The notes under the pieces are model-generated. The model did not search any database. It had not been told where the DNA came from and saw nothing but the letters and a program-made list of their open reading frames with translations. A stretch of DNA of 64,000 bases from Acidimicrobiales bacterium (GTDB lineage Bacteria; Actinomycetota; Acidimicrobiia; Acidimicrobiales; UBA8190), in contig JBEKIJ010000012.1 in assembly GCA_050011815.1 (NCBI GenBank), positions 18,974-82,973 on the forward strand, in the 5' to 3' direction. The position numbers were made by a program, and so were the translations under genes. The first letter of the stretch is position 1. The number at the start of each line of letters is the position of its first letter. This document shows positions 1 through 64,000 of this stretch, piece by piece.

Positions 1-64
1 CGCGGGCCGACGACACCTGCCCAGCCTGCCACAGCCTCCTCCCCGAACCCGGACGAGACATTTC

Positions 65-100
65 GACAACGGTTGTCAAAAAACAATCGTTGGTGATACC
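65..100. promoter_or_regulatory. Candidate Fur-family operator: GACAAC-G-GTTGTC palindrome inside an AT-rich patch just upstream of the Fur-family gene
   Basis: Perfect 6-bp inverted-repeat arms at 65-77, followed by an A/T-rich stretch (gtcaaaaaacaatcgttggtgata). This is atypical for a ~70% GC genome and sits 12-45 bp before the ATG at 112. Confidence 0.3.
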
Positions 101-111
101 GTGGCCGGGTC

Positions 112-576
112 ATGCGATCCCCCGAAGACCTCACCGCCCTGTTCCGGGCCCAGGGTCGCAAGATCACCGCCCAGCGCCAGTGCATCTTCCGGGTGCTCCA
201 CGGCGACGTGACCCATCCCACCGCCGAGTCCATCCACGCCGAGGCCAAGGCCCAGATGGAGACCATCTCCCTCAAGACCGTCTACCAGACCCTCCACGAG
301 CTCACCGCCATGGGAGAGATCGCCGCCCTCGACCTCGGGACGGGCGTGACCCGCTTCGATCCCAACGTGGACGGCGTCCATCACCATCTCGTGTGCCGCG
401 GCTGCGGCAAGGTGCGCGACCTCCACGCCGACTTCAGCGACGTCACCGTGCCCGCCGGCGCCGACGAGGGTTTCGACGTGGGCGAGGCCGAGGTGGTCTT
501 CCGGGGACGCTGTCGCGACTGCCGCCGGCTCCAAGGGACCTCACCGCCGCGGGTCCACGCCGGCGCCGACGCCTGA
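112..576 (+). CDS. Fur family transcriptional regulator (PerR/Fur-like)
   Basis: 154 aa. Has an N-terminal winged-helix region and the metal-site motifs HHHLVCxxCG and CRDC. It sits directly upstream of a rubrerythrin gene. Confidence 0.8.
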
Positions 577-645
577 GGGCGCCGCCCGCCTCCCACCACA
601 CCGCGCCACCGCATCACCGAGACGCCACGTTCGAACAACCAACCG

Positions 646-1086
<441 letters not shown>

Positions 1087-1100
1087 GGACGACGACGCGC

Positions 1101-1748
1101 ATGGCCGGCCCCACCAGGATGCTCACACTCGACGACATCGCCGACCTCCGCGCCTACGAGCGCGACCGCGACGACTACCGCCGCCGGGTCATCGAGATCA
1201 AGCGACGCCGGCGCGTGGCGGTGGGCCCCATCGTGTCCCTCGTCTTCGAGAATCGCGAGACCATGCGCTCCCAGGTCCAGGAGATGGCCCGGGCCGAGCG
1301 CATGGTCTCCGACGACCAGATCCAGAAGGAGCTCGACATCTACAACACCCTCATCCCCGAGCCCGGCGAGCTCTCGGCCACGCTCTTCATCGAGCTCACG
1401 GGGGAGGAGGCCCTCAGGAACTGGCTGCCCCGCCTGGTGGGGATCGAGCACGCCGTCCTCCTCGAGCTGCCCGGGGAGGACCCCCGCCTCGAGGCGGCCG
1501 GGGTGCTCGACGGGCTGCCGGGGGGCGATTTCGTGAGGGCCGTGCCCGAGGCCGCCCACGAGGAGGCCCTCACCCGGCCCGAGATCACCGCCTCGGTGCA
1601 CTACATCCGCTTCGTCCTCGACCCCGCCCAGGTGGACCGGTTCGCGGCGGGCCCGGTGACCCTGGCCGTCGACCACCCCGAGTACCGGGAGCGCACCGTC
1701 TTGTCCGACGAGGTCCGGGCCGAGCTCCTCACCGACCTCGAACCCTGA
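1101..1748 (+). CDS. DUF3501 family protein
   Basis: In-frame ATG inside the long 90..1748 ORF. The [33 protein letters not shown] opening is typical of DUF3501, which is commonly encoded next to rubrerythrin. Confidence 0.55.
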
Positions 1749-1997
1749 TCGACACCCTCCCACCTGCGACTTCGGGTCCGCCCCGGGGCCTCACCCCGTC
1801 GTGGCGGCGCCCGCCCGGCGGTTTCGGGGGCGGCCCGGGGTCGGGGTGTTCTTTACACGGTCGGGAGCGTGCGCCATACTTAATGTTCCGCTGTTTCCCT
1901 TTTGGGGGACCATTGTCCCTGGTCACCGGGTCATAGGCGGAAAACCCCACATAGAGTAAAATCGACAACACACAGAGTGCTTGAGGAAGTGACTCCA

Positions 1998-2240
1998 ATG
2001 ACCGCCCCCTCCGTCGCCACCTGGCGCAAGAGAGCCGCCTGTCAGGGCATCGACCCTGAGGTCTTCTACCCGGTCTCCGATGAGGAAGCCGAAGAGGCCA
2101 AGGTGATCTGCGCCGTATGCCCGGTCCGCCAGGCCTGCCTCGAGCACGCCCTGGCGAATCGCGAGCGCGAAGGCGTCTGGGGCGGGGCGACCGAGCGCGA
2201 GCGGCGCCGGATCCTGAGGCAGCGTCGCAAGTCGGCTTGA
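1998..2240 (+). CDS. whiB: WhiB family transcriptional regulator
   Basis: 80 aa with four Cys (CQG..., CAVCPVRQAC) and a GVWGG turn followed by a basic tail. A GAGGAAG RBS lies 8 bp upstream, and the upstream region is AT-richer, as expected for a promoter. Confidence 0.8.
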   Translation: MTAPSVATWRKRAACQGIDPEVFYPVSDEEAEEAKVICAVCPVRQACLEHALANREREGVWGGATERERRRILRQRRKSA

Positions 2241-2262
2241 CCTCCGGCCCTACGCTGCGGCC

Positions 2263-2730
2263 GTGACCGATCGCATCGCGTCGCGCTTGGCGGCACTGGG
2301 CCTGACCCTCCACGGTCCCCACCCACCCCATGACCCCCTCGACGCCGTGGTCGTCCACGGCGACGTGGCCCGGACGTCGGGTCAACTGCCGCGCATCGAC
2401 GGCGTGCTCACCTGTGTGGGCACCCTCGGCGACGACGTCACGGTGGAGGAAGGGTCGATGGCGGCCGAGGTCTGCGCCCTCAACGCCCTGGCCGTCCTCG
2501 AGCACGCCCTCGGCACGCTCGACCGCGTGGCCCGCGTCCTCACCGTGACGGGATACGTGGCCTCGACCCCCACCTTCCACGACCAGCCCGCCGTGGTGGA
2601 CGGCGCCAGCCGGTTGCTCCACCGCGTCTTCGGCGACGACGGCCGCCACACCCGCTCCGCCATCGGGGTGGCGGCCCTGCCCCGGGGAGGAGCGGTGGAG
2701 ATCGAGGTCACCGTGGCGGTGCGCGGGTAG
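2263..2730 (+). CDS. RidA/YjgF family protein
   Basis: 155 aa. The C-terminal motif RSAIGVAALPRGGAVEIEVTV is typical of the Rid/YjgF fold. Confidence 0.65.
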   Translation: MTDRIASRLAALGLTLHGPHPPHDPLDAVVVHGDVARTSGQLPRIDGVLTCVGTLGDDVTVEEGSMAAEVCALNALAVLEHALGTLDRVARVLTVTGYVASTPTFHDQPAVVDGASRLLHRVFGDDGRHTRSAIGVAALPRGGAVEIEVTVAVRG

Positions 2731-2784
2731 GCGTCGCCAGCGCGGGTAGGCGTCTCCGGCGCCCGCAGGCGTAGCCTCCCGTCG

Positions 2785-3966
2785 GTGGATTTCGATCTCT
2801 CTCCCGAATTGTCGGACCTCCAAGCGACGGTCCGGCGTCTGGCGCGCGACAAGGTCAAGCCCCGGGCCAGAGAGATCGACCGCACCGGCACCTATCCGAC
2901 CGACATCTTCGAAGCCTTTCGCGACGCGGGTCTGCTCGGCCTGTGCATCCCCGAGGAGTACGGGGGATCGGGAGCGGGGATCCTGGGTCTCACCATCGCC
3001 ATCGAGGAGGTGGCGAAGTACTCGAACGCGGCGGCTCTCATGTTGCTGCTCACCCGCCTGCCCACGGGGCCCTTGCTGATCGCGGGGACCGAGGAGCAGA
3101 AGCACCGCTACCTGCCGGCCCTGGCGGCGGGGGACACGCGCGCCGCCTTCGGCCTGTCCGAGCCCCAAGCCGGCAGCGACGTGATGGGCATCCGCACGCG
3201 CGCCACCCCTGACCCCGAGTCCGGCCACGAGGGGGGTTGGGTGCTCAAGGGCACCAAGTGTTGGATGTCGGGCGTGCGCGAGGCCGACTGGTACACGGTG
3301 TTCGCCAAGACCGGCGACCCGGCCAGCCGCGCCCATGACTCGGTTACCGCCTTCATCGTCGAACGATCCTGGCCGGGCGTGGACGTCGGTCGGACCGACC
3401 ACAAGATGGGGGTGCGCGGCGTCGACACCGGGGAGCTGCTCCTCGACGACGTGGCGGTGCCCGCCGGCAACGTCATCGGCGAGGTCGGCGGTTTCCGCCT
3501 GGCCATGTTGGGCCTCAACGCCATGCGGCCCGTCGTGGCGGCCCGGGGTATCGGGCTCGCCGAGGGCGCCCTCATGTACGCCACGGAGTACGTCCGCCAA
3601 CGCGCCGCCTTCGGAAAGACGATCGCCGACTTCCAGGGCGTGCAGTGGGAGATCGCCAAGTGCGCGGTGGACCTCGAGGCGGCCCGGCTGCTCACCTACC
3701 GCGCCGCCTGGCTCGCCGATCAAGGGAAGTTCACCAAGGAGTGGGTGCCGATGCTCTCGGCCGCCAAGTACCACGCCACCGAGCTGGCCGTGCGGGCCTC
3801 GGGCCTGGCCGTCCAGCTGCTCGGAGCGGCGGGGTACATGGAGGACCACCCCACCGAGCAGTGGTACCGCGACGCCAAGCAATTGACGATCGTGGAAGGC
3901 ACCAGCCAGGTCCAGTTGGGTCTGGTGGCGCGGGGTGTGCTCGATCACGACCTGTGGTGGGATTGA
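2785..3966 (+). CDS. Acyl-CoA dehydrogenase
   Basis: 393 aa with a GTG start. It has ACAD N-terminal, middle and C-terminal domain signatures (YGGSGAG, GLSEPQAGSD, GxxGYMEDHPTEQWYRDAK). Confidence 0.85.
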   Translation: MDFDLSPELSDLQATVRRLARDKVKPRAREIDRTGTYPTDIFEAFRDAGLLGLCIPEEYGGSGAGILGLTIAIEEVAKYSNAAALMLLLTRLPTGPLLIAGTEEQKHRYLPALAAGDTRAAFGLSEPQAGSDVMGIRTRATPDPESGHEGGWVLKGTKCWMSGVREADWYTVFAKTGDPASRAHDSVTAFIVERSWPGVDVGRTDHKMGVRGVDTGELLLDDVAVPAGNVIGEVGGFRLAMLGLNAMRPVVAARGIGLAEGALMYATEYVRQRAAFGKTIADFQGVQWEIAKCAVDLEAARLLTYRAAWLADQGKFTKEWVPMLSAAKYHATELAVRASGLAVQLLGAAGYMEDHPTEQWYRDAKQLTIVEGTSQVQLGLVARGVLDHDLWWD

Positions 3967-3985
3967 CCCATCGTGCCCGACGCCC

Positions 3986-5131
3986 ATGACTGATCACCCC
4001 CGGTCCGGGGACGGTGCCGCCACCGCCACCGCCACCACCACCACCACCGCCGCCGCCGCCGCCGGCGAGGCCGAGGACGCCTTCGCCGCGCTGGGGGGAT
4101 GGCCCGGCGTGCTCGGCCGGCTCTTCGCCCACCACGACCTCAGCGCCGACGAAGCCGCTCTCGCCCTCGGTGAGGTGCTCGTCGGCGCGGCCACACCGGC
4201 GCAGATCGCCTCGTTCATCACCGCCCTGCGGATCAAGGGCGAGACCATCCACGAGATGACCGGCCTGGTCCGGGCCATGCTGGCCAACGCCGAGCACCTG
4301 CCTGTGCCCCGACCCGAGGACGTGGTCGACACCTGTGGCACGGGGGGCGACCGCAGCCTCTCGATCAACGTGTCCACCATGGCGGCGTTGGTGGTGGCGG
4401 GCGCGGGGGCCAGGGTGTGCAAGCACGGCGGCCGGGCCGCCACCTCGGCGGCGGGATCAGCCGATGTCCTCGAGACCCTGGGCGTGGTCATCGACCTCGG
4501 CCCCGCCGGCGTGGCCCGCTGCATCGAGGAGGCCGGGATCGGGTTCTGCTTCGCGCCCCGCTTCCATCCCGCCATGCGCTTCGCCATCCCGGTGCGGCGC
4601 GAGCTCGGGGTCCCCACCGTCTTCAACTTCCTCGGCCCACTCGCCAACCCGGCGCGCGCCGGCCTCCAGGTCGTCGGCGTGAGCGATCCCGCCATGGCCG
4701 ACAAGATGCTCGGCGTCCTGGTGGCGAACGGGAGCCGGCGGGCCATGGTGGTCCACGGGGCCGACGGTCTCGACGAGCTCTCGACCACGGGTCCCTCCAC
4801 CGTGCTCGAGGCCGGCCCCGCCGGCGACATCCGTCGCTACACCGTCGACCCCACCGACCTCGGGTTGGCCATCGCCTCACTCGAGGAGTTGCGCGGTGGG
4901 GACGCCGAGACCAACGCCGAGGTGGTGCGGCGCGTCCTGGCGGGGGAGAAAGGCCCGCACCGCGACATCGCCGTGCTCAACGCGGCCGCCGCCCTGGTGG
5001 TCGCGGGCCTCAGCGCCGATCTGGCCGAAGGCGTCGAGCGCGCCGGTGCGGTCATCGACGAGGGGGCGGCCCGCCACGCGCTCGACCGACTGGTCCATAC
5101 CTCACAGGACGCGGCGTCGACGTCGTCGTGA
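3986..5131 (+). CDS. trpD: Anthranilate phosphoribosyltransferase
   Basis: TrpD signatures are present (CGTGGD, VCKHGGRAATSAAGSADVLE, FNFLGPLANPA). The N-terminus is extended by a poly-Thr/Ala tract. Confidence 0.8.
   Translation: MTDHPRSGDGAATATATTTTTAAAAAGEAEDAFAALGGWPGVLGRLFAHHDLSADEAALALGEVLVGAATPAQIASFITALRIKGETIHEMTGLVRAMLANAEHLPVPRPEDVVDTCGTGGDRSLSINVSTMAALVVAGAGARVCKHGGRAATSAAGSADVLETLGVVIDLGPAGVARCIEEAGIGFCFAPRFHPAMRFAIPVRRELGVPTVFNFLGPLANPARAGLQVVGVSDPAMADKMLGVLVANGSRRAMVVHGADGLDELSTTGPSTVLEAGPAGDIRRYTVDPTDLGLAIASLEELRGGDAETNAEVVRRVLAGEKGPHRDIAVLNAAAALVVAGLSADLAEGVERAGAVIDEGAARHALDRLVHTSQDAASTSS
4017..4065 (+). repeat. GCC/ACC trinucleotide repeat encoding a poly-Ala/Thr linker inside trpD
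   Basis: gccaccgccaccgccaccaccaccaccaccgccgccgccgccgccggc, encoding ATATATTTTTAAAAAG. Confidence 0.7.
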
Positions 5132-5171
5132 CCTCGGCGCCACCCGCGGCGCTCGCCGTGTCGGCGCGCCG

Positions 5172-5453
5172 TCAGGAAGAGCCGAGATCCCAGATGGCCT
5201 CGAGGTCGTGGCGGCTGTAGGCCTTGAAGGCGACGAGCGTCGTCGTCGACTCGATCCCCGGGAGCGTGGCGATACGGCCGGTGACGACGTCGACGAGGTC
5301 GTCATGGTGGCGCACCCGGACGATGGCGATGAGATCGGCCACCCCGCCCGCCACCGAGAACACCTCGGTGATGCCCTCGGTGCCCGCGAGCTCCTCGCAC
5401 AACGCCGCGATCCGAGAGGGCTCGGCGTCGATGAGCACAAAGGCGTGCAGCAC
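5172..5453 (-). CDS. Lrp/AsnC ligand-binding (RAM) domain protein, stand-alone
   Basis: The C-terminal ~90 aa match the AsnC/Lrp RAM domain (VLHAFVLIDAEPSRIAA...VAGGVADLIAIVRVRHHDDL). The GTG start is chosen because the in-frame upstream extension to 5537 is Arg-rich and of low complexity. Confidence 0.5.
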   Translation of the reverse strand: MLHAFVLIDAEPSRIAALCEELAGTEGITEVFSVAGGVADLIAIVRVRHHDDLVDVVTGRIATLPGIESTTTLVAFKAYSRHDLEAIWDLGSS

Positions 5454-5561
5454 AGGGCGGAGCCTACCTACCCCCGACCGGCGAGCCCTCGATGTCGCTG
5501 AAGAAGAAGGTGCACGTCGCGGTGGGCCGAGCAGCAAGAGATCGACCCGGCCTCGGCCGTC

Positions 5562-6347
5562 CTAGCCCACCTCCGACACGGGGGCGGGTCGGCGCGCGGG
5601 TGTCGCCACCAGGTCGACCAGGTCGCCGAGGACGAAGACGCCGTAGCCGGTGGCGCGCTCGATGAGGCCGTGGAGCAGATCGGCGGTGGCCCGGACGTCG
5701 TCGAGGGCCCGGTGCGAGGGGAGGTGCTCCAGGCGCAGCGCGGTGGCCAGGGTGCGGAGCTTGCAGTTGGGGACATCGGGTCGCACGAGCCGGCGCGCCA
5801 GGGCCAGGGTGTCGACGGTGGTGTTCCCCAGAGGCTCGTAGCCGTTGTCCCCGAGGGCGGCGTCGAGGAAGGCAAGGTCGAACCGGACGTTGTGGCCGAC
5901 GATCACCGTGCCGCGCACGAACTCGAGCAACGACGGCAACAGGCTCGACACCGAGGGGGCGCCGACCACCATGTCGTCGGTGATCCCGGTGAGCAGCGAG
6001 ATCAGCGGAGGGACGGGGCATCCGGGGTCCACCAGGGACTGGAACTCGCCGACGCATTCCCCGCCCCGGTACTTGGCCGCGGCGATCTCGGTGAGCGCCG
6101 CGGTGGCGGGCGAGCCGCCGGTGGTCTCCACGTCAACCACCGCGAAGCAGACGTCGAACAGAGGCGCTCCCAGATCAGCCCCGGTTCCTGTGGGCGCGCC
6201 GCCGTCGGGGTGGTCGTCGTGACAGATGGCGACGAGCTCGGTGCCGGGGCCGAGCGAGGCCTGGCGCGCGGCGCGCCGTCCGGTGAGGCCGACCCACCGA
6301 GCCCAACGCGAGGAGGCGCCGATCGCCACGAGGTGCATGGTAAGCAC
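5562..6347 (-). CDS. DEDDh 3'-5' exonuclease (DNA polymerase III epsilon-like)
   Basis: Has the Exo I motif FAVVDVETTG, the Exo II motif VGHNVRFDLAFL and the Exo III motif HRALDDVRATADL. The N-terminal start is uncertain. Confidence 0.65.
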   Translation of the reverse strand: MLTMHLVAIGASSRWARWVGLTGRRAARQASLGPGTELVAICHDDHPDGGAPTGTGADLGAPLFDVCFAVVDVETTGGSPATAALTEIAAAKYRGGECVGEFQSLVDPGCPVPPLISLLTGITDDMVVGAPSVSSLLPSLLEFVRGTVIVGHNVRFDLAFLDAALGDNGYEPLGNTTVDTLALARRLVRPDVPNCKLRTLATALRLEHLPSHRALDDVRATADLLHGLIERATGYGVFVLGDLVDLVATPARRPAPVSEVG

Positions 6348-6404
6348 GAGGGTGTTCGCTGACGTGGACCGTGGCCGGCGGGAGGGTCATCGCAGAGCGG
6401 TAGC

Positions 6405-6692
6405 GTGGCCCCCGTGAGCACGAGTCCGAGCACCGGCCCGAGCGCGAACCGGTACCGGTGTGGGTCGTGCGGCAACATCACCCGCTTCGACGTCGTCACC
6501 GACCGCCGGGCCAAGGCTTTCTACCATTACAGCGTGGGTGGAGAGCTCTCGGTGGAGGACGTGGAGGTGGTGTCGGAGTCCGTGGTCGAGGTGAGCTGCC
6601 GGTGGTGCGGGCACGGTCGGTCCATCGAGATCCTCGACGACGAAGAGGCTCCGGCTCCGGCCCCGGCGGATGCGGGCGGTCCGCCCGCCTGA
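6405..6692 (+). CDS. Small zinc-ribbon protein (hypothetical)
   Basis: Two CxxC pairs (CGSCGN...CRWCGH) and an acidic Pro/Ala C-terminal tail. High-GC codon usage is consistent with a real gene, but the start is uncertain. Confidence 0.4.
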   Translation: MAPVSTSPSTGPSANRYRCGSCGNITRFDVVTDRRAKAFYHYSVGGELSVEDVEVVSESVVEVSCRWCGHGRSIEILDDEEAPAPAPADAGGPPA

Positions 6693-6743
6693 AGGGGTTA
6701 CCCGGTCCCGGTGTCACACCCGGGCGCGACGCTGTCACTCGTG

Positions 6744-6962
6744 ATGACCGATGGGACCATCAGCATCAGCTGCGACGACTGCGAGCTCCGGGGCACCGCG
6801 GCCTGTGAGGACTGCCTGGTGAGCTTCGTGCTCGGGCGCGAGCCCGACGACGCCGTGGTCGTGGACGTGGAAGAAGCTCGGGCCATGCGGATGCTGTCGC
6901 GTGCGGGTCTCGTGCCCCGGCTGCGGCACTCGGGTGTCGAGGGGGACTGGGCCACGGGCTGA
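6744..6962 (+). CDS. Small Cys-rich hypothetical protein
   Basis: 72 aa with CDDC...CEDC. It lies just downstream of the zinc-ribbon gene on the same strand. Confidence 0.35.
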   Translation: MTDGTISISCDDCELRGTAACEDCLVSFVLGREPDDAVVVDVEEARAMRMLSRAGLVPRLRHSGVEGDWATG

Positions 6963-7052
6963 GAGCCCGCTCGGGATGTCCCCGCCTGAGGGCTCTCGGC
7001 CCTCGGCGTGCCAGCATGGGCCGGTGCGGACGCCGGCTACGGGACGGGGGGG

Positions 7053-8195
7053 ATGACCCATCTTCTCGTCACCAACGACTTCCCCCCCAAGGTGGGGGGC
7101 ATCCAGGCCTATCTGTGGGAGCTGTGGCGGCGGATGGACCCGTCGAGCTTCGCCGTCCTGACGGCGTCGTCGCACCCCGGGGCGGCGGCCTTCGACGCCG
7201 AGCAGAAGGGCCTCGGGTTCCGGATCGAGCGGGTCCCGAGCCGGGTGCTGCTTCCCACCCCGGCGGTGGTGCGCCGCATCCGGGACACCGCCCAGGACGT
7301 CGGGGCCTCGCTGGTGGTCCTCGACCCCGCCCTGCCCCTGGGCCTGGTGGGGCCGTCGCTCGGGTCCCTGCCCTACGGGGTGGTCCTGCACGGCGCCGAG
7401 GTCACGGTGCCGGGCCGGCTGCCGGGGTCTCGCCAGGCGCTGGCCAAGGTGCTGGCGGGGTCGGTGCTGGCGGTGTGTGCCGGGGGCTACCCCGCCGCTG
7501 AAGCCCGGCGGGTGGCCGGCGACCACATGCCCCCGGTGGTCGAGGTCCCTCCCGGCGTGGACGTCGAGCGGTTGCGGCCGCTGACCGCGGCGGGTCGGCG
7601 CAAGGCGCGGGCCGCGCTGGGCCTGTCGCCCGAGGGGCCGGTGGTGGTCAGTGTGAGCCGGCTCGTCCCCCGCAAGGGGATGGACGTGTTGATCGAGGCC
7701 GCCGCCGCCCTGGTGCCGTCGTTTCCCGATCTCACCGTGGTCATCGGCGGCGCGGGGCGCGACCGGACCCGGCTCGAGGCGCGGGTGCGGGCCAGCGGCG
7801 CCCCCGTGCGGATGGTGGGGGCGGTCCCCGACGACGAGCTGGCCCGGTTCTACGGGGTGGCGGACGTGTTCGTGATGGCGTGCCGGGACCGGTGGTTCGG
7901 TCTCGAGCAGGAGGGGTTCGGCATCGTCTTCCTGGAGGCCGCGGCGTGCGGGGTGCCACAGGTGGCGGGGCGCAGCGGGGGTGCGGACGAGGCCGTCGTC
8001 GACGGCAAGACCGGCCTCGTGGTCGACGACCCCGGCGACTCCGGGCGGGTGGCCGGGGCCCTGCGCCGGCTGCTCACCGACGACGAGCTCCGGCGCCGGA
8101 TGGGCCGGGCCGCCCGACGGCGGGTGCAGAGGGGCTTCGCGTGGGACTTTCTCGCACATAGGCTGGCCGGCGCCTTGCAGGACGTGGAAGGCTGA
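7053..8195 (+). CDS. GT4-family glycosyltransferase (PimB/PimA-like mannosyltransferase)
   Basis: GT-B fold. Has the EX7E-like region (FGLEQEGFGIVFLEAAACGVP) and an N-terminus (MTHLLVTNDFPPKVGGIQ) typical of actinobacterial PimB'-like enzymes. Confidence 0.8.
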   Translation: MTHLLVTNDFPPKVGGIQAYLWELWRRMDPSSFAVLTASSHPGAAAFDAEQKGLGFRIERVPSRVLLPTPAVVRRIRDTAQDVGASLVVLDPALPLGLVGPSLGSLPYGVVLHGAEVTVPGRLPGSRQALAKVLAGSVLAVCAGGYPAAEARRVAGDHMPPVVEVPPGVDVERLRPLTAAGRRKARAALGLSPEGPVVVSVSRLVPRKGMDVLIEAAAALVPSFPDLTVVIGGAGRDRTRLEARVRASGAPVRMVGAVPDDELARFYGVADVFVMACRDRWFGLEQEGFGIVFLEAAACGVPQVAGRSGGADEAVVDGKTGLVVDDPGDSGRVAGALRRLLTDDELRRRMGRAARRRVQRGFAWDFLAHRLAGALQDVEG

Positions 8196-8278
8196 ACGCC
8201 GCCCACCCCGCCCGAGGCCTGGTGGCGGCGCCGTGGTCGGTGCCCCGCCGGAGCGTGACGACGAACAAAGGAGTGTCT

Positions 8279-8728
8279 GTGGCGGAACTGGCCACCGAGC
8301 GAATGGTCGTCACCGCCACGCCGGAGCAGTGCTTCGCCGTGGTGAGCGACATCGAGCGGTACCCGGAGTGGGCGGCCGACATCAAGCAGGTGGTGATCGA
8401 GCGGCGCGACGAGGAGGGCCGACCGGGCGAGGCGACCTTCCGGGCAGGAGCCTTCGGCCGGTCCACCAGCTACACCCTCGCCTACGACTTCTCCAAGGCT
8501 CCCCGGATCCTGGCCTGGAAGCAGACCTCGGGCGACCTCACCTCCAAGCTCGACGGGAGCTACCGGTTCGACGCCGAGGGGGACGGGACCACCGAGGTCA
8601 CCTACACCCTCGAGGTCGAGCTGCGGGTGCCGCTCCCGGGGTTCATCAAGCGGCGGGCGCAGAGCCGGATCATGCATACCGCCCTCGAGGAGTTGAAGGC
8701 ACGCGTCGAGTCCTCGCTCACGACGTGA
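8279..8728 (+). CDS. SRPBCC (polyketide cyclase/START-like) family protein
   Basis: GTG start 7 bp after an AAAGGAG RBS. Contains the ERYPEWAADIKQV motif typical of SRPBCC ligand-binding proteins. Confidence 0.65.
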   Translation: MAELATERMVVTATPEQCFAVVSDIERYPEWAADIKQVVIERRDEEGRPGEATFRAGAFGRSTSYTLAYDFSKAPRILAWKQTSGDLTSKLDGSYRFDAEGDGTTEVTYTLEVELRVPLPGFIKRRAQSRIMHTALEELKARVESSLTT

Positions 8729-8774
8729 GCGCGCCGTCGTCGCTGCCGGCTCCGCCGATGCAGAGGAGGTCGGC

Positions 8775-9809
8775 GTGGCGAGGGAGGTGACGATCGGGAT
8801 CGACATGGGGGGCACCAAGGTGCTCGGCCTGGCCGTCGACGACGAAGGGGTCGTGGTCGGCGAGGTGCGGATGGCGAGCCCGGGTCGCCGCGTGGCCGTC
8901 GACGGCACCGGGGCCGGCGAGGGGGATCCCCAGGACGAGGGCCAACGGTCCGATGTGGTGATCGAGGTGCTGGCCACGGCGACCGAGCGGCTGTGCGAGC
9001 AGGTCGACGCGGAGGTGGCGTCGGTCGGGGTGGGGGCGCCGGGCCTCGTCGACAACACCGGGGTGCTGCGGTACGCGCCCAACCTGCCGCGGGGCACCGG
9101 GCTCGACATCGCCGGCGGGCTCTCGGCGCGCCTGGGGGGCATGCGGACGGTGGTGGACAACGACGCCACCTGCGCCACGGTGGCGGAGTGGGCCTTCGGA
9201 GCCGCCGCCGGTGTCAGCGACGCCGTCATGGTGACGCTCGGCACCGGGATCGGGGGCGGGGTGATCGCCGGGGGGAACGTGGTGCGGGGGGCCTCGGGGT
9301 TCGCGGGGGAGATCGGCCACATGGTGGTCGACCCGACCGGCCCGCCCTGCCCCTGTGGCAAGCGGGGGTGCTGGGAGCGGTTCGCGTCGGGGAGCGGTCT
9401 CGGGCGCCTGGCCCGGGAGGCGGCCCATGCCGGACGTCTCGACGAGGTGGTGGGCCTCGCCGGGGGGGACGCCGAGTCGGTGCGGGGGGAGCACGTCCTC
9501 ATGGCGGCCAAGCAGGGTGACGCCGGGGCCCTGGCCGTGCTCGGAGAGCTGGGGTGGTGGCTGGCGCTCGGTCTCTCCAACCTCGCCCTGGCCTTGGACC
9601 CCACCGTCATGGTCTACGGGGGAGGCCTCGTCGAGACCGTCACGCTCGTGCTCGACAAGGTGCGGATCGCCTTCGACGAACTGCTCGAGGGCCACGCCTA
9701 TCGACCCGAGGTGAAGATCCTGCCCGCCCTGTTGGGCGAGCGGGCCGGGGCCATGGGGGCCGCGCTGGTGGCGCGCGCCGGCGACCGCTACCGGGTCGAG
9801 GTGACGTGA
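8775..9809 (+). CDS. ROK family glucokinase
   Basis: Has the IGIDMGGTK N-terminal ATPase motif and a CxCGxxGCxE zinc motif (CPCGKRGCWE). Confidence 0.75.
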   Translation: MAREVTIGIDMGGTKVLGLAVDDEGVVVGEVRMASPGRRVAVDGTGAGEGDPQDEGQRSDVVIEVLATATERLCEQVDAEVASVGVGAPGLVDNTGVLRYAPNLPRGTGLDIAGGLSARLGGMRTVVDNDATCATVAEWAFGAAAGVSDAVMVTLGTGIGGGVIAGGNVVRGASGFAGEIGHMVVDPTGPPCPCGKRGCWERFASGSGLGRLAREAAHAGRLDEVVGLAGGDAESVRGEHVLMAAKQGDAGALAVLGELGWWLALGLSNLALALDPTVMVYGGGLVETVTLVLDKVRIAFDELLEGHAYRPEVKILPALLGERAGAMGAALVARAGDRYRVEVT

Positions 9810-9872
9810 CCGGGGGCCGAGGGTCGTCCCGGTCGCCGCGGAGCTGACCCTGGCCGCGGGGGGGCGAAGACC

Positions 9873-10562
9873 GTGAAGGTGGGGGTCACCCTTCCCACGT
9901 TCCGCCATGACGCGTCCGCCGTCGAGGCCGCGCTGCGGGCCGAGGAGGTCGGCCTGGACGGGGTGTTCGTTTTCGACCATCTGTGGCCGATGGGCGCGCC
10001 CGAGCGACCCGCCCTGTCCGCCTTCCCCGTGCTCGGTGCGGTGGCCGCCGCGACGCGCCGGGTCTGCTTCGGCCCGCTGGTGGCGCGCATCGGGCTCGTC
10101 CCCGACGAGGTCCTCGTGGCCGAGCTGGTGTCGCTGGAGACGATGGCGCCGGGACGGCTCATCGCCGGGCTCGGGACCGGGGACACCAAGAGCGCGCCCG
10201 AGAACCTCGCCTACGGGATCGCCTTCGATCCCGCCGACGAGCGGCGGTTGGCCCTGGCCCGGTGTGGCCGGCACCTGGGCCAGGCCGGTGTGCCGGTGTG
10301 GGTGGGAGGTGGGTCGGTCTCCACCGTCGAGGTCGCGCTCGAGATCGGCGCCGCGGTCAACATGTGGGAGGGCCAGCCCGCCGCGGTGGCCGGTCTCCAG
10401 GCGCGCTGCGAGGTGACCTGGGCCGGCCCGGTGGCGGGAGAGGTCCCCCAGATCGCGCAGTGGCTGGAGGAGGTGGCCGGGGCCGGGGCCACCTGGGCCG
10501 TGTGCGCGTGGCCCGAGTCGATCGAGGCCGTGGCCGAGGCGGCCGCCTTCGTGCGCCGGTGA
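9873..10562 (+). CDS. LLM-class F420-dependent oxidoreductase (luciferase-like)
   Basis: 229 aa with a GTG start and a TIM-barrel LLM signature (GVFVFDHLWP, GLGTGD). Confidence 0.65.
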   Translation: MKVGVTLPTFRHDASAVEAALRAEEVGLDGVFVFDHLWPMGAPERPALSAFPVLGAVAAATRRVCFGPLVARIGLVPDEVLVAELVSLETMAPGRLIAGLGTGDTKSAPENLAYGIAFDPADERRLALARCGRHLGQAGVPVWVGGGSVSTVEVALEIGAAVNMWEGQPAAVAGLQARCEVTWAGPVAGEVPQIAQWLEEVAGAGATWAVCAWPESIEAVAEAAAFVRR

Positions 10563-10636
10563 GGCCGCCATCGGGGTGACGTCGCCATCGGGGTGACGTC
10601 GCCGGAGGGACAAAGGCCGGGGACTAACCTCTCGCG

Positions 10637-11839
10637 ATGGAGTTCCGACGGATCAACGGCCTGCCCCCGTACGTTTTCGCGCACATCGAGGCGCTGAAAC
10701 TGGCGGCCCGTCGAGCCGGTCGCGACGTCGTCGACCTCGGGTTCGGCAACCCGGACCTGCCCTCGCCCGATGCCGCGGTCGAGAAGCTGGCCGAGGCCGT
10801 CCACAATCCGAAGAACCACCGGTACTCGGCGAGCAAAGGCATCCCCAAGCTCCGCCAGGCGATCGCCGCGCTCTATCTGCGCAAGTTCGGCGTCGAGCTC
10901 GACCCCGACACCGAGGTGGTCACCACCATCGGGGCCAAAGAGGGCATGTCCCATCTCATGTGGGTGCTGCTCGGCCCCGGCGACAGCGCGCTCGTGCCGT
11001 CGCCGTCGTACCCGATCCACATCTACGCCCCGCTCTTCGCCGGCGCCGATGTCCGCCAGGTGCGGTTGGAACTGGCCACCAACGTCGACGGGCCCCCGGC
11101 GTCCGAAGCCTTCTTCGACAATCTCATGGAGTCGTGGGAGTCGGCCTGGCCCAAGCCGCGCGTGGTGGTGCTGTCGTTCCCCCACAACCCCACCACGGCG
11201 TGTGTCGACCTGGCCTGGATGCAGCGCATCGTCGACTTCGCCCGTGAACACGACATCATCCTGGTGCACGACTTCGCCTATGCCGACATCTCCTTCGACG
11301 GGTACAAGCCGCCCTCGATCCTCGAGGTCCCCGGGGCCAAGGACGTGGCCGTCGAGCTGTACTCGCTCACCAAGTCGTTCTCCATGGCGGGGTGGCGGGT
11401 GGCGTTCATGGTGGGCAACGCCGAGATCGTCGCCGCGCTCACCAAGTTGAAGAGCTACCTCGACTACGGCACCTTCCAGCCCATCCAGATCGCCGCCATC
11501 GTGGCCATGAACGAGGTGCCCGACTACCCCAAGTGGGTCAACGAGAACTACCTGGCCCGGCGCGACGCGCTGTGCGACGGGCTCAACCGCATCGGGTGGA
11601 ACCTGACGCCCCCCAAGGGGACCATGTTCGTGTGGGCCCCCATCCCCGAGCCCTACCGGGAGATGGGCTCGCTCGAGTTCGCCTCGTTCCTCGTGTCAGA
11701 GGCCGAGGTGGCCACCTCACCGGGGGTCGGGTTCGGGCCCGGGGGCGACGGCCACGTGCGGTTCGCGCTCATCGAGAACGAACAGCGCATCGGCCAGGCC
11801 ATCCGGAACCTGCGCAAGACCCTCACCAAGTTGCACTGA
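10637..11839 (+). CDS. Class I/II PLP-dependent aminotransferase (AlaC/AspC-like)
   Basis: 400 aa. Has the PLP lysine region [16 protein letters not shown] and the NPTT motif of fold-type I aminotransferases. Confidence 0.85.
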
Positions 11840-11869
11840 GCCGCCGCCACCCGACCGGGTGGGTCCGGC

Positions 11870-12244
11870 TCAGCGGCCCAGGGCGGCGACCAGGGCGTCG
11901 GGGTCTTCGAGGCTCAGGGTGAGCTGTCGGAGGTGGATGGGAATGCCCGTAGCCCAGGCGCGCACCGGGGGGTCGACGGTGATGGCCAGGAGCCCGGTGG
12001 CGGCGCCGTTCACGAGCCAGCGCCCCCGCCAGCCGTGCACGCCGATGCCACCGGGAAACCCTTGGCGGGGCTCGACGCCGGTGACGTGGTCCACCGGGAT
12101 CTCGGCGCGAAACGCCCACCCCATGTGGACGCGCAGGGTGCCGCTGTCGAGCTCGACCGTCGAGAACCGGGGCCCCATGCCCAGTGACGACAGCAGGGGG
12201 CGGAACGCGCCGTAGAGGATCTTGAACGAACCGGTGCCGGTCAT
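11870..12244 (-). CDS. Hypothetical protein, likely co-transcribed with the upstream TetR gene
   Basis: 124 aa ORF with GC3-rich codon usage, located 15 bp downstream of the TetR stop on the same strand. Confidence 0.45.
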   Translation of the reverse strand: MTGTGSFKILYGAFRPLLSSLGMGPRFSTVELDSGTLRVHMGWAFRAEIPVDHVTGVEPRQGFPGGIGVHGWRGRWLVNGAATGLLAITVDPPVRAWATGIPIHLRQLTLSLEDPDALVAALGR

Positions 12245-12259
12245 AGGTGGGTCAGTGTG

Positions 12260-12877
12260 TCACCGATGACCGAGGCGGCGCTGGGCGGCGGCGGGGGAGA
12301 GGATGCCCTCGAGGCAGAAGGCCACCGCGGCGGCGCCGGCCTCGTCGGCGGGCCGGCCCTGCTCCAAGACGAGCACCCTCGCCAGGCGGTCGGTCACGCC
12401 CAGGATGGCGTGGGCCAGTACCAGGGGATCGTCGCGGCGGATCATGTTGGCGGCGATGCCCGCCTTCACATGGGGCAGGGCATCGGCCACCGCCTGCTCC
12501 TCACCCTGGCGGATGAGGGGGGCGAAGCGCTCTTCGGTCCGGGCGAACTCGAGGAGCACGAAGAGATGGCGGTTGGCGTCGAGCCATTGCACCGAGGCCA
12601 TGATGCCCGCCTCGATCCGGCGCACGGGATCGGGCTCGTCCGCGATGGCCTGGCGCTGGGTGCGACGGAGGTCGCGTTGCGCGTCGGTCAGGATCTGCCG
12701 GAGCAGCTCCTCTTTGGAGGCGAAGTACCAGTAGAAGACGCCCTTGGCCACACCGAGGCCGTCGACGATGTCGGTGACCGAGGTGGGGTGGTATCCCTGG
12801 GAGGCGAAGCGCCGGGCGGCGTAGTCGAGGAGCTCGAGCCGGCGCCGCTGTCCCCGTGCGGTCAACCGGCGTGCCAT
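12260..12877 (-). CDS. TetR/AcrR family transcriptional regulator
   Basis: The N-terminal helix-turn-helix (TSVTDIVDGLGVAKGVFYWYFASKEEL) is canonical for TetR. Confidence 0.8.
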   Translation of the reverse strand: MARRLTARGQRRRLELLDYAARRFASQGYHPTSVTDIVDGLGVAKGVFYWYFASKEELLRQILTDAQRDLRRTQRQAIADEPDPVRRIEAGIMASVQWLDANRHLFVLLEFARTEERFAPLIRQGEEQAVADALPHVKAGIAANMIRRDDPLVLAHAILGVTDRLARVLVLEQGRPADEAGAAAVAFCLEGILSPAAAQRRLGHR

Positions 12878-12916
12878 CGGGGAGACGCTACAGGTGGTGT
12901 CGGTCGGGGTACGGGG

Positions 12917-12931
12917 TGCACATGTTGTGCA
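12917..12931. promoter_or_regulatory. Candidate TetR operator: TGCACA-tgt-TGTGCA inverted repeat
   Basis: Perfect 6-bp arms in the 68-bp divergent intergenic region between the TetR gene and plsC. It overlaps the plsC start codon. Confidence 0.3.
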
Positions 12932-12945
12932 TTTCGCCGAACCAC

Positions 12946-13740
12946 ATGGCGCGCTACCCTTTGGGCGTGGCCTACTGGGTGATGAAGGTCCTGCTCAGCC
13001 CCGTCTTCTACCTCCTGTGGCGCATCAAGGTCGAAGGGCGCGAGCACGTTCCCGCCACCGGGCCGGTGATCCTGGCGCCCAACCACGTGACGTTCCTGGA
13101 CTCCATGTTCCTCCCCCTCGTGTTGCGCCGGCGCGTCACCTTCGTGGCCAAGGCGGAGTACTTCGACTCGTGGAAGACGGCGTGGTTCTTCCGCGCCGCG
13201 GGGCAGATCCCCATGCGGCGCGAGGGCGGGAGCGCCTCGGAGCGGGCCCTGGCCGCGGCCCGCGACGTCCTCAAAGAAGGCAGGGTGCTCGGGATCTACC
13301 CCGAGGGCACGCGGTCGCCCGACGGGCGGCTGTACCGGGGCCACACCGGGGCGGCCCGGCTGGCGCTCGGGTGCGGGGCCACCATCGTCCCGGTGGGACT
13401 GGTGGGAACGTCTCTCGTCCAGCCCCCGGGTTCCAACCGGCCCCGGTTGTTCAAGAAGGTGACGGTGCGCTTCGGGGCCCCTCTCGACCTGTCGCGCTTC
13501 GAGGGCGAGGCGGCCGGCGACCCGCTCATGCTGCGGGCCGCCACCGACGAGCTCATGTTCGAGATCCGCAACCTGTCGGGACAGAGCTACGTCGACCGGT
13601 ACGCCAAACGCCACAACGTCGTGGGGGGTTCCGACGTGGCGCGCGTCCACGCCTCGACCAACGGCGACGGTTACGGGGACGCCCCCGTGTCGTCCCGCAC
13701 GCCCCAGCACGCCGGCGCCACGTCGGAGCCCGCCGCCTGA
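12946..13740 (+). CDS. plsC: 1-acyl-sn-glycerol-3-phosphate acyltransferase (lysophospholipid acyltransferase family)
   Basis: Has the acyltransferase HX4D motif (NHVTFLD) and an EGTRS motif. Alternative starts exist at 12922 and 12856. Confidence 0.7.
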   Translation: MARYPLGVAYWVMKVLLSPVFYLLWRIKVEGREHVPATGPVILAPNHVTFLDSMFLPLVLRRRVTFVAKAEYFDSWKTAWFFRAAGQIPMRREGGSASERALAAARDVLKEGRVLGIYPEGTRSPDGRLYRGHTGAARLALGCGATIVPVGLVGTSLVQPPGSNRPRLFKKVTVRFGAPLDLSRFEGEAAGDPLMLRAATDELMFEIRNLSGQSYVDRYAKRHNVVGGSDVARVHASTNGDGYGDAPVSSRTPQHAGATSEPAA

Positions 13741-13830
13741 ACCCGCCGCCTGAACCCGCCGCCTGGGCTCAGGGTCGCCCGGTCGAGCGGCGTCGGGCCC
13801 GGCCACGCGCGCACGTGGTGAGAACGCCGG

Positions 13831-15750
13831 CTACCGGTTGGTGACGACCTCCGACCACGCCCCGGTGGTGAAGAGGTGGGGGGTGCCGGTGCCGTCGGCG
13901 GGGACGCTCCAGGTGTCGGTGGCGAGCTGGGTGCCGTCGGCGATGTTGGGAGTGGTGGCGGCGAGGGGGTTGAGCGAGGCGATGGCCTGGTCCTGGAGGA
14001 CGCCGTAGAGGACGGTGGAGTTGTCGAGCCACTCCACCTGGTCGTCGACGCTGCGGGTCTCGGCCAGGGGGTGGACCTTCAAGGTGGCGAGGTCGACGAC
14101 CGACAGCCGCCACTTCACGACCGAGCCCGGAAGCCGCCGCTTGAAGGCGATCTCCCGGTTGTCGGGGGACAGCGAGGGGCACTCGACGTTGGACATGATC
14201 ACCGAGGCCCGGCGCGTCTCGAGGTCACCCTCGATCAGGTAGGTCTGGCCGCCCGTTCCGAGGGTCGCATAGAAGTGGCGGCCGTCGTTGGCGAAGGTGA
14301 CACCCCAGAAGTTGAAGTCGGGGGCCTCGAAGGGCTTGCCGTTCTTGGTCACGGCGAGCTGTTCGAGGTCGAAGAGGACCGTCCCCGTCCGCATGTCGAT
14401 GACGTCGGTGCGCGTGGAGTACTGGCCGACCGTGGCGTAGGAGTCACCGCGGACGAACGTCGTGACCGACCCGTAGCGGCCGTCGGGCGAGACCCGGGCC
14501 CGACTCGGGAGCCCGGTGAGCGACACCTCGTGCAGCTTCTTGAAGTGGGCGTCGAAGACGATCGCACTCGTGGTGATGTAGAGGCCGGTCGACGGCCTGG
14601 TCAGGCAGAGGCCGACGCCTCCTTCGAAGTCGACACGGTTGCACGACAGGGGGGTCGTCGCCCTCGGCCCCGCCGGGTCGTCGGCGGCCACCAGGTCGAG
14701 GCGTCCGTAGTCGCCGTCGAGCGTGGTGCTGCGGAAGAGCAGATCCGAGCCGGCGCTCAGACCCTGGGTGGGGAGGGGCATCTGGGGCACCGCCGGCGAC
14801 TGGCCGAGCGCGGCGGAAGGGTCGTTGAGCGCGCCGTGGAGGACCGAGGCACTCAACAGGACGATGACGAGCGCGGCCATGACGGCGAGGACCACGACGG
14901 GGCGGGTGAGAGACCTTCGCCGGGGCGTGCTCCCCTCCGCCGCCGGCGTCCGGCGGGGCAGCGCCACGACCAGGAGCATGGGGACGAGGTAGCCGAGCCA
15001 CACCACGACGTCGAGGAGGACCGGGTAGGGCTGAATGCCGAACATCCCCGTCACGATGGAGGAGGTCACGGTCCCGGGGGGTGTGAAGTGCGACCAGTCG
15101 AATTGTGGCGTCTGGGCGAAGACCAACCACCCCGCGGCGTTGGCCGCCTGGACCGCGGTCATGGCCAGGCCCGCGGCGCTGAGGACGAGGACGAAGGCGG
15201 TCGCCCGGAAGAACCGGGCGATGTGGAGGTGAAGACCACCGCGCACCACCGCGACCCCGACGATGACGGCGAGCACCACCCCCGCCACCGCGCCGACGGT
15301 CCCGAGGACCGGACTGCTGGCCTTGGTCCCGATGAGGGCCAGGACGAACACCGAGATCTCGAATCCCTCTCGAAGCACGGCGAAGAAGGCCATGGCGGCC
15401 AGGGCTCGACCCGACCCGCGCGCCAGACGTGCCGCGGCGGTGGCGCCGGAATCCTGCATCAGGTCCTTGGGGAACCGGCGCATCCAGATGACCATGTAGG
15501 TCACGGTCAGGACGGCGACCACCCCCACCACCGCTTCGAACCGATCGGCGGCGATGGTGGAGAGGTTGACCTCGACGATCCGCAGCGTGATGGCGACGAC
15601 CAGGCACAGCGCCGCCGCCGCCGCCGAGGCCAGCCACACCAGCCGCAACTGGTCGCGCCGTCCCTGATGGTTGAGGAAGACCGCGATCGCTCCGAGGATG
15701 ACGACGGTCTCGAGGCCCTCGCGGAGGCCGATGACGAATGCCGGCAGCAC
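13831..15750 (-). CDS. FTR1/EfeU-family iron permease fused to a C-terminal ~350-aa beta-propeller-like extracytoplasmic domain
   Basis: The N-terminal half has 7 TM segments and two REXXE motifs (REGLET, REGFEIS). The C-terminal half is a soluble, Gly/Thr/Asp-rich domain with repeated beta-strand patterns (TolB/PD40-like). Confidence 0.75.
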   Translation of the reverse strand: MLPAFVIGLREGLETVVILGAIAVFLNHQGRRDQLRLVWLASAAAAALCLVVAITLRIVEVNLSTIAADRFEAVVGVVAVLTVTYMVIWMRRFPKDLMQDSGATAAARLARGSGRALAAMAFFAVLREGFEISVFVLALIGTKASSPVLGTVGAVAGVVLAVIVGVAVVRGGLHLHIARFFRATAFVLVLSAAGLAMTAVQAANAAGWLVFAQTPQFDWSHFTPPGTVTSSIVTGMFGIQPYPVLLDVVVWLGYLVPMLLVVALPRRTPAAEGSTPRRRSLTRPVVVLAVMAALVIVLLSASVLHGALNDPSAALGQSPAVPQMPLPTQGLSAGSDLLFRSTTLDGDYGRLDLVAADDPAGPRATTPLSCNRVDFEGGVGLCLTRPSTGLYITTSAIVFDAHFKKLHEVSLTGLPSRARVSPDGRYGSVTTFVRGDSYATVGQYSTRTDVIDMRTGTVLFDLEQLAVTKNGKPFEAPDFNFWGVTFANDGRHFYATLGTGGQTYLIEGDLETRRASVIMSNVECPSLSPDNREIAFKRRLPGSVVKWRLSVVDLATLKVHPLAETRSVDDQVEWLDNSTVLYGVLQDQAIASLNPLAATTPNIADGTQLATDTWSVPADGTGTPHLFTTGAWSEVVTNR

Positions 15751-16076
15751 GAGAGCGCTCTAGCTGCTCAGGGCGGTGGCGGGGGCGGTCGAGCTCGTAC
15801 CGGCGTCAGACCAGCCGCGCCGGTGCCACCTCTCGCCCGACGACTGCCCACAGACAGCGCCTTGCCACACGTCGTTCACCACGGACCACCTTCTCGGTAC
15901 CTTCTCTGACCATCGGCACCGCGGCGACCGGGCCTTGAGGAGCCGGGGCGATGCCCGGCGCGGGTGCCCTTGCGAGGGCGCAGAGAACGCTCACTGTGCC
16001 TCGATCGGACGCCGATAGTGGCGGTGGGCCCTCCGGGATCCGTCACCCGGTGACCCGGGGCGGCGCCTGAGCGCGT

Positions 16077-16622
16077 CTACCAGCCGACGGTGCCGTCGAC
16101 GAGCTCGCGGATGAGATCGGCGTGGCCGTTGTGGCGGGCGTACTCCTCGATCATGTGGACGTAGATCCACCGCAAGGAGCAGGGCTCGCCGTCTCGCAGC
16201 CCGGTGTCGTCGAGGGAGTGGGCGGCGGCCGCCGCTCTGCTGCGCTCACACTCCTCGCGCCATGTGGCGAGGTCGGTCTCCCAGTCCGCCTCGTCGAGGG
16301 GCACGAGCTCGCTGTCCTCGACTTCGGGGTCGTACCAGATCGGTGGTGCCTCGGAATCACCGAGCAGGGTCCTCCGGAACCAGCCCCGCTCCACTTCCCC
16401 CATGTGGCGAACCAGGCCGTGCAGCGACAGGTTCGAGGTGGGGACGGGCCGTGCCTTTCGACCGGCATCGGTCATCCCCTCGCACTTGAGCAGCAACGTG
16501 GTCCGGTGGAACTCGAGCCACCGTTCGAGCATGGCCCGTTCCGGGGCCACGTAGGGCGGCTCGCTCCGTCGGGGGTCCACCAGATCTTCCACCATGGGAC
16601 ACCCCCTCGCCGGGTCGAGCAC
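16077..16622 (-). CDS. DinB_2/DUF664 family protein
   Basis: The C-terminal IYVHMIEEYARHNGHADLIRE motif is characteristic of actinobacterial DUF664 (DinB-like four-helix bundle). The start may instead be the internal ATG at 16595. Confidence 0.6.
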   Translation of the reverse strand: MLDPARGCPMVEDLVDPRRSEPPYVAPERAMLERWLEFHRTTLLLKCEGMTDAGRKARPVPTSNLSLHGLVRHMGEVERGWFRRTLLGDSEAPPIWYDPEVEDSELVPLDEADWETDLATWREECERSRAAAAAHSLDDTGLRDGEPCSLRWIYVHMIEEYARHNGHADLIRELVDGTVGW

Positions 16623-16658
16623 CTACCCGCCAAGCTAGACGGCGACACGCCGCCCCGG

Positions 16659-18509
16659 TCAGCCGAAGGTGAAGTCGTAGGCGTCCACTCCGGGTGAGAC
16701 GTCGAGCACGATGGTGTCCGACTCGTATTCCGACGACGACACCAGCGTGTAGAGCCGGGGGATGCCCGACACGTCGAAGGTCTGGGTGTGCGATCCGACC
16801 GTGGCCTTGACGGTGCCCGTCCCCCCGAGGACCAGGTACACGTCGTTGGCCTGGAAGGCGAGCTCGATGCGGGCGTCGGCGCCGGCGGTGATCTTCTCCG
16901 GTCCCACCGTCCACGTGCCGGAGAAGGCCAGGTAGTCGGAGGGGAGCGAGCCGGGGAACTTGTAGACGGCGGGTTGGTTCTCGGAGATGGTGGTGCCGTC
17001 GTAGTTGGGCAGCCCGTACTTGTAGCCCAGGTAGGACTCCGGCGTCTGCTCACTCGTCGGCGTCTTGTCGGGGACGTCGGTGCGCCCCGGGAGCACCACC
17101 TTCGGGTTGGCATCGGTCAGGAGTGTGCGGATGAGCGACTCGGTGACGCCGTAGTCCCCCTCGCCGAACTCGGCGTGGCGGACCTGACCGGTGGCGTCGA
17201 TCAGGTACTCGGCCGGCCACGACTCGTTCTGGTAGGCATCCCAGGTCTTGTAGTTGTTGTCGATGGCGACGGGGTACACCACGCCGAGCTGTTTGGCAGC
17301 TTGGGAGACGTTCGACACGACGTGCTCGAAGGCGAACTCCGGGGTGTGGACACCCACGACCTCGAACCCGTCCTTGTGATACCTCGAGTACCAGGACTCG
17401 ACATGGGGCAGCGACCGTTGGCAGTTGATGCACGAGTACGTCCAGAAGTCGACCAGGAGCACCTTGCCCTTGAGCGACGCCAGCGACAGGGGCCGATCAC
17501 CGGGCGTGTTGAGCCAGGCCGCGATGCCCTGGAAGTTCGGGGCGGCGCCGCAGTCCTCGAGCGAGGACAGGCCCGGCGCGCAGCTGCCCAGCTTTCCCGT
17601 CTTCTTCTCTTGCTTGATCGACGCCAACTCTCTCTTGGCATAGGAACCACCTTCGACGTGGTTCTGGAGGATGGTCGTGTACCCGGGCACGACGCGTTGC
17701 AGGCCGTTGGTGACATTGAAGGCGATGAGCAACGTCATGGCCAGGAGCACCACGCCGCCGATCTGTCTGGCCCGCGCCGCATGGGCCCGGAAGCCCGAGA
17801 CCCGTTCGGCCACGCGCTGGCCCGCCAGCGCGAACACGAGCAAGGGCACCGAGGCCCCCAGGGCGAAGTCGATGGTGAGCACAACCGAGGCCAGGCCGAC
17901 GCGGTGGTTGGCGCTCACCACGGAGATGGCGGTCAGCACCGGGCCCGCGCACGGCACGAAGAGGGCGCCGAGTCCGAGCCCGAGGACGAACCCGCCGGCG
18001 TTCCCGTTGGGTTGGCGCTGGGCCGCCCGGGCGAAGGGCCGCTCGAGGAGGTGCCCGAGCGGGGGGACGATGAGCCCGGCCGCCACCACGCCGAGGATGA
18101 CGAGCCCGGCGTCGCGCAGGAAGTCCTGAGGCAGCCCGAGGGCGCTCAGCAGGGAGGACCCGACCAGGGTGACGATGCTGAAGCTGACGACGAGCCCGGC
18201 CACCACCGCGTAGGCGCGGTAACTGCGGGCCCGGCCCTCGAGCAGCGACCGGGTCCGGACGGTGGTCGACCGCGTGGGGCGCACCGCCACCCGGAGGGTG
18301 TCGCCCGAGCCTCTCGTCCCTGCCGGCACGCGCGTGCGGGTCGGTCGAGATTCGGCTCCGGGCTCTCCGCTTGCGGTGTCGGTCTCGGCGTCGTCTGTCG
18401 TCGGCACCGTCGCCCCGGCCACAAGGACCACGGGGAGGACCGGCAAGATGCACGGGGAGATGCCCGCGATCATCCCCGCGACGAATCCGATGCCATACAG
18501 CAGGAGCAC
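16659..18509 (-). CDS. dipZ: Cytochrome c-type biogenesis protein DipZ (CcdA membrane domain, thioredoxin-like domain and C-terminal domain)
   Basis: The N-terminal CcdA motif (AGISPCILPV) and 6-8 TM segments are followed by a TlpA/ResA-like thioredoxin domain with a WTYSCINC motif and a ~200-aa C-terminal domain. This matches the mycobacterial DipZ architecture. Confidence 0.8.
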   Translation of the reverse strand: MLLLYGIGFVAGMIAGISPCILPVLPVVLVAGATVPTTDDAETDTASGEPGAESRPTRTRVPAGTRGSGDTLRVAVRPTRSTTVRTRSLLEGRARSYRAYAVVAGLVVSFSIVTLVGSSLLSALGLPQDFLRDAGLVILGVVAAGLIVPPLGHLLERPFARAAQRQPNGNAGGFVLGLGLGALFVPCAGPVLTAISVVSANHRVGLASVVLTIDFALGASVPLLVFALAGQRVAERVSGFRAHAARARQIGGVVLLAMTLLIAFNVTNGLQRVVPGYTTILQNHVEGGSYAKRELASIKQEKKTGKLGSCAPGLSSLEDCGAAPNFQGIAAWLNTPGDRPLSLASLKGKVLLVDFWTYSCINCQRSLPHVESWYSRYHKDGFEVVGVHTPEFAFEHVVSNVSQAAKQLGVVYPVAIDNNYKTWDAYQNESWPAEYLIDATGQVRHAEFGEGDYGVTESLIRTLLTDANPKVVLPGRTDVPDKTPTSEQTPESYLGYKYGLPNYDGTTISENQPAVYKFPGSLPSDYLAFSGTWTVGPEKITAGADARIELAFQANDVYLVLGGTGTVKATVGSHTQTFDVSGIPRLYTLVSSSEYESDTIVLDVSPGVDAYDFTFG

Positions 18510-18629
18510 GGTCGGGCGGCCCTCTCTCCGACGCCTCGGTGGCGTCCGGTACCGCCATCGTACGAAGGGGGCGGTCGGAAACGACGTCGCCTCGCGCCGG
18601 CCATGACGCCTCCTTCGGAGGCGGCGCCT

Positions 18630-20150
18630 TCAGCTCCCGGGGACCGCCCACCGCAGTGACCGCTCGACGGCGTGGCGCCAGCCCTCATAGGCGCGATCGG
18701 CCGCCACCTCCGTGACCTGAGCCTCGAACCGGGCGTCGAGGGACCAGATCGACTCGAGGTCGCCCACCGTCTCCCACACGCCTTCGGCCACTCCCGCCAG
18801 CGTGGCGGCACCCAGGGCGGTGGTCTCGGTGGTGGTGGGACGGGCGACGGGCACGCGCAACTGGTCGGCTTGGTTCTGCAACAGGAGGTCGAGGACGGCC
18901 GCACCGCCGTCGACGCGCAAGGCGGCGAGCTCCGCCCCGGCCTTCTTCATGGCGTCGACCACGTCGCGCACCTGGTACGCCATGGCCTCGATCACGGCCC
19001 GGGCGATGTGGGCGGCTCCCACACCCCGGGTGAGACCGGTGATCGTCCCGCGCGCGTAGGGGTCCCACCACGGGCTGCCGAGCCCGGTGAAGGCGGGCAC
19101 CACGAAGACCCCCTCGCTGTCGTCGACCTGCTCGGCCAGCGGTCCGATGCCGGCCGCCTCCTCGATGAGGCCGAGCCCGTCGCGGAGCCACTGGATCGCC
19201 GCGCCCGTGACGAACACCGCGCCCTCGAGCGCGTAGGCCACCGGCGACGAGCCGCCGTGCTCGCCGAGGTCCCACGCCACCGTGGTGAGGAGGCCCTCGG
19301 AAGGCGGCGGGCACTCCTCACCGACGTTCAGCAGCACGAAGCTCCCCGTCCCATAGGTCACCTTGGCCATACCCGGTGACACACAGGCCTGGCCGAAGAG
19401 GGCGGCCTGCTGATCCCCGGCCACCCCGCTCACGGGCACACCGGCGATGGCGGGCGCCTGGTCGCCGAGCACTCCCCGCACCACACCGAACCGCCCGCAC
19501 GAGGGCCGCACCTCGGGGAGCGCGGCCCGGGGCACGCCCAAGATGTGACACAGCTCGTCGGACCAGCACCGCTCCCGGATGTCATAGAGCAAGGTGCGCG
19601 AGGCGTTGGTGGCATCGGTGACGACCGCCCCGCCGTCGGTGGCACCGGTGAGGTTCCAGATCAACCAGGCGTCGACGGTCCCGAGCACCAGGTCGTCGGT
19701 GACCTTCACCCCCCCGGGGCCGAGCAGCCACTCCATCTTGGTGCCCGAGAAGTACGGGTCGAGGACCAGGCCGGTGCGGGCGCGCACCACGGGAAGATGG
19801 CCCTCGGCGCGCAGCTGGTCGCATCGCTCGGCGGTGCGCCGGTCCTGCCACACGATGGCCCGGTGCAGCGGCTTCCCCGTGGCCCGGTCCCAGGCGACCA
19901 CGGTCTCTCGCTGGTTGGTGATGCCGATGGCCGCCACCGCGTGGCCCGCGGCGTGGCGGCGCCCGGCCACCTCGGCCACCGTGGTCACCACCGAGTCCCA
20001 GATCTCGGCCGGATCGTGCTCGACCCATCCTGGGCGGGGGTAGTACTGGGCGAGCTCGCGGTATGAGACGTCGATGACGGCCCCGGTCTCGTCGACGGCG
20101 AGGGCCCGGACGCCGGTCGTCCCCGCATCGATGGCGATCACGCAGGCCAC
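18630..20150 (-). CDS. glpK: Glycerol kinase
   Basis: A 506-aa version starting at the GTG of VACVIAIDAGTTG. FGGY-family signatures run throughout (WDRATGKP, GTSCF-like, VDGG). The 605-aa ORF includes an implausible N-terminal extension. Confidence 0.85.
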   Translation of the reverse strand: MACVIAIDAGTTGVRALAVDETGAVIDVSYRELAQYYPRPGWVEHDPAEIWDSVVTTVAEVAGRRHAAGHAVAAIGITNQRETVVAWDRATGKPLHRAIVWQDRRTAERCDQLRAEGHLPVVRARTGLVLDPYFSGTKMEWLLGPGGVKVTDDLVLGTVDAWLIWNLTGATDGGAVVTDATNASRTLLYDIRERCWSDELCHILGVPRAALPEVRPSCGRFGVVRGVLGDQAPAIAGVPVSGVAGDQQAALFGQACVSPGMAKVTYGTGSFVLLNVGEECPPPSEGLLTTVAWDLGEHGGSSPVAYALEGAVFVTGAAIQWLRDGLGLIEEAAGIGPLAEQVDDSEGVFVVPAFTGLGSPWWDPYARGTITGLTRGVGAAHIARAVIEAMAYQVRDVVDAMKKAGAELAALRVDGGAAVLDLLLQNQADQLRVPVARPTTTETTALGAATLAGVAEGVWETVGDLESIWSLDARFEAQVTEVAADRAYEGWRHAVERSLRWAVPGS

Positions 20151-20288
20151 GGTCGGGGACCCTATCCGGACCCCCAGGCACGACCCGGTGGGGCTCGACC
20201 CGCCCTCGCCGCGGGCCCCGGGTGCAAACCTTCGCGAACGGGTCGCGACCAGGGCCGACGCCGGACCGATCCCGTTGACACCTTCGTA

Positions 20289-20355
20289 ACTACAGTGCTG
20301 TAATGGCCCCTGCATCTGGTAGGCCCCACAGGGGAGACCACAACATCTTGTGGTC
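20289..20355. promoter_or_regulatory. Two palindromes resembling NrdR boxes upstream of nrdJ, in the glpK-nrdJ divergent region
   Basis: The two sites are TACAG-tg-CTGTA (20291-20302) and ACCACAAcatcTTGTGGT (20338-20355). The second has perfect 8-bp arms and resembles the NrdR consensus acaCwAtATaTwGtgt. They lie 85-150 bp upstream of the nrdJ ATG. Confidence 0.35.
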
Positions 20356-20440
20356 TGGGGGGGACGACGGGCCGGGGGGCCCTGTTCCTCTCCCGGGGGC
20401 CCACACCTACGCTGGGAACCAAGGAAAGGGACCAACGAAC

Positions 20441-23400
20441 ATGGCAATCGCTCCGCAGCGGACCGCTATCGGCATTCGGCGGTACTTCACCACCGAAGGG
20501 GTCCACCCCTACGACGAGCTCGCATGGGACCGGCGCGATTCGCGCATCACCGACTACCGCGACGGCAGCATCGCCTTCGAGCAGCTCGAGGTCGAGGTGC
20601 CTGTCACCTGGAGCCTCAACGCCACCAACATCCTGGCCCAGAAGTACTTCCGGGGGACCCCCGGCACCGCCGAGCGCGAGACCTCGTTGAAGCAGGTGGC
20701 CGACCGGGTGGTGGACACCATCACCGCCTGGGGCATCAAGGACGGCTACTTCGAGGACGACGCCGAGGCGCAGACCTTCAGCGACGAGCTCAAGCACATC
20801 ATCGTGAACCAGCGGGCCGCATTCAACTCCCCGGTGTGGTTCAACATCGGTGTGAAAGGTGTCCCGCAGCAGGCCAGCGCGTGTTTCATCCTTGCCGTCG
20901 ACGACTCGATGGACTCGATCCTCAACTGGTACCGGGAAGAAGGCATCATCTTCAAGGGTGGTTCGGGCGCCGGCGTGAACCTGTCGAGCATCCGCGCCTC
21001 GGTCGAACGGCTCCAAGGCGGCGGTACCGCTTCGGGCCCGGTGTCGTTCATGCGCGGAGCCGACGCCTCGGCGGGGACGATCAAGTCCGGTGGCAAGACC
21101 CGCCGGGCCGCCAAGATGGTCATCCTCAACGACGACCACCCCGACATCGAGGACTTCATCTGGTGCAAGGCCCTCGAGGAGCGCAAGGCGCGGGTCCTTC
21201 GCGACAGCGGGTTCGACATGGACCTCGACGGATCCGACTCGTTCTCCATCCAGTACCAGAACGCCAACAACTCGGTGCGCGTGACCGACGAGTTCATGCA
21301 GGCCGTCCTCGACGACGCCGACTGGGCCCTCACGGCCCGCACCGACGGCTCGGCGGTCCGTATCGTCAAGGCTCGAGACCTGTTCCGCCAGATCGCCCAC
21401 GCCGCCTGGGAATGCGCCGACCCCGGCATGCAGTTCGACACGACCATCAATCGCTGGCACACGGCCCCCAACGCCGGCCGGATCAACGGCAGTAACCCTT
21501 GCTGCTTCGTGGGTGAGACAGAGGTCGTAACAGCCGATGGTCGGCTTTCTATCGCCGAACTGGCCCTCCGTTGTGAGCTGGGTGAGGACGCGCCGAACGT
21601 CGTCGCCTTCGATCTCACCAAGAGTGAGCTGGTCATGCCCGAGATGGTCAAGGCTTGGGTTGCGGGATACACGTCAGACCTCGTAGAGGTCACCACTGAC
21701 CGGGGTCGCTTGCGCTGTACGCCTGAGCATCCTTTCCTGACCATGACAGGCGAGTTTGTGCACGCACAGTCACTCGTTCCTGGAACGAGGCTTCACGGCC
21801 TTGAGGGTACTGAGCGGATCGTGTCCGTAGGCAGGCTCCGTTTGGAACAAGAAGTCCCCGTATACGACCTGGAGGTGGCGGGGGTTCACAACTTCGCCGT
21901 TGCGACCAGTGACTCCACCGGAGTCATCGTCCACAACAGCGAGTACATGCACATCGACAACAGCGCCTGCAACCTGGCCTCGATCAACCTGCTCAAGTAC
22001 CTCCGCGAGGACGACAGCTTCGACGCCGAGAGCTTCAACGCCACGGTGGACGTCGTGTTCACGGCGCAGGAGATCCTGGTCGGCAACGCCGACTACCCGA
22101 CCGAGAAGATCGCCGAGAACTCGCGCCGGTACCGTGAGCTCGGCCTCGGATACGCGAACCTGGGTGCCCTCCTCATGGCCCAGGGCCTGCCCTATGACTC
22201 CGACGAGGGTCGGGCCTGGGCCGCGTCGATCACGGCCCTCATGACGGGCCACGCCTACGCCGTGTCCGCTCGGACGGCGTCGCGCATGGGCCCCTTCGCC
22301 GGCTTCCACGCCGATCGCGAGGCGATGCTCAACGTGCTGCAGATGCACCGCGCCGAGGTCGCCAAGATCGACGAGGAGCTCGTTCCCATGGATCTGCTCT
22401 CCGCCGCTCAGGAAGCGTGGGACGATGCCGTCGAGCTCGGAGAGCAGTTCGGCGTGCGCAACTCCCAGGCCAGCGTCCTCGCCCCGACAGGAACCATCGC
22501 CCTGATGCTCGACTGTGACACCACCGGTGTCGAGCCCGACCTCGGCCTCGTGAAGACGAAGAAGCTCGTCGGTGGTGGGACCATGTCCATCGTCAACCAG
22601 ACGGTGCCCCGTGCCCTGGCGAGGCTCGGCTACATGCCCGAGCAGGTCGACGACATCATCTCCTACATCGACGAGCACAAGTCGATCGTGGGTGCCCCGC
22701 ACCTGGCGAGCGAGCACATGGCCGTGTTCGCCTGCTCGATGGGCGACAACACGATCCATTACACGGGGCACGTCCGCATGATGGGTGCCGTCCAACCGTT
22801 CATCAGCGGCGCCATCAGCAAGTGCGTCGTGGGTGACACCCTGCTTGCCACTACCGACGGGCTCATCCGTATCGGTGGCCTGCACCAGGGCGAGAGTCCC
22901 GACAGCTTCCGCGACGAGATCCTCGCCGTGGCGTCGATCGGTGGCATCCACAAGACCGACGCCTTCTACTACGGCGGTGTCCGCCCGGTGCGTCGGGTGG
23001 TGCTCCGTTCCGGCCACGCCGTCACCGGAACCCCGAACCACCGGGTGCTGACCGCGGGGGCGACGGGCCTCGACTGGAAGCGTCTCGACCAGGTCGAGCC
23101 GGGCGATTACGTGGCCTCGAAGTACGGGGACGAGTTGTGGTCGGAACTTCCCGCCCGTTTCGACGACTTCACGCCGACTCGCTCCTACGGCTCCCAGAAG
23201 ACGGTCCGGATCCCCGACGAGATGACGGACCCGCTGGCGTTCCTGCTCGGCGCCTACGCATCCGAGGGCCATACCTCGCGTTCGACGTGGACGATAGTCA
23301 TCACGAACTCCGAGGACGCCGTCCTGGAGGAGATCGCTGAGGCCGCTCGCGTGTGCTTCGACGTCGAAGCCAAGATCCGCCGTCCCGCGGACCGTTGCCC

Positions 23401-25081
23401 GAGCGTTGAGATCTCCTCGAAGACGATCGTCGAGTTCTTCGAGTACCTGGGATGCGGCGCACGGGCTTCGGCCAAGCGGATCCCCGATGCGGTGCTTCGT
23501 TCCCCCCGGGAGCTCGTGCTCTCGTTCCTCCAGGGTCTCGCCCTCGACGCCTACACCAGTGACGCCACGACGACGAAATGGGCGATCTGCCTCGACGCGC
23601 CCGCGCTCCTCGATGACCTGCAGGCGGTCCTGACCAACCTGGGCGTGGTGCACGGCCGGATCAGCAAGTCCAACAAGCTCAACGGCAAGACCTACGACGA
23701 GGTCTATGCCGCGGGTGTCCACGCCAAGAAGATGGTCGAGCTCGCCCCCTTCCTCGAGGCCCACAAGTCGGCAGCCGCCGCCCGCATGGTGGCCGGCATC
23801 ACGGAGACGCATCACAACACGGCTGACGTGGTGCCGGGGATCACGCCGGGCGAGCTCTATGCGCTCGTTCCCTACCGACGTCGCAACGAGCTCGGCGTCC
23901 TTCTCCGGACCGAGTTCAGCTTCCTGGCCGATCGTCGCACCAGGTTCGTGAGCCGGGAGACGGTCGCACGGGTGGCTCGCATCGAAGGCGTCACCCTCCC
24001 CGAATGGCTGGGCCAGGTCCTCGACGACAACCTTCACTTCAGCCCTGTGGCATCGGTGGACGATGCCGGTGCGCGCGAGGTATTCGACGTGTCGGTGCCA
24101 TACACGCATGCCTTCGTCGCCAACGGGATCGTCAACCACAACACGGTGAACCTGCCCGAGGACGTCACCGTCGAGGACATCGAGCAGCTGCACCTCGACG
24201 CCTGGCGCCTGGGGATCAAGGCCGTCGCCATCTATCGCGACAACTGCAAGGTGGGACAGCCCCTTTCCACCACCAAGAAGGCCGGCGTGGGTGAGGGTGG
24301 CGACTTCGCCCCGCCCGGATCTGATGCCGAAGCCCGTGACCGCGCCGCCGCGGCCCGGATCTCCGAGCTCGAGGCGGCCCTCGCCCACGAGCAGGGCCGG
24401 GCCCACGACACGGTGGTGGTGGGAGCGGTGCGCGAGCGCCTGCCCCGGCGTCGCAAGTCCAGCACCTTCGCTTTCCGAGTGGCCGACTGCGAGGGGTACG
24501 TGACCGTTGGGGAGTACGACGACGGTCGGCCCGGTGAGGTGTTCATGAAGGTCTCCAAGCAGGGCTCCACCCTGGCGGGGATCATGGACGCCTTCTCGAT
24601 CTCGGTCAGCCTGGGTCTGCAGCACGGGGTGCCGCTGGCCACTTATGTCCGCAAGTACTCGAACATGCGTTTCGAGCCCGCGGGGATCACCGATGACCCC
24701 GAACTCCGCATCGCCACCAGCCTGTTGGACTACATCTTCCGCCGGCTGGCGGTGGACTACCTGCCGCTCAGCGAGCGCGAGGAGCTCGGTGTGTTGTCGA
24801 CAGTGGAGCGGATGCAGCCGACCCTGCCCGGTGTGGAAGAAGCCGCCACGCCTGAACAGGACCTCGTCGAGGACTCGGGGATCAGCTCGGTGCCGCCGAC
24901 GGGACGCAGCGACCGGACCTCGGCGGTGTACCGCACGTCGTCACCGTCTACCTCCGGCTCGGCGACGGCACGGGCCGAGCAGAGCAACGCACCCCTGTGT
25001 TACCAGTGCGGGATGGTCATGCAGCGAGCAGGGTCCTGCTACCTGTGCACGAGCTGCGGGACGACGAGCGGCTGTTCGTAG
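20441..25081 (+). CDS. nrdJ: Vitamin B12-dependent (class II) ribonucleotide reductase interrupted by two in-frame inteins
   Basis: RBS AAGGAAAGG 8 bp upstream. Has the NrdJ N-terminal region, the active-site NPC motif, the AISK-TVNLPED region and a C-terminal CxxC...CxxC zinc ribbon. Two insertions are each bounded by an N-terminal Cys and a terminal HN followed by Ser or Thr. Confidence 0.9.
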   Translation: MAIAPQRTAIGIRRYFTTEGVHPYDELAWDRRDSRITDYRDGSIAFEQLEVEVPVTWSLNATNILAQKYFRGTPGTAERETSLKQVADRVVDTITAWGIKDGYFEDDAEAQTFSDELKHIIVNQRAAFNSPVWFNIGVKGVPQQASACFILAVDDSMDSILNWYREEGIIFKGGSGAGVNLSSIRASVERLQGGGTASGPVSFMRGADASAGTIKSGGKTRRAAKMVILNDDHPDIEDFIWCKALEERKARVLRDSGFDMDLDGSDSFSIQYQNANNSVRVTDEFMQAVLDDADWALTARTDGSAVRIVKARDLFRQIAHAAWECADPGMQFDTTINRWHTAPNAGRINGSNPCCFVGETEVVTADGRLSIAELALRCELGEDAPNVVAFDLTKSELVMPEMVKAWVAGYTSDLVEVTTDRGRLRCTPEHPFLTMTGEFVHAQSLVPGTRLHGLEGTERIVSVGRLRLEQEVPVYDLEVAGVHNFAVATSDSTGVIVHNSEYMHIDNSACNLASINLLKYLREDDSFDAESFNATVDVVFTAQEILVGNADYPTEKIAENSRRYRELGLGYANLGALLMAQGLPYDSDEGRAWAASITALMTGHAYAVSARTASRMGPFAGFHADREAMLNVLQMHRAEVAKIDEELVPMDLLSAAQEAWDDAVELGEQFGVRNSQASVLAPTGTIALMLDCDTTGVEPDLGLVKTKKLVGGGTMSIVNQTVPRALARLGYMPEQVDDIISYIDEHKSIVGAPHLASEHMAVFACSMGDNTIHYTGHVRMMGAVQPFISGAISKCVVGDTLLATTDGLIRIGGLHQGESPDSFRDEILAVASIGGIHKTDAFYYGGVRPVRRVVLRSGHAVTGTPNHRVLTAGATGLDWKRLDQVEPGDYVASKYGDELWSELPARFDDFTPTRSYGSQKTVRIPDEMTDPLAFLLGAYASEGHTSRSTWTIVITNSEDAVLEEIAEAARVCFDVEAKIRRPADRCPSVEISSKTIVEFFEYLGCGARASAKRIPDAVLRSPRELVLSFLQGLALDAYTSDATTTKWAICLDAPALLDDLQAVLTNLGVVHGRISKSNKLNGKTYDEVYAAGVHAKKMVELAPFLEAHKSAAAARMVAGITETHHNTADVVPGITPGELYALVPYRRRNELGVLLRTEFSFLADRRTRFVSRETVARVARIEGVTLPEWLGQVLDDNLHFSPVASVDDAGAREVFDVSVPYTHAFVANGIVNHNTVNLPEDVTVEDIEQLHLDAWRLGIKAVAIYRDNCKVGQPLSTTKKAGVGEGGDFAPPGSDAEARDRAAAARISELEAALAHEQGRAHDTVVVGAVRERLPRRRKSSTFAFRVADCEGYVTVGEYDDGRPGEVFMKVSKQGSTLAGIMDAFSISVSLGLQHGVPLATYVRKYSNMRFEPAGITDDPELRIATSLLDYIFRRLAVDYLPLSEREELGVLSTVERMQPTLPGVEEAATPEQDLVEDSGISSVPPTGRSDRTSAVYRTSSPSTSGSATARAEQSNAPLCYQCGMVMQRAGSCYLCTSCGTTSGCS
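21503..21937 (+). mobile_element. Mini-intein 1 (145 aa, no endonuclease domain) inserted after the catalytic NPC of NrdJ
   Basis: Starts CFVGETEVVTADG (block A) and ends GVIVHN, followed by the +1 Ser (SEYMHIDNSACNL). The extein NPC|SE junction corresponds to the conserved NPCGE active-site loop. GC content is visibly lower than in the flanking extein sequence. Confidence 0.8.
22823..24142 (+). mobile_element. Intein 2 (440 aa) with a LAGLIDADG homing endonuclease, inserted after AISK of NrdJ
   Basis: Starts CVVGDTLLATTDG and ends FVANGIVNHN, followed by the +1 Thr (TVNLPED). Two LAGLIDADG-type motifs are present (LAFLLGAYASEGH and LVLSFLQGLALDAY). Confidence 0.8.
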
Positions 25082-25116
25082 TAGGACAGGCTCGCTGGCG
25101 AGAGCACGCTTCGGAT

Positions 25117-25170
25117 GCCTACCCGGTGCCCGTGACCACGAGAGGTCATGACACCGGGTAGGCGCTTTTC
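25117..25170. terminator. Bidirectional hairpin terminator between convergent nrdJ and the repeat-protein gene
   Basis: GCCTACCCGGTG (25117-25128) and CACCGGGTAGGC (25152-25163) form perfect 12-bp arms, followed by a CGCTTTTC tract. Confidence 0.5.
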
Positions 25171-25179
25171 AACAGCCTC

Positions 25180-26343
25180 TTAGTGCGAACGGTGTCCCGA
25201 GCTGTGACCGAAGTATTCCGGCCCGTTCGTAGGTGCCCCCGACCCGAACCCGCCGTGGTTGCTCGTGGCATGACCTTTCGGCCCCGACACGTCTGGCGAC
25301 CCTCCGGCCACTGATCCTCTCGGGCTCCCGAATACGGCGTGGGGCTTGGGTGTCGTGGGTGGGGAGGGAACCACGAACACGCTGGTGGCGGTCACGGTGC
25401 CGCTCGAGATGGTGCCAAAGGCGCCCACCTGCTCACCCACGCACACGTTGACGAACGTCGGTGCGCTCACGCCGTGCTCGGAGAAGGTCGTGGTGGTGCT
25501 CACGTCGACGGTGAAGGTCGAACTGTGGAACCCGTTCAAGGTGAACGTCCCCGCCGTGGCCGCCACCCCACAGGTGCCGGTGGTGCTCGTCCCGTTGACC
25601 GAAGCCACCGTCCCGAAGGCGGCGTGGGGCTTGGGCGTCGGGGGCGGCGTCACGAACACGCTGGTGGCGCTCACGGTGCCGCTCGAGATCATGCCGAAGG
25701 CGCCCACCTTCTCACCCACGCACACGTTGACGAACGTCGGTGCGCTCACGCCCTTCTCGGAGAAGGTCGTCGTGGTGCTCACGTCGACGGTGAAGGTCGT
25801 GCTGGGGAACCCGTTCAAGGTGAACGTCCCCGCCGTGGCCGCCACCCCACAGGTGCCGGTGGTGCTCGTCCCGTTGACCGAGGCCACCGTTCCGAAGACG
25901 GCGTGGGGCTTGGGCGTCGGGGGCGTCGTCACGAATACGCTGGTGGCGCTCACCGTGCCGCTCGAGATCATGCCGACGGCACCCACCTTCTCACCCACGC
26001 AGACGTTGGCGAAGGTCGGTGTGCTCACGCCGTGCTCGGAGAAGGTCGTCGTGGTGCTCACGTCGACGGTGAAGGTCGTGCTGGGGAGCGCGTCCAAGAC
26101 GAAAGCTCCCGCGGTGGCGGCGACGCCACATGTGCCGGTGGTGCTCGTCCCGTTGACCGAGGCCACCGTTCCGAAGACGCCCGTTGGCGCGTCGCGATGA
26201 TGGTGACGGCCATGGTGGCCGCTGCCGGTCGAGAGCCCACCCGAAGCACGCAACGTCGTTGCCGACGCCGCTGCGCCGGAGAGCAGGACCACCGCCAGTG
26301 TCGCCAAAATGGCGATCTTTGCCATGCGCCATGTTCTGGACAT
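25180..26343 (-). CDS. Secreted repetitive protein: signal peptide, His-rich termini and three ~90-aa tandem repeats
   Basis: Has a signal peptide (MAKIAILATLAVVLLSGAAASA) and a His cluster (HHGRHHHRD). It contains three near-identical repeats (AVFGTVASVNGTSTTGTCGVAATAG...NVCVGEKVGA.GMISSGTVSATSVFVT.PPTPKPH), each with two Cys, and a His/Gly-rich C-terminal tail. Confidence 0.6.
   Translation of the reverse strand: MSRTWRMAKIAILATLAVVLLSGAAASATTLRASGGLSTGSGHHGRHHHRDAPTGVFGTVASVNGTSTTGTCGVAATAGAFVLDALPSTTFTVDVSTTTTFSEHGVSTPTFANVCVGEKVGAVGMISSGTVSATSVFVTTPPTPKPHAVFGTVASVNGTSTTGTCGVAATAGTFTLNGFPSTTFTVDVSTTTTFSEKGVSAPTFVNVCVGEKVGAFGMISSGTVSATSVFVTPPPTPKPHAAFGTVASVNGTSTTGTCGVAATAGTFTLNGFHSSTFTVDVSTTTTFSEHGVSAPTFVNVCVGEQVGAFGTISSGTVTATSVFVVPSPPTTPKPHAVFGSPRGSVAGGSPDVSGPKGHATSNHGGFGSGAPTNGPEYFGHSSGHRSH
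25330..26175. repeat. About 279-bp tandem DNA repeat, three copies, inside the repeat-protein gene
   Basis: Near-identical units begin at ~25327, ~25621 and ~25900 (ggcgtggggcttggg...ccgaagacg). Confidence 0.7.
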
Positions 26344-26659
26344 GAATCCCCCCTGTGTTGAGTGCAGATCGCTCGGTCCGTCGCTGGCAGGCCGAGTCGC
26401 CCGTCCCCCCGCCGATGTTCCGGTGGACGAGCCGAGCGTGTAATGGCTGTTGAGGCACCTTTGCCCGAATACGTGGTCTTGTAAACACCCTATGTGATAA
26501 TTGTGACACTCGCCGCTTAGCGTCACCGAGGCACCGACCGCGAAGAAGGGCCGTGACCAGGCAGTTCATCTGAGATGCGCGCAGCGGAGCGGGAATCCCA
26601 GGATTCAGACAACGACTCGGGGCGCGGTGGATCGCCCTACCGCAAGAGCTCCCGGAGGG

Positions 26660-27862
26660 TCACGGTTCGGCTCGGATGGGCAGGTATTCGAACCGGCGGG
26701 TGAACGGCCCCGGTGCGTAACGGCCTGCGGAGCTGTCCACGACGAAATCGGGCGCCATCCGCAGCAGTTCCTCGATGACGACCCGGCCTTCGAGCCGGGC
26801 CGCGGCGGCTCCCAGACAATGGTGCGGCCCCGAGCTGAAGGCCAAGGTACGAGCCACGGTGCGGGTGACGTCGAGGCTGCCCGCATCGGGCCCGAACTCC
26901 CGAGGGTCCCGGTTGGCCGAGGCGAACAGCAGGTGGACCTTGTGATCGGCGGGGATCCTGACCGCCGCCTCGGCGGGACCGACGGTCACGTCCGTGGTGG
27001 TGGTGCGCGACAGCCCCTGGACAGGGGAGAGGAACCGCAAGAGCTCCTCCACAGCCCCGGCGACGAGTCCCCCGTCGGCGGAGAGGAGTCGACGTTGGTC
27101 AGGGTGTTCGCTCAGGAGGGCGGCGGTTCCCCCGATCAGTCCCGCCGCGGTGTCGTTGCCGCCGGCGATCATGACGAAGCAGAACCCCAGGATCTCTTCG
27201 AGGCTCACCGGACGTCCGTCGATCTCGGACTCGAGGAGCACCGAGATCATGTCGGGGCAGGAGTGCCCCTTCTTGGTTCCCGCCAGGTCGGTGAAGTACC
27301 CGTAGAGCTCTCCCACGGCCCGGCCGGCGGAGAGCACGTTCCCGCTGGCGTTGGCCTGGACGATGGCACTGCTCCAGGTGCCGAACGTGGACCGGTCGCT
27401 TTCGGGGACACCGAGGTAGTCGGCCACGACGAACGAGGGGACCGGTGTGGCGACTTCGGAGACGAAGTCGGCCTCTCCCATCTCGACGATGCGTTCGATG
27501 CACGACCTCGTGAACCGACGCAGGGAGTCCTCGCGCTCGGCCACGGCCCGCGGCGTGAACATGGCGTTGACCAATCGGCGGTAGAGGGTGTGGCGGGGCC
27601 GGTCCATCATGACCAAGGTGGGCATGAGCCCGAGCTTGGCGATCTCGTCCTCTTCGAAGGTCAGGCCCTGCGCCGAGGAGAAGGTCCCGGTGTCACAGGC
27701 CGCTGCCATCACATCCGCAAAACGCGACAGGACCCAGAATCCTCGCTTCTCGACGTGATGGACCGGGTCCTCGTCGCGCAGGCGCTCGTAGGTGGGGTAG
27801 GGGTCGCGCCACAGGTCGGGGTCGAGGGGGTCGTAGGCGAGGGTTCCGGCAGCGGTGGTCAT
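26660..27862 (-). CDS. Cytochrome P450
   Basis: 401 aa with RBS AAGGAGA 7 bp upstream. Has the heme-binding FSSGPHHCLGAAAA loop, an EELLR (ExxR) motif and an AGGNDT I-helix. Confidence 0.85.
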   Translation of the reverse strand: MTTAAGTLAYDPLDPDLWRDPYPTYERLRDEDPVHHVEKRGFWVLSRFADVMAAACDTGTFSSAQGLTFEEDEIAKLGLMPTLVMMDRPRHTLYRRLVNAMFTPRAVAEREDSLRRFTRSCIERIVEMGEADFVSEVATPVPSFVVADYLGVPESDRSTFGTWSSAIVQANASGNVLSAGRAVGELYGYFTDLAGTKKGHSCPDMISVLLESEIDGRPVSLEEILGFCFVMIAGGNDTAAGLIGGTAALLSEHPDQRRLLSADGGLVAGAVEELLRFLSPVQGLSRTTTTDVTVGPAEAAVRIPADHKVHLLFASANRDPREFGPDAGSLDVTRTVARTLAFSSGPHHCLGAAAARLEGRVVIEELLRMAPDFVVDSSAGRYAPGPFTRRFEYLPIRAEP

Positions 27863-27932
27863 CGCGGCGCTCTCCTTCGACGGGACGGACACGGCGAGAG
27901 TACTGGGACGAGCTCGGCCCGCACCGCAGCGG

Positions 27933-28823
27933 CTACCGAAGCCGACGCAAAGTTCCGGCCGGGCTCGCCGGCACGGCACCGGGATGAAGCGCCGACGCCA
28001 GGATCTCCACGCCGTCGACGAGACGGGGTCCCGGCCGTGAGAAGTACGAACTGGCATCCACGGCGAAAAACGCCTGCACTCCCGCCAGCTCGGCCCGATC
28101 CAGCAGAGGGGTGGCTTCGAGCGCGGCGGCTTCGAGGTCATACCCGCAGGGCATGAACACGACCACTTCGGGCGAGGCCGAGACGATCTGCTCCCAGGTG
28201 ACCCGGACCGACGGGGTGCCCCGGCTGGCCAGGACGGCTTCGCCTCCGGCGAGCTCGATCATCTCGGGGACCCAGTGGCCGCCGTTGAAGGGAGGATCGG
28301 ACCACTCGAGGGCGAACGTCCGGGGCTCGTCCCTCCCGGCCACCTTGGCGGCGACGAAGTCCAGCCTGGCCCGCAGGACCTCGACGAGCTCGGAGGCCAC
28401 GGACTCCGTCCCGGTGGCGGCGCCGACCTGCACGAGGCAATCCAGGACGTCGCCGAGCGAGCTCGGATCCATGGAGAGGACCTCGGCGCGACACCCCAGG
28501 AGCTCGAGGGCCTCGTTCACGTGTCCAGAGGGCACGGCGCACACCGCACACAGGTCCTGGGTGAGCACGAGATCGGGGCGAAGCTCTCGGACCGCCTCGT
28601 TGTCCAGCCGGTAGATCGGCTCACCCCCGCCGATGGAGGCGCTGACGAGGCGGTCCACCTCGGCCGGGTCCGAGGCGTCGGGAAGCGTGGAGAACGACAC
28701 CGATCGCTTGGTGCGGGCGCCAGGGGGCCAGTCGCATTCGTGGGTCACCCCCACCAGGTCGTCCTCCAGGCCCAGGGCGTAGACGATCTCGGTGGCCGAC
28801 GGCAGCAGGGAGAGGATCCGCAT
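27933..28823 (-). CDS. BtuF/TroA-like (cluster A-II) substrate-binding protein lacking a signal peptide (cobalamin-binding-protein-like)
   Basis: The MRILSLLPSATEIVYALG N-terminus and overall periplasmic-binding-protein (type III) pattern match BtuF-like proteins. There is no hydrophobic leader and no adjacent permease or ATPase. Confidence 0.6.
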   Translation of the reverse strand: MRILSLLPSATEIVYALGLEDDLVGVTHECDWPPGARTKRSVSFSTLPDASDPAEVDRLVSASIGGGEPIYRLDNEAVRELRPDLVLTQDLCAVCAVPSGHVNEALELLGCRAEVLSMDPSSLGDVLDCLVQVGAATGTESVASELVEVLRARLDFVAAKVAGRDEPRTFALEWSDPPFNGGHWVPEMIELAGGEAVLASRGTPSVRVTWEQIVSASPEVVVFMPCGYDLEAAALEATPLLDRAELAGVQAFFAVDASSYFSRPGPRLVDGVEILASALHPGAVPASPAGTLRRLR

Positions 28824-28875
28824 GGCGCGATCGTGGCCCACCCGCGCCCGTGGCGCTAGTGCGGCAGTCCGAGTG

Positions 28876-29649
28876 CTACCGGGGTCGGTGGCCGATCACG
28901 GTCACGAGGCCCACGGGAAGGGTCTCCTGACCGAACGACGCCAGGATCGAAGCGTCCACGCCGTGCCGCGCCAGGAGCGTCGGGACACGGGCCGTGTCGA
29001 CCAGGACGTTGTGGTGGGTCTCGTCGTCGCGCCGCCACGAGTCGTCGCTGTTCCTGAGAAAGGTCGTCATCTCCCGGACGAAGCGGTTGGGCGACGGGAT
29101 CGAGAATTCGGTCACGATCATCCAGCCGTCGCCCCGCCGCACCTGTGTCGGTGCCCCCTGGCGAAAGCGCCCGTACTCGACGTCGCACAGGTCGATGGCG
29201 AGAACGCCGCCGGGCCGCAGCGCTCCCGCCAGCGCCGCCAGGGCCCGGTCGACCGAATCCTCGTCGTCGAGGTAGCTCAGGACGTGACCCACCGACACGA
29301 TGGCGTCGGCGCCCGGGACAGGGTCGTCGGGGAGGCGCAGGGGTCGGATGTCCTCGGCGCCGGTCGCGTACTGCCGTGCCAACTCGAGCATGGCGTTCGA
29401 CGCGTCGGTGGCGATCACCCGGTGCCCGGCATCCACCAGGTGTTTAGTCAACAGGCCGCTGCCACATCCGATCTCGACCACGAGACCGTTGCGGTCGCGG
29501 ACCGGAGCCAAGAGCTCGAGAATCCCCGGAGCACAGGCGTCGGCGTGGAATCCGAACCCGAGATGGTGGATGCGTGCCAGGTCGTCGCGGTAATAGGGAT
29601 CGCGTGTCTCGGGCCCGTCCATGCCCTCAGTATCGCTCGTACCGGGCAC
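28876..29649 (-). CDS. Class I SAM-dependent methyltransferase
   Basis: Motif I (VVEIGCGSGLL) is followed by motif post-I (IATDAS) and motif II (PGGVLAI). Confidence 0.7.
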   Translation of the reverse strand: MPGTSDTEGMDGPETRDPYYRDDLARIHHLGFGFHADACAPGILELLAPVRDRNGLVVEIGCGSGLLTKHLVDAGHRVIATDASNAMLELARQYATGAEDIRPLRLPDDPVPGADAIVSVGHVLSYLDDEDSVDRALAALAGALRPGGVLAIDLCDVEYGRFRQGAPTQVRRGDGWMIVTEFSIPSPNRFVREMTTFLRNSDDSWRRDDETHHNVLVDTARVPTLLARHGVDASILASFGQETLPVGLVTVIGHRPR

Positions 29650-29685
29650 GCGGGCCCGGGCACGTCGGCTCGGCGGTCAGCGCGA

Positions 29686-30042
29686 CTACCGCTTCTGGCG
29701 CCCTTCGAGGGTCACGATCTCGGCGACGTGTCTCTTGACCCGGTCCCGCCCCATGTCGAACAGCGACGGCTGGACCGGTGCCGCGGGCGAACCCGTCTCT
29801 GGCTCTGCATCATCGGCCCCGTCTTCGAGGATCTGGATCAGTGCGGGCGCTTGGTCGGCCGGCAGCCGGAACGTCGCCCGACAGATCGAGCCGTGCCACA
29901 GGCTGACGATCACCAGTCCCTCATGGGAGTGCCAGGAGACCTCCATCCGCCTTCCGTCGTCACGCGCGTCGCTGAACCACTGGCGGCGGACTCCGTCGGG
30001 GTGAGGAAGCAGCACCACCCTCATCATGGACCCGCCGACCAA
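29686..30042 (-). CDS. Hypothetical protein
   Basis: 118-aa ORF on the same strand as, and immediately downstream of, the methyltransferase. No recognisable motif. Confidence 0.35.
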   Translation of the reverse strand: MVGGSMMRVVLLPHPDGVRRQWFSDARDDGRRMEVSWHSHEGLVIVSLWHGSICRATFRLPADQAPALIQILEDGADDAEPETGSPAAPVQPSLFDMGRDRVKRHVAEIVTLEGRQKR

Positions 30043-30210
30043 CCGGGGGCTAGAGGGAAGGACTTTGCAAACGCGTTACAAGGTCTCGGGTCCCGGCTCC
30101 TCCGGAGCATGTGATCCCGGATGCAACCAGAGAAATCCCCGATGTCGTAACCTCGGCCCTGGAGCTCTCTGGACCCGGCTCCATGGCTTCGTCGCCCGGG
30201 AGGCCGAGCA

Positions 30211-30963
30211 ATGAACCCGAACACCGACCGAGTTGGCACCCTCATCGGCCGCCGCGGGGCGCGGGCAATCGCCGCCCTTGTCGTGTTGGGGGGATTTGGG
30301 CTCACCGGGTGCAGCGTCGTGAACGCAGTCAAGAAGGTCGAGCATGACGTGAGGGGCAACAAGGCGACGATCGATGCCTTCACGAACAAGATCAACTCCA
30401 GCCAGGGGGCGACCTTCGAAGCCACCTACGCCACCACCGGTAGCTCGCCGGCGACGGTCGTCTACGCCGTCGAACCGCCACAGGGCCTCGCCTTCGAGGT
30501 CACCCCCACGGGAACGAGTACGAGCAGTGTGCACATCATCGTGAACACGTCCGGGGAGTACTCCTGCACCGCCTCGAATGGTTCGAGCTCAGGGCCGGCC
30601 TGTCAGAAGTTGGGAACGGCCGACGCCGCCGCCGAGAACAGGATCTTCGACCTCTACACCCCGGCACACTGGACCGCATTCCTCAAGGACTTCTCGCTCG
30701 CCGCCGGCTTGGCCGGCGACACGGTCACGTCGTCGGCCACGACGGTGAACGGATTCGCCATGCAGTGCGTCGACTTCCAGGCATCGGGGGTGGCGGGCAC
30801 GAGCACGATCTGCACGACTGCTCAAGGCATCTTGGGCTTTGTCCAGGTGGCGTCGGACTCGACCAGTTTCGAGCTCAAGAGCTATTCGCCGTCGCCGCCG
30901 GACTCCCTGTTCGAGCTGCCCCCCGGCGCGACCATCACCACCTCCCCCCCGACGACGTCGTAG
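30211..30963 (+). CDS. Putative lipoprotein (Ser/Thr-rich, secreted)
   Basis: Signal peptide with the lipobox LTGC at residues ~29-32. The mature domain is Thr/Ser-rich with four Cys. GC is somewhat below the window average. Confidence 0.6.
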   Translation: MNPNTDRVGTLIGRRGARAIAALVVLGGFGLTGCSVVNAVKKVEHDVRGNKATIDAFTNKINSSQGATFEATYATTGSSPATVVYAVEPPQGLAFEVTPTGTSTSSVHIIVNTSGEYSCTASNGSSSGPACQKLGTADAAAENRIFDLYTPAHWTAFLKDFSLAAGLAGDTVTSSATTVNGFAMQCVDFQASGVAGTSTICTTAQGILGFVQVASDSTSFELKSYSPSPPDSLFELPPGATITTSPPTTS

Positions 30964-31151
30964 GGCGGCTCCTGGGGCCGCCTCTCGGACGCTTCTGGGA
31001 CGGGAGCCGGGTCCGGTTCGTGGTTGTCGTCCGACCACGAGCTCCGTCCCGATCGGGGCGCTTCGCCGGCAGATACGATCGGGGCGCAAGCCAGGACGTG
31101 AAGCCCTGTGCATACACTGCTGGCAGTGACCTTGAGGAGTTCGGCACTTCG

Positions 31152-31364
31152 ATGATCGACGATGACTTGACGGGCATGGTGGGGCGTGTCTCGGTTCCGA
31201 TTCCCACTGATGGATCGGGGGAAGTCATATTGAGCGTCCGAGGTGGATCCGAGGCCTTCACGGCCTACACGCAAGGCAATGAGGCCCTGACCAAGAATGC
31301 CCGCGCTGTCGTCGTCGAGCAGACGGGTCCGCGCACAATCTTGGTTACAGCCGCTGGGTATTGA
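31152..31364 (+). CDS. NfeD-like C-terminal OB-fold domain protein (short form)
   Basis: GMVGRVSVPIPTDGSGEVILSVRGGSEAFTAYTQGNEALTKNARAVVVEQTGPRTILV matches the NfeD beta-barrel domain. It sits directly upstream of a flotillin gene, which is the classic NfeD-SPFH pairing. No TM segment is seen, so this may be a remnant or a short form. Confidence 0.45.
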   Translation: MIDDDLTGMVGRVSVPIPTDGSGEVILSVRGGSEAFTAYTQGNEALTKNARAVVVEQTGPRTILVTAAGY

Positions 31365-31394
31365 TCGTCTTCCTTTTGAGAAGGGTCCGACATC

Positions 31395-32606
31395 ATGTTC
31401 TTCTACCGAATCCCCGAGCCCAACCAAGCGCTTGTCATCTCCGGATCCAAAGGTGGCGCCGACGGCGCCCAGTTCCGGATCGTCACCGGTCACGGCACCT
31501 TCGTCGCCCCTTGGCGGTCGCGAGCACGGATCTTGTCCCTCGATCTCTACGAGGCCGAGCTCGAAGAGAGCTGCGTGACCGGCCAGGGCATCCCGCTGAC
31601 GGTCCAGGCGGTCGCCGTCTTCAAGGTCGCTGACGATTTTCAGTCCATCGCCAACGCCGCCCGGCGTTTCCTCGACCAGCAGGACCAGATGGAGTCCCTC
31701 GTGGGCCAGATCCTGGCCGGCCACCTGCGGTCGATCGTGGGCAGTCTCACCGTCGAGAAGATCATCACGGACCGAAACAGCCTGGCACAGGAGGTGAAGT
31801 CTGCGTCATCGGACGAGATGGAGAAGCTCGGGCTCGTCGTCGACGCCTTCCAGATCCAAGAGGTGGGCGACCCCTCGGGATACATCAAGAACCTGGCCGC
31901 GCCGCACATCGCCGAAGTGGAGAAGAACGCCCGCATCGCGCAGGCCCAGGCGGACCAGGCCGCCACCGAACGAGAGCAGGAGGCCAACGCCCAGAAGGCC
32001 GGGTTCACGAGGGACTCCGAGATCAAGCAGGCCGGTGCTCGGGCCGAGGTCCAGGCCGCCCAGGCCGAAGCCGATCAGGCCGGGCCCCTCTCGCAGGCCA
32101 AGGCCGCCCAGAAGGTGACCGAGGAGCAGGCGGCCCTGGCGGCCAAGCAGGCCGAGAAGCGCCAGGCCGAGCTGGTCGCCGAGGTTCAGAAGCCCGCTGA
32201 CGCCGAGGCGTACAAGACGGTCAAGTTGGCCGAGGCACAACGCGATGCCATGCGAGCGCAAGCCGACGCGCTGGGCGAGGGAAACCTCGAGCGGATCGTC
32301 GCCTCGAAGATGGTCGAGATGATGCCGGCCATCGTGGCGTCACTGGCCCAAGGTCTCAGCGGCGCCAACCTGAGTGTGGTGAACGGAGCCGAAGGCGTCG
32401 GACAGGTCGTCACGGGGTTGGTGGCGTCGGGACGATCGATCTACGACGCCTTGTTGTCGGCGGTTCCCGGTGCCGTTCCCCTGGCGTCAGCCGACGAGGT
32501 GGCCCTGGTGCCGAGCCGGGAGCTGGCCACCGCCCCAGACGGAGCGGTGCATGCGGACCAGCAGGACGGGGATGTCCGGGGCCCCCGGCTCCGCCCCGCA
32601 CCCTGA
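31395..32606 (+). CDS. Flotillin-like SPFH/band-7 protein
   Basis: An N-terminal SPFH domain is followed by a long Ala/Glu/Gln-rich coiled-coil region (flotillin EA repeats: AQAQADQAATEREQEANAQKA...). Confidence 0.85.
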   Translation: MFFYRIPEPNQALVISGSKGGADGAQFRIVTGHGTFVAPWRSRARILSLDLYEAELEESCVTGQGIPLTVQAVAVFKVADDFQSIANAARRFLDQQDQMESLVGQILAGHLRSIVGSLTVEKIITDRNSLAQEVKSASSDEMEKLGLVVDAFQIQEVGDPSGYIKNLAAPHIAEVEKNARIAQAQADQAATEREQEANAQKAGFTRDSEIKQAGARAEVQAAQAEADQAGPLSQAKAAQKVTEEQAALAAKQAEKRQAELVAEVQKPADAEAYKTVKLAEAQRDAMRAQADALGEGNLERIVASKMVEMMPAIVASLAQGLSGANLSVVNGAEGVGQVVTGLVASGRSIYDALLSAVPGAVPLASADEVALVPSRELATAPDGAVHADQQDGDVRGPRLRPAP

Positions 32607-32628
32607 GGGAGGGACCGGGCGACGCCGG

Positions 32629-33255
32629 TCAGTCGAAACTCGGCTTCCGGTCGCGGGTGCGTTTGACCTCGAAGAACCCGTCGGTGCCGGTCACCGCCAG
32701 CACGCCGTCCCAGAGGCGTCCCGCCGCGTCGCCACGAGGTATCGGTGTCACCACCGGACCGAAGAAGGCGTTGCCCTCCACGCTGATGATCGGGGTGCCG
32801 ACGTCGAGGCCGACCTGGTCCATCCCCTTGTGATGCGAGGCTTTGATCCCCTCGTCGAACTCTGTGCTGGTGGCGGCATCGAGCACCGAAGGGGGGAGGC
32901 CCACCTCCGCGACCGCCTCGGCCAGAGCGACCTCGTCCCTCCGCTGCTGATTGTGAAAGCGCGTGCCCAGCGCGGTGTAGATCGGGAGGAGGACGTCCTC
33001 GCCGCGCTCGGCCGCGGCGGCGGCGCAGATTCGGATCGGGCCCCAGGCCCGCTCCATGCGCTGGCGGTACTCCTCGGTCAGCCCCTCGCCCTCGTGCTGG
33101 ATCAGGTTGAGATACGCCAGTGACATCACGTGCCAGCGGGTCGTGACCGGTCTTACCTGCTCCACCTCGAGCATCCACCGCGAGGTGATCCATGCCCACG
33201 GGCACAAGGGGTCGAACCAGAAGTCGGCAGCGGTGCGGGCAGGGGTGTCGGCCAC
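32629..33255 (-). CDS. DsbA-like thioredoxin-fold protein (Rv2466c/mycothiol-dependent reductase type), paralog 1
   Basis: FWFDPLCPWAWITSRW matches the CPWC active site of 2-hydroxychromene-2-carboxylate-isomerase/DsbA-like proteins. The GTG start is uncertain (alternative 33276). Confidence 0.65.
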   Translation of the reverse strand: MADTPARTAADFWFDPLCPWAWITSRWMLEVEQVRPVTTRWHVMSLAYLNLIQHEGEGLTEEYRQRMERAWGPIRICAAAAAERGEDVLLPIYTALGTRFHNQQRRDEVALAEAVAEVGLPPSVLDAATSTEFDEGIKASHHKGMDQVGLDVGTPIISVEGNAFFGPVVTPIPRGDAAGRLWDGVLAVTGTDGFFEVKRTRDRKPSFD

Positions 33256-33358
33256 CTCAGTGTCAACGCCCGGCACCTTGGGTGTGTTCCCCGGGAGGGG
33301 GATTTTCCTCGTGCCGGGCACACCACCCGAATCGGGATCCCGGCGCGCTGGGTTGGGC

Positions 33359-33799
33359 TTACCCGTCTCGCCCCGATGACCCCCGCCGAGCTCGGAAGGA
33401 TGCATCTGCCAAGAAGCCCAGGCCGATGCCCAACATCCAGACGTCCTTGCTGACGGCGGTCCCGGCCGGGCTCGGCCAGATGCTGCCGGGCTGGCGCAAG
33501 GCCGGGGTGCGGGCGTACATGGCCAGAAGGGAACCTGAGAAGGCGGTGAGGGCGGCGCCAGCGAGGGCGGTGGACACGAACGGCGACAGCAGGGCTGCTC
33601 CGGTGACGATCTCTCCCGCGGCGAGCATCCGGACGAAGCGTGTGGGCGGTACGGACTTGAGCATCGGGAAGGCACCGGCGGCCATGCCGTGGACGGCGGT
33701 GGCCCGGGCTTCGTCGGCGTGCCACTTCTGCAGCCCGGCGTGCAGGATGAAGGCGCCGGTGGTGACCCGACCCGGCAGGTCATGAGGTTTCAGACGCAA
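33359..33799 (-). CDS. DoxX family membrane protein
   Basis: 146 aa with four TM segments in a DoxX-like pattern. Confidence 0.6.
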   Translation of the reverse strand: MRLKPHDLPGRVTTGAFILHAGLQKWHADEARATAVHGMAAGAFPMLKSVPPTRFVRMLAAGEIVTGAALLSPFVSTALAGAALTAFSGSLLAMYARTPALRQPGSIWPSPAGTAVSKDVWMLGIGLGFLADASFRARRGSSGRDG

Positions 33800-33843
33800 G
33801 ATGCTTCCTCCTGGAGCTGATCACGGCCACGTCCCGCCTGGCG

Positions 33844-34233
33844 TTAGCCGATGAACGACTCGATCTGCTTGACGAGCTTGTCCTCGATCTCGAGGTTCCA
33901 CGCCGTCTCGGCCACGTCGACGACGAGGAAGAGATCCGACAGCAAGAGTGTCTCGAGGGCGGCCACGCCGAGATTCTGGAGCCATTTGCCGACGCCGATC
34001 CGCACCGTGAAGTCGTTGGGGTCGCCGGAGATGACGATCGTCAGGGCGCGATCCGCATCGACGACCCCGCGCAGGAAGCCGCCTTTCTTGGCCTGGATGA
34101 CCGTCCCGTGGGAGCTCGGCGCCGATGTCGAGGTGGTGAACCCGTCGGACTTCAGGTACTCCTCGATCTTGGTCTGCAGTCCCCCCAAATCCGTGTTCTT
34201 GTTCTGGAACTGCTTGACCTTCTCACCGATCAT
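33844..34233 (-). CDS. Hypothetical protein encoded by a low-GC orphan gene
   Basis: 129 aa with a GAGGAG RBS 6 bp upstream. Composition is Lys/Asn/Ile-rich, markedly different from neighbouring genes. No recognisable motif. Confidence 0.5.
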   Translation of the reverse strand: MIGEKVKQFQNKNTDLGGLQTKIEEYLKSDGFTTSTSAPSSHGTVIQAKKGGFLRGVVDADRALTIVISGDPNDFTVRIGVGKWLQNLGVAALETLLLSDLFLVVDVAETAWNLEIEDKLVKQIESFIG

Positions 34234-34285
34234 GTCGTCTCCTCGCGAGATCTGGCTGATGATCCCACCCGCGGCGGCGATCAGT

Positions 34286-34918
34286 TCACCGCCGGGCTGG
34301 CAGCGTCTCCTTATGATTAGCCGACTTCTGCTCTCGAGATGGGTCAGCCCCGACCCGGGCCACGAGGGCGCCCGATCGGCGGGGCCCACGATCAGCTCGA
34401 CTCGTGGCGGGGAAGGTCGGCGAGGGCGCCTTGGGTGAGGCCGTGAGGCTGTGGATGACCGGACCGCTCCACGCCGGCTCGGCGTCGTATACGAGGGCAT
34501 CGGCGGCGTCCTCGGTCACGAGGCGGACGGCGGGGATCCCCGCCGCGGTCGCTCCGGTGAGCTCGTTGCTGCCACCGTCCCCGACATAGATCGCCTCCGA
34601 GGGTGCGATGCCGAGCTGACGACACACACGCTGATAGAGCGAGAGATGGGGCTTGCGGTGCCCGATGACGACAGAGAACACGGTGGCATCCACGAACCGA
34701 GCGACGAGAAGGCTGGTCCACAGATCGGGCAGCTCGTGGGTGCAGTCGCTCACCACGCCCACCCGCAACCCGTGCCGGCGCAACCAGCCGAGCGCGGGGA
34801 GCGCATCGTCGCGCCGCGAGCGCGCGTAGGACTCCTCCACCTCCATCCGCACCGCACAAGCAGTGTGCAGCTGCGCCGTCGGAAGGTTGCTGTCGAATAT
34901 CAACGCGCCGGGGACCAC
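34286..34918 (-). CDS. HAD-superfamily hydrolase-like protein with a degenerate motif I
   Basis: Motifs II (VVSDCT), III (K) and IV (GDGGSNE) are present. Motif I reads FDSNL instead of DxDG/T, so the protein may be inactive or mis-started. Confidence 0.45.
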   Translation of the reverse strand: MVPGALIFDSNLPTAQLHTACAVRMEVEESYARSRRDDALPALGWLRRHGLRVGVVSDCTHELPDLWTSLLVARFVDATVFSVVIGHRKPHLSLYQRVCRQLGIAPSEAIYVGDGGSNELTGATAAGIPAVRLVTEDAADALVYDAEPAWSGPVIHSLTASPKAPSPTFPATSRADRGPRRSGALVARVGADPSREQKSANHKETLPARR

Positions 34919-34980
34919 CGATATCCTCGCTCACCCACCGGCGGGCCGACGCCGCATGCCACGCCCTATAGCCTGGCAGC

Positions 34981-35616
34981 GTGGACACGGTCGAGGTTTT
35001 CGTCGATCCCAGCTGCCCTTGGGCATGGATCACGGCCCGGTGGATCAAGGAGATCACCCCGCACCGCGACCTGGCGGTGACGTGGCGCTCGTACTGCCTC
35101 GAGATCAGGGACGACTACGGCGTGGCCCCTACCGTGCCGGAGAACTTCCGCGCCGCGGCGCTCGCCGGTCACGCCCTCTCGCACCGGATGCTCCGGATAT
35201 TCGAGGCGGCCCGGGCCCGAGCCGGTGAAGAGGCGGTGGACGCGCTCTACACCGAATGGGGCCGGCGCTTCTTCATCGACCATCGGACCGACGACGTCCT
35301 GTTGCCGGAGTGCGTGGCGGCGTGTGGCCTGGCCCTCGACCTCGTGGCTGCCGCCGAAGACGACAAATGGGACGGCCCCATCGTCGAGGCCATGGAGGTC
35401 GCCTACGCCTTCGGGGGGCCCAAGACCCAGACGCCGACCATCGTGGTGAGGGCCGATCCCCCCTACGGGTTCAAGGGCCCGGTCATGGCCCCGGCCCCGA
35501 CCGGTGAGGCCGCCGTCGCACTTTGGGACGCCATCGGCGTGATGGCTCGAGAGCCCGGGTTCTTCGAGATCACCCGACCACGCGCCAACCGACCGGTGAC
35601 GCCCGCCCCCGACTGA
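34981..35616 (+). CDS. DsbA-like thioredoxin-fold protein (Rv2466c type), paralog 2
   Basis: GTG start. FVDPSCPWAWITARW shows the same CPWA(W) active site and overall layout as the 32629-33255 gene. Confidence 0.7.
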   Translation: MDTVEVFVDPSCPWAWITARWIKEITPHRDLAVTWRSYCLEIRDDYGVAPTVPENFRAAALAGHALSHRMLRIFEAARARAGEEAVDALYTEWGRRFFIDHRTDDVLLPECVAACGLALDLVAAAEDDKWDGPIVEAMEVAYAFGGPKTQTPTIVVRADPPYGFKGPVMAPAPTGEAAVALWDAIGVMAREPGFFEITRPRANRPVTPAPD

Positions 35617-35643
35617 CCCTCGCGCTGCAGCCCCGCCCTCCCC

Positions 35644-36432
35644 TCAACGCTCGACGAGCGTCCAGGGGGGATCGGCCGACCCGAGCACCACCGTGGTGCC
35701 GGCGACGGCGATGGTGATGACCAGGGCGACGACGAGGGGATAGACGGTCTGGGCGTGCACGATGAAGGCCGCACCCACGAGTGCACCGCAGAACATCGCC
35801 ACCACCGTGAGCCCCCGGCGCCCGACCCGGGCCCCTGTCCCACCCGCGATGGGACCGTCGGCGGAGATACCGGTGAGGGTCATGGTGAGCACCGTTGTGG
35901 TCAGGTCGGGCACCGCCAGCTTCCGGGCCGCGGCGTTCTGGATCCCCATGGAGATGCCGAGCGAGACGATCAAGCCGTAGCGGAACGCCGCGCTCACCGG
36001 CGTGGCGCTCACCGCGGCCAGAAGGACGGCGATGGTGACGAATGTGGCTTGGATGGTGACACAGGAGCCCAAGAGGCGGGCTCGGTTCTTGGCCAGCCGG
36101 GCGGACACCCGACCGCCCACCGAAGCACCGAGGCCGAATGAACCCAGAGCTGCCAGCGAGGCCGGGATGGAGAAGCCCCGGGCACCGATCAGGGCGAAGG
36201 CGAGGAACACGACGTTCCCGGTCATGTTGGCGACGAAGACGTGGCCGAGCACCAAGTAGCTGAAGGAGTCGACCAGGCCGGTCACCACGGTCAAGCCCAG
36301 CAGCATGGGCGGAAGGGGCCCGTCGGCGCTCCCTCGATCAGGAAGGATCGTCTCTTTGATCTCGGCGAGGAAGGCAAGCACGATCCGCAGCCCCTGGATT
36401 CGGCCGAACAACGTCTGCTGGCGGTGCCGCAC
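35644..36432 (-). CDS. YoaK/DUF1275 family membrane protein
   Basis: About six TM segments and a Gly/Ala-rich membrane-protein profile typical of DUF1275. Confidence 0.55.
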   Translation of the reverse strand: MRHRQQTLFGRIQGLRIVLAFLAEIKETILPDRGSADGPLPPMLLGLTVVTGLVDSFSYLVLGHVFVANMTGNVVFLAFALIGARGFSIPASLAALGSFGLGASVGGRVSARLAKNRARLLGSCVTIQATFVTIAVLLAAVSATPVSAAFRYGLIVSLGISMGIQNAAARKLAVPDLTTTVLTMTLTGISADGPIAGGTGARVGRRGLTVVAMFCGALVGAAFIVHAQTVYPLVVALVITIAVAGTTVVLGSADPPWTLVER

Positions 36433-36580
36433 GATGCTATTGGAAGAGAGAGGGACTGAGAAGCGGGCATCGGCATGTCAGTCGCAGAGGGGTACCATCG
36501 CTGGACGGTGCGCCAGGGAGTGCCGACATCAGCCGGCGACGCGCTCGCGCTGCGGCGCCAAGACGCCGGAAGGGGGTCGC

Positions 36581-37516
36581 GTGGCGACGGTTTCGGTTGA
36601 GGACCTGAGCAAGCGTTACGGCGAGGTCGACGCGGTGATCGACGTCAGTTTCGAGGTGCAGCAGGGGGAGGTGTTCGCCCTGCTCGGACCCAACGGCGCC
36701 GGCAAGACCACCACCATCGAGATTCTCGAAGGTTTCCGCCGTCGCGACCATGGCCGGGTCAATGTGCTCGGCTACGACCCCGCCAATTCCGCCACCAGTC
36801 GGCAACTGCGCGAGCGTCTCGGCGTCGTCCTGCAGGAGCTGGCTGTCGAGCCCTTCCTGTCGGTCCGCCAGGCGCTCACCCGGAATGCCGGCTACTACCC
36901 GAGGCCTCGTCCGGTGGACGAGGTGCTCGAGTTGGTCGGGCTCGGCTCCAAGGCCAACGCCAGGGTCAAGACGCTTTCCGGTGGCCAGCAACGCCGTCTC
37001 GATCTGGGCCTGGGAATCATCGGCAACCCCGAGCTGCTGGTGCTCGACGAGCCCACCACCGGGTTCGACCCGACAGCTCGCCGCGGTGCCTGGGACCTGG
37101 TGCGGTCGATGACGGGCGGCGGCACCACGATCATCCTCACCACCCACTACATGGACGAGGCCGAAGCCCTGGCCGATCGCGTGGCGGTGATCAACGCCGG
37201 CCGGATCATCGCCGAGGGCCCGCCCGAATCCCTGGGTGGGCGGGACGTGGGAGACGTCACCATCCGGTTCAGGCTTCCTCCCACGACCACGGCGACCGAC
37301 CTTCCCGTGCCCGCCACGGTTGCAGACAGCGGGGCCATCGAGATCAGGACGACGAAAGAGATCGAGGTCCTGGCCACCCTGACGAACTGGGCACTCCGGG
37401 AAGAGATCGGTCTGATCGGTCTCACCGTGGAGCGTCTCACCCTCGAAGACGTGTACCTGCGTCTCACCGGGTACGGGTCCGACGCCGAGGCGGCCCCGTC
37501 GGGGATCGGGGCATGA
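36581..37516 (+). CDS. ABC transporter ATP-binding protein (ABC-2 exporter type)
   Basis: GTG start after a GGAAGGGGG RBS. Has Walker A (GPNGAGKTT), the signature motif (LSGGQQRR) and Walker B (LLVLDEPT). Confidence 0.8.
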   Translation: MATVSVEDLSKRYGEVDAVIDVSFEVQQGEVFALLGPNGAGKTTTIEILEGFRRRDHGRVNVLGYDPANSATSRQLRERLGVVLQELAVEPFLSVRQALTRNAGYYPRPRPVDEVLELVGLGSKANARVKTLSGGQQRRLDLGLGIIGNPELLVLDEPTTGFDPTARRGAWDLVRSMTGGGTTIILTTHYMDEAEALADRVAVINAGRIIAEGPPESLGGRDVGDVTIRFRLPPTTTATDLPVPATVADSGAIEIRTTKEIEVLATLTNWALREEIGLIGLTVERLTLEDVYLRLTGYGSDAEAAPSGIGA

Positions 37517-38358
37517 GCGCGGTCACCGGCACCGGCGGTCGTCGGGGCCTCTACGACCTGCGCCTGGTGGCGCGCCAGGTCCGCTACGAGCAGTTGGGGT
37601 TCTGGCTCAACCCGGTGGCGGCGGTGTTCACCATCGTGTTCTCGGTCGTCTTCCTCGTGCTGTTGGCCGCCACCGCCGGCAACTCGCGAATTGCCTTTCT
37701 GGGAAACATTCGCGCCGTCCGCTACTACGTGCCGTCCTTTGCCGCCTATGGCGTCATGTCGGCCTGCTTCAACATGCTGACGATCTCGATCGTCGTGCGG
37801 CGGGAGATGGGACTGCTCAAGCGGGTCAGACTCTCTCCCCTTCCGACCTGGGTGATGCTGGCGGCGATCTTCATCAACGCCTTGATCATCTCCATCGTCC
37901 AGGTGGTCATCGTGGTGCTCCTCGGCAGGTTCGCCTACCACGTGGCCTTCCCCCCCAACATGGCGGCGCTGGTCGTGGCGGTGGTGGTCGGGGCGATCTG
38001 TTTCACCTCGCTCGGGATCGCCATCAGCACGTTCATCCCCAATCAGGAGGCGGCGGGGCCGGTGGTGAGCATCATCTTCTTCATCTTGCTGTTCCTGGCC
38101 GGGCTCTACTACCCGATCCAGAACAGCTCCGGCCTGGCGCAGTTCTCGAGGTACTTCCCGGTGCGGCACATGATCACCGCCACCGTGGCGCCCTTCCTGG
38201 CCGACAAGAGCAGTGCGGCGTGGTCGTGGGACGACATCCGGGTCATGGCCTATTGGGCCGTGGGGGGCATGGTCGTCGCCGTCCGGCGTTGGAGCTGGGC
38301 GCCCCGCCGGAGCGATCCCGGTCGGAAGTGGGCCTCCCCCTTCGCCAAGCGGGGATGA
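37513..38358 (+). CDS. ABC-2 type transporter permease
   Basis: A 4-bp overlap with the upstream ATPase indicates translational coupling. It has six TM segments. Confidence 0.75.
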   Translation: MSAVTGTGGRRGLYDLRLVARQVRYEQLGFWLNPVAAVFTIVFSVVFLVLLAATAGNSRIAFLGNIRAVRYYVPSFAAYGVMSACFNMLTISIVVRREMGLLKRVRLSPLPTWVMLAAIFINALIISIVQVVIVVLLGRFAYHVAFPPNMAALVVAVVVGAICFTSLGIAISTFIPNQEAAGPVVSIIFFILLFLAGLYYPIQNSSGLAQFSRYFPVRHMITATVAPFLADKSSAAWSWDDIRVMAYWAVGGMVVAVRRWSWAPRRSDPGRKWASPFAKRG

Positions 38359-38398
38359 ATCCCGCGGAGCCGGGCCGGTGCGCCGGGGCGGCGGCGGC

Positions 38399-39292
38399 TC
38401 AGGCCAGGACGCGGCGGCGGAAGTTGCGCAGGCCGATGCGGAGGAAGAGGGTGCAGAACCCGATGAGGACCGGGTAGATGACATAGAGGTGCATGTGCTG
38501 GGCGTTGGTGAAGGCGGCGCGCATGCCCTCGTTCACATAGATGAGCGGATTGACGAGCACGATGGTCTGGAGCCAGTGCCAGGACCCCACCTTCACGGGG
38601 ACGAGGCGGGTCCACTGGTAGTAGGTGCCGCCCAGGAAAGTGATGGGAAGGACGACGAACCCGAACATCAGCCCGATGTTGCGGGGTTCGAAGCTGGTGC
38701 CGAGCACGAGGCCCAGCGACGCCATGGCCACACAGGAGATGGGGACCAGGGTGAGGATGTACCACCAGTGCAGGTTGATGTGGGCCTCCACACCGCCGGC
38801 GTGGACCACCGAGGCGATGGGGAGGACGATGACCGCCGAGATCACGCCCTGCATGGCTCCCGACAGAACCTTGGCCATCGCCACCAACCAGATGGGACAG
38901 GGTGCCTGGACACGGTCCTCGATCTCGCGGGTGAACCCGAACTCCTGCGACATTTGCAGTGCCACGGCTTGGACGCCCTGGAACATGATGGAGATCCCCA
39001 CCACGCCGGGAACGAGGACGGTGGCGAATGCCGATGAAGCCGCTCCCGCGCTCCGGCTGCCGCTCCCCCCGACGGCCTGCCCGATCTTGGGGAAGACGTA
39101 GAGGAAGACGAAGCAGAGAAGGAAGGGCTGCACCACCGTGCGGATCACGAACTCGATCTTGTGCTTCCACAGCACCACCAGGTCGCGCAGGATCAGGGCG
39201 CGCAGGGCGATGCGGCTGGCCGACGTGGCGGTGCGCATCGGCGTGGTGGCGATGGGGGAGTGGCCGGCCGGGCTCGGTACGGTCGTCGTCAT
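38399..39292 (-). CDS. ABC-2 type transporter permease (DrrB/NodJ-like)
   Basis: Six TM segments. Its start overlaps the stop of the upstream ATPase. Confidence 0.75.
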   Translation of the reverse strand: MTTTVPSPAGHSPIATTPMRTATSASRIALRALILRDLVVLWKHKIEFVIRTVVQPFLLCFVFLYVFPKIGQAVGGSGSRSAGAASSAFATVLVPGVVGISIMFQGVQAVALQMSQEFGFTREIEDRVQAPCPIWLVAMAKVLSGAMQGVISAVIVLPIASVVHAGGVEAHINLHWWYILTLVPISCVAMASLGLVLGTSFEPRNIGLMFGFVVLPITFLGGTYYQWTRLVPVKVGSWHWLQTIVLVNPLIYVNEGMRAAFTNAQHMHLYVIYPVLIGFCTLFLRIGLRNFRRRVLA

Positions 39293-40281
39293 CAGTCGCG
39301 CAGCTCCCTACCGGTGAGGTCGATGAACACGGTCTCGAGACTGGGCTCGGCCACCGACAGGTCGGCGACCTCGAAGCCGCCGCTCTCGGCCGCCGCCACC
39401 AGGCGGGGGAGGAGGCGGTTGCGGCCCCGGACATGGAGTTCGAGGCCGGCCTCGGTGGAGCGGACGCGGCTCACCTCTTCGATCTCGCGCTGGAGCACCT
39501 CGGCCAGCCGCTGCTGGTCGCCGGGGGCCTTGACGGTCACCACCGTGTCGGCCCCCACGCCCCCCTTGAGGCGGGCGGGGGTGTCGAGGGCCAGGATCTT
39601 GCCGTGGTCCATGATGGCCACTCGCCCGCAGAGCTGGTCGGCCTCTTCCATGTAGTGGGTGGTGAGGACGATGGTCTGGCCTTCGGCGTTGAGCTCCCGC
39701 AGGATGTCCCAGAGCACCAGGCGGCTCTGGGGGTCGAGACCGGCGGTCGGCTCGTCCATGAACAAGACGGCCGGCTTGTGGAAGATCGACCGGGCCACCA
39801 TGAGGCGCTGGGCCATGCCGCCCGACAGCGCGTAGACCGATGCCTTGGCCCACTTCGAGAGCTGGAACTTCTCGAGGAGCTCGTCGGCGGTCTTGCGGGA
39901 GTCCGCCGCGCCGATTCCGAACAGGCGGCCGTGGAAGTAGAGGTTCTCCCACACGTTGAGTTGTCTGTCGAGGGTGTTGGTCTGAGAGACCACCCCCACG
40001 AGCTGTTTGGCCAAAGCGGGGTGGGCCACGACGTCGATGTCGGCGATGAAGGCCTTGCCCGAGGTGGGGATGACGCGGGTGGTGAGGATCCCCGCCGTGG
40101 TGGTCTTGCCCGCGCCGTTGGGGCCGAGCAACCCGAAGATCTCACCGACACCCACCGACAGGTTGAGCTCGTCGACGGCGCGGAAGTCGGTGCCGGTGTA
40201 GATCTTGGTCAGGTCGACGGTGCGGACGATCCCGTCGAGCCCGTCCACGTGGGGCTCGGTGTCGAGGTTGGTCATGGTCAT
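39292..40281 (-). CDS. ABC transporter ATP-binding protein (DrrA/NodI-like)
   Basis: Has Walker A (GPNGAGKTT), the signature motif (LSGGMAQR) and Walker B (VLFMDEPT). Confidence 0.85.
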   Translation of the reverse strand: MTMTNLDTEPHVDGLDGIVRTVDLTKIYTGTDFRAVDELNLSVGVGEIFGLLGPNGAGKTTTAGILTTRVIPTSGKAFIADIDVVAHPALAKQLVGVVSQTNTLDRQLNVWENLYFHGRLFGIGAADSRKTADELLEKFQLSKWAKASVYALSGGMAQRLMVARSIFHKPAVLFMDEPTAGLDPQSRLVLWDILRELNAEGQTIVLTTHYMEEADQLCGRVAIMDHGKILALDTPARLKGGVGADTVVTVKAPGDQQRLAEVLQREIEEVSRVRSTEAGLELHVRGRNRLLPRLVAAAESGGFEVADLSVAEPSLETVFIDLTGRELRD

Positions 40282-40399
40282 GGTCGTTCAACGGGCAAGG
40301 CTACTGATCGCGGCCCAACCCGATCGTCATCGCTCCGGATCGCGTCCGACGCCGTGGCCTCCCGGTGGATATCTCCGCCCGCCGGGTCCATGCGGAGGG

Positions 40400-40937
40400 T
40401 CATCGCCGCTTGGCCTTGGACCCTTGCGCAGCCTCCCGGTCGAGCTCCGCGGCCCGGGCGCGCATGCGTTTGGCCTTGGCCACGCGCTCGTCTCGGAAGG
40501 CCTTGACGCGACCGAGGGTGTCGTCGAGGCGGGCGACGAGCTTGTCGTTGGCCTCGAGGGCGTCGGCCAGGAGCTTTCGCTGGAGCTCGGGTCGGGCGTT
40601 GGCCTTGTAGGCGTTGCGCAGCTTGTCGAGCACGTCTTCGGTCTCGAGGACCACCCGGATCTCGGCCAGGGAGAAGCCCATGTGCGCCTGGAGCTCCCGG
40701 ATGCGCTTGGCCCGTTCGATCTCGGGGCCGGTGTAGACCCGTTCGCTCCCGTAGCGCTGTTCGCTCGGCGCCAGCAGGCCGATCTCGTCCCAATAGCGCA
40801 GGGTGCGGGTGGTGACCGCGCAGAGCTTGGCGACCTCCCCGATGCGCAAGGTGTGGTCGTCGCCGAGTGGGGTCGGTTCTCCGTGCGCCGACCCGCGGTT
40901 CGTCGTCCCCCGCACCGTCGTGCGCCCTTCGGTCATC
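40400..40937 (-). CDS. MerR family transcriptional regulator
   Basis: N-terminal MerR helix-turn-helix (LRIGEVAKLCAVTTRTLRYWDEIGLL) and a C-terminal coiled coil. The start overlaps the MFS stop in an ATGA arrangement. Coordinates are accurate to about 1-2 nt. Confidence 0.75.
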
Positions 40938-42711
40938 GGGTGCCCTCGGTCTGCAGGATCGACGAGGCCGCCTCGCGGTCGTGGCCGTCGCGCCCGTCGG
41001 GATCGGGGCGGTGTGCCGGCGGCTCCACGTAGACGTACTTCCCACCCCGCATCCACGAGGCCCCCGCGGCCACCAGGCAGGCCACGATGGCGAAGTCGAA
41101 GGCGGCGTGCAGGCCCTGGCGGAAGGGCGCCGAGATGAGGGTGGGGAAGAAGCTTCGGCCCGTGATCACGGCGCGGTGGCCGGCCGAGAGGTGCGCCAGC
41201 ACGGAGCTTCCGAGCAGGTGCTGCATGGGGTTATACCCCAAGAACGCCGCGAACAACGTCGACACCGGCGGCAGGTGCGCCACCCGGTCGGCCACGCCGG
41301 TGGGCACTCCCTGGGCCACGAGGCCGTGGTACATCGAGGCGGGCAGCGAAGCAGAGAGCCCGACGATCATGAGGGTGAAGAAGATGCCGATGGAGAGGAC
41401 CTGAGCGGAGTTCTGGAAGGTGGAGTTCATCCCCGAGCCCGCCCCGCGGTGCTGGGGGGGCAGGCTGTTCATGACCCCGGCGCGGTTGGGCGAGCCGAAG
41501 GCCCCCATGGTGAGCCCCAGGAGCAAGAGGATCACGCCGAAGATCCAGTAGGAGAAATTCACCGGGAGCAGCTCCAGTGCCACAAAGGACGCGGAACAGC
41601 CGAGCATGCCGCCCGTGGCGAAGGGGCGTGCCCCGTAGCGGTCCGACAGCAGGCCCGACAGGGGACCCGCGATGAGGAAGCCGGTCGTGAGGGGCAGCAT
41701 GGCGATCCCCGCCCACAGCGGCGTGCGGGCGAAGTCGTAACCGTGCAGGGGAAGCCAGATGCCCTGCAACCAGATGATGAGCATGAACATGAGCCCGCCG
41801 CGGCCGATCGCGGCCAGGAAGCTGGCCAGCACGCCGGCGGTGAAGGCGCGGATGCGGAAGAGCGGGAGTCGGAACATGGGGTCGTCCACCCGCGTCTCGA
41901 TGATGGCGAAGGCGATGAGCAGGGCCACCCCCGCGCCGAGCTCGCTGAGCACGACGGGTGAGGTCCAGCCCATGGTGTGGTTGCCGTGGGGTTCGATCCC
42001 GTAGGTGATGCCGATCATGATCAAGACGAGGCCGAAGGCGAAGGTGAGGTTGCCGGGCCAGTCGATGTGGGCCCGGGTCCGCCGGCCCACCTCGCGCAGT
42101 TGGAGGTAGCCCCACACCGTCCCGAACAGACCGATGGGTACCGAGACCAAGAAGATCAACCGCCAGTTGATCGGCGCCAGCACGCCGCCGAGGACGAGCC
42201 CGATGAAGGTGCCGCTGATGGCGGCGGCCTGGTTGATCCCGAGGGCCATGCCCCGCTGGTCCTCGGGGAAGGCGTCGGTGAGGATGGCCGACGAGTTGGC
42301 CACCAAGAAGGCGGCGCCGATCCCCTGGAAGACGCGCACCACGATCAACCAGAGACCCGCGGCGGGACCGGACAACCACGTGATCGTGAGCAAGAGGGAG
42401 AAGAACGTGAAGATGGCGAAACCCAGGTTGTACATGCGCACCCGGCCGTAGATGTCTCCCAGGCGACCCAGGTTGACCACGAGGACGCTCGTCACCACCA
42501 GGAAGCTGAGGATCATCCAGAGGAGGTAGAAGCTGTTGCCCGGCTGCAACGGGTCGAGGTGGATGCCCCGGAAGATGTCGGGCAGGGAGATGAGCATGAT
42601 CGAGCCGTCGATCGTCGCCATCACGACGCCCAGGGTGGTGTTGATGAGGGCTACCCACTTGTAGCGGTCGCCCACCTTGCCGTTGCCCGAGGGCCCCTGC
42701 TTGACGTTCAC
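40933..42711 (-). CDS. MFS transporter, DHA2 (14-TMS, EmrB/QacA-like) drug/H+ antiporter
   Basis: 592 aa with 14 predicted TM segments and MFS motif A-like GRLGDIYGRVRMY. Confidence 0.8.
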   Translation of the reverse strand: MNVKQGPSGNGKVGDRYKWVALINTTLGVVMATIDGSIMLISLPDIFRGIHLDPLQPGNSFYLLWMILSFLVVTSVLVVNLGRLGDIYGRVRMYNLGFAIFTFFSLLLTITWLSGPAAGLWLIVVRVFQGIGAAFLVANSSAILTDAFPEDQRGMALGINQAAAISGTFIGLVLGGVLAPINWRLIFLVSVPIGLFGTVWGYLQLREVGRRTRAHIDWPGNLTFAFGLVLIMIGITYGIEPHGNHTMGWTSPVVLSELGAGVALLIAFAIIETRVDDPMFRLPLFRIRAFTAGVLASFLAAIGRGGLMFMLIIWLQGIWLPLHGYDFARTPLWAGIAMLPLTTGFLIAGPLSGLLSDRYGARPFATGGMLGCSASFVALELLPVNFSYWIFGVILLLLGLTMGAFGSPNRAGVMNSLPPQHRGAGSGMNSTFQNSAQVLSIGIFFTLMIVGLSASLPASMYHGLVAQGVPTGVADRVAHLPPVSTLFAAFLGYNPMQHLLGSSVLAHLSAGHRAVITGRSFFPTLISAPFRQGLHAAFDFAIVACLVAAGASWMRGGKYVYVEPPAHRPDPDGRDGHDREAASSILQTEGTR

Positions 42712-42882
42712 GTCAACGGAGACCCTACCTGGGGTTGGGCCCCGGGCCCTACCGACCGGAGAACCCGCCCTGACGGTGCAGAGACCTCCGGGTCACCGGG
42801 CCCGGCCTCGCCTAGGCTTCGTGGGTCGCTGCAAGTCCCGCGGGGGTCTTGGGCGCAACACGTCGGAAGTGGGGTGGGTGTT

Positions 42883-43716
42883 GTGAGACGCCGGGTGAAG
42901 TGGGTGGCATCGCTGGGATTGGTCGCAGCTTTGGGAGTGGGAGCCGCCGCGGGGTTCGCGACCAGCGCGTCGGCGAGACCGAGGCACGTCCATACCACCG
43001 CCACCGCCACGCCCGCCACCGCCCCGGTGACCACGGCGTCGTTCAGCTTCACCGTGTCGGTCAGCGGTATCGCCAAGGGTCTCGGCACCATCAGCTTGAG
43101 CGGGACCGGTCAGGCCGATCTCGTCAATGACGCCGTCTCGTTGTCCGCCACCCTGCCCGCCTCGGTGGCCGCGCTCATCCCCGGGGGTTCGGCCGCACCC
43201 GAGACGGTCAACGCCGTCCTGTCGGGTGGCACCGTCTACGTCGACGTGCCGGCGCTCGCCACGCTGGTGGGTGAGCCCTGGATCTCCGTGGCCCTGCCGT
43301 CGAGTGCGAACAGTGCCATTCCGGGGATCTTCACCGAGGTGGGTGGCGCGCTGGGCGATGTGAACGAGATCCTTGCCTTCGCTCGGTCGCATCACGCCTC
43401 GGTGCACTCCTTGGGGTCCTCGAACGTGGACGGCACGTCGGTGACGGGGAGTCGGGTCTCGGCGCACCTGCAGGGGTTCACCCTCGCCGCCACCTTGTGG
43501 GCGAACTCGTCGGACCAACTGGTCCAGGCCACGGTGCACGGCGGGCACCGCTCGCTCGGGATCTCGGCGGTCGTGAACTTCACCGGCTACGACGGTCCGG
43601 TCACCATCACGGTGCCGCCGTCGTCGGAAGTGAGGGCCATCCCGCTGTCGGTCGTCACGAGCGTCCTCGGAGGGCTCCTCAGCCACGCCCACCTCGGTCT
43701 CGGAAAGAAGATCTGA
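42883..43716 (+). CDS. Secreted hypothetical protein
   Basis: GTG start. Has a signal peptide (RRRVKWVASLGLVAALGVGAAAGFATSASA). The mature domain is Ser/Thr/Ala-rich. Confidence 0.5.
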   Translation: MRRRVKWVASLGLVAALGVGAAAGFATSASARPRHVHTTATATPATAPVTTASFSFTVSVSGIAKGLGTISLSGTGQADLVNDAVSLSATLPASVAALIPGGSAAPETVNAVLSGGTVYVDVPALATLVGEPWISVALPSSANSAIPGIFTEVGGALGDVNEILAFARSHHASVHSLGSSNVDGTSVTGSRVSAHLQGFTLAATLWANSSDQLVQATVHGGHRSLGISAVVNFTGYDGPVTITVPPSSEVRAIPLSVVTSVLGGLLSHAHLGLGKKI

Positions 43717-43938
43717 CCAGCACTTTCCCCACCGTTGTGAAAGGCGGCCTTTCAACGCGCCGCCCCGAGGAGTAGGACTGGGTCCCAGAGATCCATCCAC
43801 CTCGTGGTGGGTCGCGCTCCCACAGAAGGCAGGCCCGATGGACAAGCCGGTCGAGCAGGACCTCGAGACACAAGGATTGGACCACGACGAGAGCGATTCG
43901 GTGCTCGACGTCGGATCCGAGGACATCGAGTCCGAGCT

Positions 43939-44709
43939 CTACTCCTCGACCCGAGAGGCGGGGATGGGCGCCGTGGCCTTCGGTCCGGTCGAGGCCATCT
44001 GAGCCGAGGTCGCCAGGCGGGTGTGGAGGCCGTCTTTCACCCGTGGCCAATCCTCGGCCAGCACCGAGAACAACACGGTGTCACGGACGGTGCCGTCGGC
44101 CCGTCGCTGGTAACGGCCCAAGGTGCCCTCGTAGCGGGCGCCGAGCCGAGCGATGGCGCGCTGGCTGCGACTATTGCGCACGTCGGTCTTGAGCTGGACG
44201 CGGCCGGCCCGGAGGTCGTCGAAGGCGTAGCCGAGGAGCAACAGCTTGGTCTCGGGGTTGACCGCCGTGGCCCACACGTCGTGGCGGTAGGCGGTGGCGC
44301 CGATCTCGAGGCGGGCGTCGTGCACCGCGATGTCGAGGTAGCTGGAGGTGCCGACCACCGCCCCGGCCGGCAGGCCGGCGTAGGGCACCTGTAACCGGAC
44401 GACCCAGGGGAACCAGCCTGTCTGGATGCGGCCCCTCAGGAACTGCGCGTAGGAGCCGGGGTCCGAGACCCGAAAGGGGAGGTGCTCCCAGACCCGGTCG
44501 TCATCGAGGGCCCCGAAGAGCGCCTCGGCATCGCGGTCGGGATCGACGGGGGCGACGGCGACGACCCGCCCGGCCAGCACGGTGTCGGGTGGTGGTGGCC
44601 ATGACATGGCCGGCCAGGCCGTGTCCTCGGGCCGGGCGTCGGCCACCGGCACGAAGTCTCGGTGCGGTGAATCAGCGCCGGTCGCAGTCACCTCACCATT
44701 GTGGTCCAC
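43939..44709 (-). CDS. GNAT family N-acetyltransferase (RimJ/RimL-like)
   Basis: The C-terminal half has acetyltransferase motif A (RSQRAIARLGARYEGTL). The start is uncertain. Confidence 0.55.
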   Translation of the reverse strand: MDHNGEVTATGADSPHRDFVPVADARPEDTAWPAMSWPPPPDTVLAGRVVAVAPVDPDRDAEALFGALDDDRVWEHLPFRVSDPGSYAQFLRGRIQTGWFPWVVRLQVPYAGLPAGAVVGTSSYLDIAVHDARLEIGATAYRHDVWATAVNPETKLLLLGYAFDDLRAGRVQLKTDVRNSRSQRAIARLGARYEGTLGRYQRRADGTVRDTVLFSVLAEDWPRVKDGLHTRLATSAQMASTGPKATAPIPASRVEE

Positions 44710-44751
44710 GCCGCGGCCGAGCCCGGCCGGACGTGGATCGAGCGTCGGTGG

Positions 44752-46090
44752 CTAGGCGGTGCGTGACGCGAAGAGCTGGCGCAGGTGGACGCGGCCCCCG
44801 GTGCGCAAGATGGCGCGCCGGTAGACCACCGAGGCGAGGCGGGCCACGCCCACGGTGGCGACGAGCATGAAGACGACCGACACCGTGAACTGCCACCAGG
44901 TGACCGCACCCAGCCCGACGAGCACCGGCATGGCGAAGGGGGCGGTGGGCGGCAGATAGGCGAGCACCTTCACCAGTTCGGAAGGTTGGCCTGCGCCCAG
45001 AGCGGTGAAGGAGACGATGTAGCCGAACAGGATCGGCAGCTGGAGGGGGAAGGCCAGGCTCTGGACCTGCTCCTGGCGATCGGCCAGCGAGCCTCCCGCG
45101 GCGTAGACCCAGCAATAGAAGGCGTAGCCGAGGATCACCCACAACAGGGCGCTGACGATCCCGAGGGGAGCGGTGCCGTGGATCAGGGTCGAGCCCTCGG
45201 CCGCGCCCAGCCCGAGGGCGACGGCGACGATGAGCCCGGCCTGGAGCAGGGCCACCGCCCCGATGCCGATGACCTTGCCGGCGAGGAGCTGGCGGGGGCG
45301 CAAGGTCGAGAGCAGGACCTCGATGACGCGCGACGACTTCTCCTCCACCACGCCGATGAGGAGCCAGGTGCCGAACTGGGTGAGGAGCACGTAGGTGAGG
45401 ATGAGGCCGTACACCGCGGTGGTCTTCCCGGTCTCGCTCGCCTTGGTCTTGTGGGGGAGCGGTTTCAGGCTCTGCACCGGCAGCGGCGGGGGATGGGCGA
45501 GACGCAGGGCGTTCGCCGGCGCGATGCCGGCCCCCTCGAGCCCCGCCTGCACGCTGACCGACTCCGCCAGGGCGTCCACCACCAGGGCGGTGTTCGACGT
45601 GTCGGAGGGATCGAGCGCCTGGTCGACCAGGATCCGTCGGGTGCCGTCCAGGACCACGTCGACGCGGCCTCCGGCCAGGGCCCCCTTGGCCGAGGCGAGC
45701 GAGGTCTCGGGCACGAGCCTCACCTTGACTCCCACCGCGTCACCGGCGGCGACCACCGTGGTGCGCAGCGGGATCGACAAGGTGCCGACGACCCCGACGC
45801 GGGTGGGGTGCGTGGTGCTCTTGCGCAGGACCGGGATCGTCACCGCCGCCGCCACCGCCAGCAGAATGATGAGTGTCGCCACCCGGAAGGTCCGGCCCTT
45901 GATGCGCTCGCGCACCTCGCGGCGGGCCACGAGCCCGACGTCGCCGCCCAGTCTGTCCAGCATCGCGGCGACGGGCCGGGGGCCGGCCCCGCCGTCGGGA
46001 ACCGACGCCTCGGCGCCGGCCCGGCGGCGGTTGCGCAGTCGCATGGTGACGCGCACCACCAGGAACACCGCCACCAGGGGCAGGATGATG
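44752..46090 (-). CDS. ABC transporter permease with a large extracytoplasmic loop (ABC-2 family)
   Basis: A TM1 segment is followed by a ~200-aa loop and then five C-terminal TM segments. The GTG start overlaps the ATPase stop in a GTGA arrangement. Confidence 0.7.
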
Positions 46091-46094
46091 AATT

Positions 46095-46982
46095 TCACAC
46101 CAGGGCCTCGCGAAAGACCTCGGAGAGCCGCTGTCTCTCGAACCCGAACTGCTCGACGGGGCCAGCCTGCATGGCGGCCGCCAGGACGGCCTGGGGGTCT
46201 GTTCCCTCGTCGAGCACCATGCGCACGGCGCCGCTCTCGACGCGTGAGATGTGCACACCGGGGACCGATCCCGCCCATGCCCCTGCGAAGTCGCCCTCGA
46301 CCTTGACGACGAGTCGTCGGCGCCCGGCCGTGGTGAGGTCCTCCACCGTCCCCGCTGCCACCAGGCGGCCGTGGTCGATGATGGCGACCGACTGGCAGAG
46401 GTCTTCGACGAGGTCGATCTGGTGGCTCGAGAACAACACGCCCCGCCCGGCGGCAGCCTCGGCGACGAGAACGGCGCTCACGGCGTCGACCCCCACGGGG
46501 TCGAGCCCCGAGAGGGGCTCGTCGAGGACGAGGAGCTCGGGCTCGTGGACCAGAGCGGCGGCCAGTTGGACCCGCTGCTGGTTGCCGAGCGACAGGGTCT
46601 CGAGCTTGTCGGTGGCACGGTCGGCGACGCCGAGCTTGTCGAGCCAACGCAGCGCCGCGCTCCGGGCCGAGCCGGCGGCCACGCCGTGCAGTCGCGCCAG
46701 GTACTCGATCTGGTCGACGACCACCATGTTCGGATAGAGGCCCCGCTCCTCGGGCATGTAGCCGAAGCGCTGACGATCCTTGGCGGTCACCGCCGCGCCG
46801 TTCCACCGCACGACGCCGGCGTCGAGCCCGACCAGCTCGAACACGGCGCGCATGGCTGTGGTCTTGCCCGCCCCGTTGGGACCGAGGAACCCGAAGACCT
46901 GCCCGTTGGGCACCGTGAACGAAAGCGCGTCGAGTGCGACGACGTCGCCGAAGCGGCGGGTGAGCCCGTCAAACTCCAGCAT
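46095..46982 (-). CDS. ABC transporter ATP-binding protein
   Basis: Has Walker A (GPNGAGKTT), the signature motif (LSLGNQQR) and Walker B (LLVLDEPL). Confidence 0.85.
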   Translation of the reverse strand: MLEFDGLTRRFGDVVALDALSFTVPNGQVFGFLGPNGAGKTTAMRAVFELVGLDAGVVRWNGAAVTAKDRQRFGYMPEERGLYPNMVVVDQIEYLARLHGVAAGSARSAALRWLDKLGVADRATDKLETLSLGNQQRVQLAAALVHEPELLVLDEPLSGLDPVGVDAVSAVLVAEAAAGRGVLFSSHQIDLVEDLCQSVAIIDHGRLVAAGTVEDLTTAGRRRLVVKVEGDFAGAWAGSVPGVHISRVESGAVRMVLDEGTDPQAVLAAAMQAGPVEQFGFERQRLSEVFREALV

Positions 46983-47100
46983 CGGGCCTGGTTATCACAC
47001 CGCCTGCGGAGATGGGCCGACACCCCATGATCGGGCTCGCGCATGGAGCCTCTCGGGTGCGTCGGAAAGGTGCACGCCGCCCAGGTCGTAGCCTCGAGCC

Positions 47101-48381
47101 GTGAGGACCGATCGCCGGCTGGGTCCGCTGTCGTCGCGCGACTTCCGTCTGTTTCTGGTGGGCCGGCTGACCTCGTTCATCGGGACGGGCATGCTGCCGG
47201 TGGCGTTGGCCTTCGCCGTGCTCGGTCGACACGGGTCGACGTCGGAGGTCGGGTACGTGCTCGGCGCCGAGACGCTCCCGCTCGTGGTGTTCCTCCTGGT
47301 GGGTGGGGCCGCCGCGGACCGGCTGAACCGGCGGGTCGTGATGCTCAGCGCCGATGTGCTGCGGGCGGTCGCCCAGGGCGTGCTGGCGGCGTGGATCTTG
47401 GTGGGCCGTCCTCCTCTGTGGGGATTCCTCGTCACCCAGGCCCTGGTGGGGACGGGCAACGCCTTTTTCACGCCGGCCATGACGGGGTTGATTCCCGAGG
47501 TGGCCCCGGCCGAAACGCTCCAGCAGGCCAACGTGCTCAACAGCATGGCCGAGTGGTCGGGTCGGTTGTTCGGGCCCGCCTTGGCGGGCGTGATCGTGGC
47601 GACGGCGGGGCCGGGGTGGGCGGTGGGGGCCGACGCCGGGACGTACCTCCTGAGCGCGCTGTGCCTGGCGGGGTTGCGGGTCGGCTGGTCGGGGACCGCC
47701 GCCACCGAGTCGTTCGTCGCCCAGTTGCGCACCGGATGGCGGGCCTTTCGATCCCGCACGTGGTTGTGGTCCATCGTGGTGCAGTTCTCGTCCTACGGGT
47801 TCTTCGTGTTCGCGCCGTTCTTCGTCCTCGGTGCGGTGGTGGCGAACCAGTCCCTGGGGGGAGCCGCGGCGTGGGGAACCGTTCTCGCCTTGCAGGGTCT
47901 CGGGTCCGTGCTCGGCAGCGTCGTGATGTTGCGGGTGCGGCCGCGCCGTCCCTTGCTCGTGGCCGAGGTCGGCCTTTTCGGCTTCGCCCTCCCGATGGTG
48001 GCGCTGGCGGCACGGGCCCCGCTGGCGGTGGTGGCGTCCGCGGCCCTCGTCTCGGGAGCGTCGATCGGTGTCTTCGGGCCCCTGTGGGACACGACCATGC
48101 AGAGCCAGTTGCCACCCGCCGTCCTGTCGCGGGCGAGCGCCTACGACTGGTTCGGGTCCATGGTGTTCCTCCCCCTGGGCTACGCCCTGGCCGGCACCCT
48201 GGCGCGTCTGTTGGGGATCGACGGCTCGCTCTATCTGGGGGCGGGGTGGCTCGTGCTCACCACCGCGGTGGTGGTCTCGCTCCCCGGCGTCACGTCACTG
48301 GTCGGCGTGGGACATCGGTCGGCACCCGGGGCGCCGCCGCCGCCCACGCCGGTGGAACCGATCCGAGAGAGAAGAGGCTGA
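47101..48381 (+). CDS. MFS transporter (12 TMS)
   Basis: GTG start. The MFS motif GRLTSFIGTGM and 12 TM segments are present. Confidence 0.8.
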   Translation: MRTDRRLGPLSSRDFRLFLVGRLTSFIGTGMLPVALAFAVLGRHGSTSEVGYVLGAETLPLVVFLLVGGAAADRLNRRVVMLSADVLRAVAQGVLAAWILVGRPPLWGFLVTQALVGTGNAFFTPAMTGLIPEVAPAETLQQANVLNSMAEWSGRLFGPALAGVIVATAGPGWAVGADAGTYLLSALCLAGLRVGWSGTAATESFVAQLRTGWRAFRSRTWLWSIVVQFSSYGFFVFAPFFVLGAVVANQSLGGAAAWGTVLALQGLGSVLGSVVMLRVRPRRPLLVAEVGLFGFALPMVALAARAPLAVVASAALVSGASIGVFGPLWDTTMQSQLPPAVLSRASAYDWFGSMVFLPLGYALAGTLARLLGIDGSLYLGAGWLVLTTAVVVSLPGVTSLVGVGHRSAPGAPPPPTPVEPIRERRG

Positions 48382-48522
48382 GCGAGAAGGGGCCGAGAAG
48401 GGGCTGAGCGAGGCTCGCCTGGTCTCCGGCCCGGCGCCGGGATTCAGCGCGCCCGGAGTCGGACTGGAAAGGTCCGCGGCGGGAAAACCACGGTCAACCC
48501 AACTCCGGGCACGGTCGCCACG

Positions 48523-49062
48523 TTACCCGGCGCCGGGTGTGGGCATTCCGGGCCAGCAATCGACGGCGGCTCGCACGTGGCGCAGAGCCACGAGCCCCTT
48601 CACCAGTCCGACCACGAAGTTCCCGGCCGTATCGGCGACGAGCCTGACGATCACGAGACGATGGCCCGACAGCGCCCGGGCCACCCACGCCGATTCCATG
48701 TCGACCGCCAGCGCGCCGGTGCGGGCCAGCTCGGCGCGGCGTTCGCCGTGGACGAGGGTCTTCGACGAGGCGATGGGCCCGAGGTGGACGCGGCGCCCCG
48801 CGCCTCGCAGGGCGGTGGCCACCGCGTCGGCATCGGCGGCCGACAGGTCCAGCTCGTCCCCGTCGGGACCGCGCACCGATGTGGCCACCACGATCTCCCC
48901 GGGCGCCAGGGCGGGGTCGAGCCCACCGGAGATCCCGGCCAGGACGACGGGGGCACCGGGTTCGATGCGTTGCGCCAAGGTCTGGGCCGCCGCATGGGCG
49001 CGGGCGTGGCCCATGCCGGTGCGGAGCACCTTGCCCCCGATGGCGAGGGCCTCGAGGCGCAT
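48523..49062 (-). CDS. PNP_UDP_1 nucleoside phosphorylase-family protein (MTA/SAH nucleosidase or futalosine hydrolase-like), N-terminally short
   Basis: Motifs TGMGHARAHAAAQTL, VVLAGISGG and DMESAWVA align to the middle and C-terminal parts of MTAN. The ~40-aa N-terminal beta-strand region (IGIIGAMxEE) is absent. The gene lies directly downstream of lhr. Confidence 0.5.
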   Translation of the reverse strand: MRLEALAIGGKVLRTGMGHARAHAAAQTLAQRIEPGAPVVLAGISGGLDPALAPGEIVVATSVRGPDGDELDLSAADADAVATALRGAGRRVHLGPIASSKTLVHGERRAELARTGALAVDMESAWVARALSGHRLVIVRLVADTAGNFVVGLVKGLVALRHVRAAVDCWPGMPTPGAG

Positions 49063-49121
49063 GGCGGCCACGAAGGTGGCGCCGTCAGGGGAGGGGGAGG
49101 GGGCCGGGCGCCCGCCGCCGT

Positions 49122-52100
49122 TCAAGCCGGGGTCGAGCCCGTCCAGGCAGGCCTGGCTTCCCGCGCCGAAGTGTCGGGACCCGGGTCGGGAACCGCCTCG
49201 CCGTCGCGGTAGGTGATCGAGTTCGTGCGCACCGCCGCCACGCGCGGCCCGGGAAGGACGATCCCCACCAGGTTGAGGGGGTCCGCGGCGTTGAGGCGGA
49301 CGGTCTGGCCGGCTCGCTCGGTCCGTCGCACGCGGCGCAGGTCCTCGACGGCTTCGGGCAGGGCGTACTGCTCGCCGGCAGGGCCCGTCACGAAGCGGCC
49401 GCCCCGCACGAGGCCGCGCGCCTCGAGCCTGCGCAGGGCCCACATCACGTCGCGCCAGGGCAGGGCCAGGTTCTCGCGGGCCATCAGATCCCAGAAGACG
49501 ACGCCCCAGCGCGCCAGCAGCTGTCCGGCCACCTGCTCGGCGATCGTCTCGTTGTCGGTTTCTCCCCCGGTTTCTGTCCCGGGCCCACCCGTGGGCAACA
49601 GCGCCCACCGTCCCTCGCCACCTTCGCGCCAGGTCGCCGACCGGCGCCCGCCGGCGCGGAGGCGTTGTTCGTGGCGCTGGCGTCGCTTCCAGGCCTGGCG
49701 CGCCGAGAGCAGCGACCGCACGGCCTGGAAGCCGTCGGCGGTGACGATGCCGCGCGCCACCAGGTCCCACAACCCTTCCTCCACCTCGACCGGCAGGCGT
49801 CCGGTGGCGTTGCGGAGCTCGGAATGGAACATGGCCCCACCGGCTCGCAGCGCCTCGAGCACGTCTCGGGCCGCCCCGTGGACGGGCTCGGACGGCACGA
49901 GGTCACCGCGCGCGGCGCGCAGGAGCCACGAGAGGTCCTCGCGCAGTGCGAAGGTGATCGGCGTCGCCCGTGACGGCGTGGCCGATCCCCGCCGGGGGGT
50001 GTCCTCGGCATCGGGAGGTCGGGGCGACAGGCGACCCCAGACCAGCTCGCCCGAGTGGCACAGGTCCTCGAGCCAGCGGTGCTGATATCCCTCCACGCGG
50101 GCCGGGAGGATGGACTCCTCCCAGGCGCCGGCGGGGATCTCGAACCCCTGGAGTTGGTCGATCACCGCCAGGACGCCCGCACGCCCCTGGCGCTGGGTCC
50201 CGGGGGCGACGTGCTGCCACTGCAGCAGGAACCGCACGAGGTCCTGGGCGGTGACGGGCTCGATCTCACGGCGCAGGCGGTGCTGGGTGTAGGAGTGGAT
50301 GCGCGCCAGCAGTCGCCGGGCACACCATTGCTCGTCGTCGACGCCGGTGTCGAAGTGGCCCCGCATGGCGAACCCTTCGGCCTCGAGTCGTCCCAGCCCC
50401 ACCTGGACCCGGGTGCGGGCGAGCCCGGTGCGGGCCGTGAGCTCCGATACCGTGACCGGCCCCGTCACCTCGAGATGGCCGCGGACGGTTTCGCCGGCCA
50501 CCACATCAGCGTCGGGTTCCTCGGTGCCGGGCACCCCCGCGCCGGCTCTCATCTCGGGGAGGCGATCGGGGTGAAACGCGGCAGCGGGGAAGGCCACCTC
50601 CACCCACCGACGGCGCTCGGTGGCACACCACAGGTCGATACCGGTGTCGTCGGCGTCTGTCGCAGGGACCGTCGCACATGCGGCGCGTCCCGAGTCGGCC
50701 AGGGTGGTGAAGAAGGTGGCGTACTCCTTCTGTGGGCGCCACACGACGGCGCTCAGCAGCAGGTCGTGGAGTTCCTCGGGCCCGCGCACGTCGGGCGCGG
50801 CCTCGCCTCGGACGCGCTCGAGGGCGCCCGCATCGAGGCGCCCGAGGGATTCGGCGTGGAGGGGAAGCCCCCGTCGCAGCTGGACGGCGCGCGTGCGGCG
50901 TTCTTCGAGGGGGGCGTCATCGAGGAACGTGTAGGGCTTGCCGTTGAGGATCTCGTGCGCCAGGACCGAGGGCTCGGTCGAATCGACGAAGTGCACGCGC
51001 ACCGCACCCGCCTCCATCCGGCGCAGCAGTGCCACCAGCCCGTCCACGTCCATCGCTTCGTGGAGGCAGTCGAGGAGCGTCTGGCGCACGAGCACGTGGT
51101 CGGGGATGACCACCGGGCCTCCGGGCGTGTTCTCCTGGCAGGCGGCGAGGGCCGGGAAGACCGCCGCCATGAGGTCGTCGGCTTCCATCCGTTGAATGGG
51201 GAGGGGATTCTTCTTCCCGCCCCGGAAGCGCAGCACGGCCAGGGAGCGGTTGAGGTTCCACCGCCATCGGGCCGCGAACATGGGTGATGCCAGCACCGCC
51301 TGGCGCAGGACACCCTCGGCCGTCCCCGACCGCAGCAGGCGAGGGGCGCTGTCGAGCGGGAAGCTGTGCTGGGGGCCGAGAGACAGCACGACCGAGTCGT
51401 CGTTGGCGGCGGCCTGGAGCTCGAAGTCGAAGGTGGCACAGAACCGCTTGCGAAGCGCCAGACCCAGTCCCCGGTTGATGCGGCCCCCGAGCGGTACGTG
51501 CACCACCATCTGCATGCCGCCCGCCTCGTCGAAGAACCGCTCGAACACGATGTCGTCACCGGTCGGGAGCGTTCCCAGCTCGCCGAGGGCCGCGGCGAGG
51601 TACTGGACCAGTTGCTCGGCCGCATCGCCCTCGAGCCCGCACGCCTCTTCGACATGCGACCGGGCCTGGTCGATGCCTCGGGGGGACCGGTCGCCGGCGC
51701 CGGCATCGGCGAGGAGCTCACCCACGGCGTGGCGCAGCGCCGAGACCTCCTCGGAGAGCTCTTCGGTCCGGCTCGGGGCTTCCCCGACCCAGAACGGGAT
51801 GGTGGGGTGCGCACCTTCGGCGTCGGTCACCCGGACCTCGCCCTGGGTGACGCGCCGGATCCGCCACGAGTGGGTCCCGAGCAGGAACACGTCCCCCACC
51901 ATCGACTCGATGGCGAAGTCCTCGTTCACGGTGCCCACGGGGGTGTCGTCGGGATCGGCGATGACGCGGTAGTCGCCCACTTCGGCGATGGCACCACCGC
52001 TCGTGAGCGCGGCCAGGCGTGCCCCGCGCCGAGGGCGCAGCACGCCGTGCACGCCGTCGCGGTGCACGTAGGCCATGCGCTTCCCCCGGCCCGTGGTGAT

Positions 52101-53528
52101 GCCCTCCGACACGAGCTCGACCACGGCGTCGAAGTCGGCTCGTTCGAGCTCGGCGTAGGGCGCCGATCGGCGCATCAACTCGAAGAGCCCGTCCTCGGTC
52201 CACTCCTCGGCCGCGGCCACCTCGGCCACGATCTGCTGGGCCAGGATGTCGAGGGGGGCGACCGGGGAAACGGTGGCGTCGAGGCGTCCGGCGCGCACCG
52301 CGGCGAGCAGCGCCGCACACTCCACCAGCTCGTCGCGCGTCATGGGGTAGAGGATCCCCTCGGGCGTGCCGCCCCGGGAGTGGTTCGAGCGCCCCACCCG
52401 TTGGAGGAAGGTGGCGATGGCGCGTGGCGATCCCACCTGGCACACGAGCTCCACCGGTCCGATGTCGATGCCGAGCTCGAGCGATGCCGTGGCCACCAGG
52501 GCCCGGAGGTCGCCGGCCCGCAACCGGTCCTCGACGCGCAGGCGGCGGTCCTTGGAGAGGCTGCCGTGGTGCGCGGCCACCTGCTCGGGCCCGAGCCGCT
52601 CGCCGAGGAGGTGGGCGAGGCGCTCTGACATCCGCCGCGTGTTCACGAACACGAGCGTGGTGCGGTGGTCGCGCACGTGGGCGGCGATGCGGTCGATCAC
52701 CTCGCCGAACTGCTCGGTCGAGGACACCGCGGAGAGCTCGGTTTCGGGGAGCTCGATGCGGACGGACAGGCGCCGGGCATGGCCGCAGTCCACGATGGCG
52801 GTCTTGTGAGGGTCACCGACGCCGCTCAGCAGGCGGGCGGTCTGCTCGATGGGGCGTTGCGTCGCCGACAGGCCGATGCGCTGAGGTCGCCGACCGAGTT
52901 GGAGATGCTCGAGGCGTTCGAGGGTGATGGCCAGGTGCGAGCCCCGTTTGTCCCGTGCCAGCGCGTGGATCTCGTCCACGATCACGCTGTCCACGCCGCC
53001 GAGCACGGCCCGGCTGCGCTGGGCGGTGACGAGAAGGTAGAGGCTCTCGGGGGTGGTCACCAGAAACGTCGGCGGCGTCTTGAGCATGGCGGTGCGGGCG
53101 CTGGCGGTGGTGTCGCCGGTGCGCACCGCCACGGTGACGGGGGGGACGGCCAAGTCCAGCTCCCGCGCCACCTCGGCGATCTCGGCCAGCGGGCGTTCGA
53201 GGTTCTGGTGGATGTCCACCGCCAGGGCCTTCAAGGGGGAGACGTAGACCACCCGGACGGTTCCGGCGATGTCCTCGCCGCGCGCCGCGGCCCGGTAGGC
53301 GGCGTCGATGGCGACGAGGAATCCGGCCAAGGTCTTCCCCGAGCCGGTGGGAGCGGCGATCAGCGTGTCGGTGCCCTGGGCGATGAGGGGCCAGCCCTGC
53401 TCCTGAGGTGCCGAGGGACCGGCCGGGAAACGCCGGGCGAACCAGGTAGCCACGGCGGGATGGAACCCGTCCAGGCCGGTGGGCCCGGCCCGGTCAGGGG
53501 GCGAGTCGGTGGGGAGCATCGGGACCAT
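49122..53528 (-). CDS. lhr: ATP-dependent helicase Lhr (large helicase-related, DEAH-type superfamily 2)
   Basis: About 1468 aa from MVPMLPTD. Has Walker A (APTGSGKT), a DEIH box (VIVDEIHAL), the helicase C domain and the long Lhr C-terminal extension. The first ~309 codons of the 1777-aa ORF look like a non-coding extension. Confidence 0.85.
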   Translation of the reverse strand: MVPMLPTDSPPDRAGPTGLDGFHPAVATWFARRFPAGPSAPQEQGWPLIAQGTDTLIAAPTGSGKTLAGFLVAIDAAYRAAARGEDIAGTVRVVYVSPLKALAVDIHQNLERPLAEIAEVARELDLAVPPVTVAVRTGDTTASARTAMLKTPPTFLVTTPESLYLLVTAQRSRAVLGGVDSVIVDEIHALARDKRGSHLAITLERLEHLQLGRRPQRIGLSATQRPIEQTARLLSGVGDPHKTAIVDCGHARRLSVRIELPETELSAVSSTEQFGEVIDRIAAHVRDHRTTLVFVNTRRMSERLAHLLGERLGPEQVAAHHGSLSKDRRLRVEDRLRAGDLRALVATASLELGIDIGPVELVCQVGSPRAIATFLQRVGRSNHSRGGTPEGILYPMTRDELVECAALLAAVRAGRLDATVSPVAPLDILAQQIVAEVAAAEEWTEDGLFELMRRSAPYAELERADFDAVVELVSEGITTGRGKRMAYVHRDGVHGVLRPRRGARLAALTSGGAIAEVGDYRVIADPDDTPVGTVNEDFAIESMVGDVFLLGTHSWRIRRVTQGEVRVTDAEGAHPTIPFWVGEAPSRTEELSEEVSALRHAVGELLADAGAGDRSPRGIDQARSHVEEACGLEGDAAEQLVQYLAAALGELGTLPTGDDIVFERFFDEAGGMQMVVHVPLGGRINRGLGLALRKRFCATFDFELQAAANDDSVVLSLGPQHSFPLDSAPRLLRSGTAEGVLRQAVLASPMFAARWRWNLNRSLAVLRFRGGKKNPLPIQRMEADDLMAAVFPALAACQENTPGGPVVIPDHVLVRQTLLDCLHEAMDVDGLVALLRRMEAGAVRVHFVDSTEPSVLAHEILNGKPYTFLDDAPLEERRTRAVQLRRGLPLHAESLGRLDAGALERVRGEAAPDVRGPEELHDLLLSAVVWRPQKEYATFFTTLADSGRAACATVPATDADDTGIDLWCATERRRWVEVAFPAAAFHPDRLPEMRAGAGVPGTEEPDADVVAGETVRGHLEVTGPVTVSELTARTGLARTRVQVGLGRLEAEGFAMRGHFDTGVDDEQWCARRLLARIHSYTQHRLRREIEPVTAQDLVRFLLQWQHVAPGTQRQGRAGVLAVIDQLQGFEIPAGAWEESILPARVEGYQHRWLEDLCHSGELVWGRLSPRPPDAEDTPRRGSATPSRATPITFALREDLSWLLRAARGDLVPSEPVHGAARDVLEALRAGGAMFHSELRNATGRLPVEVEEGLWDLVARGIVTADGFQAVRSLLSARQAWKRRQRHEQRLRAGGRRSATWREGGEGRWALLPTGGPGTETGGETDNETIAEQVAGQLLARWGVVFWDLMARENLALPWRDVMWALRRLEARGLVRGGRFVTGPAGEQYALPEAVEDLRRVRRTERAGQTVRLNAADPLNLVGIVLPGPRVAAVRTNSITYRDGEAVPDPGPDTSAREARPAWTGSTPA

Positions 53529-53633
53529 TCCATCATCTCCGTGTGACGCCGGCGACGGCGCCCCGGCCCCGGTCGCCGGTCGACCCACCACGGCGGGCCC
53601 CACGGGGGAGAGGCACGGGGTAGACAGTCGTCC

Positions 53634-54503
53634 ATGCGAATCGGTGTCGTCTTCCCCCAGACCGAGATCGGTGCCGACGTGGGCGCGGTGCGCGCCTACG
53701 CCGAGGAGATCGAGGGCCTGGGATTCACCCATGTCCTGGCCTACGACCATGTCCTGGGCGCCGATCCGGCCGTGCATCGGGGGTGGTCGGGCCCCTACGA
53801 CCTGGAATCGACCTTCTACGAGCCGTTCGTGCTGTTCGGCTACCTCGCGGCCTGCACATCGCTCGAGTTCGCCACGGGGGTGATCATCCTCCCCCAACGC
53901 CAGACCGCCCTGGTGGCCAAGCAGGCTTCCATGGTGGACCTCTTCTCCGGCGGTCGCCTCCGCCTGGGTGTGGGGCTGGGCTGGAACGCGGTGGAGTACG
54001 AAGCGATGGGGAAGGCCTTCTCCGATCGCGGCAAGAGGATCGAAGAACAGGTCGAGCTGCTGCGCCGGCTGTGGACCGAGCCGTCGGTCACGCTGCAGGG
54101 CAATTACGAATACGTCACCGGTGCGGGCCTGGCGCCGCTCCCGACACAGCGGCCCATCCCGGTGTGGTTCGGGGCACAGTCGCCACCCGCCTACCGGCGG
54201 GCCGGTCGTCTGGGAGATGGCTGGCTGCCCCAGGTGCCTCCGGGCCCCAAGCTCGACGAGGCCCGGGCCATGGTGGAGAGCGCGGCCCGCCAGGCGGGAC
54301 GGGATCCGAGTGCGCTCGGCATGGAGGGCCGCGTCAGCTGGGGCGACAAGACGGTCGACAAACTGGCCGAGCAGGTGGGTCGCTGGCGCAGTGCCGGTGC
54401 CTCGCACCTGTCGGTGAACACCATGGGCTGCGGTCTGGCGACGGTCGACGACCACCTGGGCGTCCTCCGAGAGATCGCCCGGAGCCTCGACCTGGCCTCC
54501 TGA
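53634..54503 (+). CDS. LLM-class F420-dependent oxidoreductase (TIGR03619-like)
   Basis: 289 aa with a luciferase-like TIM-barrel signature (GFTHVLAYDHV, GVGLGWN). Confidence 0.8.
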   Translation: MRIGVVFPQTEIGADVGAVRAYAEEIEGLGFTHVLAYDHVLGADPAVHRGWSGPYDLESTFYEPFVLFGYLAACTSLEFATGVIILPQRQTALVAKQASMVDLFSGGRLRLGVGLGWNAVEYEAMGKAFSDRGKRIEEQVELLRRLWTEPSVTLQGNYEYVTGAGLAPLPTQRPIPVWFGAQSPPAYRRAGRLGDGWLPQVPPGPKLDEARAMVESAARQAGRDPSALGMEGRVSWGDKTVDKLAEQVGRWRSAGASHLSVNTMGCGLATVDDHLGVLREIARSLDLAS

Positions 54504-54642
54504 CAGGAGGTCTGACCGGGATCCCCCGAGGGTCCCATGGCGCCAGTGACCGGTGTCGGGTCACGGCGTAGGCTGGGTAGCGGCGCACCATGAGCTCAGG
54601 TCATCCCTGGCTTCACCGACGGCTGAGACTTGGGGGTATCCG

Positions 54643-54942
54643 ATGGCGATCGGAGTACAACTCGACTTCAAAGGCGGCACGCTCGATCAATACGACGAGG
54701 TCATCGAGCGGATGGGGTTGCTTCCCGGCGGCCCGAGCGCGCCGGAGGAACTGTTCCACTGGGTGACGAAGACAGACGACGGCATCCGTGTCGTCGACGT
54801 CTGGGAGTCGCGCGAGGCGTTCGACCAGTTCATGTCTCTGAGATTTGGGGCGGTGGCGCCGGAGGTGGGCGTGGACGACCCACCCGAGATCCAGTTCTTC
54901 GAGGTGCACAATTACTTCTCCGGAGGTCGGTGGAGAGGCTGA
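54643..54942 (+). CDS. Hypothetical small protein (ABM/Dabb-like?)
   Basis: About 100 aa with a GGGGG RBS. The fold assignment is a guess. Confidence 0.35.
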   Translation: MAIGVQLDFKGGTLDQYDEVIERMGLLPGGPSAPEELFHWVTKTDDGIRVVDVWESREAFDQFMSLRFGAVAPEVGVDDPPEIQFFEVHNYFSGGRWRG

Positions 54943-54994
54943 TCTGCTCTCGGGAGAACCCGACCATCCGGTCGCATCGGGGCCCCAAAAGAGG

Positions 54995-55735
54995 ATGTGT
55001 GTGAACGAACCGCAGGGACCGACGCCTCCTTCATTGGCCTCGGAGCAACAGCACCTCACGCGGACTCGCATTGCGCGAGCCGCCATGGAAGTCGTGGCAG
55101 AACGAGGATTCGAGGCCACCGTCGACGAGATCGCGCAATTGTCGGGGGTCAGCCCCCGCACCATCTTCCGCCACTACGTCAGCCACGACCGATTGATCGC
55201 CGCCACCGTCAGGGACATGTTCGAGGAGTGCGGGCGGTATCCGATCGAGAGCTCGCCTCGGATCGTCGATGACCTCGGCGGCTGGATCGACAGGCTGCCG
55301 AAGAGTTTCGACGACCTCGACGCCTGGCTCGAAAAGCTGGCGGTGACGGTGCACACCAGGACCGCCCGCATCTTCGGGAGGGCGTTCTGGGACATCCACG
55401 CCCCCAATCCCACCGCCTCGGCGGCGCTGTCGGAGCTGGCCGTCTTCCGCCGCCAGTACCGCCTCCAGGGGGTGGGATATCTCACCGCCGTGGCCTGGCG
55501 GACTGCCGGCGGCGTGGGCGATCCACCCGAGGACCTGGTCTTGGCGTTCGCCCTCAATCTCTCGGCGTTCACGACGCATTCGCTCATGATCGACTTCGAC
55601 AAGAACCCGACCGAGGTCGGGGTACTGACCGCAGACATCCTCAAGGCCTTCGTCCGGACCGCCGTCGAGGATCAACGCGGTGGCGGTAGTGGTGGCAACA
55701 GGCGCCACCGCCGCTCCATCGCGGCCACCGAATGA
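54995..55735 (+). CDS. TetR family transcriptional regulator
   Basis: RBS AAAAGAGG. The helix-turn-helix is TVDEIAQLSGVSPRTIFRHY. Confidence 0.75.
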   Translation: MCVNEPQGPTPPSLASEQQHLTRTRIARAAMEVVAERGFEATVDEIAQLSGVSPRTIFRHYVSHDRLIAATVRDMFEECGRYPIESSPRIVDDLGGWIDRLPKSFDDLDAWLEKLAVTVHTRTARIFGRAFWDIHAPNPTASAALSELAVFRRQYRLQGVGYLTAVAWRTAGGVGDPPEDLVLAFALNLSAFTTHSLMIDFDKNPTEVGVLTADILKAFVRTAVEDQRGGGSGGNRRHRRSIAATE

Positions 55736-55772
55736 GTCGTCGTGGACCCGGTCTGATCAGGACCTCACCCGG

Positions 55773-56771
55773 TCACCGAGACGGTGCGGGAGCAAGACGA
55801 CCGATAGCGCGGAGATAGCCGACCGTATCGGCGAAGGTCTCGCCGAGGGGACGGTACGTGCAGCCCAGATCGGCGAGCGTGGACCTGTCGTCGGTGGGGA
55901 CGCCGCTGGTCATGATGATGGCTGCTTCTTCGGAAAGAGGAGCGGAGCCCTTTCCCTCGGCGCGCATCCGGTCGAATTGCCGACCCAGGTCGATCATCTC
56001 GGCCGCGGTCACCTCCTGGTGGGCCACCTCGACTCCCGCCGCCGCGCCGAGCGCCTGGGTCCATTCCGCCCACGTGACGTACCGGCCACCGGCGAGGTAG
56101 TGCCGGGGCCCCCGCCCGGGTTCCACGGCCTTCGCCAACATCGTGGCCAGGTCGCGCACGTCGACCACGCCGAGTCCGCCGGGAGGAACCAACATGAAGG
56201 TCTCGAGCGCGGCGAGCACGGCCCCGAAGCTCCCGTCGAGGTGCGGCGACATGGGCCCGTAGGCCCCGCCGATGGTGAAGCTCGTGATGGGGGCACCCGC
56301 CGCCTGCCACCCCCGCACCAGGAGCTCGGCCTCTCGCTTGGAGGCGCCGTAGCTCGACAGAGGCTGGGCCAGCGGGCTGTCGGTGGTGATGATCGGCTCG
56401 TCGGTGGGGAGATGGACGGTGATGGTCGAGGTGTAGACGATCGGGTCGAGCCCGGCATCGAGGGCGGCCGACATCACCGTGCGTACCCCGTCCACATTCG
56501 CCGTCGTCTTGGGCCCGGTCCCGCCTTCGACGCCCACCTCGCCGGCGGCGTGGACGACGGCGTCGCACCCCTTCACCGCCGCGGCCACCGCCACCGGGTC
56601 GGTCATGTCGCCCTGCACCGCCGTCGCGCTCACCCCGTGCGGTCCGAGCGCTCCCGCAATCCGGTCGGGATTCCTGACGAGGATCCGCACGTCGTGACCG
56701 TCACGTCGAAGCGCAGCCACGGCGTGTGACCCGATGAACCCCGTGGCGCCTGTGACGAGAACCAGCATCAC
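55773..56771 (-). CDS. NAD-dependent epimerase/dehydratase (extended SDR) family protein
   Basis: Has the Rossmann motif VTGATGFIGSH and a YxxxK motif (YGASKREAE). Confidence 0.8.
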   Translation of the reverse strand: MMLVLVTGATGFIGSHAVAALRRDGHDVRILVRNPDRIAGALGPHGVSATAVQGDMTDPVAVAAAVKGCDAVVHAAGEVGVEGGTGPKTTANVDGVRTVMSAALDAGLDPIVYTSTITVHLPTDEPIITTDSPLAQPLSSYGASKREAELLVRGWQAAGAPITSFTIGGAYGPMSPHLDGSFGAVLAALETFMLVPPGGLGVVDVRDLATMLAKAVEPGRGPRHYLAGGRYVTWAEWTQALGAAAGVEVAHQEVTAAEMIDLGRQFDRMRAEGKGSAPLSEEAAIIMTSGVPTDDRSTLADLGCTYRPLGETFADTVGYLRAIGRLAPAPSR

Positions 56772-56842
56772 TCACCTTGTCTCCGCGTGCTCCCGCTGTC
56801 GGTCGACCCCATGGTGCGGGTACTCCGGGGTTCGATTGTGCA

Positions 56843-57346
56843 TCACGATACATCCATGACGAAGAGCGGAAGCTCTCTGTCGGCGATCGAGTGGGACGCC
56901 GTCGTGCCGAACGCTTCGGCCCCCACGTGTTCGTAGAAGCCGGCGGCGAAGGGATCGGCCTCGATCCGGAAGCGTGAGAACCCCGCGTCCCGGGCCGCTC
57001 GCACGGCGTCGTCGAACAGCAGGGCGCCCACTCCGGTGCCGATGACCTCGGGCTCGACGAACAGCGTCGACAGCTCGGCGTCGTCGCTGTCGGTCCCGAC
57101 GAGACCGTAGAAGCCCAAGAGGCGATGGGTCGTCTCGTCGACCGCAACGGTCAATCGGTGCGTGATCAGGTCCTCGGGTCGCACCGTCAACTCGTCGCGA
57201 CATGCTTCGATGAACTGCGCGTCGTAGCCCCAGTGCGCCTTCGATCGCAGGGCCAGACGGGTGAGGTCCTCGATCTCCTCCACCCGGGCCCGTCGAAGGA
57301 CCACGCTCTCCCCTCGAATCGGGTTGCCGCGATGATCCTCCGCCAT
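56843..57346 (-). CDS. GNAT family N-acetyltransferase
   Basis: 167 aa with motif A (GTGVGALLFDDAVRAARDAGF). Confidence 0.7.
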   Translation of the reverse strand: MAEDHRGNPIRGESVVLRRARVEEIEDLTRLALRSKAHWGYDAQFIEACRDELTVRPEDLITHRLTVAVDETTHRLLGFYGLVGTDSDDAELSTLFVEPEVIGTGVGALLFDDAVRAARDAGFSRFRIEADPFAAGFYEHVGAEAFGTTASHSIADRELPLFVMDVS

Positions 57347-57372
57347 GAGGGTCGGTACCGGTGTTCGGGCCG

Positions 57373-58101
57373 TTAGAGCTGGCGCGTCGGAATCGCCGTC
57401 TCGATGGCGGAGCTGCCCTGGCGGCGGATCTCGTAGGCCTGGGCACCGGGCTTCTCGGTGATCGCCTCGTAGAGCTCGGTGCCCCGGTAGACGAGTCCCG
57501 CCCCGTTGTCGGTGGCATAGGCGTCGGGCAAGGTGCCGTCGGCCACGAGACGCCGGATGAGGGGACGACGTTGCGGCTCGGCGTCATGGTGCGGACTGTT
57601 GCTGAAAGGCAGGAACCCCAGAGCGTCGGTCACGGCGCGCAGGGGCAACCCGAAGGAATCGGTCGTCCCTCCCATGTGCCAACAGAGGGAACCGGCCGAG
57701 ACCCCCATCAACACCGTGCCCGCTTGCCATGCCGAACGGAGGATGGTGTCGAGCCCGTGCAGCCGCCACAGCGCCAGCAGGTTGGCCGTACTCCCTCCGC
57801 TCACCCAGATCACGTCCTGTTTCGACAGATGGCCCTCGATGTCGTCGAAGTTGGGCATGGGGAACAGGTCCAGATGCGACACCACCATGTCGAGCTTCGA
57901 GAATGCGTGATGCATGGCGGTCAGCCACATCGGGCTGTCTCCCACGGCGGTGGCGATGATGCACAGGCGGGGATGGGCCCCTGCTCGGGCCAGCTGGGCC
58001 GCCAACGAGTAGGCCGGCCCGGGTCGGAGGTTCCACATGTCCGCCCCATCGGGTTGGAAGCCGATGCTCGTGGCCAGGATGGTGGGCTGGGGGGCCGACA
58101 C
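57373..58101 (-). CDS. Peptidase S51 (dipeptidase E/cyanophycinase-like) family protein
   Basis: Has a Ser nucleophile context (GVSAGS) and the S51 pattern VSGGSTANLL. Confidence 0.65.
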   Translation of the reverse strand: MSAPQPTILATSIGFQPDGADMWNLRPGPAYSLAAQLARAGAHPRLCIIATAVGDSPMWLTAMHHAFSKLDMVVSHLDLFPMPNFDDIEGHLSKQDVIWVSGGSTANLLALWRLHGLDTILRSAWQAGTVLMGVSAGSLCWHMGGTTDSFGLPLRAVTDALGFLPFSNSPHHDAEPQRRPLIRRLVADGTLPDAYATDNGAGLVYRGTELYEAITEKPGAQAYEIRRQGSSAIETAIPTRQL

Positions 58102-58303
58102 GGCACCGTTCTACCTCAGGCCCCCTCGGATCCGGGTTTCTGTCCCCGAGGTCTCCCACCAGGGGCGACGGACACCGGCGGCGGGTGCGGTCCGGCGGCC
58201 TTCACAGGATCCCCACAGACATCTCATGGACACTTCAAAGCGTGGTGCGTTCGAATCCGAGCCAGAGGGCAACGAAGGGCCCGCTTTGGTCCAGAGGAGC
58301 ACG

Positions 58304-58663
58304 ATGAACACCGAGTGGATGAGCCAAGCCAAGTGCAGGAACATGGACCCGGCGGTGTTCTTCCCGAGCGACGGGGTCGGGGTGCAAGCCGCCCAGCGCA
58401 TCTGCGCCGACTGCGAGGTGGCGCGGCCGTGCCTGGAGTACGCCCTGGCCAGCAAGATCGAAGAAGGCGTGTGGGGCGGCGCCTCGGAGCGCCACCGCCG
58501 CCGCCTTCTCCGCCAGCGCCGGGCGGCGAACACCCGCCTCGGTGGCGGGGGCGGGCGCGAGCTCGTGGGCGGCCGGGCGGACGCCTCGGCCACGGGTGCC
58601 TCCCGGCGCCGCTACGGCCAGGTGCTCACGCGCGCCGATCTCCTGGACGGGGCGCACCGGTAG
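58304..58663 (+). CDS. whiB: WhiB family transcriptional regulator (second paralog, with a Gly/Arg-rich C-terminal extension)
   Basis: RBS GAGGAG. Four Cys (CRNMD...CADCEVARPC) and a GVWGG turn. Confidence 0.7.
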   Translation: MNTEWMSQAKCRNMDPAVFFPSDGVGVQAAQRICADCEVARPCLEYALASKIEEGVWGGASERHRRRLLRQRRAANTRLGGGGGRELVGGRADASATGASRRRYGQVLTRADLLDGAHR

Positions 58664-58750
58664 CGCATCACCTCGTTGTCACCCGCCACGGCGGGTCCTC
58701 GGTGACGGCGGACAGCCCCGCCCCGGGACCCCCTTCGCGACAATGGGGCG

Positions 58751-59401
58751 ATGACGCCCGTGGTCCTGTTCGATCTCGACAACACGCTCATCGATCGCGA
58801 CGGCGCCTTTCGCCACTGGGCCGGGGGGTTCCTGGCGGATCGGGATCTGGACCCGACCGAGTTGGAGTGGGTGCGGCGCGAGGACGACGACGGCAAGGCT
58901 TCCCGTCACGTCTTCTTCGCCGCGCTGCGGGCCCGGTTCGGGCTTTCTGAGAGCGTCGAGGATCTCGTCGGCGCCTACCAGGAAGCGATCCCGACCCTCC
59001 ACCACCCCGAACGGCACGTGCTCGCCGGGTTGCGAGCACTCCGGGCCGCGGGATGGAAGACCGCGGTCGTCACCAACGGCCCGGCGACCCAGGAGTCCAA
59101 GATCCGATCTGCGGGCCTCGACACCGTGCTCGATGCGTGGTGCATCTCGGGGCTCGTCGGGGTGGCGAAGCCCGAGCGGGCCATCTTCGAGGAAGCGGCT
59201 CGCCGCGCCGGCGCCACCCTGCAGGGGTGGATGGTGGGAGACACCGCCGAGATCGACATCCTCGGTGGGATCGGCGCCGGGCTGCGAACGATCTGGATGG
59301 CGAGAGACCGTCCCTGGACCGCCCGAGAATACGAACCGGAGCTCATGGCTGGCGACGTGGCGGAAGCCGCCCGCCTGATCCTCGAGAGCGACAGCGCGTG
59401 A
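58751..59401 (+). CDS. HAD family hydrolase (subfamily IA)
   Basis: Motif I is LFDLDNTL, motif II is VVTNG and motif IV is GDTAEIDILG. Confidence 0.75.
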   Translation: MTPVVLFDLDNTLIDRDGAFRHWAGGFLADRDLDPTELEWVRREDDDGKASRHVFFAALRARFGLSESVEDLVGAYQEAIPTLHHPERHVLAGLRALRAAGWKTAVVTNGPATQESKIRSAGLDTVLDAWCISGLVGVAKPERAIFEEAARRAGATLQGWMVGDTAEIDILGGIGAGLRTIWMARDRPWTAREYEPELMAGDVAEAARLILESDSA

Positions 59402-59572
59402 TGCAGGCTCGTTTCCCTGCGTGTTCGTCAGGGTACGCTCGATCCCGGCGCGCAGCCCGGCTCCATCGGCCCCGCGCCGCATCCCCAGACACGCCACAGA
59501 CACGGACACGCCACAGACACATGATGAGCCGATCATGATGAGCCGAGACACGACCAGAAGGAGTCCGCTGCC

Positions 59573-59983
59573 GTGAGCTCTCCCGAGATGCCCTCTCTCG
59601 AGATCCCCGAGGAGGTCCTCGCCGCCGTGCCCGAATACGGGGCCGACGAGGAAGCGGTGGTGATCGTGGACTTCCAAGGTGTCGTGCTGGGGCTGAACAA
59701 GCCGGCCGAAGAGCTCTTCAAGATGGAGAGCGCCGACATCGCCGGCGAGTTCGTGGAGATGCTCGTGCCCACCAAGAAGCGCTGGGGCCACCAGGCCTAT
59801 CGCCGCGGCTACCTGGTGGAGCCGAGGGACAGGGAGATGGATCCCGGGCTCTATCCCGAGGCCGAGACGGCGGAGGGGGAGGTCGTCCCCATCACGGGAC
59901 GGCTCCAGCCCGTCACGGTGAACGGGAAGCTCTTCGTCGCCGCCCACATGGCTCGCGACGAGGCGCCCCGCCCCGCGGACTGA
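59573..59983 (+). CDS. Hypothetical protein, possibly PAS-like
   Basis: GTG start after a GAAGGAG RBS. It is 136 aa, and the domain call is tentative. Confidence 0.45.
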   Translation: MSSPEMPSLEIPEEVLAAVPEYGADEEAVVIVDFQGVVLGLNKPAEELFKMESADIAGEFVEMLVPTKKRWGHQAYRRGYLVEPRDREMDPGLYPEAETAEGEVVPITGRLQPVTVNGKLFVAAHMARDEAPRPAD

Positions 59984-60174
59984 TCGGGTATCGGACCAGC
60001 TCAGGTCGCCTGTCCCCCTTCGGCTGCCCGGCCCGTCCTCGCCGCCGGGCCCCCCTGCCCGCTGGCGGCTGACCCCCGGGGGAATCCCGGTACCCTCCGG
60101 GTTGTTGCACAGGCAACGATCCGGGGCGGAACCCGTCAGGGGGTGCGACCGGGGCGGGAGAGGGACCGAAGATC

Positions 60175-62574
60175 ATGACCGAGCTGAACCAGACATTGCC
60201 GCTGTTGCCGCTGACCTCGGGGGTCGTGCTCCCGGGGATGGTGTTCACCATGGCCCTGGAGACCGACGAGGCCAAGACGGCCGCGGAGGCGGCGGGGTCG
60301 GTGGGTGGCGAGCTCGTCCTCGTGCCCCACATCGACGGGCGCTATGCCTCGGTGGGAGTGATCTCGAAGATCCTCGAGACCGGGGAACTGCCCGGCGGCC
60401 CTGTCGCCGTGGTGGTGAGCGGGCTGCGTCGGGCCACGGTCGGCACCGCCGTGCCGGGGACCGGCCAGGCCCTGTGGGTCCAGGTGGAACCCATCGTGGA
60501 CGAACCTGAGACGCCCAGGGCCCAAGAGCTCGGACGCGAATACCGCGCCGTGCTCGAGAACATCCTCCTCACCAGAGGGGCGCGCCGCATGGCGGAGCGT
60601 CTGCGCGACATCACCGACGCCTCCCAGATCGCCGATCTGTCGGGGTATTCCCCCGACCTCAGCCTGGCCCAGAAGGTGGAGGTGCTCGAGACCGTCGACC
60701 TCGAGGCCCGGCTCCGTCTGGTCCTCGGGTGGGCGCGCGAGACACTTGCGGATCTCACCCTGCGCGAGCAGATCAAGACCAACGTCGAAGAGGGCATGGA
60801 GAAGACCCAGCGCGAGTTCCTCCTGCGCCGTCAGCTCGAGGCCATCCGCAAGGAGCTCAACGAGCTCGACGGCAACCCTGACGAAGGCTCGGTCGATGAC
60901 TACCGTGCCAAGTTGGAGGGCCGCGACTTCCCCGACGCCGTGCGGACGGCGGTGTTGCGCGAAGTCGACAAGCTCGAACGCACCAGTGAGCAGAGCCCCG
61001 AGCACGGGTGGATCCGGACGTGGTTGGACACCATCTTCGAGTTGCCGTGGGGCGTCGTGTCCGACGACAACCTCGACGTCCCCGCCGCGGCGGGCATCCT
61101 CGACGAGGACCACGACGGGCTCAACGACGTGAAAGAGCGCATCCTCGAACACCTGGCCGTGCGCAAGCTCCGCACCGATCGCGGTCTCGCGTCGACGGGT
61201 GTGCGCGGTTCGGGTGCCATCCTGGCCCTCGTCGGGCCTCCGGGTGTGGGCAAGACCTCCCTCGGGGAGTCGGTGGCACGCGCTCTCGGTCGCAAGTTCG
61301 TCCGGGTCGCCCTCGGGGGCGTGCGCGACGAGGCGGAGATCCGGGGACACCGACGGACCTACGTGGGGGCCCAGCCCGGACGGCTGGCCCGCGCCCTGCG
61401 CGAAGCGGGGACCATGAACCCCGTGATCGTGCTGGACGAGGTGGACAAGCTGGGTGCGGACTATCGGGGTGACCCGTCGTCGGCCCTGCTCGAGGTCCTC
61501 GACCCGGCCCAGAACCACACCTTCCGGGACCATTACCTCGAAGTGGAGCTCGACCTGTCGAAGGTCCTGTTCCTGGCGACCGCCAACGTGGCCGAGACCA
61601 TCCCCGGCCCCCTCCTCGACAGGATGGAGGTCATCCGGATCGATGGCTACACCGAGGACGAGAAGGTCACCATCGCCCGCCACCACCTCTTGCGCCGTCA
61701 ACTCGAACGGACCGGCCTCAGGGCCGACGAGGTGGAGGTGACAGATGATGCCCTGCGCGCCATCTCCTCGGACTACACACGCGAGGCCGGTGTGCGAAAC
61801 CTCGAACGCGAGATCGGACGGTTGTTGCGCAAGGTCGCCACCAAGCTGGCGAGCGCAACGGTGACCGCACCCGTCGTGGTCGGGGTGGACGACGTGCGCA
61901 CCTGGCTCGGTCGCGCCCGCTTCTTCTTCGAGGCGGCCGACCGCACGAGCGTGCCGGGCGTGGCGACGGGGCTGGCGGTCACGGGAACGGGCGGCGACGT
62001 GTTGTTCGTCGAGGCCACCGTGATGGACGGCGCCGAGGGGCTCACCCTCACCGGACAGCTCGGTGACGTCATGAAGGAGTCGGCGGAGATCGCGCTGTCC
62101 TTCGTGCGGTCGCACGCGGCTGAGCTCGGGATCGACCCCGGGGCATTTGCCGGGAAGCGTTTCCACCTGCACGTCCCCGCCGGAGCGGTGCCCAAGGACG
62201 GGCCCTCGGCCGGGGTCACCATGACCACGGCACTCGTGAGCCTGCTCCTCGACCGGGCTGTCCGCCCCGTCGTGGGCATGACCGGTGAGGTCACTCTGCA
62301 GGGTCGTGTGCTGCCCATCGGCGGTGTGAAGCAGAAGGTGCTCGCCGCCCACCGGGCCGGGCTCAGAGACGTGGTCCTGCCCGTGCGCAACGGGCCCGAC
62401 CTCGAGGACGTGCCCGACAGCGTGCGCGAGGAGATGACCTTCCACCTGGCCGAGACCGTGTCCGACGTGTTGGGCGCCGCGCTCGAGGGCGCGGCCATGG
62501 ACGACGTCACATCGGGCACGGCTCGTGACCGGATGGACGAGCTCGTCCACGACGGGGGGTCGGTGGCCGCGTAG
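60175..62574 (+). CDS. lon: ATP-dependent protease La
   Basis: 799 aa. Has the Lon N-terminal domain, the AAA+ Walker A (GPPGVGKTS) and the catalytic serine in PKDGPSAGV. Confidence 0.9.
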   Translation: MTELNQTLPLLPLTSGVVLPGMVFTMALETDEAKTAAEAAGSVGGELVLVPHIDGRYASVGVISKILETGELPGGPVAVVVSGLRRATVGTAVPGTGQALWVQVEPIVDEPETPRAQELGREYRAVLENILLTRGARRMAERLRDITDASQIADLSGYSPDLSLAQKVEVLETVDLEARLRLVLGWARETLADLTLREQIKTNVEEGMEKTQREFLLRRQLEAIRKELNELDGNPDEGSVDDYRAKLEGRDFPDAVRTAVLREVDKLERTSEQSPEHGWIRTWLDTIFELPWGVVSDDNLDVPAAAGILDEDHDGLNDVKERILEHLAVRKLRTDRGLASTGVRGSGAILALVGPPGVGKTSLGESVARALGRKFVRVALGGVRDEAEIRGHRRTYVGAQPGRLARALREAGTMNPVIVLDEVDKLGADYRGDPSSALLEVLDPAQNHTFRDHYLEVELDLSKVLFLATANVAETIPGPLLDRMEVIRIDGYTEDEKVTIARHHLLRRQLERTGLRADEVEVTDDALRAISSDYTREAGVRNLEREIGRLLRKVATKLASATVTAPVVVGVDDVRTWLGRARFFFEAADRTSVPGVATGLAVTGTGGDVLFVEATVMDGAEGLTLTGQLGDVMKESAEIALSFVRSHAAELGIDPGAFAGKRFHLHVPAGAVPKDGPSAGVTMTTALVSLLLDRAVRPVVGMTGEVTLQGRVLPIGGVKQKVLAAHRAGLRDVVLPVRNGPDLEDVPDSVREEMTFHLAETVSDVLGAALEGAAMDDVTSGTARDRMDELVHDGGSVAA

Positions 62575-62651
62575 CCGCCGACCCGCCGGGTCCGTCACCC
62601 GGCGTTCAGCGTGGGGTAACCCTGGGCACGAGAAATGTGGTGTTTGTTCAC

Positions 62652-62682
62652 GCACCCCATCCACAGACGGTGGATGGGGTGC
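62652..62682 (+). terminator. Strong hairpin downstream of lon (13-bp stem, 5-nt loop)
   Basis: GCACCCCATCCAC-agacg-GTGGATGGGGTGC, 78 bp after the lon stop. There is no U-tract, as expected for intrinsic terminators in GC-rich actinobacteria. Confidence 0.45.
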
Positions 62683-63028
62683 GGATAACTCCGGCGTCTG
62701 GAATTCAGCCGAGGTCTCTGCTGGGGTCGAGGAGAGGGCGGATCCCGCCGGGCGGGAACCGTCGGAACCCGAACGCGCCGGCCTCGACGCGCCGGACAGA
62801 TCGTTCACCGCTGCAGTGAAACCGTTCGTGGATCGACCGGGAGCTGCTCGTCGCGGCGCGCCTCGAAAGTGCATCCATATCTGCGAGGGGCGACGGTCCT
62901 TGTCGGTTCTGTCCGACATCCCCGCCGGGAAAAGCATATCGCAGGGAGGGGGGCTTCCCGCAAGGACCTCGGATGTGCTGACAATGCTCGGCGTGAGCTC
63001 GGCGGGTGAAGGCAGAGGGAGTGGCGAG

Positions 63029-64000
63029 ATGCGTGTGTCGTCGGCGATGACCGAACGCGCCGTTGTGATTGCCGGTGGCGGTCCGACGGGGATGATGCTG
63101 GGGGCCGAGCTGACATTGGCGGGGACCGACGTCCTCATCGTCGAGCGACGCCCGAGCGTCGAGCTCGAAAGCTCGCGCTCCAGAGGTCTGCACTCCCGCA
63201 CCATCGAAGTCCTCGATCAGCGCGGTGTCGTCGATCGCTTCTTGGCCGAGGGGAAGGCGATGCAGGTGCAGGCGTTCGCCGGGGTGCCGATGGACATCAG
63301 CGATTTCCCCACCCGCCACAACTATGGGATGGCGCTCTTGCAGAGCCATTTCGAGCGCATCCTGGCCGGATGGCTCGACGAGTTGAGCGTTCCCATCCTG
63401 CGCCAGCGCGAGGTGACGGGTTTCAGGCAGGACGACAGTGGCGTCGACGTCGCACTCTCCGGCGGCTCATCACTGCGGGCGCAGTATCTGGTCGGTTGCG
63501 ACGGGGGCCGGAGCGTTGTCCGCAAGGCGGCCGGCATCGAGTTCGCGGGCTGGGATCCGACCACGTGGTGGATCATCGCCGAGGTCGAGATGGAGGAGGT
63601 GCCGGAATTCGGGCTGCGGGGCGGGGGTGGCATCGGCCCGGCCGAAGATGGACGGGTGGGCGTCACCCTGATCGAACCGGACGCGAACCGCACCGATGAG
63701 CCCACCCTGGAGGATCTCCGCGCCGCGCTCATCCGCGTCGACGGGACGGACCACGGGGTGCACAGCCCGCGCTTCATCTCTCGCTTCACCGACATGACAC
63801 GTCAGGCGGTGGAGTATCGCAACGGGCGCGTGCTCGTCGCGGGAGACGCCGCCCACGTCCACCCGCCCATGGGCGGGCAGGGATTGAACATCGGCGTGCA
63901 GGATTCGGTGAATCTGGGGTGGAAGCTGGCCCAGGTGGTCAGCGGAACGTCACCGGTGACGCTGCTCGACACCTATCAGGACGAGCGGCATCCGGTCGGT
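63029..64000 (+). CDS. FAD-dependent aromatic-ring monooxygenase (partial, runs off the window end)
   Basis: Has the GXGXXG motif (VIAGGGPTGMMLG), a DG motif (GCDGGRSVVR) and a GD motif (VAGDAAHVHPPMGGQGLN). Confidence 0.75.
   Translation, partial: MRVSSAMTERAVVIAGGGPTGMMLGAELTLAGTDVLIVERRPSVELESSRSRGLHSRTIEVLDQRGVVDRFLAEGKAMQVQAFAGVPMDISDFPTRHNYGMALLQSHFERILAGWLDELSVPILRQREVTGFRQDDSGVDVALSGGSSLRAQYLVGCDGGRSVVRKAAGIEFAGWDPTTWWIIAEVEMEEVPEFGLRGGGGIGPAEDGRVGVTLIEPDANRTDEPTLEDLRAALIRVDGTDHGVHSPRFISRFTDMTRQAVEYRNGRVLVAGDAAHVHPPMGGQGLNIGVQDSVNLGWKLAQVVSGTSPVTLLDTYQDERHPVG

Follow-up and report, generated by a model that had tools for sequence, protein, structure and literature searches.

The window, the whole 64,000-nt stretch of DNA that was analyzed, contains a ribonucleotide reductase gene that is much longer than the enzyme it is expected to encode, which raises the question of what the additional sequence is and how an active enzyme could be made from such a gene. 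The host is a high-GC actinobacterium from an uncultured soil lineage of the Acidimicrobiales, and the source is a metagenome-assembled genome. The original prediction counted 1547 codons, against about 960 for an uninterrupted NrdJ, and attributed the difference to two inteins. The reading favored here, with a probability of about 0.9 as judged from the sequence, is that nrdJ is interrupted in frame by two unrelated class-1 inteins and that the precursor splices both of them out. Among bacterial proteins, ribonucleotide reductase ranks second in intein content, with 211 inteins counted, Actinobacteria included (PMC4760082). A two-intein nrdJ is a well-known situation for these enzymes, multi-intein alleles being known, and leaves the known picture unchanged.

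Reading frame, extein and upstream region of nrdJ

The nrdJ precursor is encoded by 4641 nt of the forward strand (20441-25081), as are all features described below, and the frame comprises 1546 codons plus a stop codon, which agrees with the original count and exactly with the original boundaries. Stop codons and frameshifts that would separate the inserts from the extein were looked for, and the frame has none of either. A contig of another assembly (GCA_964493855.1, CAZBPX010000017.1) differs from this reading frame at 5 nt. The start codon is the ATG at 20441, which is common to the orthologs; an upstream ATG at 20303 is not, and it was rejected as the start since the ortholog alignments begin at residue 1 from the ATG at 20441.

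Without both inserts the extein is 961 aa long, and an intein-free ortholog has 962 aa, close to the length originally expected. The NCBIfam NrdJ equivalog NF005122 (cut-off 859, profile length 960 positions) matches the extein at 1373 bits, and TIGR02504 (cut-off 399.95) matches it at 524.7 bits. The gene is nrdJ, encoding a class II ribonucleotide reductase whose dependence on adenosylcobalamin is predicted from family membership. The last residue of the N-extein (20441-21502, residues 1-354) is the thiyl-radical Cys of NPC (codon 21500-21502), and the middle extein (21938-22822, mature residues 355-649) ends with AISK. The C-extein (24143-25081, mature residues 650-961) includes a TSCPD domain (24491-24754) as well as a Cys-rich C-terminal tail, CYQCG...CYLCTSCG (24998-25078), which is followed by the stop codon.

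Conserved noncoding elements lie upstream of nrdJ (20220-20354). Two elements at 20307-20354, CCCCTGCATCTGGTAG and the palindrome CCACAACATCTTGTGG, have centers 31 bp apart and are putative NrdR-box-like elements; they are almost invariant across six orthologous upstream regions. A scan of the region upstream of nrdJ for sigma-70 promoters and terminators found none, though a TTGACA hexamer is invariant, and an Rfam scan of the whole 64-kb window found no cobalamin riboswitch or other RNA family.

Two inteins and their empty sites

The first insert, intein 1 (21503-21937), is a 145-aa mini-intein that lacks an endonuclease and interrupts the catalytic loop at NPC/S (the slash marks the insertion point), one residue after the thiyl-radical Cys. 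Its junctions read ...INGSNPC/CFVGE...VIVHN/SEYMH, and the NPCxE loop (NPC/SEY) is re-formed only once the intein is taken out. The catalytic set consists of Cys1, a block B TPEH motif (residues 73-76, 21719-21730), block F Asp122 and a terminal His-Asn, followed by a +1 Ser (codon 21938-21940). Cys1, Thr73, His76, Asp122 and Asn145 are invariant in the 17 sequences of the intein 1 family. An AlphaFold2 model of intein 1 (pLDDT 96.3) has the predicted HINT fold, and a Foldseek search of the PDB matches it to mini-inteins and intein-like domains at TM 0.78-0.85. The GC content of intein 1 is 0.598, compared with 0.657 and 0.659 for its flanks. At third codon positions the difference is larger (GC3 of 0.683 versus 0.90 for the extein; Fisher p = 7e-11), and even the minimum among 145-codon windows of the extein (0.855) is above the intein. 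Alleles of intein 1 in two other genomes, 79-81% identical, have GC3 values of 0.69 and 0.75. Thus, low GC3 is a property of the intein 1 lineage and does not prove that intein 1 arrived very recently.

The second insert, intein 2 (22823-24142), is a 440-aa LAGLIDADG intein at AISK/T with the junctions ...ISGAISK/CVVGD...IVNHN/TVNLP. It has Cys1, a block B TPNH motif (residues 70-73), a terminal His-Asn and a +1 Thr (codon 24143-24145), and all 95 sequences of its family share Cys1, Thr70, His73, Asp422, His439 and Asn440. GC3 is 0.861, only slightly below that of the extein (p = 0.036). By sequence, the splicing parts match the Mxe GyrA intein (1am2, E = 1.9e-13) and DnaB inteins, while the endonuclease part matches PI-PkoII (2cw7, E = 6e-6). 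As in the contiguous LAGLIDADG inteins of ribonucleotide reductases (RIR1-type) and in Mxe GyrA, the HINT domain is split by a two-motif LAGLIDADG endonuclease. The commonest insertion point in ribonucleotide reductases lies directly N-terminal to the thiyl Cys, whereas intein 2 lies at AISK/T; in the relatives studied here, the NP/C point holds a different intein of 380-403 aa with an Arg-Asn terminus.

The endonuclease of intein 2 looks intact. Motif 1, LAFLLGAYASEGH (23234-23272, residues 138-150), keeps the catalytic Glu148, and motif 2, VLSFLQGLALDAY / VLSFLQGLALDAYTS (23516-23560, residues 232-246), keeps the catalytic Asp242; Pfam LAGLIDADG_3 matches at 32.3 bits (cut-off 22.5). Both acidic residues are kept in 78 of the 95 family sequences, and an acidic residue has been lost in 17 of the 95 inteins at this site (site E). 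We infer endonuclease activity, and intein 2 probably still homes into empty AISK/T alleles. In the empty allele of the ortholog L083, the sequence around the insertion point reads GCGGTTTCAAAA/ACGGTCAATGTT. Among five close orthologs, intein 2-bearing alleles read ISGAISK/TVNLPE[DE] and empty alleles read LSGAVSK/TVNVPEE. Co-conversion of the extein flanks is not claimed, as this difference is mostly gone when 106 occupied alleles are compared with 78 empty ones; only Val at -3 is restricted to empty alleles (5 of them).

Both inserts score above the cut-offs of TIGR01445 (intein N-terminal) and TIGR01443 (intein C-terminal), both pass Pfam Intein_splicing, and both have the features of class-1 inteins (Cys1, block B TxxH, terminal His-Asn and +1 Ser/Thr). 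The two inteins show no significant similarity to each other by BLASTP. The positions at which they are inserted are found empty, exact to the codon, in syntenic orthologs with exteins that are 93-97% identical. L083, the intein-free ortholog (extein 94.7% identical), reads NPC/SEYM and AVSK/TVN and has no insertion at either site. L084 and L086 are without intein 1 (NPC/SEYM), and L085 is without intein 2 (SK/TVN). Close Acidimicrobiales relatives differ in which inteins they carry at three sites, and this supports gains and losses that were independent of each other; relatives carry up to four inteins. Each of the two inteins occurs without the other in close relatives, and their independent acquisition is supported by this distribution. 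The original prediction is therefore upheld on each of these points: the coordinates, lengths and canonical boundaries of both inserts, the lower GC of the first, the two LAGLIDADG motifs of the second, the differences in type (an HNH-family mini-intein and a LAGLIDADG intein) and in composition (GC3 of 0.68 and 0.86), and the independent acquisitions that it had proposed.

Both inteins are under purifying selection. The dN/dS ratio is 0.12 for intein 1, 0.12-0.17 for intein 2 and 0.11-0.19 for the endonuclease part of intein 2, compared with 0.045-0.07 for the extein. The ratio for the endonuclease part and the patchy occurrence of intein 2 in close relatives would be indirect support for site-specific cutting of the empty allele. 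Several public gene calls in the relatives begin at or within the second intein. For annotation, the locus is one nrdJ gene with two inteins.

Relatives and probable origin of the NPC/S mini-intein

Of the 120 homologs given by a full-length search, 17 have a mini-intein at this point. A word-indexed search gave only 4 matches, from which intein 1 might be considered rare, but that search missed an identical full-length protein and an exhaustive HMMER search gave 1822 relatives; rarity was rejected. One public fragment (P0004) has a 63-aa remnant without block B at NPC/S.

Inteins with an HNH endonuclease (293-308 aa) occupy the same insertion point in NrdJ genes of contigs classed as viral by IMG/VR (L087, L089, L090, L091 and L093) and in many representative-library proteins. 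Their splicing halves align with intein 1 at 36-48% identity over all 145 positions, but between the halves lies a module of about 160 aa with a Pfam HNH_3 domain, which intein 1 does not have. In the 308-aa intein of L087, residues 1-101 correspond to residues 1-100 of intein 1 (50% identity), residues 261-308 correspond to residues 101-145 (44% identity), and the gap between the two is the HNH_3 domain. Within the splicing-domain columns, identity to intein 1 overlaps between the mini and HNH forms at NPC/S. In four of the five contigs, the GC3 of the HNH form is below that of its host gene, and in L093 the values are nearly equal (0.71 and 0.72). Intein 1 thus looks like an endonuclease-less form of the NPC/S HNH intein lineage. 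The direction, presumed to be loss of the endonuclease, is unrooted, and an HNH module gained by a mini-intein would yield the identical alignment.

Other sources of intein 1 were considered. The larger inteins at the thiyl site were rejected as a source; they are located one residue upstream (NP/C), have an Arg-Asn terminus and are of the LAGLIDADG type, and their identity to intein 1 is only 28-35%, across about 95 residues at the N-terminus. A search of GenBank phage records gave only distant matches (30-36% identity) from unrelated hosts, and a close phage donor was not found among them. The dS of intein 1 (1.13) is twice that of the extein (0.54), but this was not accepted as proof of horizontal transfer since weaker codon bias explains it equally well.

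The split inteins NrdJ-1 and NrdJ-2 come from metagenomic data of the Global Ocean Sampling (Dassa et al. 2009, PMC2677866). NrdJ-1 and intein 1 share the NPC/S insertion point, the RCTP[ED]H block B motif that includes a noncatalytic Cys, and a +1 Ser, which NrdJ-1 requires (PMC13123727). The NrdJ-1 structure (8ubs) and the intein 1 model have the same fold (TM 0.84, rmsd 2.1), although their sequences are only weakly similar (about 24% identity, phmmer E = 5e-4). NrdJ-1 is split with a free-standing endonuclease gene in between, while intein 1 is one continuous segment of 145 codons with no such gene inside. The source of NrdJ-1 is marine and cyanophage-like, in contrast to the high-GC actinobacterial host of intein 1.

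Predicted splicing of the precursor and its significance

Protein splicing would remove both inteins from the 168-kDa precursor (168.1 kDa predicted) and yield an enzyme of 104.5 kDa. In the precursor, intein 1 parts the thiyl-radical Cys354 from Ser355-Glu356 in the catalytic loop, and intein 2 interrupts the conserved AISK/TVN motif of the barrel. Cys1 of each intein is predicted to undergo an N-S acyl shift, followed by trans-esterification by the +1 Ser (intein 1) or the +1 Thr (intein 2), and cyclization of the terminal Asn would free each intein. Splicing activity is predicted for both, and from the insertion points it is a sound inference that NrdJ would be active only after double splicing. 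Intein 1 cannot home alone; it would be inherited vertically or be moved by recombination in the flanking extein.

The arrangement of Cys residues at the N-terminal splice site of intein 1 suggests an unlikely addition to this scheme, namely that splicing of intein 1 is conditional and redox gated, making the intein a posttranslational switch on dNTP supply rather than a purely selfish element. Disulfides could form among the thiyl Cys at -1, Cys1 and Cys72, all at or near that site, and under oxidizing conditions they would keep NrdJ in its inactive precursor form. Cys72, the residue just before block B, does not vary among the 17 family members, and the same Cys is kept in the HNH forms of the viral-classed contigs; in NrdJ-1 the corresponding residue, Cys76, is not needed for catalysis and has been mutated to limit disulfides (PMC13123727). 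One conserved Cys is weak evidence, however, and close relatives thrive without intein 1, so any regulatory role is dispensable. If the switch exists, dNTP synthesis would be tied to the redox state of the cell, and the NrdJ-1 family would have the same property built in.

It is very unlikely that one or both inteins are splicing dead and that nrdJ is a decaying pseudogene in a cell that uses another ribonucleotide reductase. The P0004 remnant indicates that decay occurs in the intein 1 family, the 17 inteins at site E that have lost an acidic residue point the same way, and with 64 kb of the genome in view, a second ribonucleotide reductase elsewhere would relax the need for splicing. However, every splicing residue is intact in both inteins of an uninterrupted 4641-nt frame, the dN/dS ratios and the strong codon bias of the extein (GC3 0.90) are those of a maintained gene, and the upstream leader elements are conserved. 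A reading of the inserts as NrdJ domains specific to the lineage, or as bacterial intein-like (BIL) domains, that are retained in the mature protein or only cleave it is scarcely credible: although the best PDB matches of intein 1 in both structure and sequence are BIL domains (2lwy, 6y75) and Pfam PT-HINT matches it at 36.9 bits, BIL domains are found in variable, nonconserved proteins, usually without a ligation-competent +1 nucleophile, whereas both inserts have intein blocks, interrupt invariant motifs in the catalytic loop or core of a conserved enzyme, carry the +1 Ser/Thr and terminal His-Asn for ligation and are contradicted as domains by the exact empty sites in orthologs that are 95-97% identical, and bona fide inteins are nearly as close in fold (NrdJ-1, and Npu DnaB at TM 0.78).

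Excision of both inteins from a functional nrdJ precursor thus remains the favored reading. NrdJ-1 is an ultra-fast split intein that is widely used in protein engineering. As a contiguous 145-aa relative at the NrdJ-1 insertion point, intein 1 may help to provide new tools for protein splicing. The NPC/S series of mini, HNH-bearing and split forms is a natural set for the study of endonuclease entry into and exit from inteins, and the Acidimicrobiales relatives, with exteins that are 93-97% identical and differing sets of inteins at three sites, are useful for measuring gain and loss in the homing cycle.

nrdJ and its inserts

The nrdJ gene of this uncultured Acidimicrobiales bacterium spans 20441-25081 on the forward strand (4641 nt, 1546 codons plus stop), as originally predicted, and contains no internal stop or frameshift that would separate the inserts from the extein (the host sequence left after their removal). 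In the ORF scan the open frame already starts further upstream, at an ATG at 20303, and closes with the stop codon at 25079-25081. The ATG at 20441 is the true start because orthologous proteins begin to align at its residue 1 and the 260 bp 5' of it hold non-coding elements that do not vary across six orthologous loci. By profile and domain content the host protein is NrdJ: the NCBIfam equivalog NF005122 gives 1373 bits for the full-length protein (cut-off 859 bits; profile of 960 positions), and Pfam detects Ribonuc_red_2_N, the RNR barrel and, at the C-terminus, TSCPD. Removal of both inserts yields a 961-aa product, close to the roughly 960 aa expected of an uninterrupted NrdJ and to the 962 aa of the intein-free ortholog L083. 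The window ORF and its counterpart on a contig of GCA_964493855.1 are separated by 5 nt changes, four of them synonymous and one a Glu-to-Gly change within intein 2.

By curated models both inserts are inteins, with coordinates and boundaries exactly as first proposed: Cys at intein position 1 and HN|S and HN|T ends. Intein 1 (21503-21937, +; 145 aa) has the junctions ...INGSNPC|CFVGE...VIVHN|SEYMH, and intein 2 (22823-24142, +; 440 aa) has ...ISGAISK|CVVGD...IVNHN|TVNLP. Each insert scanned alone passes the splicing-region models TIGR01445 (N-terminal) and TIGR01443 (C-terminal), as well as Pfam Intein_splicing. The predicted LAGLIDADG nature of intein 2 is borne out by LAGLIDADG_3 (32.3 bits; cut-off 22.5) and by the acidic residues Glu148 and Asp242, both present here and each kept in 78 of 95 AISK|T inteins; Cys1, Thr70, His73, Asp422, His439 and Asn440 are invariant in all 95. 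Among solved structures, intein 2 matches the Mxe GyrA intein in its splicing halves (E = 1.9e-13) and the PI-PkoII endonuclease in its central part (E = 6e-6). Intein 1 has weak sequence matches to the bacterial intein-like domain 2lwy, a CDC21 intein and NrdJ-1 (8ubs). Its AlphaFold2 model, based on 17 sequences of the family (mean pLDDT 96.3), resembles mini-inteins and intein-like domains with TM scores of 0.78-0.85 (NrdJ-1: TM 0.84, rmsd 2.1 Å). In the alignment of 17 NPC|S mini-inteins, Cys1, Thr73 and His76 (block B), Asp122 (block F) and Asn145 are invariant, and the penultimate His is found in 15. The two inteins share no significant similarity and intein 1 lacks an endonuclease, so the proposed difference in type holds.

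The nrdJ leader contains a TTGACA hexamer (20275-20280), invariant in six orthologous loci, and two conserved elements, CCCCTGCATCTGGTAG (20307-20322) and the palindromic CCACAACATCTTGTGG (20338-20353), whose centres lie 31 bp apart and which we take to resemble NrdR boxes. A sigma-70 scan of the leader found no complete promoter. Between the glpK-like gene and nrdJ, GGGTGCAAACCTTCGCGAACGG...CGCGACCAGG (20220-20253) is nearly invariant in the six loci while its surroundings vary. Upstream (16077-20150, -) lie FGGY-family (glycerol-kinase-like), DsbD/thioredoxin-like fusion (656 aa) and mycothiol S-transferase-like genes, a thiol-redox neighbourhood kept in orthologous loci. Downstream, a tandem repeat (25372-26179; period 279 bp, 2.9 copies, 92% matches) sits within overlapping ORFs at 25274-26200 (+, GC3 0.90) and 25180-26526 (-); neither has a Pfam match, and the public assembly annotates the + strand gene.

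Site occupancy among orthologs and homologs

Five syntenic orthologs (L082-L086) share the upstream FGGY-family kinase gene and have exteins 93-97% identical to that of the window, where a third site, ASA|C, is empty. L082 is occupied at ASA|C (149 aa), NPC|S (145 aa) and AISK|T (440 aa), and L083 is empty at all three. L084 carries inteins at ASA|C (149 aa) and AISK|T (440 aa), L085 at ASA|C (357 aa) and NPC|S (145 aa), and L086 at AISK|T alone (442 aa). In the empty alleles the DNA joins precisely at the predicted codons, which confirms both junctions and rules out the inserts being ordinary lineage-specific NrdJ domains. Since occupancy differs among the orthologs, the inteins have been gained and lost independently, over an extein synonymous divergence of 0.27-0.64; NPC|S and AISK|T vary separately, in keeping with the independent acquisitions originally suggested.

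Among bacterial proteins RNR ranks second in intein richness, with 211 inteins in a count that includes Actinobacteria (PMC4760082). RNRs with several inteins have been described before, as have HNH inteins and mini-inteins. Among the best 120 full-length homologs, a sample biased toward AISK|T because the query contained intein 2, AISK|T is occupied in 105, NPC|S in 17 (145-154-aa mini-inteins) and NP|C in about 30 (a different, 380-403-aa intein). NP|C and NPC|S are never occupied together in this sample. Additional inteins lie close to extein positions 148, 215 and 541, and the longest protein (P0209, 2418 aa) has four. In a less biased set, 63 of 80 species-representative genomes have an uninterrupted nrdJ. 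The NP|C inteins of P0127, P0129, P0134 and about 25 others end in Arg-Asn, without the usual penultimate His.

Public annotation appears to split or truncate nrdJ genes that bear inteins. Calls of 681-741 aa from Micromonospora and Gaiella (P0014, P0018, P0026) begin either 7 residues ahead of the AISK|T intein or about 19 residues into it and are labelled 'TSCPD domain-containing protein' or 'LAGLIDADG family homing endonuclease'. Frame changes within nrdJ occur in long-read MAGs of the MFD series (L004, L011, L021, L035, L036, L041), and P0001 is a 177-aa call that starts at the end of an 80%-identical intein 1 and goes on out of frame. Sequencing errors, not pseudogenes, are the probable explanation for these cases.

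Relatives and composition of intein 1

The split inteins NrdJ-1 and NrdJ-2 (Dassa et al. 2009, PMC2677866) share the NPC|S insertion point of intein 1, and the +1 Ser present here is required by NrdJ-1 (PMC13123727). In IMG/VR there are NrdJ genes whose NPC|S inteins are 293-308 aa long and carry Pfam HNH_3. Residues 1-100 and 101-145 of intein 1 align with residues 1-101 (50% identity) and 261-308 (44%) of the intein on IMG/VR contig L087; intein 1 therefore corresponds to the HNH form minus an endonuclease module of about 160 aa. The representative library contains 1822 relatives, and of the best 150 about 45 have an NPC|S intein. Roughly half of these are mini and half HNH-sized, with overlapping identities to intein 1 (36-52%), whereas LAGLIDADG-type NP|C inteins reach only 28-35% over the N-terminal part. 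A public fragment without a contig (P0004) has a 63-aa NPC|S insert that keeps block A and blocks F/G without block B, either an internally deleted, probably splicing-dead mini-intein remnant or an assembly artefact.

The lower GC noted earlier for intein 1 is clear at third codon positions: GC3 is 0.683, compared with 0.90 in the extein (Fisher p = 7e-11), 0.861 in intein 2 and 0.855 in the lowest 145-codon extein window. The 79-81% identical alleles of L082 and L085 are likewise low (0.69 and 0.75), and the HNH relatives have lower GC3 than their host genes in four of five IMG/VR contigs, most clearly in L091 (0.45 vs 0.72; nearly equal in L093). Low GC3 is thus a trait of the intein 1 lineage, which fits an element moving among hosts and does not date its arrival in this genome.

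Splicing, redox and maintenance

Class-1 inteins splice by an established pathway. Applied here, each intein would undergo an N-S acyl shift at Cys1, trans-esterification onto the +1 Ser or Thr, Asn cyclisation and, through an O-N shift, ligation of the exteins. Intein 1 parts the thiyl-radical Cys from Ser-Glu in the NPCxE loop and intein 2 interrupts an invariant barrel motif, so unspliced or half-spliced precursor is expected to be inactive.

The N-terminal junction of intein 1 has three cysteines, Cys -1, Cys1 and Cys72, the last of them invariant. Cys72 corresponds to Cys76 of NrdJ-1, which is not needed for catalysis and is prone to disulfides (PMC13123727). Intein 1 splicing might be redox dependent through these residues, a mildly novel idea that we consider quite unlikely to hold.

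Against orthologs, dN/dS is 0.045-0.07 for the extein, 0.12 for intein 1, 0.12-0.17 for the whole of intein 2 and 0.11-0.19 for its endonuclease part. Synonymous divergence is about twofold higher in intein 1 than in the extein (1.13 vs 0.54), for which weaker codon bias could be the cause; in L084 that of intein 2 is in step with the extein (0.275 vs 0.267). Both inteins, endonuclease included, are under purifying selection, which argues for function and against decay. Homing of intein 2 through its LAGLIDADG endonuclease is probably still ongoing, and intein 1, having no endonuclease, would rely on vertical descent or recombination.

Follow-up and report, generated by a model that had tools for sequence, protein, structure and literature searches.

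A probably old, endonuclease-free mini-intein with an AT-shifted composition in the radical-cysteine loop of an Acidimicrobiales class II ribonucleotide reductase

The gene for class II ribonucleotide reductase (RNR) of an Acidimicrobiales bacterium, nrdJ, which is located within the 64-kb stretch of DNA analyzed here in its entirety (hereafter, the window), is interrupted by two inteins, the first of which splits the active-site loop of the enzyme. At the level of sequence, this first insert is confirmed as a canonical class-1 mini-intein, a member of a known intein family. It is quite probable that this is an old, mostly vertically inherited intein that occupies the site of the NrdJ-1 intein and has been free of an endonuclease since before its subfamily radiated, with an AT shift that is a persistent property rather than a scar of transfer. 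The relevant features are as follows.

20441-25081, forward strand: nrdJ, precursor of a class II (B12-dependent) ribonucleotide reductase with two inteins (Pfam and ENA matches)
21500-21502, forward strand: codon TGC, residue -1, the Cys of GSNPC (aligns to the NPC of the NrdJ structures 7b9p and 1xje)
21503-21937, forward strand: mini-intein of 145 amino acids without a homing endonuclease, GC3 0.683 (motifs, Pfam, empty-site loci)
21503-21526, forward strand: block A, CFVGETEV, with the predicted nucleophile Cys1 (conserved in 12 of the 12 subfamily members)
21713-21736, forward strand: block B, RCTPEHPF, with Thr73 and His76 of TxxH (conserved across the 12 subfamily members; aligned with RCTPDHP in the NrdJ-1 structure 8ubs)
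21860-21901, forward strand: block F, VYDLEVAGVHNFAV, with Asp122 (motif alignment)
21923-21937, forward strand: block G, VIVHN, with the penultimate His144 and the terminal Asn145 (motif alignment)
21938-21940, forward strand: Ser+1 (AGC), first residue of the C-extein and predicted acceptor nucleophile, start of SEYMH (junction; likeness to NrdJ-1)
22823-24142, forward strand: second intein in nrdJ, 440 amino acids, LAGLIDADG type, at the ISK/TVN site, GC3 0.861 (internal comparator; in extein sequences, the slash denotes the insertion point)

The 1592-codon open reading frame at 20303-25081 on the forward strand is NrdJ, with Pfam matches to Ribonuc_red_2_N, Ribonuc_red_lgC and TSCPD as well as Intein_splicing and LAGLIDADG_3. 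The start is assigned to the ATG at 20441, yielding a product of 1546 amino acids that is identical to one called on an ENA contig, and the frame is unbroken throughout. By alignment, the Cys of GSNPC is the predicted thiyl-radical cysteine. The motif GGAAAGGG was found 5' of the ATG; a search with a degenerate NrdR-box pattern gave no match, and the exact NrdR-box palindrome, searched instead of this pattern, is conserved. An Rfam scan of the whole window detected no family at threshold and, hence, no B12 riboswitch at nrdJ.

The intein extends from TGC at 21503 to AAC at 21937, that is, over 435 nucleotides encoding 145 amino acids (CFVGE...GVIVHN), and separates the thiyl-radical Cys of NrdJ from the Ser that follows (GSNPC/SEYMH). 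All catalytic residues are in place: Cys1, Thr73 and His76 are present, block F reads VYDLEV/HNF, and the intein ends in ...VIVHN/S, with a nucleophilic residue at +1, in agreement with class 1. The only Pfam matches within the 145 amino acids are Intein_splicing (E=8e-12) and PT-HINT (5e-9), with no LAGLIDADG or HNH match, and only a linker of about 20 residues separates blocks B and F, as befits a mini-intein (about 130-200 amino acids). A Hint fold is suggested by the Pfam profile matches; a single-sequence AlphaFold model was uninformative (pLDDT 32). Judging from the motifs, the NPC-SE active-site loop of the precursor could not form until the intein excises itself. Splicing would begin with an N-S acyl shift by Cys1, aided by Thr73 and His76, followed by the transfer of the N-extein to the hydroxyl of Ser+1, the cyclization of Asn145, aided by His144 and Asp122, and, finally, an O-N shift that would restore the peptide bond.

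Comparison with related genomic loci defines the insertion precisely. In 50 such loci, exactly the 435 nucleotides are missing, the exteins abut with a gap of 0 nucleotides, and the junction reads NPC/SEY. Together with the motifs and the Pfam profiles, these empty loci bear out the initial annotation of a mini-intein in the radical-cysteine loop without a homing endonuclease. The same annotation held that Ser+1 replaces the usual Gly, which is not the case: Ser occupies this position in 50 of the 50 intein-free relatives and in the solved intein-free NrdJ 7b9p (NPCSEYM), whereas the NrdJ of Thermotoga maritima (1xje) reads NPCGE.

The site is already known, as the one occupied by the NrdJ-1 split intein. 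NrdJ-1 was described from the GOS metagenome (Dassa et al. 2009, PMC2677866; structures 8ubs and 9omb), has the native exteins NPC/SEI and depends on an obligate +1 Ser (PMC13123727). The two inteins share the host protein and the insertion point, which lies one residue beyond the common RNR site in the C-terminal direction, with NPC/SE and Ser at +1 in both, and resemble each other in block B (RCTPDHP in NrdJ-1 versus RCTPEHP in the window), with a weak sequence match to 8ubs (E=5e-4). NrdJ-1 is, however, a natural split intein from a phage-like locus whose halves flank a free-standing endonuclease gene, whereas the window intein is contiguous, chromosomal and from Acidimicrobiales, with only a distant sequence similarity to NrdJ-1. 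The most frequent intein site in RNR is NP/C, directly N-terminal of the thiyl-radical Cys (Dassa 2009), one codon upstream of the site considered here, so that its +1 residue is the radical Cys itself. Inteins at NP/C occupy the same active-site loop, likewise have to splice before catalysis and were detected in 23 of the 80 related genomic loci, including L023, in which the extein flanks are 98% identical; the Acidimicrobiia representatives, LAGLIDADG inteins of 350-414 amino acids, form a long separate branch.

The closest relatives among the representatives of ~15 billion proteins are inteins at SNPC/C...N/SEY with 40-50% identity. Most of the closest among the 1822 HMMER matches (E<=1e-3) are likewise at the same site, at 40-51% identity, and a word-indexed protein search gave four matches. 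These contiguous NrdJ inteins at SNPC/.../SE(Y/F) share the site and the blocks and include minis of 144-172 amino acids along with HNH forms of 293-360 amino acids, which carry an insert of ~150 amino acids with a Pfam HNH_3 domain between blocks B and F, in place of the short linker of the window intein. The Acidimicrobiia subfamily (L082-L090), with 145-146 amino acids, has exactly the same architecture as the window intein. The best sequence match in the PDB is to a different member of the Hint superfamily, the BIL domain 2lwy, over the full length (E=1e-4). BIL domains reside in variable, non-essential proteins; in contrast, the window intein sits in a conserved catalytic site with a nucleophile at +1, and the intein-free alleles are missing exactly this insert.

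All 12 members of the subfamily to which the window intein belongs are minis, with 145-163 amino acids, and the Acidimicrobiia members are still 145-146 amino acids long at 49-53% identity. HNH-bearing forms occur only in the wider family, interspersed with minis. The mini length shared across the subfamily implies that the endonuclease-free state predates the subfamily, so that the loss of the endonuclease appears to be old, antedating the subfamily radiation. This does not fit the initial suggestion that the intein lost its endonuclease only after its transfer.

The compositional difference between the intein and its host gene is clear-cut. The GC content of the intein is 0.598, compared with 0.666 for the extein and 0.695 for the 64-kb window, and the GC3 contrast with the extein (0.900) and with the second intein is highly significant (Fisher test, p=6.8e-11 and p=5.7e-6, respectively). 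Only 0.24% of the 435-nucleotide windows in the 64 kb are equally AT-rich, and unsupervised segmentation of GC3 with two breakpoints delineated 21491-21922, at most five codons from the intein borders (log-likelihood ratio 22.7). The codon check proposed in the initial annotation, with indistinguishable composition as the refuting outcome, thus separates the intein clearly from the extein (0.68 versus 0.90). Co-transferred flanks are rejected as a contribution to this pattern: GC3 is back to 0.9-1.0 in the first extein bin on each side, and divergence in the 30-nucleotide flanks is about the same as elsewhere in the extein.

The low GC3 is not a peculiarity of the window. Intact copies at the same site are present in three related genomes, L081, L082 and L083, all of which also have the second intein, so that the two inteins co-occur in the same four genomes; across the four intact copies of the first intein, GC3 is 0.68-0.76. 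Singleton changes in these copies include 34 GC-to-AT and 10 AT-to-GC substitutions, that is, no excess of AT-to-GC. In a pattern-likelihood fit to the four copies, a stationary model is adequate at the third positions (likelihood ratio test statistic 0.57; equilibrium 0.70), with low power (144 sites, star-tree approximation) and a poorly identified unconstrained fit. The per-branch probability of GC-to-AT change amounts to 0.18 for the intein and 0.054 for the extein, and that of AT-to-GC change is similar in the two (0.42 and 0.51). The singleton counts and the likelihood fit took the place of polarization with the L005 copy as the outgroup, which was rejected as unreliable given that this copy is decayed and third positions are near saturation. 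Conserved rare codons that could cause translational pausing are unsupported as well, with A or T shared by all four copies at only 3 of the 144 third positions. The description of the insert as an AT-rich selfish element, accordingly, stands insofar as its composition deviates sharply from that of the host gene, but not as a mark of recent transfer because the third positions appear stationary. Elsewhere in the family, the relationship with the host differs: the L086 and L088 copies resemble the host in GC3, with a dS ratio of 0.97, and the L014 intein exceeds its host in GC content, which shows that inteins do move between GC regimes.

The divergence of the copies is consistent with long residence. 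The host dS between the window and L081, L082 and L083 is 0.41-0.56. A fourth relative, L005, retains a decayed copy with frameshifts, in which the Cys1 region and the C-terminal His-Asn are missing; L005 and L081 derive from assemblies with indels. The dN/dS of the intein is 0.12, compared with 0.04 for the flanking extein (window versus L081), and intein dN is far below dS in the comparisons with L082 and L083: the intein is under purifying selection. The synonymous divergence, in turn, climbs as GC3 drops, from 0.38-0.56 in the extein (GC3 ~0.90) to 0.50-0.67 in the second intein (~0.86) and 0.95-1.40 in the first intein (0.68-0.76). In every close pair, the dS of the first intein is 1.8-2.7 times that of the host, and the approximately twofold excess persists after a composition-aware correction at four-fold sites (1.8-2.0 times). 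Amelioration could produce an increase of about 2.4-fold but is rejected as the cause because it predicts a strong excess of AT-to-GC changes, whereas the observed excess is in the other direction or absent. A synonymous divergence about twice that of the host is thus puzzling.

One reading of this excess is that the copies were acquired or exchanged separately in each lineage, drawing on a diverged reservoir with GC3 of ~0.7, such as a phage- or plasmid-borne nrdJ or other Actinomycetota, with entry by homologous recombination via the conserved extein flanks. The elevated dS could then mean that the copies coalesce before their hosts, and the seemingly stationary composition, around 0.70, as well as the GC-rich intein of L014, would fit. 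So would the distances between inteins beyond the immediate clade, which are flat at ~0.7-1.1 whatever the host distance, and the fast turnover, whereby L008 and L023, only 8.5% apart in glpK, differ at two intein sites; altogether, the NrdJ of this clade has five or more intein sites, and close relatives carry empty, mini, endonuclease-bearing or decayed alleles. Nevertheless, such repeated re-seeding appears unlikely. It requires four or five independent hits at one site within a single host clade, and every donor would have to be unsampled, given that the clade copies are most closely related to one another, with the next intein at 53% identity or less. Furthermore, the ranking of intein dS follows that of host dS, the second intein is shared by the same four genomes, and in a scan of viral contigs for a phage vector, the best match did not exceed 36% identity. 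The same pairs come together in the intein and host trees (Spearman 0.63), a congruence that is weakly tested inside the clade because the host tree is nearly a star (glpK distances 0.145-0.156). Host trees group the window with L081 and L005, and the tree of the 280-amino-acid extein groups it with L082 and L083.

Much less probable still is the scenario of the initial annotation, namely, recent arrival from a lower-GC donor by endonuclease-driven homing, followed by loss of the endonuclease, with the composition as yet unameliorated. The GC3 contrast with breakpoints at the intein borders and the HNH-bearing relatives at the same site are compatible with such an event, as is the lack of the intein in the sister pair L008/L023, the closest intein-free relatives, which are 97-98% identical to the window in the 100-amino-acid extein flanks on each side; under vertical descent, the intein would have been either gained shortly after this pair branched off or lost in it. 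These observations are offset by the intact copies in L081, L082 and L083 and the decayed one in L005, at host dS of at least 0.41, by the uniformly low GC3 and the preponderance of GC-to-AT singletons, and by the mini length kept down to ~50% identity. No copy with more than 82% identity was detected in protein, metagenome or viral searches, and none in a foreign host is near-identical. Among the marks of a recent transfer, deviating composition is observed, whereas tree incongruence, amelioration and a donor copy are not, and L008/L023 is the only sister pair from which the intein is missing. Finally, a defunct nrdJ with a decaying insert that does not splice, for which the decayed L005 copy and an in-frame 63-amino-acid remnant without block B in P0004 provide precedents among relatives, is hardly credible given the intact frame, the complete set of catalytic residues and the low dN/dS of both the intein and the flanking extein.

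Under the favored reading of an old, mostly vertically inherited mini-intein, its AT-shifted synonymous composition would be persistent and roughly stationary, alongside a synonymous divergence about twice that of the host, in a clade where NrdJ gains and loses inteins rapidly at five or more sites. As a tentative and rather doubtful extension, the third positions might be at an AT-shifted equilibrium, rather than carry a relic, because an insert polymorphic for presence and absence partly escapes a force that favors the fixation of GC. GC-biased gene conversion, for example, would have no partner segment for the intein in recombination with intein-free alleles. Such an escape would make GC-to-AT synonymous fixation about three times as frequent as in the flanking extein and so could yield both GC3 of ~0.70 and dS about twice that of the host. 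The observed gradation from the extein to the second intein to the first, with a dS ratio near 1 in L086 and L088 and their host-like GC3, would then be the signature of this escape.

Taken alone, this is an ordinary intein: inteins in the radical-Cys loop of RNR have been known for decades and the exact insertion point since 2009. It is, however, related to the biotechnologically important NrdJ-1 split intein while being contiguous and naturally devoid of an endonuclease, and its homologues of 145-146 amino acids could be mined for Ser+1 splicing tools. The clade represents a compact natural experiment, in which the composition and rate of a mini-intein in one essential gene have long been decoupled from those of the host gene, and bears on how endonuclease-free inteins persist and what maintains high GC3. 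If the third positions do reflect a partial escape from GC-favoring fixation, the inteins of high-GC Actinomycetota would serve as internal probes of whatever force sustains the GC richness of these genomes.

The nrdJ gene harbors two inteins:

20303..25081, + strand: nrdJ ORF, class II, B12-dependent ribonucleotide reductase (Pfam: Ribonuc_red_2_N, Ribonuc_red_lgC and TSCPD, along with Intein_splicing and LAGLIDADG_3)
21500-21502, + strand: TGC, the Cys codon of GSNPC
21503-21937, + strand: intein 1, from TGC to AAC, 435 nt or 145 amino acids
21938-21940, + strand: AGC, the Ser+1 codon that starts SEYMH
22823-24142, + strand: intein 2, 440 amino acids, LAGLIDADG_3 type, at an ISK|TVN site of the same gene

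The true start of nrdJ is the ATG at 20441, with GGAAAGGG just before it, giving a product of 1546 amino acids; an identical product was called on an ENA metagenome contig. Reading of the DNA and its translation confirms the intein 1 boundaries of the initial annotation to the nucleotide. The full canonical class-1 motif set is present: Cys1 within CFVGETEV, Thr73 and His76 within RCTPEHPF, Asp122 within VYDLEV followed by HNF, and His144-Asn145 at the C-terminus, next to Ser+1. The only Pfam matches in the 145 amino acids are Intein_splicing and PT-HINT, without any endonuclease family, in agreement with the original description of an intein devoid of a homing endonuclease.

A perfect 16-nt palindrome, CCACAACATCTTGTGG, is located at 20338-20353, about 90 nt ahead of the start codon of nrdJ; it is found as an exact copy in 16 related loci and resembles the NrdR box consensus. 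An Rfam scan detected no riboswitch or other Rfam family anywhere in the window. An ORF on the reverse strand (25180-26526) contains 2.9 copies of a 279-nt unit (25372-26179, 92% identity) that encode three Thr/Ser/Val/Gly-rich modules of roughly 93 amino acids in a secreted-looking protein; the same repeats are present in two related loci, L081 and L005.

Intein 1 interrupts the radical-Cys loop as a discrete insertion. A query of 345 amino acids (intein 1 with 100 extein residues per side), scanned against one genome per species, yielded 80 loci, essentially all from metagenome-assembled genomes of Acidimicrobiales and other Actinomycetota, in each of which the N- and C-extein flanks were placed separately. 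The gap between the flanks is exactly 0 nt, with the junction NPC|SEY, in 50 of the 80 loci; in five (L001-L005), NPC|S, the position of intein 1, is occupied by mini inserts of 376-489 nt, and in 23 a LAGLIDADG intein of 1050-1242 nt starts one codon upstream (NP|C...N|CSEY), so that the radical Cys itself is the +1 residue. According to Dassa et al. 2009 (PMC2677866), inteins in ribonucleotide reductases are most often located directly N-terminal of the thiyl-radical Cys; the split inteins NrdJ-1 and NrdJ-2 lie one residue further toward the C-terminus, at a point 'not previously observed' at that date. The insertion point of NrdJ-1, with its native exteins NPC and SEI and an obligate +1 Ser (PMC13123727, 2026), is identical to that of intein 1. 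The Ser+1 was initially thought to replace a Gly, a reading contradicted by the intein-free relatives, in which Ser follows the Cys in 50 of 50 cases, and by the solved intein-free NrdJ 7b9p (GSNPCSEYM). Thus, Ser is the normal residue of this NrdJ subtype (the Thermotoga maritima NrdJ, 1xje, has TNPCGE and human R1 has SNLCTE) and probably makes the NPC|S site usable by a Ser+1 intein.

With intein 1 in place, the radical Cys is cut off from the remainder of the loop, and activity of the reductase would have to await splicing. Judging from the motifs and the biochemistry of NrdJ-1, Cys1 would form a thioester, followed by transfer onto Ser+1, cyclization of Asn145 and, finally, an O-N shift. 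The dN/dS of 0.12 for intein 1 (0.04 for the adjacent extein) and the intact 1546-codon ORF suggest that the intein and its gene are both functional.

The AT-shift of intein 1 is genuine and has sharp borders. The GC and GC3 values are 0.598 and 0.683 for intein 1, 0.666 and 0.900 for the extein, and 0.664 and 0.861 for intein 2, with a GC of 0.695 for the whole window. The difference in GC-ending codons is significant against both the extein (Fisher p=6.8e-11) and intein 2 (p=5.7e-6), and a base composition this AT-rich occurs in only 0.24% of all 435-nt windows of the 64 kb. Blind two-breakpoint segmentation by GC3 delineates 21491-21922 (LLR 22.7), and GC3 is back to 0.9-1.0 in the first extein bins on either side; the claim of a distinct composition therefore stands. 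The sole other equally AT-rich stretch (about 30967-31660, GC 0.59 over 435 nt) lies where a lipoprotein-like ORF (30211-30963), an NfeD-like ORF segment and a flotillin/SPFH-like ORF (31395-32606) meet.

HMMER, run exhaustively on representatives of about 15 billion proteins, returned 1822 matches at E<=1e-3, the closest being mostly inteins at the same SNPC|C...N|SE(Y/F) site, with only 40-51% identity. The 50 delimitable same-site inteins include 23 minis (144-172 amino acids) and 27 of 293-360 amino acids that contain an HNH_3 endonuclease. The two forms are interspersed in the splicing-domain tree (P0029, 151 amino acids, pairs with P0086, 357; P0098, 157, with P0075, 293), and therefore, endonuclease loss is recurrent in this family. 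Intein 1 itself falls among Actinomycetota minis. Metagenomic copies from L082 and L083 show 82% and 76% identity to it, each exactly 145 amino acids long, and the farther Acidimicrobiia copies (L084-L090), with 49-53% identity, still have 145-146. Conservation of this architecture down to about 50% identity implies that the loss is ancient, contrary to the suggestion that it followed a recent arrival. Some NP|C (+1 Cys) inteins (minis P0039, P0050 and P0089, and the 299 amino acid P0063) are nested in the NPC|S (+1 Ser) tree, which suggests that one intein lineage moved its insertion point by one codon. In the low-GC host L014 (extein GC3 0.39, locus GC 0.48), the NP|C intein has a GC3 of 0.58 and is thus more GC-rich than its host, direct evidence of such inteins crossing GC regimes.

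Both inteins occupy the same sites in L081, an ENA contig with 9.1 kb of synteny to the window (85% nucleotide identity), as well as in L082 and L083. L005 contains a decayed intein 1 (3301-3676), which is frameshifted and has deletions of the Cys1 region and of the terminal His-Asn, and protein P0004 retains an in-frame 63 amino acid remnant in the active-site loop, without block B; these decayed copies reflect either a dead host nrdJ or assembly artefacts. Trees of glpK and three extein segments, in which the host clade is close to star-shaped, mostly unite the window, L081 and L005, beside the L008/L023 pair that lacks intein 1. Across 12 hosts, intein and host trees recover the same groups (window/L082/L083, L084/L089, L086/L088 and L002/L004), and intein and host distances are correlated (Spearman 0.63, p=1e-8). 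Protein, metagenome and viral searches found no near-identical copy in foreign hosts or viral contigs. Taken together, these observations indicate that intein 1 predates the split of at least four species-level lineages, with host dS of 0.41-0.56; it was either gained right after the split from L008/L023 or lost in that pair.

The synonymous divergence of intein 1 is unusually high. Between the window and L081, dS (NG86) is 0.38-0.43 for extein segments, 0.41 and 0.43 for neighboring genes, 0.50 for intein 2 and 1.03 for intein 1, compared with 0.41 +/- 0.08 (maximum 0.71) in 140-codon extein bootstraps. In clean pairs, the values are 0.95-1.40 for intein 1 and 0.46-0.56 for the extein, and at four-fold sites with composition-aware correction, the ratio is 1.8-2.0. 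Intein 2 (GC3 0.86) is intermediate, at 0.64-0.67 in clean pairs, about 1.2-1.45 times the extein; in the L086/L088 pair, the intein has the GC3 of its host and a dS ratio of 0.97. The four intact copies of intein 1 (window, L081-L083) have GC3 of 0.68, 0.68, 0.76 and 0.69, and the per-branch GC to AT probability is 0.18, compared with 0.054 in the extein.

The preferred, tentative reading is that, under vertical descent, the GC-favoring fixation force is weaker within the insert. The alternative, judged less likely, is re-seeding of each lineage from an unsampled reservoir with a GC3 around 0.7. Amelioration predicts the opposite of what is observed: third-position singletons in the four intact copies comprise 34 GC to AT and 10 AT to GC changes, and a stationary model fits like the free one (LRT 0.57), with an equilibrium of 0.70, so that the low GC3 is a maintained state. 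Selection for particular rare codons is improbable, given that all four copies have A/T at only 3 of the 144 third positions. The original inference of recent transfer is not supported, considering the sharing among at least four lineages, the agreement of the trees and the lack of an amelioration signal.

The NrdJ of this clade has at least five intein sites (QQASA|CF, near residue 541, NP|C, NPC|S and ISK|T), and L008 and L023 differ at two sites despite being only 8.5% apart in glpK. In the relatives, QQASA|CF accommodates minis of about 139 and forms of about 357 amino acids, and the site near extein residue 541 accommodates inserts of about 1310 nt, with occurrences in L008 (2263-2679), L005, L015, L018 and others; the window's empty site is 20882/20883. 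Of the initial interpretation, a selfish mini-intein of foreign-looking composition is supported, and the Ser-for-Gly replacement, the recent transfer and the later endonuclease loss are not. The wider interest is confined to two features: the persistent decoupling of the intein's synonymous composition and synonymous rate, and the very fast turnover of inteins in the NrdJ of this clade.

What the first reader, a model, noticed from the sequence alone, without database searches (positions are those of the whole stretch)
26660..30042. P450, orphan BtuF-like binding protein, SAM methyltransferase and unknown gene next to B12-dependent nrdJ
Four same-strand genes form a compact unit: a cytochrome P450, a periplasmic-binding-protein-fold protein of the BtuF/TroA class, a class I methyltransferase and a 118-aa unknown. 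The binding protein has no signal peptide and no partner permease or ATPase.

A cytoplasmic BtuF-like protein would more plausibly be a ligand carrier (corrinoid, heme or siderophore) than a transporter component. Together with the P450 and methyltransferase it could form a small tailoring or scavenging module.

Co-localisation with a B12-dependent RNR raises the possibility of a corrinoid-handling role.
Basis: inference. Interest (0 to 1): 0.5.

Follow-up and report, generated by a model that had tools for sequence, protein, structure and literature searches.

The report
Signal-less, four-cysteine BtuF-like protein beside a P450
The four genes are real but are not one conserved module; the interesting one is a vitamin-B12-binding-protein look-alike with no export signal and four invariant cysteines, from a large unstudied family that elsewhere sits in B12-controlled uptake and salvage operons.

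Summary
On the minus strand lie a 400-aa P450, a 296-aa Peripla_BP_2 protein, a 248-aa class I SAM methyltransferase and a 113-aa unknown, with gaps of 52-70 nt. B12-dependent nrdJ lies 1.6 kb away on the other strand.

The four-gene module is not supported. Synteny splits it into [unknown-methyltransferase] and [binding protein-P450]. The P450 pairing is kept only where the binding protein is at least 79% identical (5/5 genomes). It is absent in four relatives at 71-77% and in 120 loci from many phyla.

The P450 is CYP130-family (49% identical to M. tuberculosis CYP130). The unknown is a clade-restricted ORFan.

The binding protein cannot have a signal peptide. It belongs to a large signal-less family with invariant C30, C92, C95 and C226, all absent from BtuF and haem binders.

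A corrinoid link has independent support. Family members are repeatedly fused into operons with DUF71-B12 PP-loop enzymes and DUF6580 membrane proteins. One such operon follows a cobalamin riboswitch and a TonB receptor. Close relatives sit beside cobB or a cobalamin riboswitch.

The most likely role is an intracellular corrinoid carrier. Ligand binding and the role of the cysteines are untested.

The parts
27933..28823 (-). Signal-less BtuF/haem-SBP-fold protein, 296 aa, with the invariant four-cysteine signature C30, C92-x-x-C95 and C226
   Evidence: Pfam Peripla_BP_2 E=3.5e-19. AlphaFold2 pLDDT 97.6. Best folds are PhuT, ShuT and BtuF at TM about 0.7. Cysteines are invariant in 123 + 73 sequences. 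No room for a signal peptide.
26660..27862 (-). Cytochrome P450 of the CYP130 family, 400 aa. Adjacent to the binding protein only in close relatives.
   Evidence: PDB 2wh8/2uuq CYP130 E=1.6e-100, 188/383 identical. Haem-thiolate motif FSSGPHHCLG, EELLR and I-helix AGGNDT are read in the sequence. Orthologues 81-95% identical sit next to the binding protein in L004 and L129-L131.
28876..29622 (-). Class I SAM-dependent methyltransferase, 248 aa, generic. Belongs to a separate synteny block with the 113-aa gene.
   Evidence: Pfam Methyltransf_25/12/11/23. All NCBIfam hits are far below cutoffs. Orthologues in L129, L130 and L131; displaced from the binding protein in L130; absent in L004.
29686..30027 (-). 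113-aa clade-restricted protein of unknown function
   Evidence: No Pfam, NCBIfam or PDB hit. Only 64 homologues in 5.8 billion proteins, all at least 55% identical. Stays with the methyltransferase or the 250-aa lipoprotein gene, not with the binding protein.
20441..25081 (+). nrdJ, class II B12-dependent ribonucleotide reductase with inteins. A neighbour, not part of the unit.
   Evidence: Pfam Ribonuc_red_2_N, Ribonuc_red_lgC, Intein_splicing, LAGLIDADG_3 and TSCPD
25180..26526 (-). Intervening gene for a Thr/Ser-rich repeat protein with an N-terminal hydrophobic segment. It separates nrdJ from the P450.
   Evidence: GC3 0.84. 279-bp unit x 2.9 copies, 92% matches. No significant Pfam hit.

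Best explanation
The locus is a lineage-specific juxtaposition of two small synteny blocks, not a dedicated four-gene pathway.

Block 1 holds a clade-restricted 113-aa ORFan and a generic SAM methyltransferase. Block 2 holds the BtuF-like protein and a CYP130-family P450.

The BtuF-like protein is an intracellular member of the tetrapyrrole-binding branch (BtuF, ShuT, PhuT) of the class III binding-protein fold. It has lost its export signal and its transporter. It has gained a 25-residue insertion and four invariant cysteines. These lie on loops at the C-terminal ends of beta-strands, three in the N-lobe and one in the C-lobe, which is the side that lines the inter-lobe cleft.

Most likely mechanism (inferred): it captures a corrinoid in the cytoplasm and hands it on. 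In other lineages the recipient would be the adjacent DUF71-B12 PP-loop enzyme. In this organism the recipients would be B12 users such as NrdJ. The cysteine site either ligates the cobalt or holds a metal or Fe-S centre.

What is shown: fold, lack of signal, cysteine invariance and the genomic associations. What is inferred: ligand identity, cleft location of the cysteines and the hand-off.

The P450 is an orphan monooxygenase. Its adjacency is probably shared ancestry, possibly co-transcription.
For: Fold and family:
- Searches place the protein in the BtuF/haem-SBP fold.
- The family has 1147 clusters (50% identity) at E<1e-30. Most start at residue 1 of the fold.
- Invariant residues are Q89, C92, C95, W174, P177, W184 and C226; C30 is at 98% or more.
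- In an independent set of 73 genes from many phyla: C30 72/72, C92 73/73, C95 73/73, C226 71/71.
- DSSP on the model places every cysteine 3-7 residues after a strand end.

B12 context:
- DUF71 (Pfam Diphthami_syn_2) with the DUF71-B12 signature CGE-x-GEFH is the only neighbour that recurs across phyla. It appears in 7-8 of 120 loci in five phyla, often with overlapping stop and start codons.
- In the reverse search, 11 of 80 DUF71 loci carry a four-cysteine signal-less binding protein.
- DUF6580, the four-cysteine protein and DUF71 lie in that order in 7 loci.
- L168 has cobalamin riboswitch, TonB receptor, DUF6580, four-cysteine protein and DUF71 in order on one strand.
- Cobalamin riboswitches also lie next to the gene in L106, L112, L132 and L192.
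- cobB is divergent by 46 nt in L213, whose binding protein is 77% identical to the window's.
- DUF71-B12 was predicted to act in B12 salvage (PMC3541065).

Split of the module.
Against: - Clustering of the four cysteines in one site is inferred from topology only.
- About 90% of family members, including the window's, stand alone with no B12 gene nearby. The window has no riboswitch, DUF71 or DUF6580.
- The DUF71-B12 link to B12 is itself a prediction, and it rests partly on neighbours annotated as BtuF, so part of the argument is circular.
- A thiolate-rich site is more typical of Zn, Fe or Fe-S than of a corrinoid pocket.
- The BtuF N-lobe region that includes the C92-x-x-C95 segment does not align.
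- The riboswitch enrichment in the unbiased sets is modest (3 of 61 loci) and lacks a formal control.
Confidence: 0.5

Rival explanations
1. The four genes form one functional tailoring or scavenging module for a corrinoid or other tetrapyrrole, with the P450 oxidising, the methyltransferase methylating and the binding protein carrying the substrate.
For: The genes share a strand, have gaps of 52-70 nt and no detectable terminator between them. The trio of methyltransferase, binding protein and P450 is kept in three genomes (the window's own, represented by L005, plus L129 and L131). nrdJ is nearby in those three.
Against: In L130 a 4-gene insertion, with two genes on the opposite strand, separates the methyltransferase from the binding protein. 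In L004 the methyltransferase is absent. There is no P450 or methyltransferase at 71-77% identity or in 120 wider loci. The methyltransferase scores 43 vs 180 bits for CpaM. I know of no P450 in B12 metabolism (own knowledge).
Confidence: 0.07
2. The binding protein is a cytoplasmic metal or iron-sulfur protein, either a TroA-like metallochaperone or a redox protein, with no corrinoid ligand. The B12 contexts would then reflect cobalt or general metal handling.
For: Four invariant cysteines come from both lobes, resembling the 2+2 metal sites of TroA/ZnuA-type proteins. Nitrogenase-type cluster proteins share the same superfamily (own knowledge of SCOP c.92.2). B12 riboswitches also control cobalt transporters, and CbiQ modules lie near the gene in L106 and L132. 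One fusion to a DCC1-like thiol-disulfide oxidoreductase exists.
Against: The nearest sequence and fold relatives are B12 and haem binders, not TroA or ZnuA. The C-lobe motifs GHW and RPGPR are shared with Vibrio BtuF. The L168 operon starts with a TonB receptor of the kind that imports B12 rather than free metal. The partner DUF71-B12 is predicted to act on cobamides. A third signal-less class next to DUF71 lacks three of the four cysteines but keeps C226.
Confidence: 0.25
3. The binding protein and the P450 are a functional pair. The binding protein would deliver haem or a hydrophobic substrate to the CYP130-like enzyme, or serve as its Fe-S redox partner.
For: The pair survives in 5 of 5 genomes at 79% identity or more while the flanks on both sides change. 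Gaps are 17-151 nt on the same strand. No ferredoxin gene is nearby. The fold's closest solved relatives include haem binders.
Against: The pairing is confined to one shallow clade and may be simple inheritance. None of 120 other loci, including several from other Acidimicrobiia, has a P450. As far as I know, M. tuberculosis cyp130 is not next to such a gene (own knowledge).
Confidence: 0.12
4. The gene is a decaying remnant of an ordinary ABC importer whose permease and ATPase genes were lost.
For: It is an orphan with no partner genes.
Against: Conservation is strong: 71-100% identity in 120 clusters, all about 296 aa. The model has pLDDT 97.6. Residues are invariant across many phyla. The signal-less N-terminus is conserved across the family. 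No close relative has an adjacent FecCD permease.
Confidence: 0.02

Closest known systems
BtuF, the periplasmic vitamin B12-binding protein of the BtuCDF importer (E. coli 1N2Z, Vibrio cholerae 5YSC)
   Same: Same two-lobe class III fold with a long backbone helix (TM about 0.7). It is the best sequence match in the PDB (E=5e-14 for the single sequence, 1e-28 for the profile). N-terminal SLxPxxTE and C-lobe GHW and RPGPR motifs are shared.
   Different: No signal peptide and no BtuCD partner. A 25-residue insertion (about residues 49-73) and the C92-x-x-C95 loop have no counterpart in BtuF. Four invariant cysteines. The NCBIfam BtuF score is 45.7 against a cutoff of 234.
Periplasmic haem-binding proteins ShuT, PhuT, HmuT and BhuT
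   Same: Top Foldseek hits (2R79, 2R7A; E about 1e-15). Profile E=6e-20. They belong to the same tetrapyrrole-binding branch.
   Different: These are secreted proteins that work with ABC permeases, and they lack the cysteine signature. The region holding their axial Tyr did not align to this family.
DUF71-B12 gene clusters predicted for B12 salvage (de Crecy-Lagard et al. 2012, PMC3541065)
   Same: Members of the window protein's family lie directly beside DUF71 proteins carrying the ENGEF/YH-type signature. The paper reports 75 of 102 DUF71-B12 genes next to B12 transporter genes such as BtuCDF.
   Different: The passages of the paper I searched do not separate signal-less four-cysteine binding proteins from secreted BtuF. 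Here both kinds, plus a third signal-less class, are found beside DUF71. The window has no DUF71 gene.
CYP130 (Rv1256c) of Mycobacterium tuberculosis
   Same: The window P450 is 49% identical over 383 residues, with all P450 motifs intact.
   Different: To my knowledge CYP130 has no established physiological substrate and is not linked to a binding-protein gene. The adjacency here is restricted to one clade.

Membership tests
BtuF (B12 substrate-binding protein of the BtuCDF ABC importer) | Class III (Peripla_BP_2) two-lobe fold | tested here: met
   Pfam E=3.5e-19. Foldseek to 1N2Z and 5YSC, E about 1e-15, TM about 0.7.
BtuF (B12 substrate-binding protein of the BtuCDF ABC importer) | Export signal (Sec/Tat signal peptide or lipobox) | tested here: not met
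   An in-frame stop lies 24 codons upstream, and the only alternative start adds 6 residues. Family members start at the first strand of the fold.
BtuF (B12 substrate-binding protein of the BtuCDF ABC importer) | Cognate FecCD-type permease and ATPase encoded nearby | tested here: not met
   None within 10 kb in the window's contig. None in nine relatives. No recurrent FecCD among neighbours in 83 loci.
BtuF (B12 substrate-binding protein of the BtuCDF ABC importer) | Score above the curated NCBIfam BtuF equivalog cutoff | tested here: not met
   NF002894 gives 45.7 bits against a cutoff of 234.
BtuF (B12 substrate-binding protein of the BtuCDF ABC importer) | Binds cobalamin | not testable with these tools
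   Needs a binding assay or a holo-structure.
   The window protein carries all of these residues. Invariance is shown.
   Only the secondary structure of the model was returned. Coordinates and metal analysis are needed.
B12 uptake/salvage operon of TonB receptor, DUF6580, four-cysteine protein and DUF71-B12 | DUF71 and/or DUF6580 gene adjacent, or a cobalamin riboswitch upstream | tested here: not met
   HMM searches of the six-frame translated window found no DUF71 or DUF6580. There is no Rfam hit in the window, nor at E<=1 in 19000-31500.
Cytochrome P450, CYP130 family | More than 40% identity to a named member (P450 nomenclature rule) | tested here: met
   188 of 383 aligned residues (49%) are identical to M. 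tuberculosis CYP130, E=1.6e-100.
Cytochrome P450, CYP130 family | Haem-thiolate loop FxxGxHxCxG, ExxR, and I-helix acid-alcohol pair | tested here: met
   FSSGPHHCLG, EELLR and AGGNDT are read in the translation.
Class I SAM-dependent methyltransferase | Rossmann-like methyltransferase domain with a glycine-rich SAM motif | tested here: met
   Methyltransf_25/12/11 at E about 1e-13. Motif VEIGCGSG is read in the translation.
CpaM, corrinoid-protein-associated methyltransferase (NF043040) | Score above the curated cutoff | tested here: not met
   43.4 bits against a cutoff of 180.
NrdJ, class II B12-dependent ribonucleotide reductase | Ribonuc_red_2_N plus the barrel domain | tested here: met
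   PF08471 at 78 bits and PF02867 at 431 bits, plus intein domains.

The most novel reading that the evidence does not exclude
The signal-less four-cysteine BtuF-like proteins are the missing cytoplasmic leg of bacterial B12 trafficking. They would be soluble acceptors that take corrinoids from inner-membrane importers, including the uncharacterised DUF6580 proteins. They would use a thiolate or Fe-S site to hold or reduce the cobalt, then present the cofactor to DUF71-B12 remodelling enzymes or to B12-dependent enzymes such as NrdJ. The family spans more than ten phyla, and my searches found no publication on it or on DUF6580.
Probability: 0.35. Interest if true: 0.7.

Novelty: new variant of a known kind. 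Interest (0 to 1): 0.5.

Why it matters
How bacteria handle B12 after it crosses the inner membrane is poorly understood. Eukaryotes have dedicated chaperones such as CblC and CblD, but few bacterial equivalents are known.

A widespread intracellular BtuF-like protein with an invariant cysteine site would be a concrete and testable candidate. So would its recurrent partners, DUF71-B12 and DUF6580, some of which are under cobalamin riboswitches.

There is also an annotation point. Genes labelled 'cobalamin-binding protein' or 'iron complex transport substrate-binding protein' in this family are not transporter subunits.

For the window itself the lesson is cautionary. Tight same-strand spacing looked like a module, but comparison with relatives splits it.

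Tried and rejected
- The search for related loci with alignments A1 and A2 in genome contigs failed because no stretch could be back-translated specifically enough. It was replaced by a degenerate DNA pattern for EW.DPP...GHW.P.
- The afdb50 fold library was unavailable, so no UniProt-level relatives were obtained.
- The context look-up of P0148 returned only a 2-kb contig.
- Literature searches for cytoplasmic BtuF-like proteins, cd01144/TroA-like, DUF6580 and 'BtuF homolog' gave nothing relevant or zero hits. Two papers that cite the DUF71 study mention it only in their reference lists.
- The promoter and terminator scan of 26300-30400 was uninformative: no promoter-like site, and the one terminator-like site is on the wrong strand.
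- Domain fusions of long family members (DCC1-like, GGACT, PP-binding plus sulfotransferase, N_methyl) were single and heterogeneous, and may be gene-call artefacts. I did not use them as evidence.
- Rhomboid and pterin-4a-carbinolamine dehydratase neighbours recur only within Solirubrobacterales-type loci and were treated as lineage synteny.
- The 'importer remnant' idea was considered and rejected on conservation.
- The methyltransferase as CpaM or a daptide methyltransferase was rejected on score cutoffs.


Full report
**1. What is in the window**

The window has about 69% GC. The names attached to identical public proteins point to an Acidimicrobiales metagenome-assembled genome.

Third-codon-position GC picks out four minus-strand genes at exactly the reported coordinates. 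The same four products are called on identical public contigs.

- Cytochrome P450: 26660-27862, 400 aa.
- Peripla_BP_2 protein: 27933-28823, 296 aa.
- Class I SAM methyltransferase: 28876-29622, 248 aa.
- Protein without any family match: 29686-30027, 113 aa.

Gaps between the genes are 63, 52 and 70 nt.

nrdJ (20441-25081, plus strand) is a class II B12-dependent ribonucleotide reductase interrupted by inteins. It is convergent with the cluster. A gene for a repeat-rich protein (25180-26526) lies between them. There is no tRNA gene in the window. No Rfam family is detected at gathering thresholds anywhere in the window, or at E<=1 in 19000-31500.

**2. The binding protein has no signal peptide and no transporter**

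An in-frame stop lies 24 codons upstream of its ATG. The only other possible start adds six residues. In the AlphaFold2 model (pLDDT 97.6, pTM 0.94) the first strand begins at residue 3.

No FecCD permease or matching ATPase lies within 10 kb. None lies beside the orthologue in nine related genomes.

**3. It belongs to a large, distinct, signal-less family**

- The word-indexed search saturated at 8000 candidates. The best 120 clusters are 71-100% identical and nearly all 295-302 aa.
- The exhaustive search of 50%-identity representatives gave 1147 clusters at E<1e-30. Most align from their own residue 1.
- In a 123-sequence alignment (37-93% identity), Q89, C92, C95, W174, P177, W184 and C226 are invariant. 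C30, H183, E173, R263 and R267 are conserved at 90% or more.
They come from Actinomycetota, Chloroflexota, Planctomycetota, Verrucomicrobiota, Gemmatimonadota, Acidobacteriota, Armatimonadota, Bacteroidota, Nitrospirota, Pseudomonadota and others.
- In 73 full-length genes from that scan the four cysteines are invariant: 72/72, 73/73, 73/73 and 71/71.

The closest solved structures are haem binders (PhuT, ShuT) and BtuF, at TM about 0.7 and 21-24% identity. By sequence the best is Vibrio BtuF.

The C92-x-x-C95 loop and a roughly 25-residue insertion have no aligned counterpart in these proteins. The N-terminal SLxPxxTE motif and the C-lobe GHW and RPGPR motifs are shared.

Each cysteine follows the C-terminal end of a beta-strand in the model: strands 23-26, 85-88 and 220-223. 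In this fold that is the side lining the inter-lobe cleft. A single site built from three N-lobe cysteines and one C-lobe cysteine is therefore plausible. I could not measure distances, so this remains an inference.

**4. The four genes are not one conserved unit**

Orthologues were verified by BLASTP.

- The binding protein-P450 pair is present in all five genomes whose binding protein is at least 79% identical: the window's own (L005), L129, L131, L130 and L004. The genes on both flanks differ between these genomes.
- The methyltransferase is adjacent in three of the five. In L130 it is separated by four inserted genes, including an opposite-strand two-component system. In L004 it is absent.
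- The 113-aa gene stays with the methyltransferase, or in L004 with the divergent 250-aa lipoprotein gene.
- At 71-77% identity neither the P450 nor the methyltransferase is present.
- In the 120 wider loci no homologue of the P450, the methyltransferase or the 113-aa protein occurs at all.
- The 113-aa protein is a clade-restricted ORFan: 64 hits, all at least 55% identical.
- The P450 is 49% identical to M. tuberculosis CYP130, with intact motifs. To my knowledge CYP130 is an orphan enzyme.
- The methyltransferase is generic. Its hit to the corrinoid-protein-associated CpaM model is far below the cutoff.

**5. What the wider family says about function**

Clustering the neighbours of 83 family members shows no universal partner. 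The one neighbour that recurs across phyla is a PP-loop ATPase of Pfam Diphthami_syn_2 (DUF71). It is seen in Kuenenia, Methylococcales, Bacteroidota, Pseudomonadota, Acidobacteriota and Actinomycetota, often with overlapping stop and start codons.

These proteins carry CGE-x-GEFH. That is the ENGEF/YH signature by which de Crecy-Lagard et al. separated 'DUF71-B12' from diphthine-ammonia ligase. They predicted a B12 salvage role from clustering with btuCDF and cbiB and from anti-correlation with CbiZ (PMC3541065).

A reverse scan seeded with DUF71 returned 80 metagenomic loci. They fall into three groups.

- 11 have a four-cysteine signal-less protein adjacent (signature CQCCW[H/N]WCR).
- 10 have a classical BtuF with an obvious signal peptide.
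- 8 have a third, shorter signal-less class. It lacks C30 and the CxxC loop but keeps the C226 equivalent.

Seven loci have the order DUF6580, four-cysteine protein, DUF71.

- In L168 this trio follows a cobalamin riboswitch (103 bits) and a TonB-dependent receptor on the same strand.
- In L192 a unit of riboswitch, TonB receptor and DUF6580 converges on the DUF71-binding protein pair. That binding protein is 50% identical to the window's.

Cobalamin riboswitches also abut the gene elsewhere.

- L112: a divergent, riboswitch-controlled metE.
- L106: two riboswitch-led units, one including CbiQ.
- L132: 156 nt downstream of the stop codon of a binding protein 75% identical to the window's, ahead of a putative uptake locus with CbiQ and ABC ATPases.
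- L213 (77% identical): the gene is divergent by 46 nt from cobB (490 bits against a cutoff of 254), which is followed by a classical lipoprotein SBP.

In the sets not seeded with DUF71, riboswitches occur in 3 of 61 loci (about 0.5 Mb). By my rough knowledge of riboswitch density, one to two per Mb, this is a modest excess only. No formal control was run.

**6. Synthesis**

The corrinoid idea is the best-supported reading for the binding protein. The support comes from family-level context, not from the P450, the methyltransferase or, to any real degree, nrdJ.

About 90% of family members stand alone, including this one. The ligand is untested, and a thiolate-rich site could equally indicate a metal or Fe-S protein. 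I therefore put the corrinoid-carrier explanation at about 0.5 and the metal or Fe-S alternative at about 0.25.

The binding protein-P450 pairing may reflect co-transcription in this clade, but it is not distinguishable from inherited synteny.

**7. Novelty**

I found no paper on signal-less BtuF-like proteins or on DUF6580 in the searchable library. That library lacks most subscription journals. No family member has a solved structure by sequence search.

The fold and the general idea of a corrinoid-binding protein are known. The cytoplasmic location, the cysteine signature and the operon with DUF6580 and DUF71 make this a new variant of a known kind.

Noticed in passing
L168 104-4137; also L141 3516-5657, L151 3534-5657, L140, L149, L155, L192: A recurrent, apparently undescribed operon of DUF6580 (about 175-aa membrane protein with an HPWNF(T/A)P motif), the four-cysteine signal-less BtuF-like protein and a DUF71-B12 PP-loop enzyme. 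In L168 it follows a cobalamin riboswitch and a TonB-dependent receptor. DUF6580 is a candidate inner-membrane corrinoid transporter. Five further loci have DUF6580 directly next to DUF71 without the binding protein.
   Followed up: partly
L181 1866-2660, L163 993-1781, L182 2660-3448, L175 3062-3904, L202 5705-6487, L197, L210: A third class of Peripla_BP_2 protein lies just downstream of DUF71. It is about 262 aa and signal-less, starting MPRYPERIVCLTEETTE. It lacks C30 and the CxxC loop but keeps the C226-equivalent cysteine (WCG). It often lies in the same locus as a classical secreted BtuF upstream of DUF71.
   Followed up: partly
window 20441-25081 (+): nrdJ is interrupted by inteins. 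One is a short intein after the NPC motif. One is larger and carries a LAGLIDADG endonuclease domain. A relative (L131) has an even longer 1905-aa product with an extra PT-HINT domain.
   Followed up: partly
window 25180-26526 (-), repeat at 25372-26179: This gene encodes a Thr/Ser/Gly-rich protein with an N-terminal hydrophobic segment. It has 2.9 tandem copies of a 279-bp (93-aa) unit at 92% identity and no significant Pfam match. Gene calls differ between relatives (281-295 aa).
   Followed up: partly
L132 7047-7126 (+) and 7227-12832; L106 5287-7379 (-): Cobalamin riboswitches precede large (616-655 aa) proteins with weak SQHop_cyclase_C (prenyltransferase-like) matches; the L106 one looks secreted. 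CbiQ is present in both loci and ABC ATPases in L132. This may be an actinobacterial B12 uptake system.
   Followed up: no
L001 6977-9809 and L214 2978-5791: In relatives at 71-73% identity the binding protein sits in a different conserved same-strand run of DinB_2/MST, Cupin_2, binding protein and short-chain dehydrogenase. Its meaning is unknown.
   Followed up: no
window 30211-30963 (+): The divergent neighbour of the 113-aa gene is a 250-aa predicted lipoprotein (lipobox LTGCS) without any Pfam match. It is conserved (70-90% identity) in L004 and L129.
   Followed up: partly
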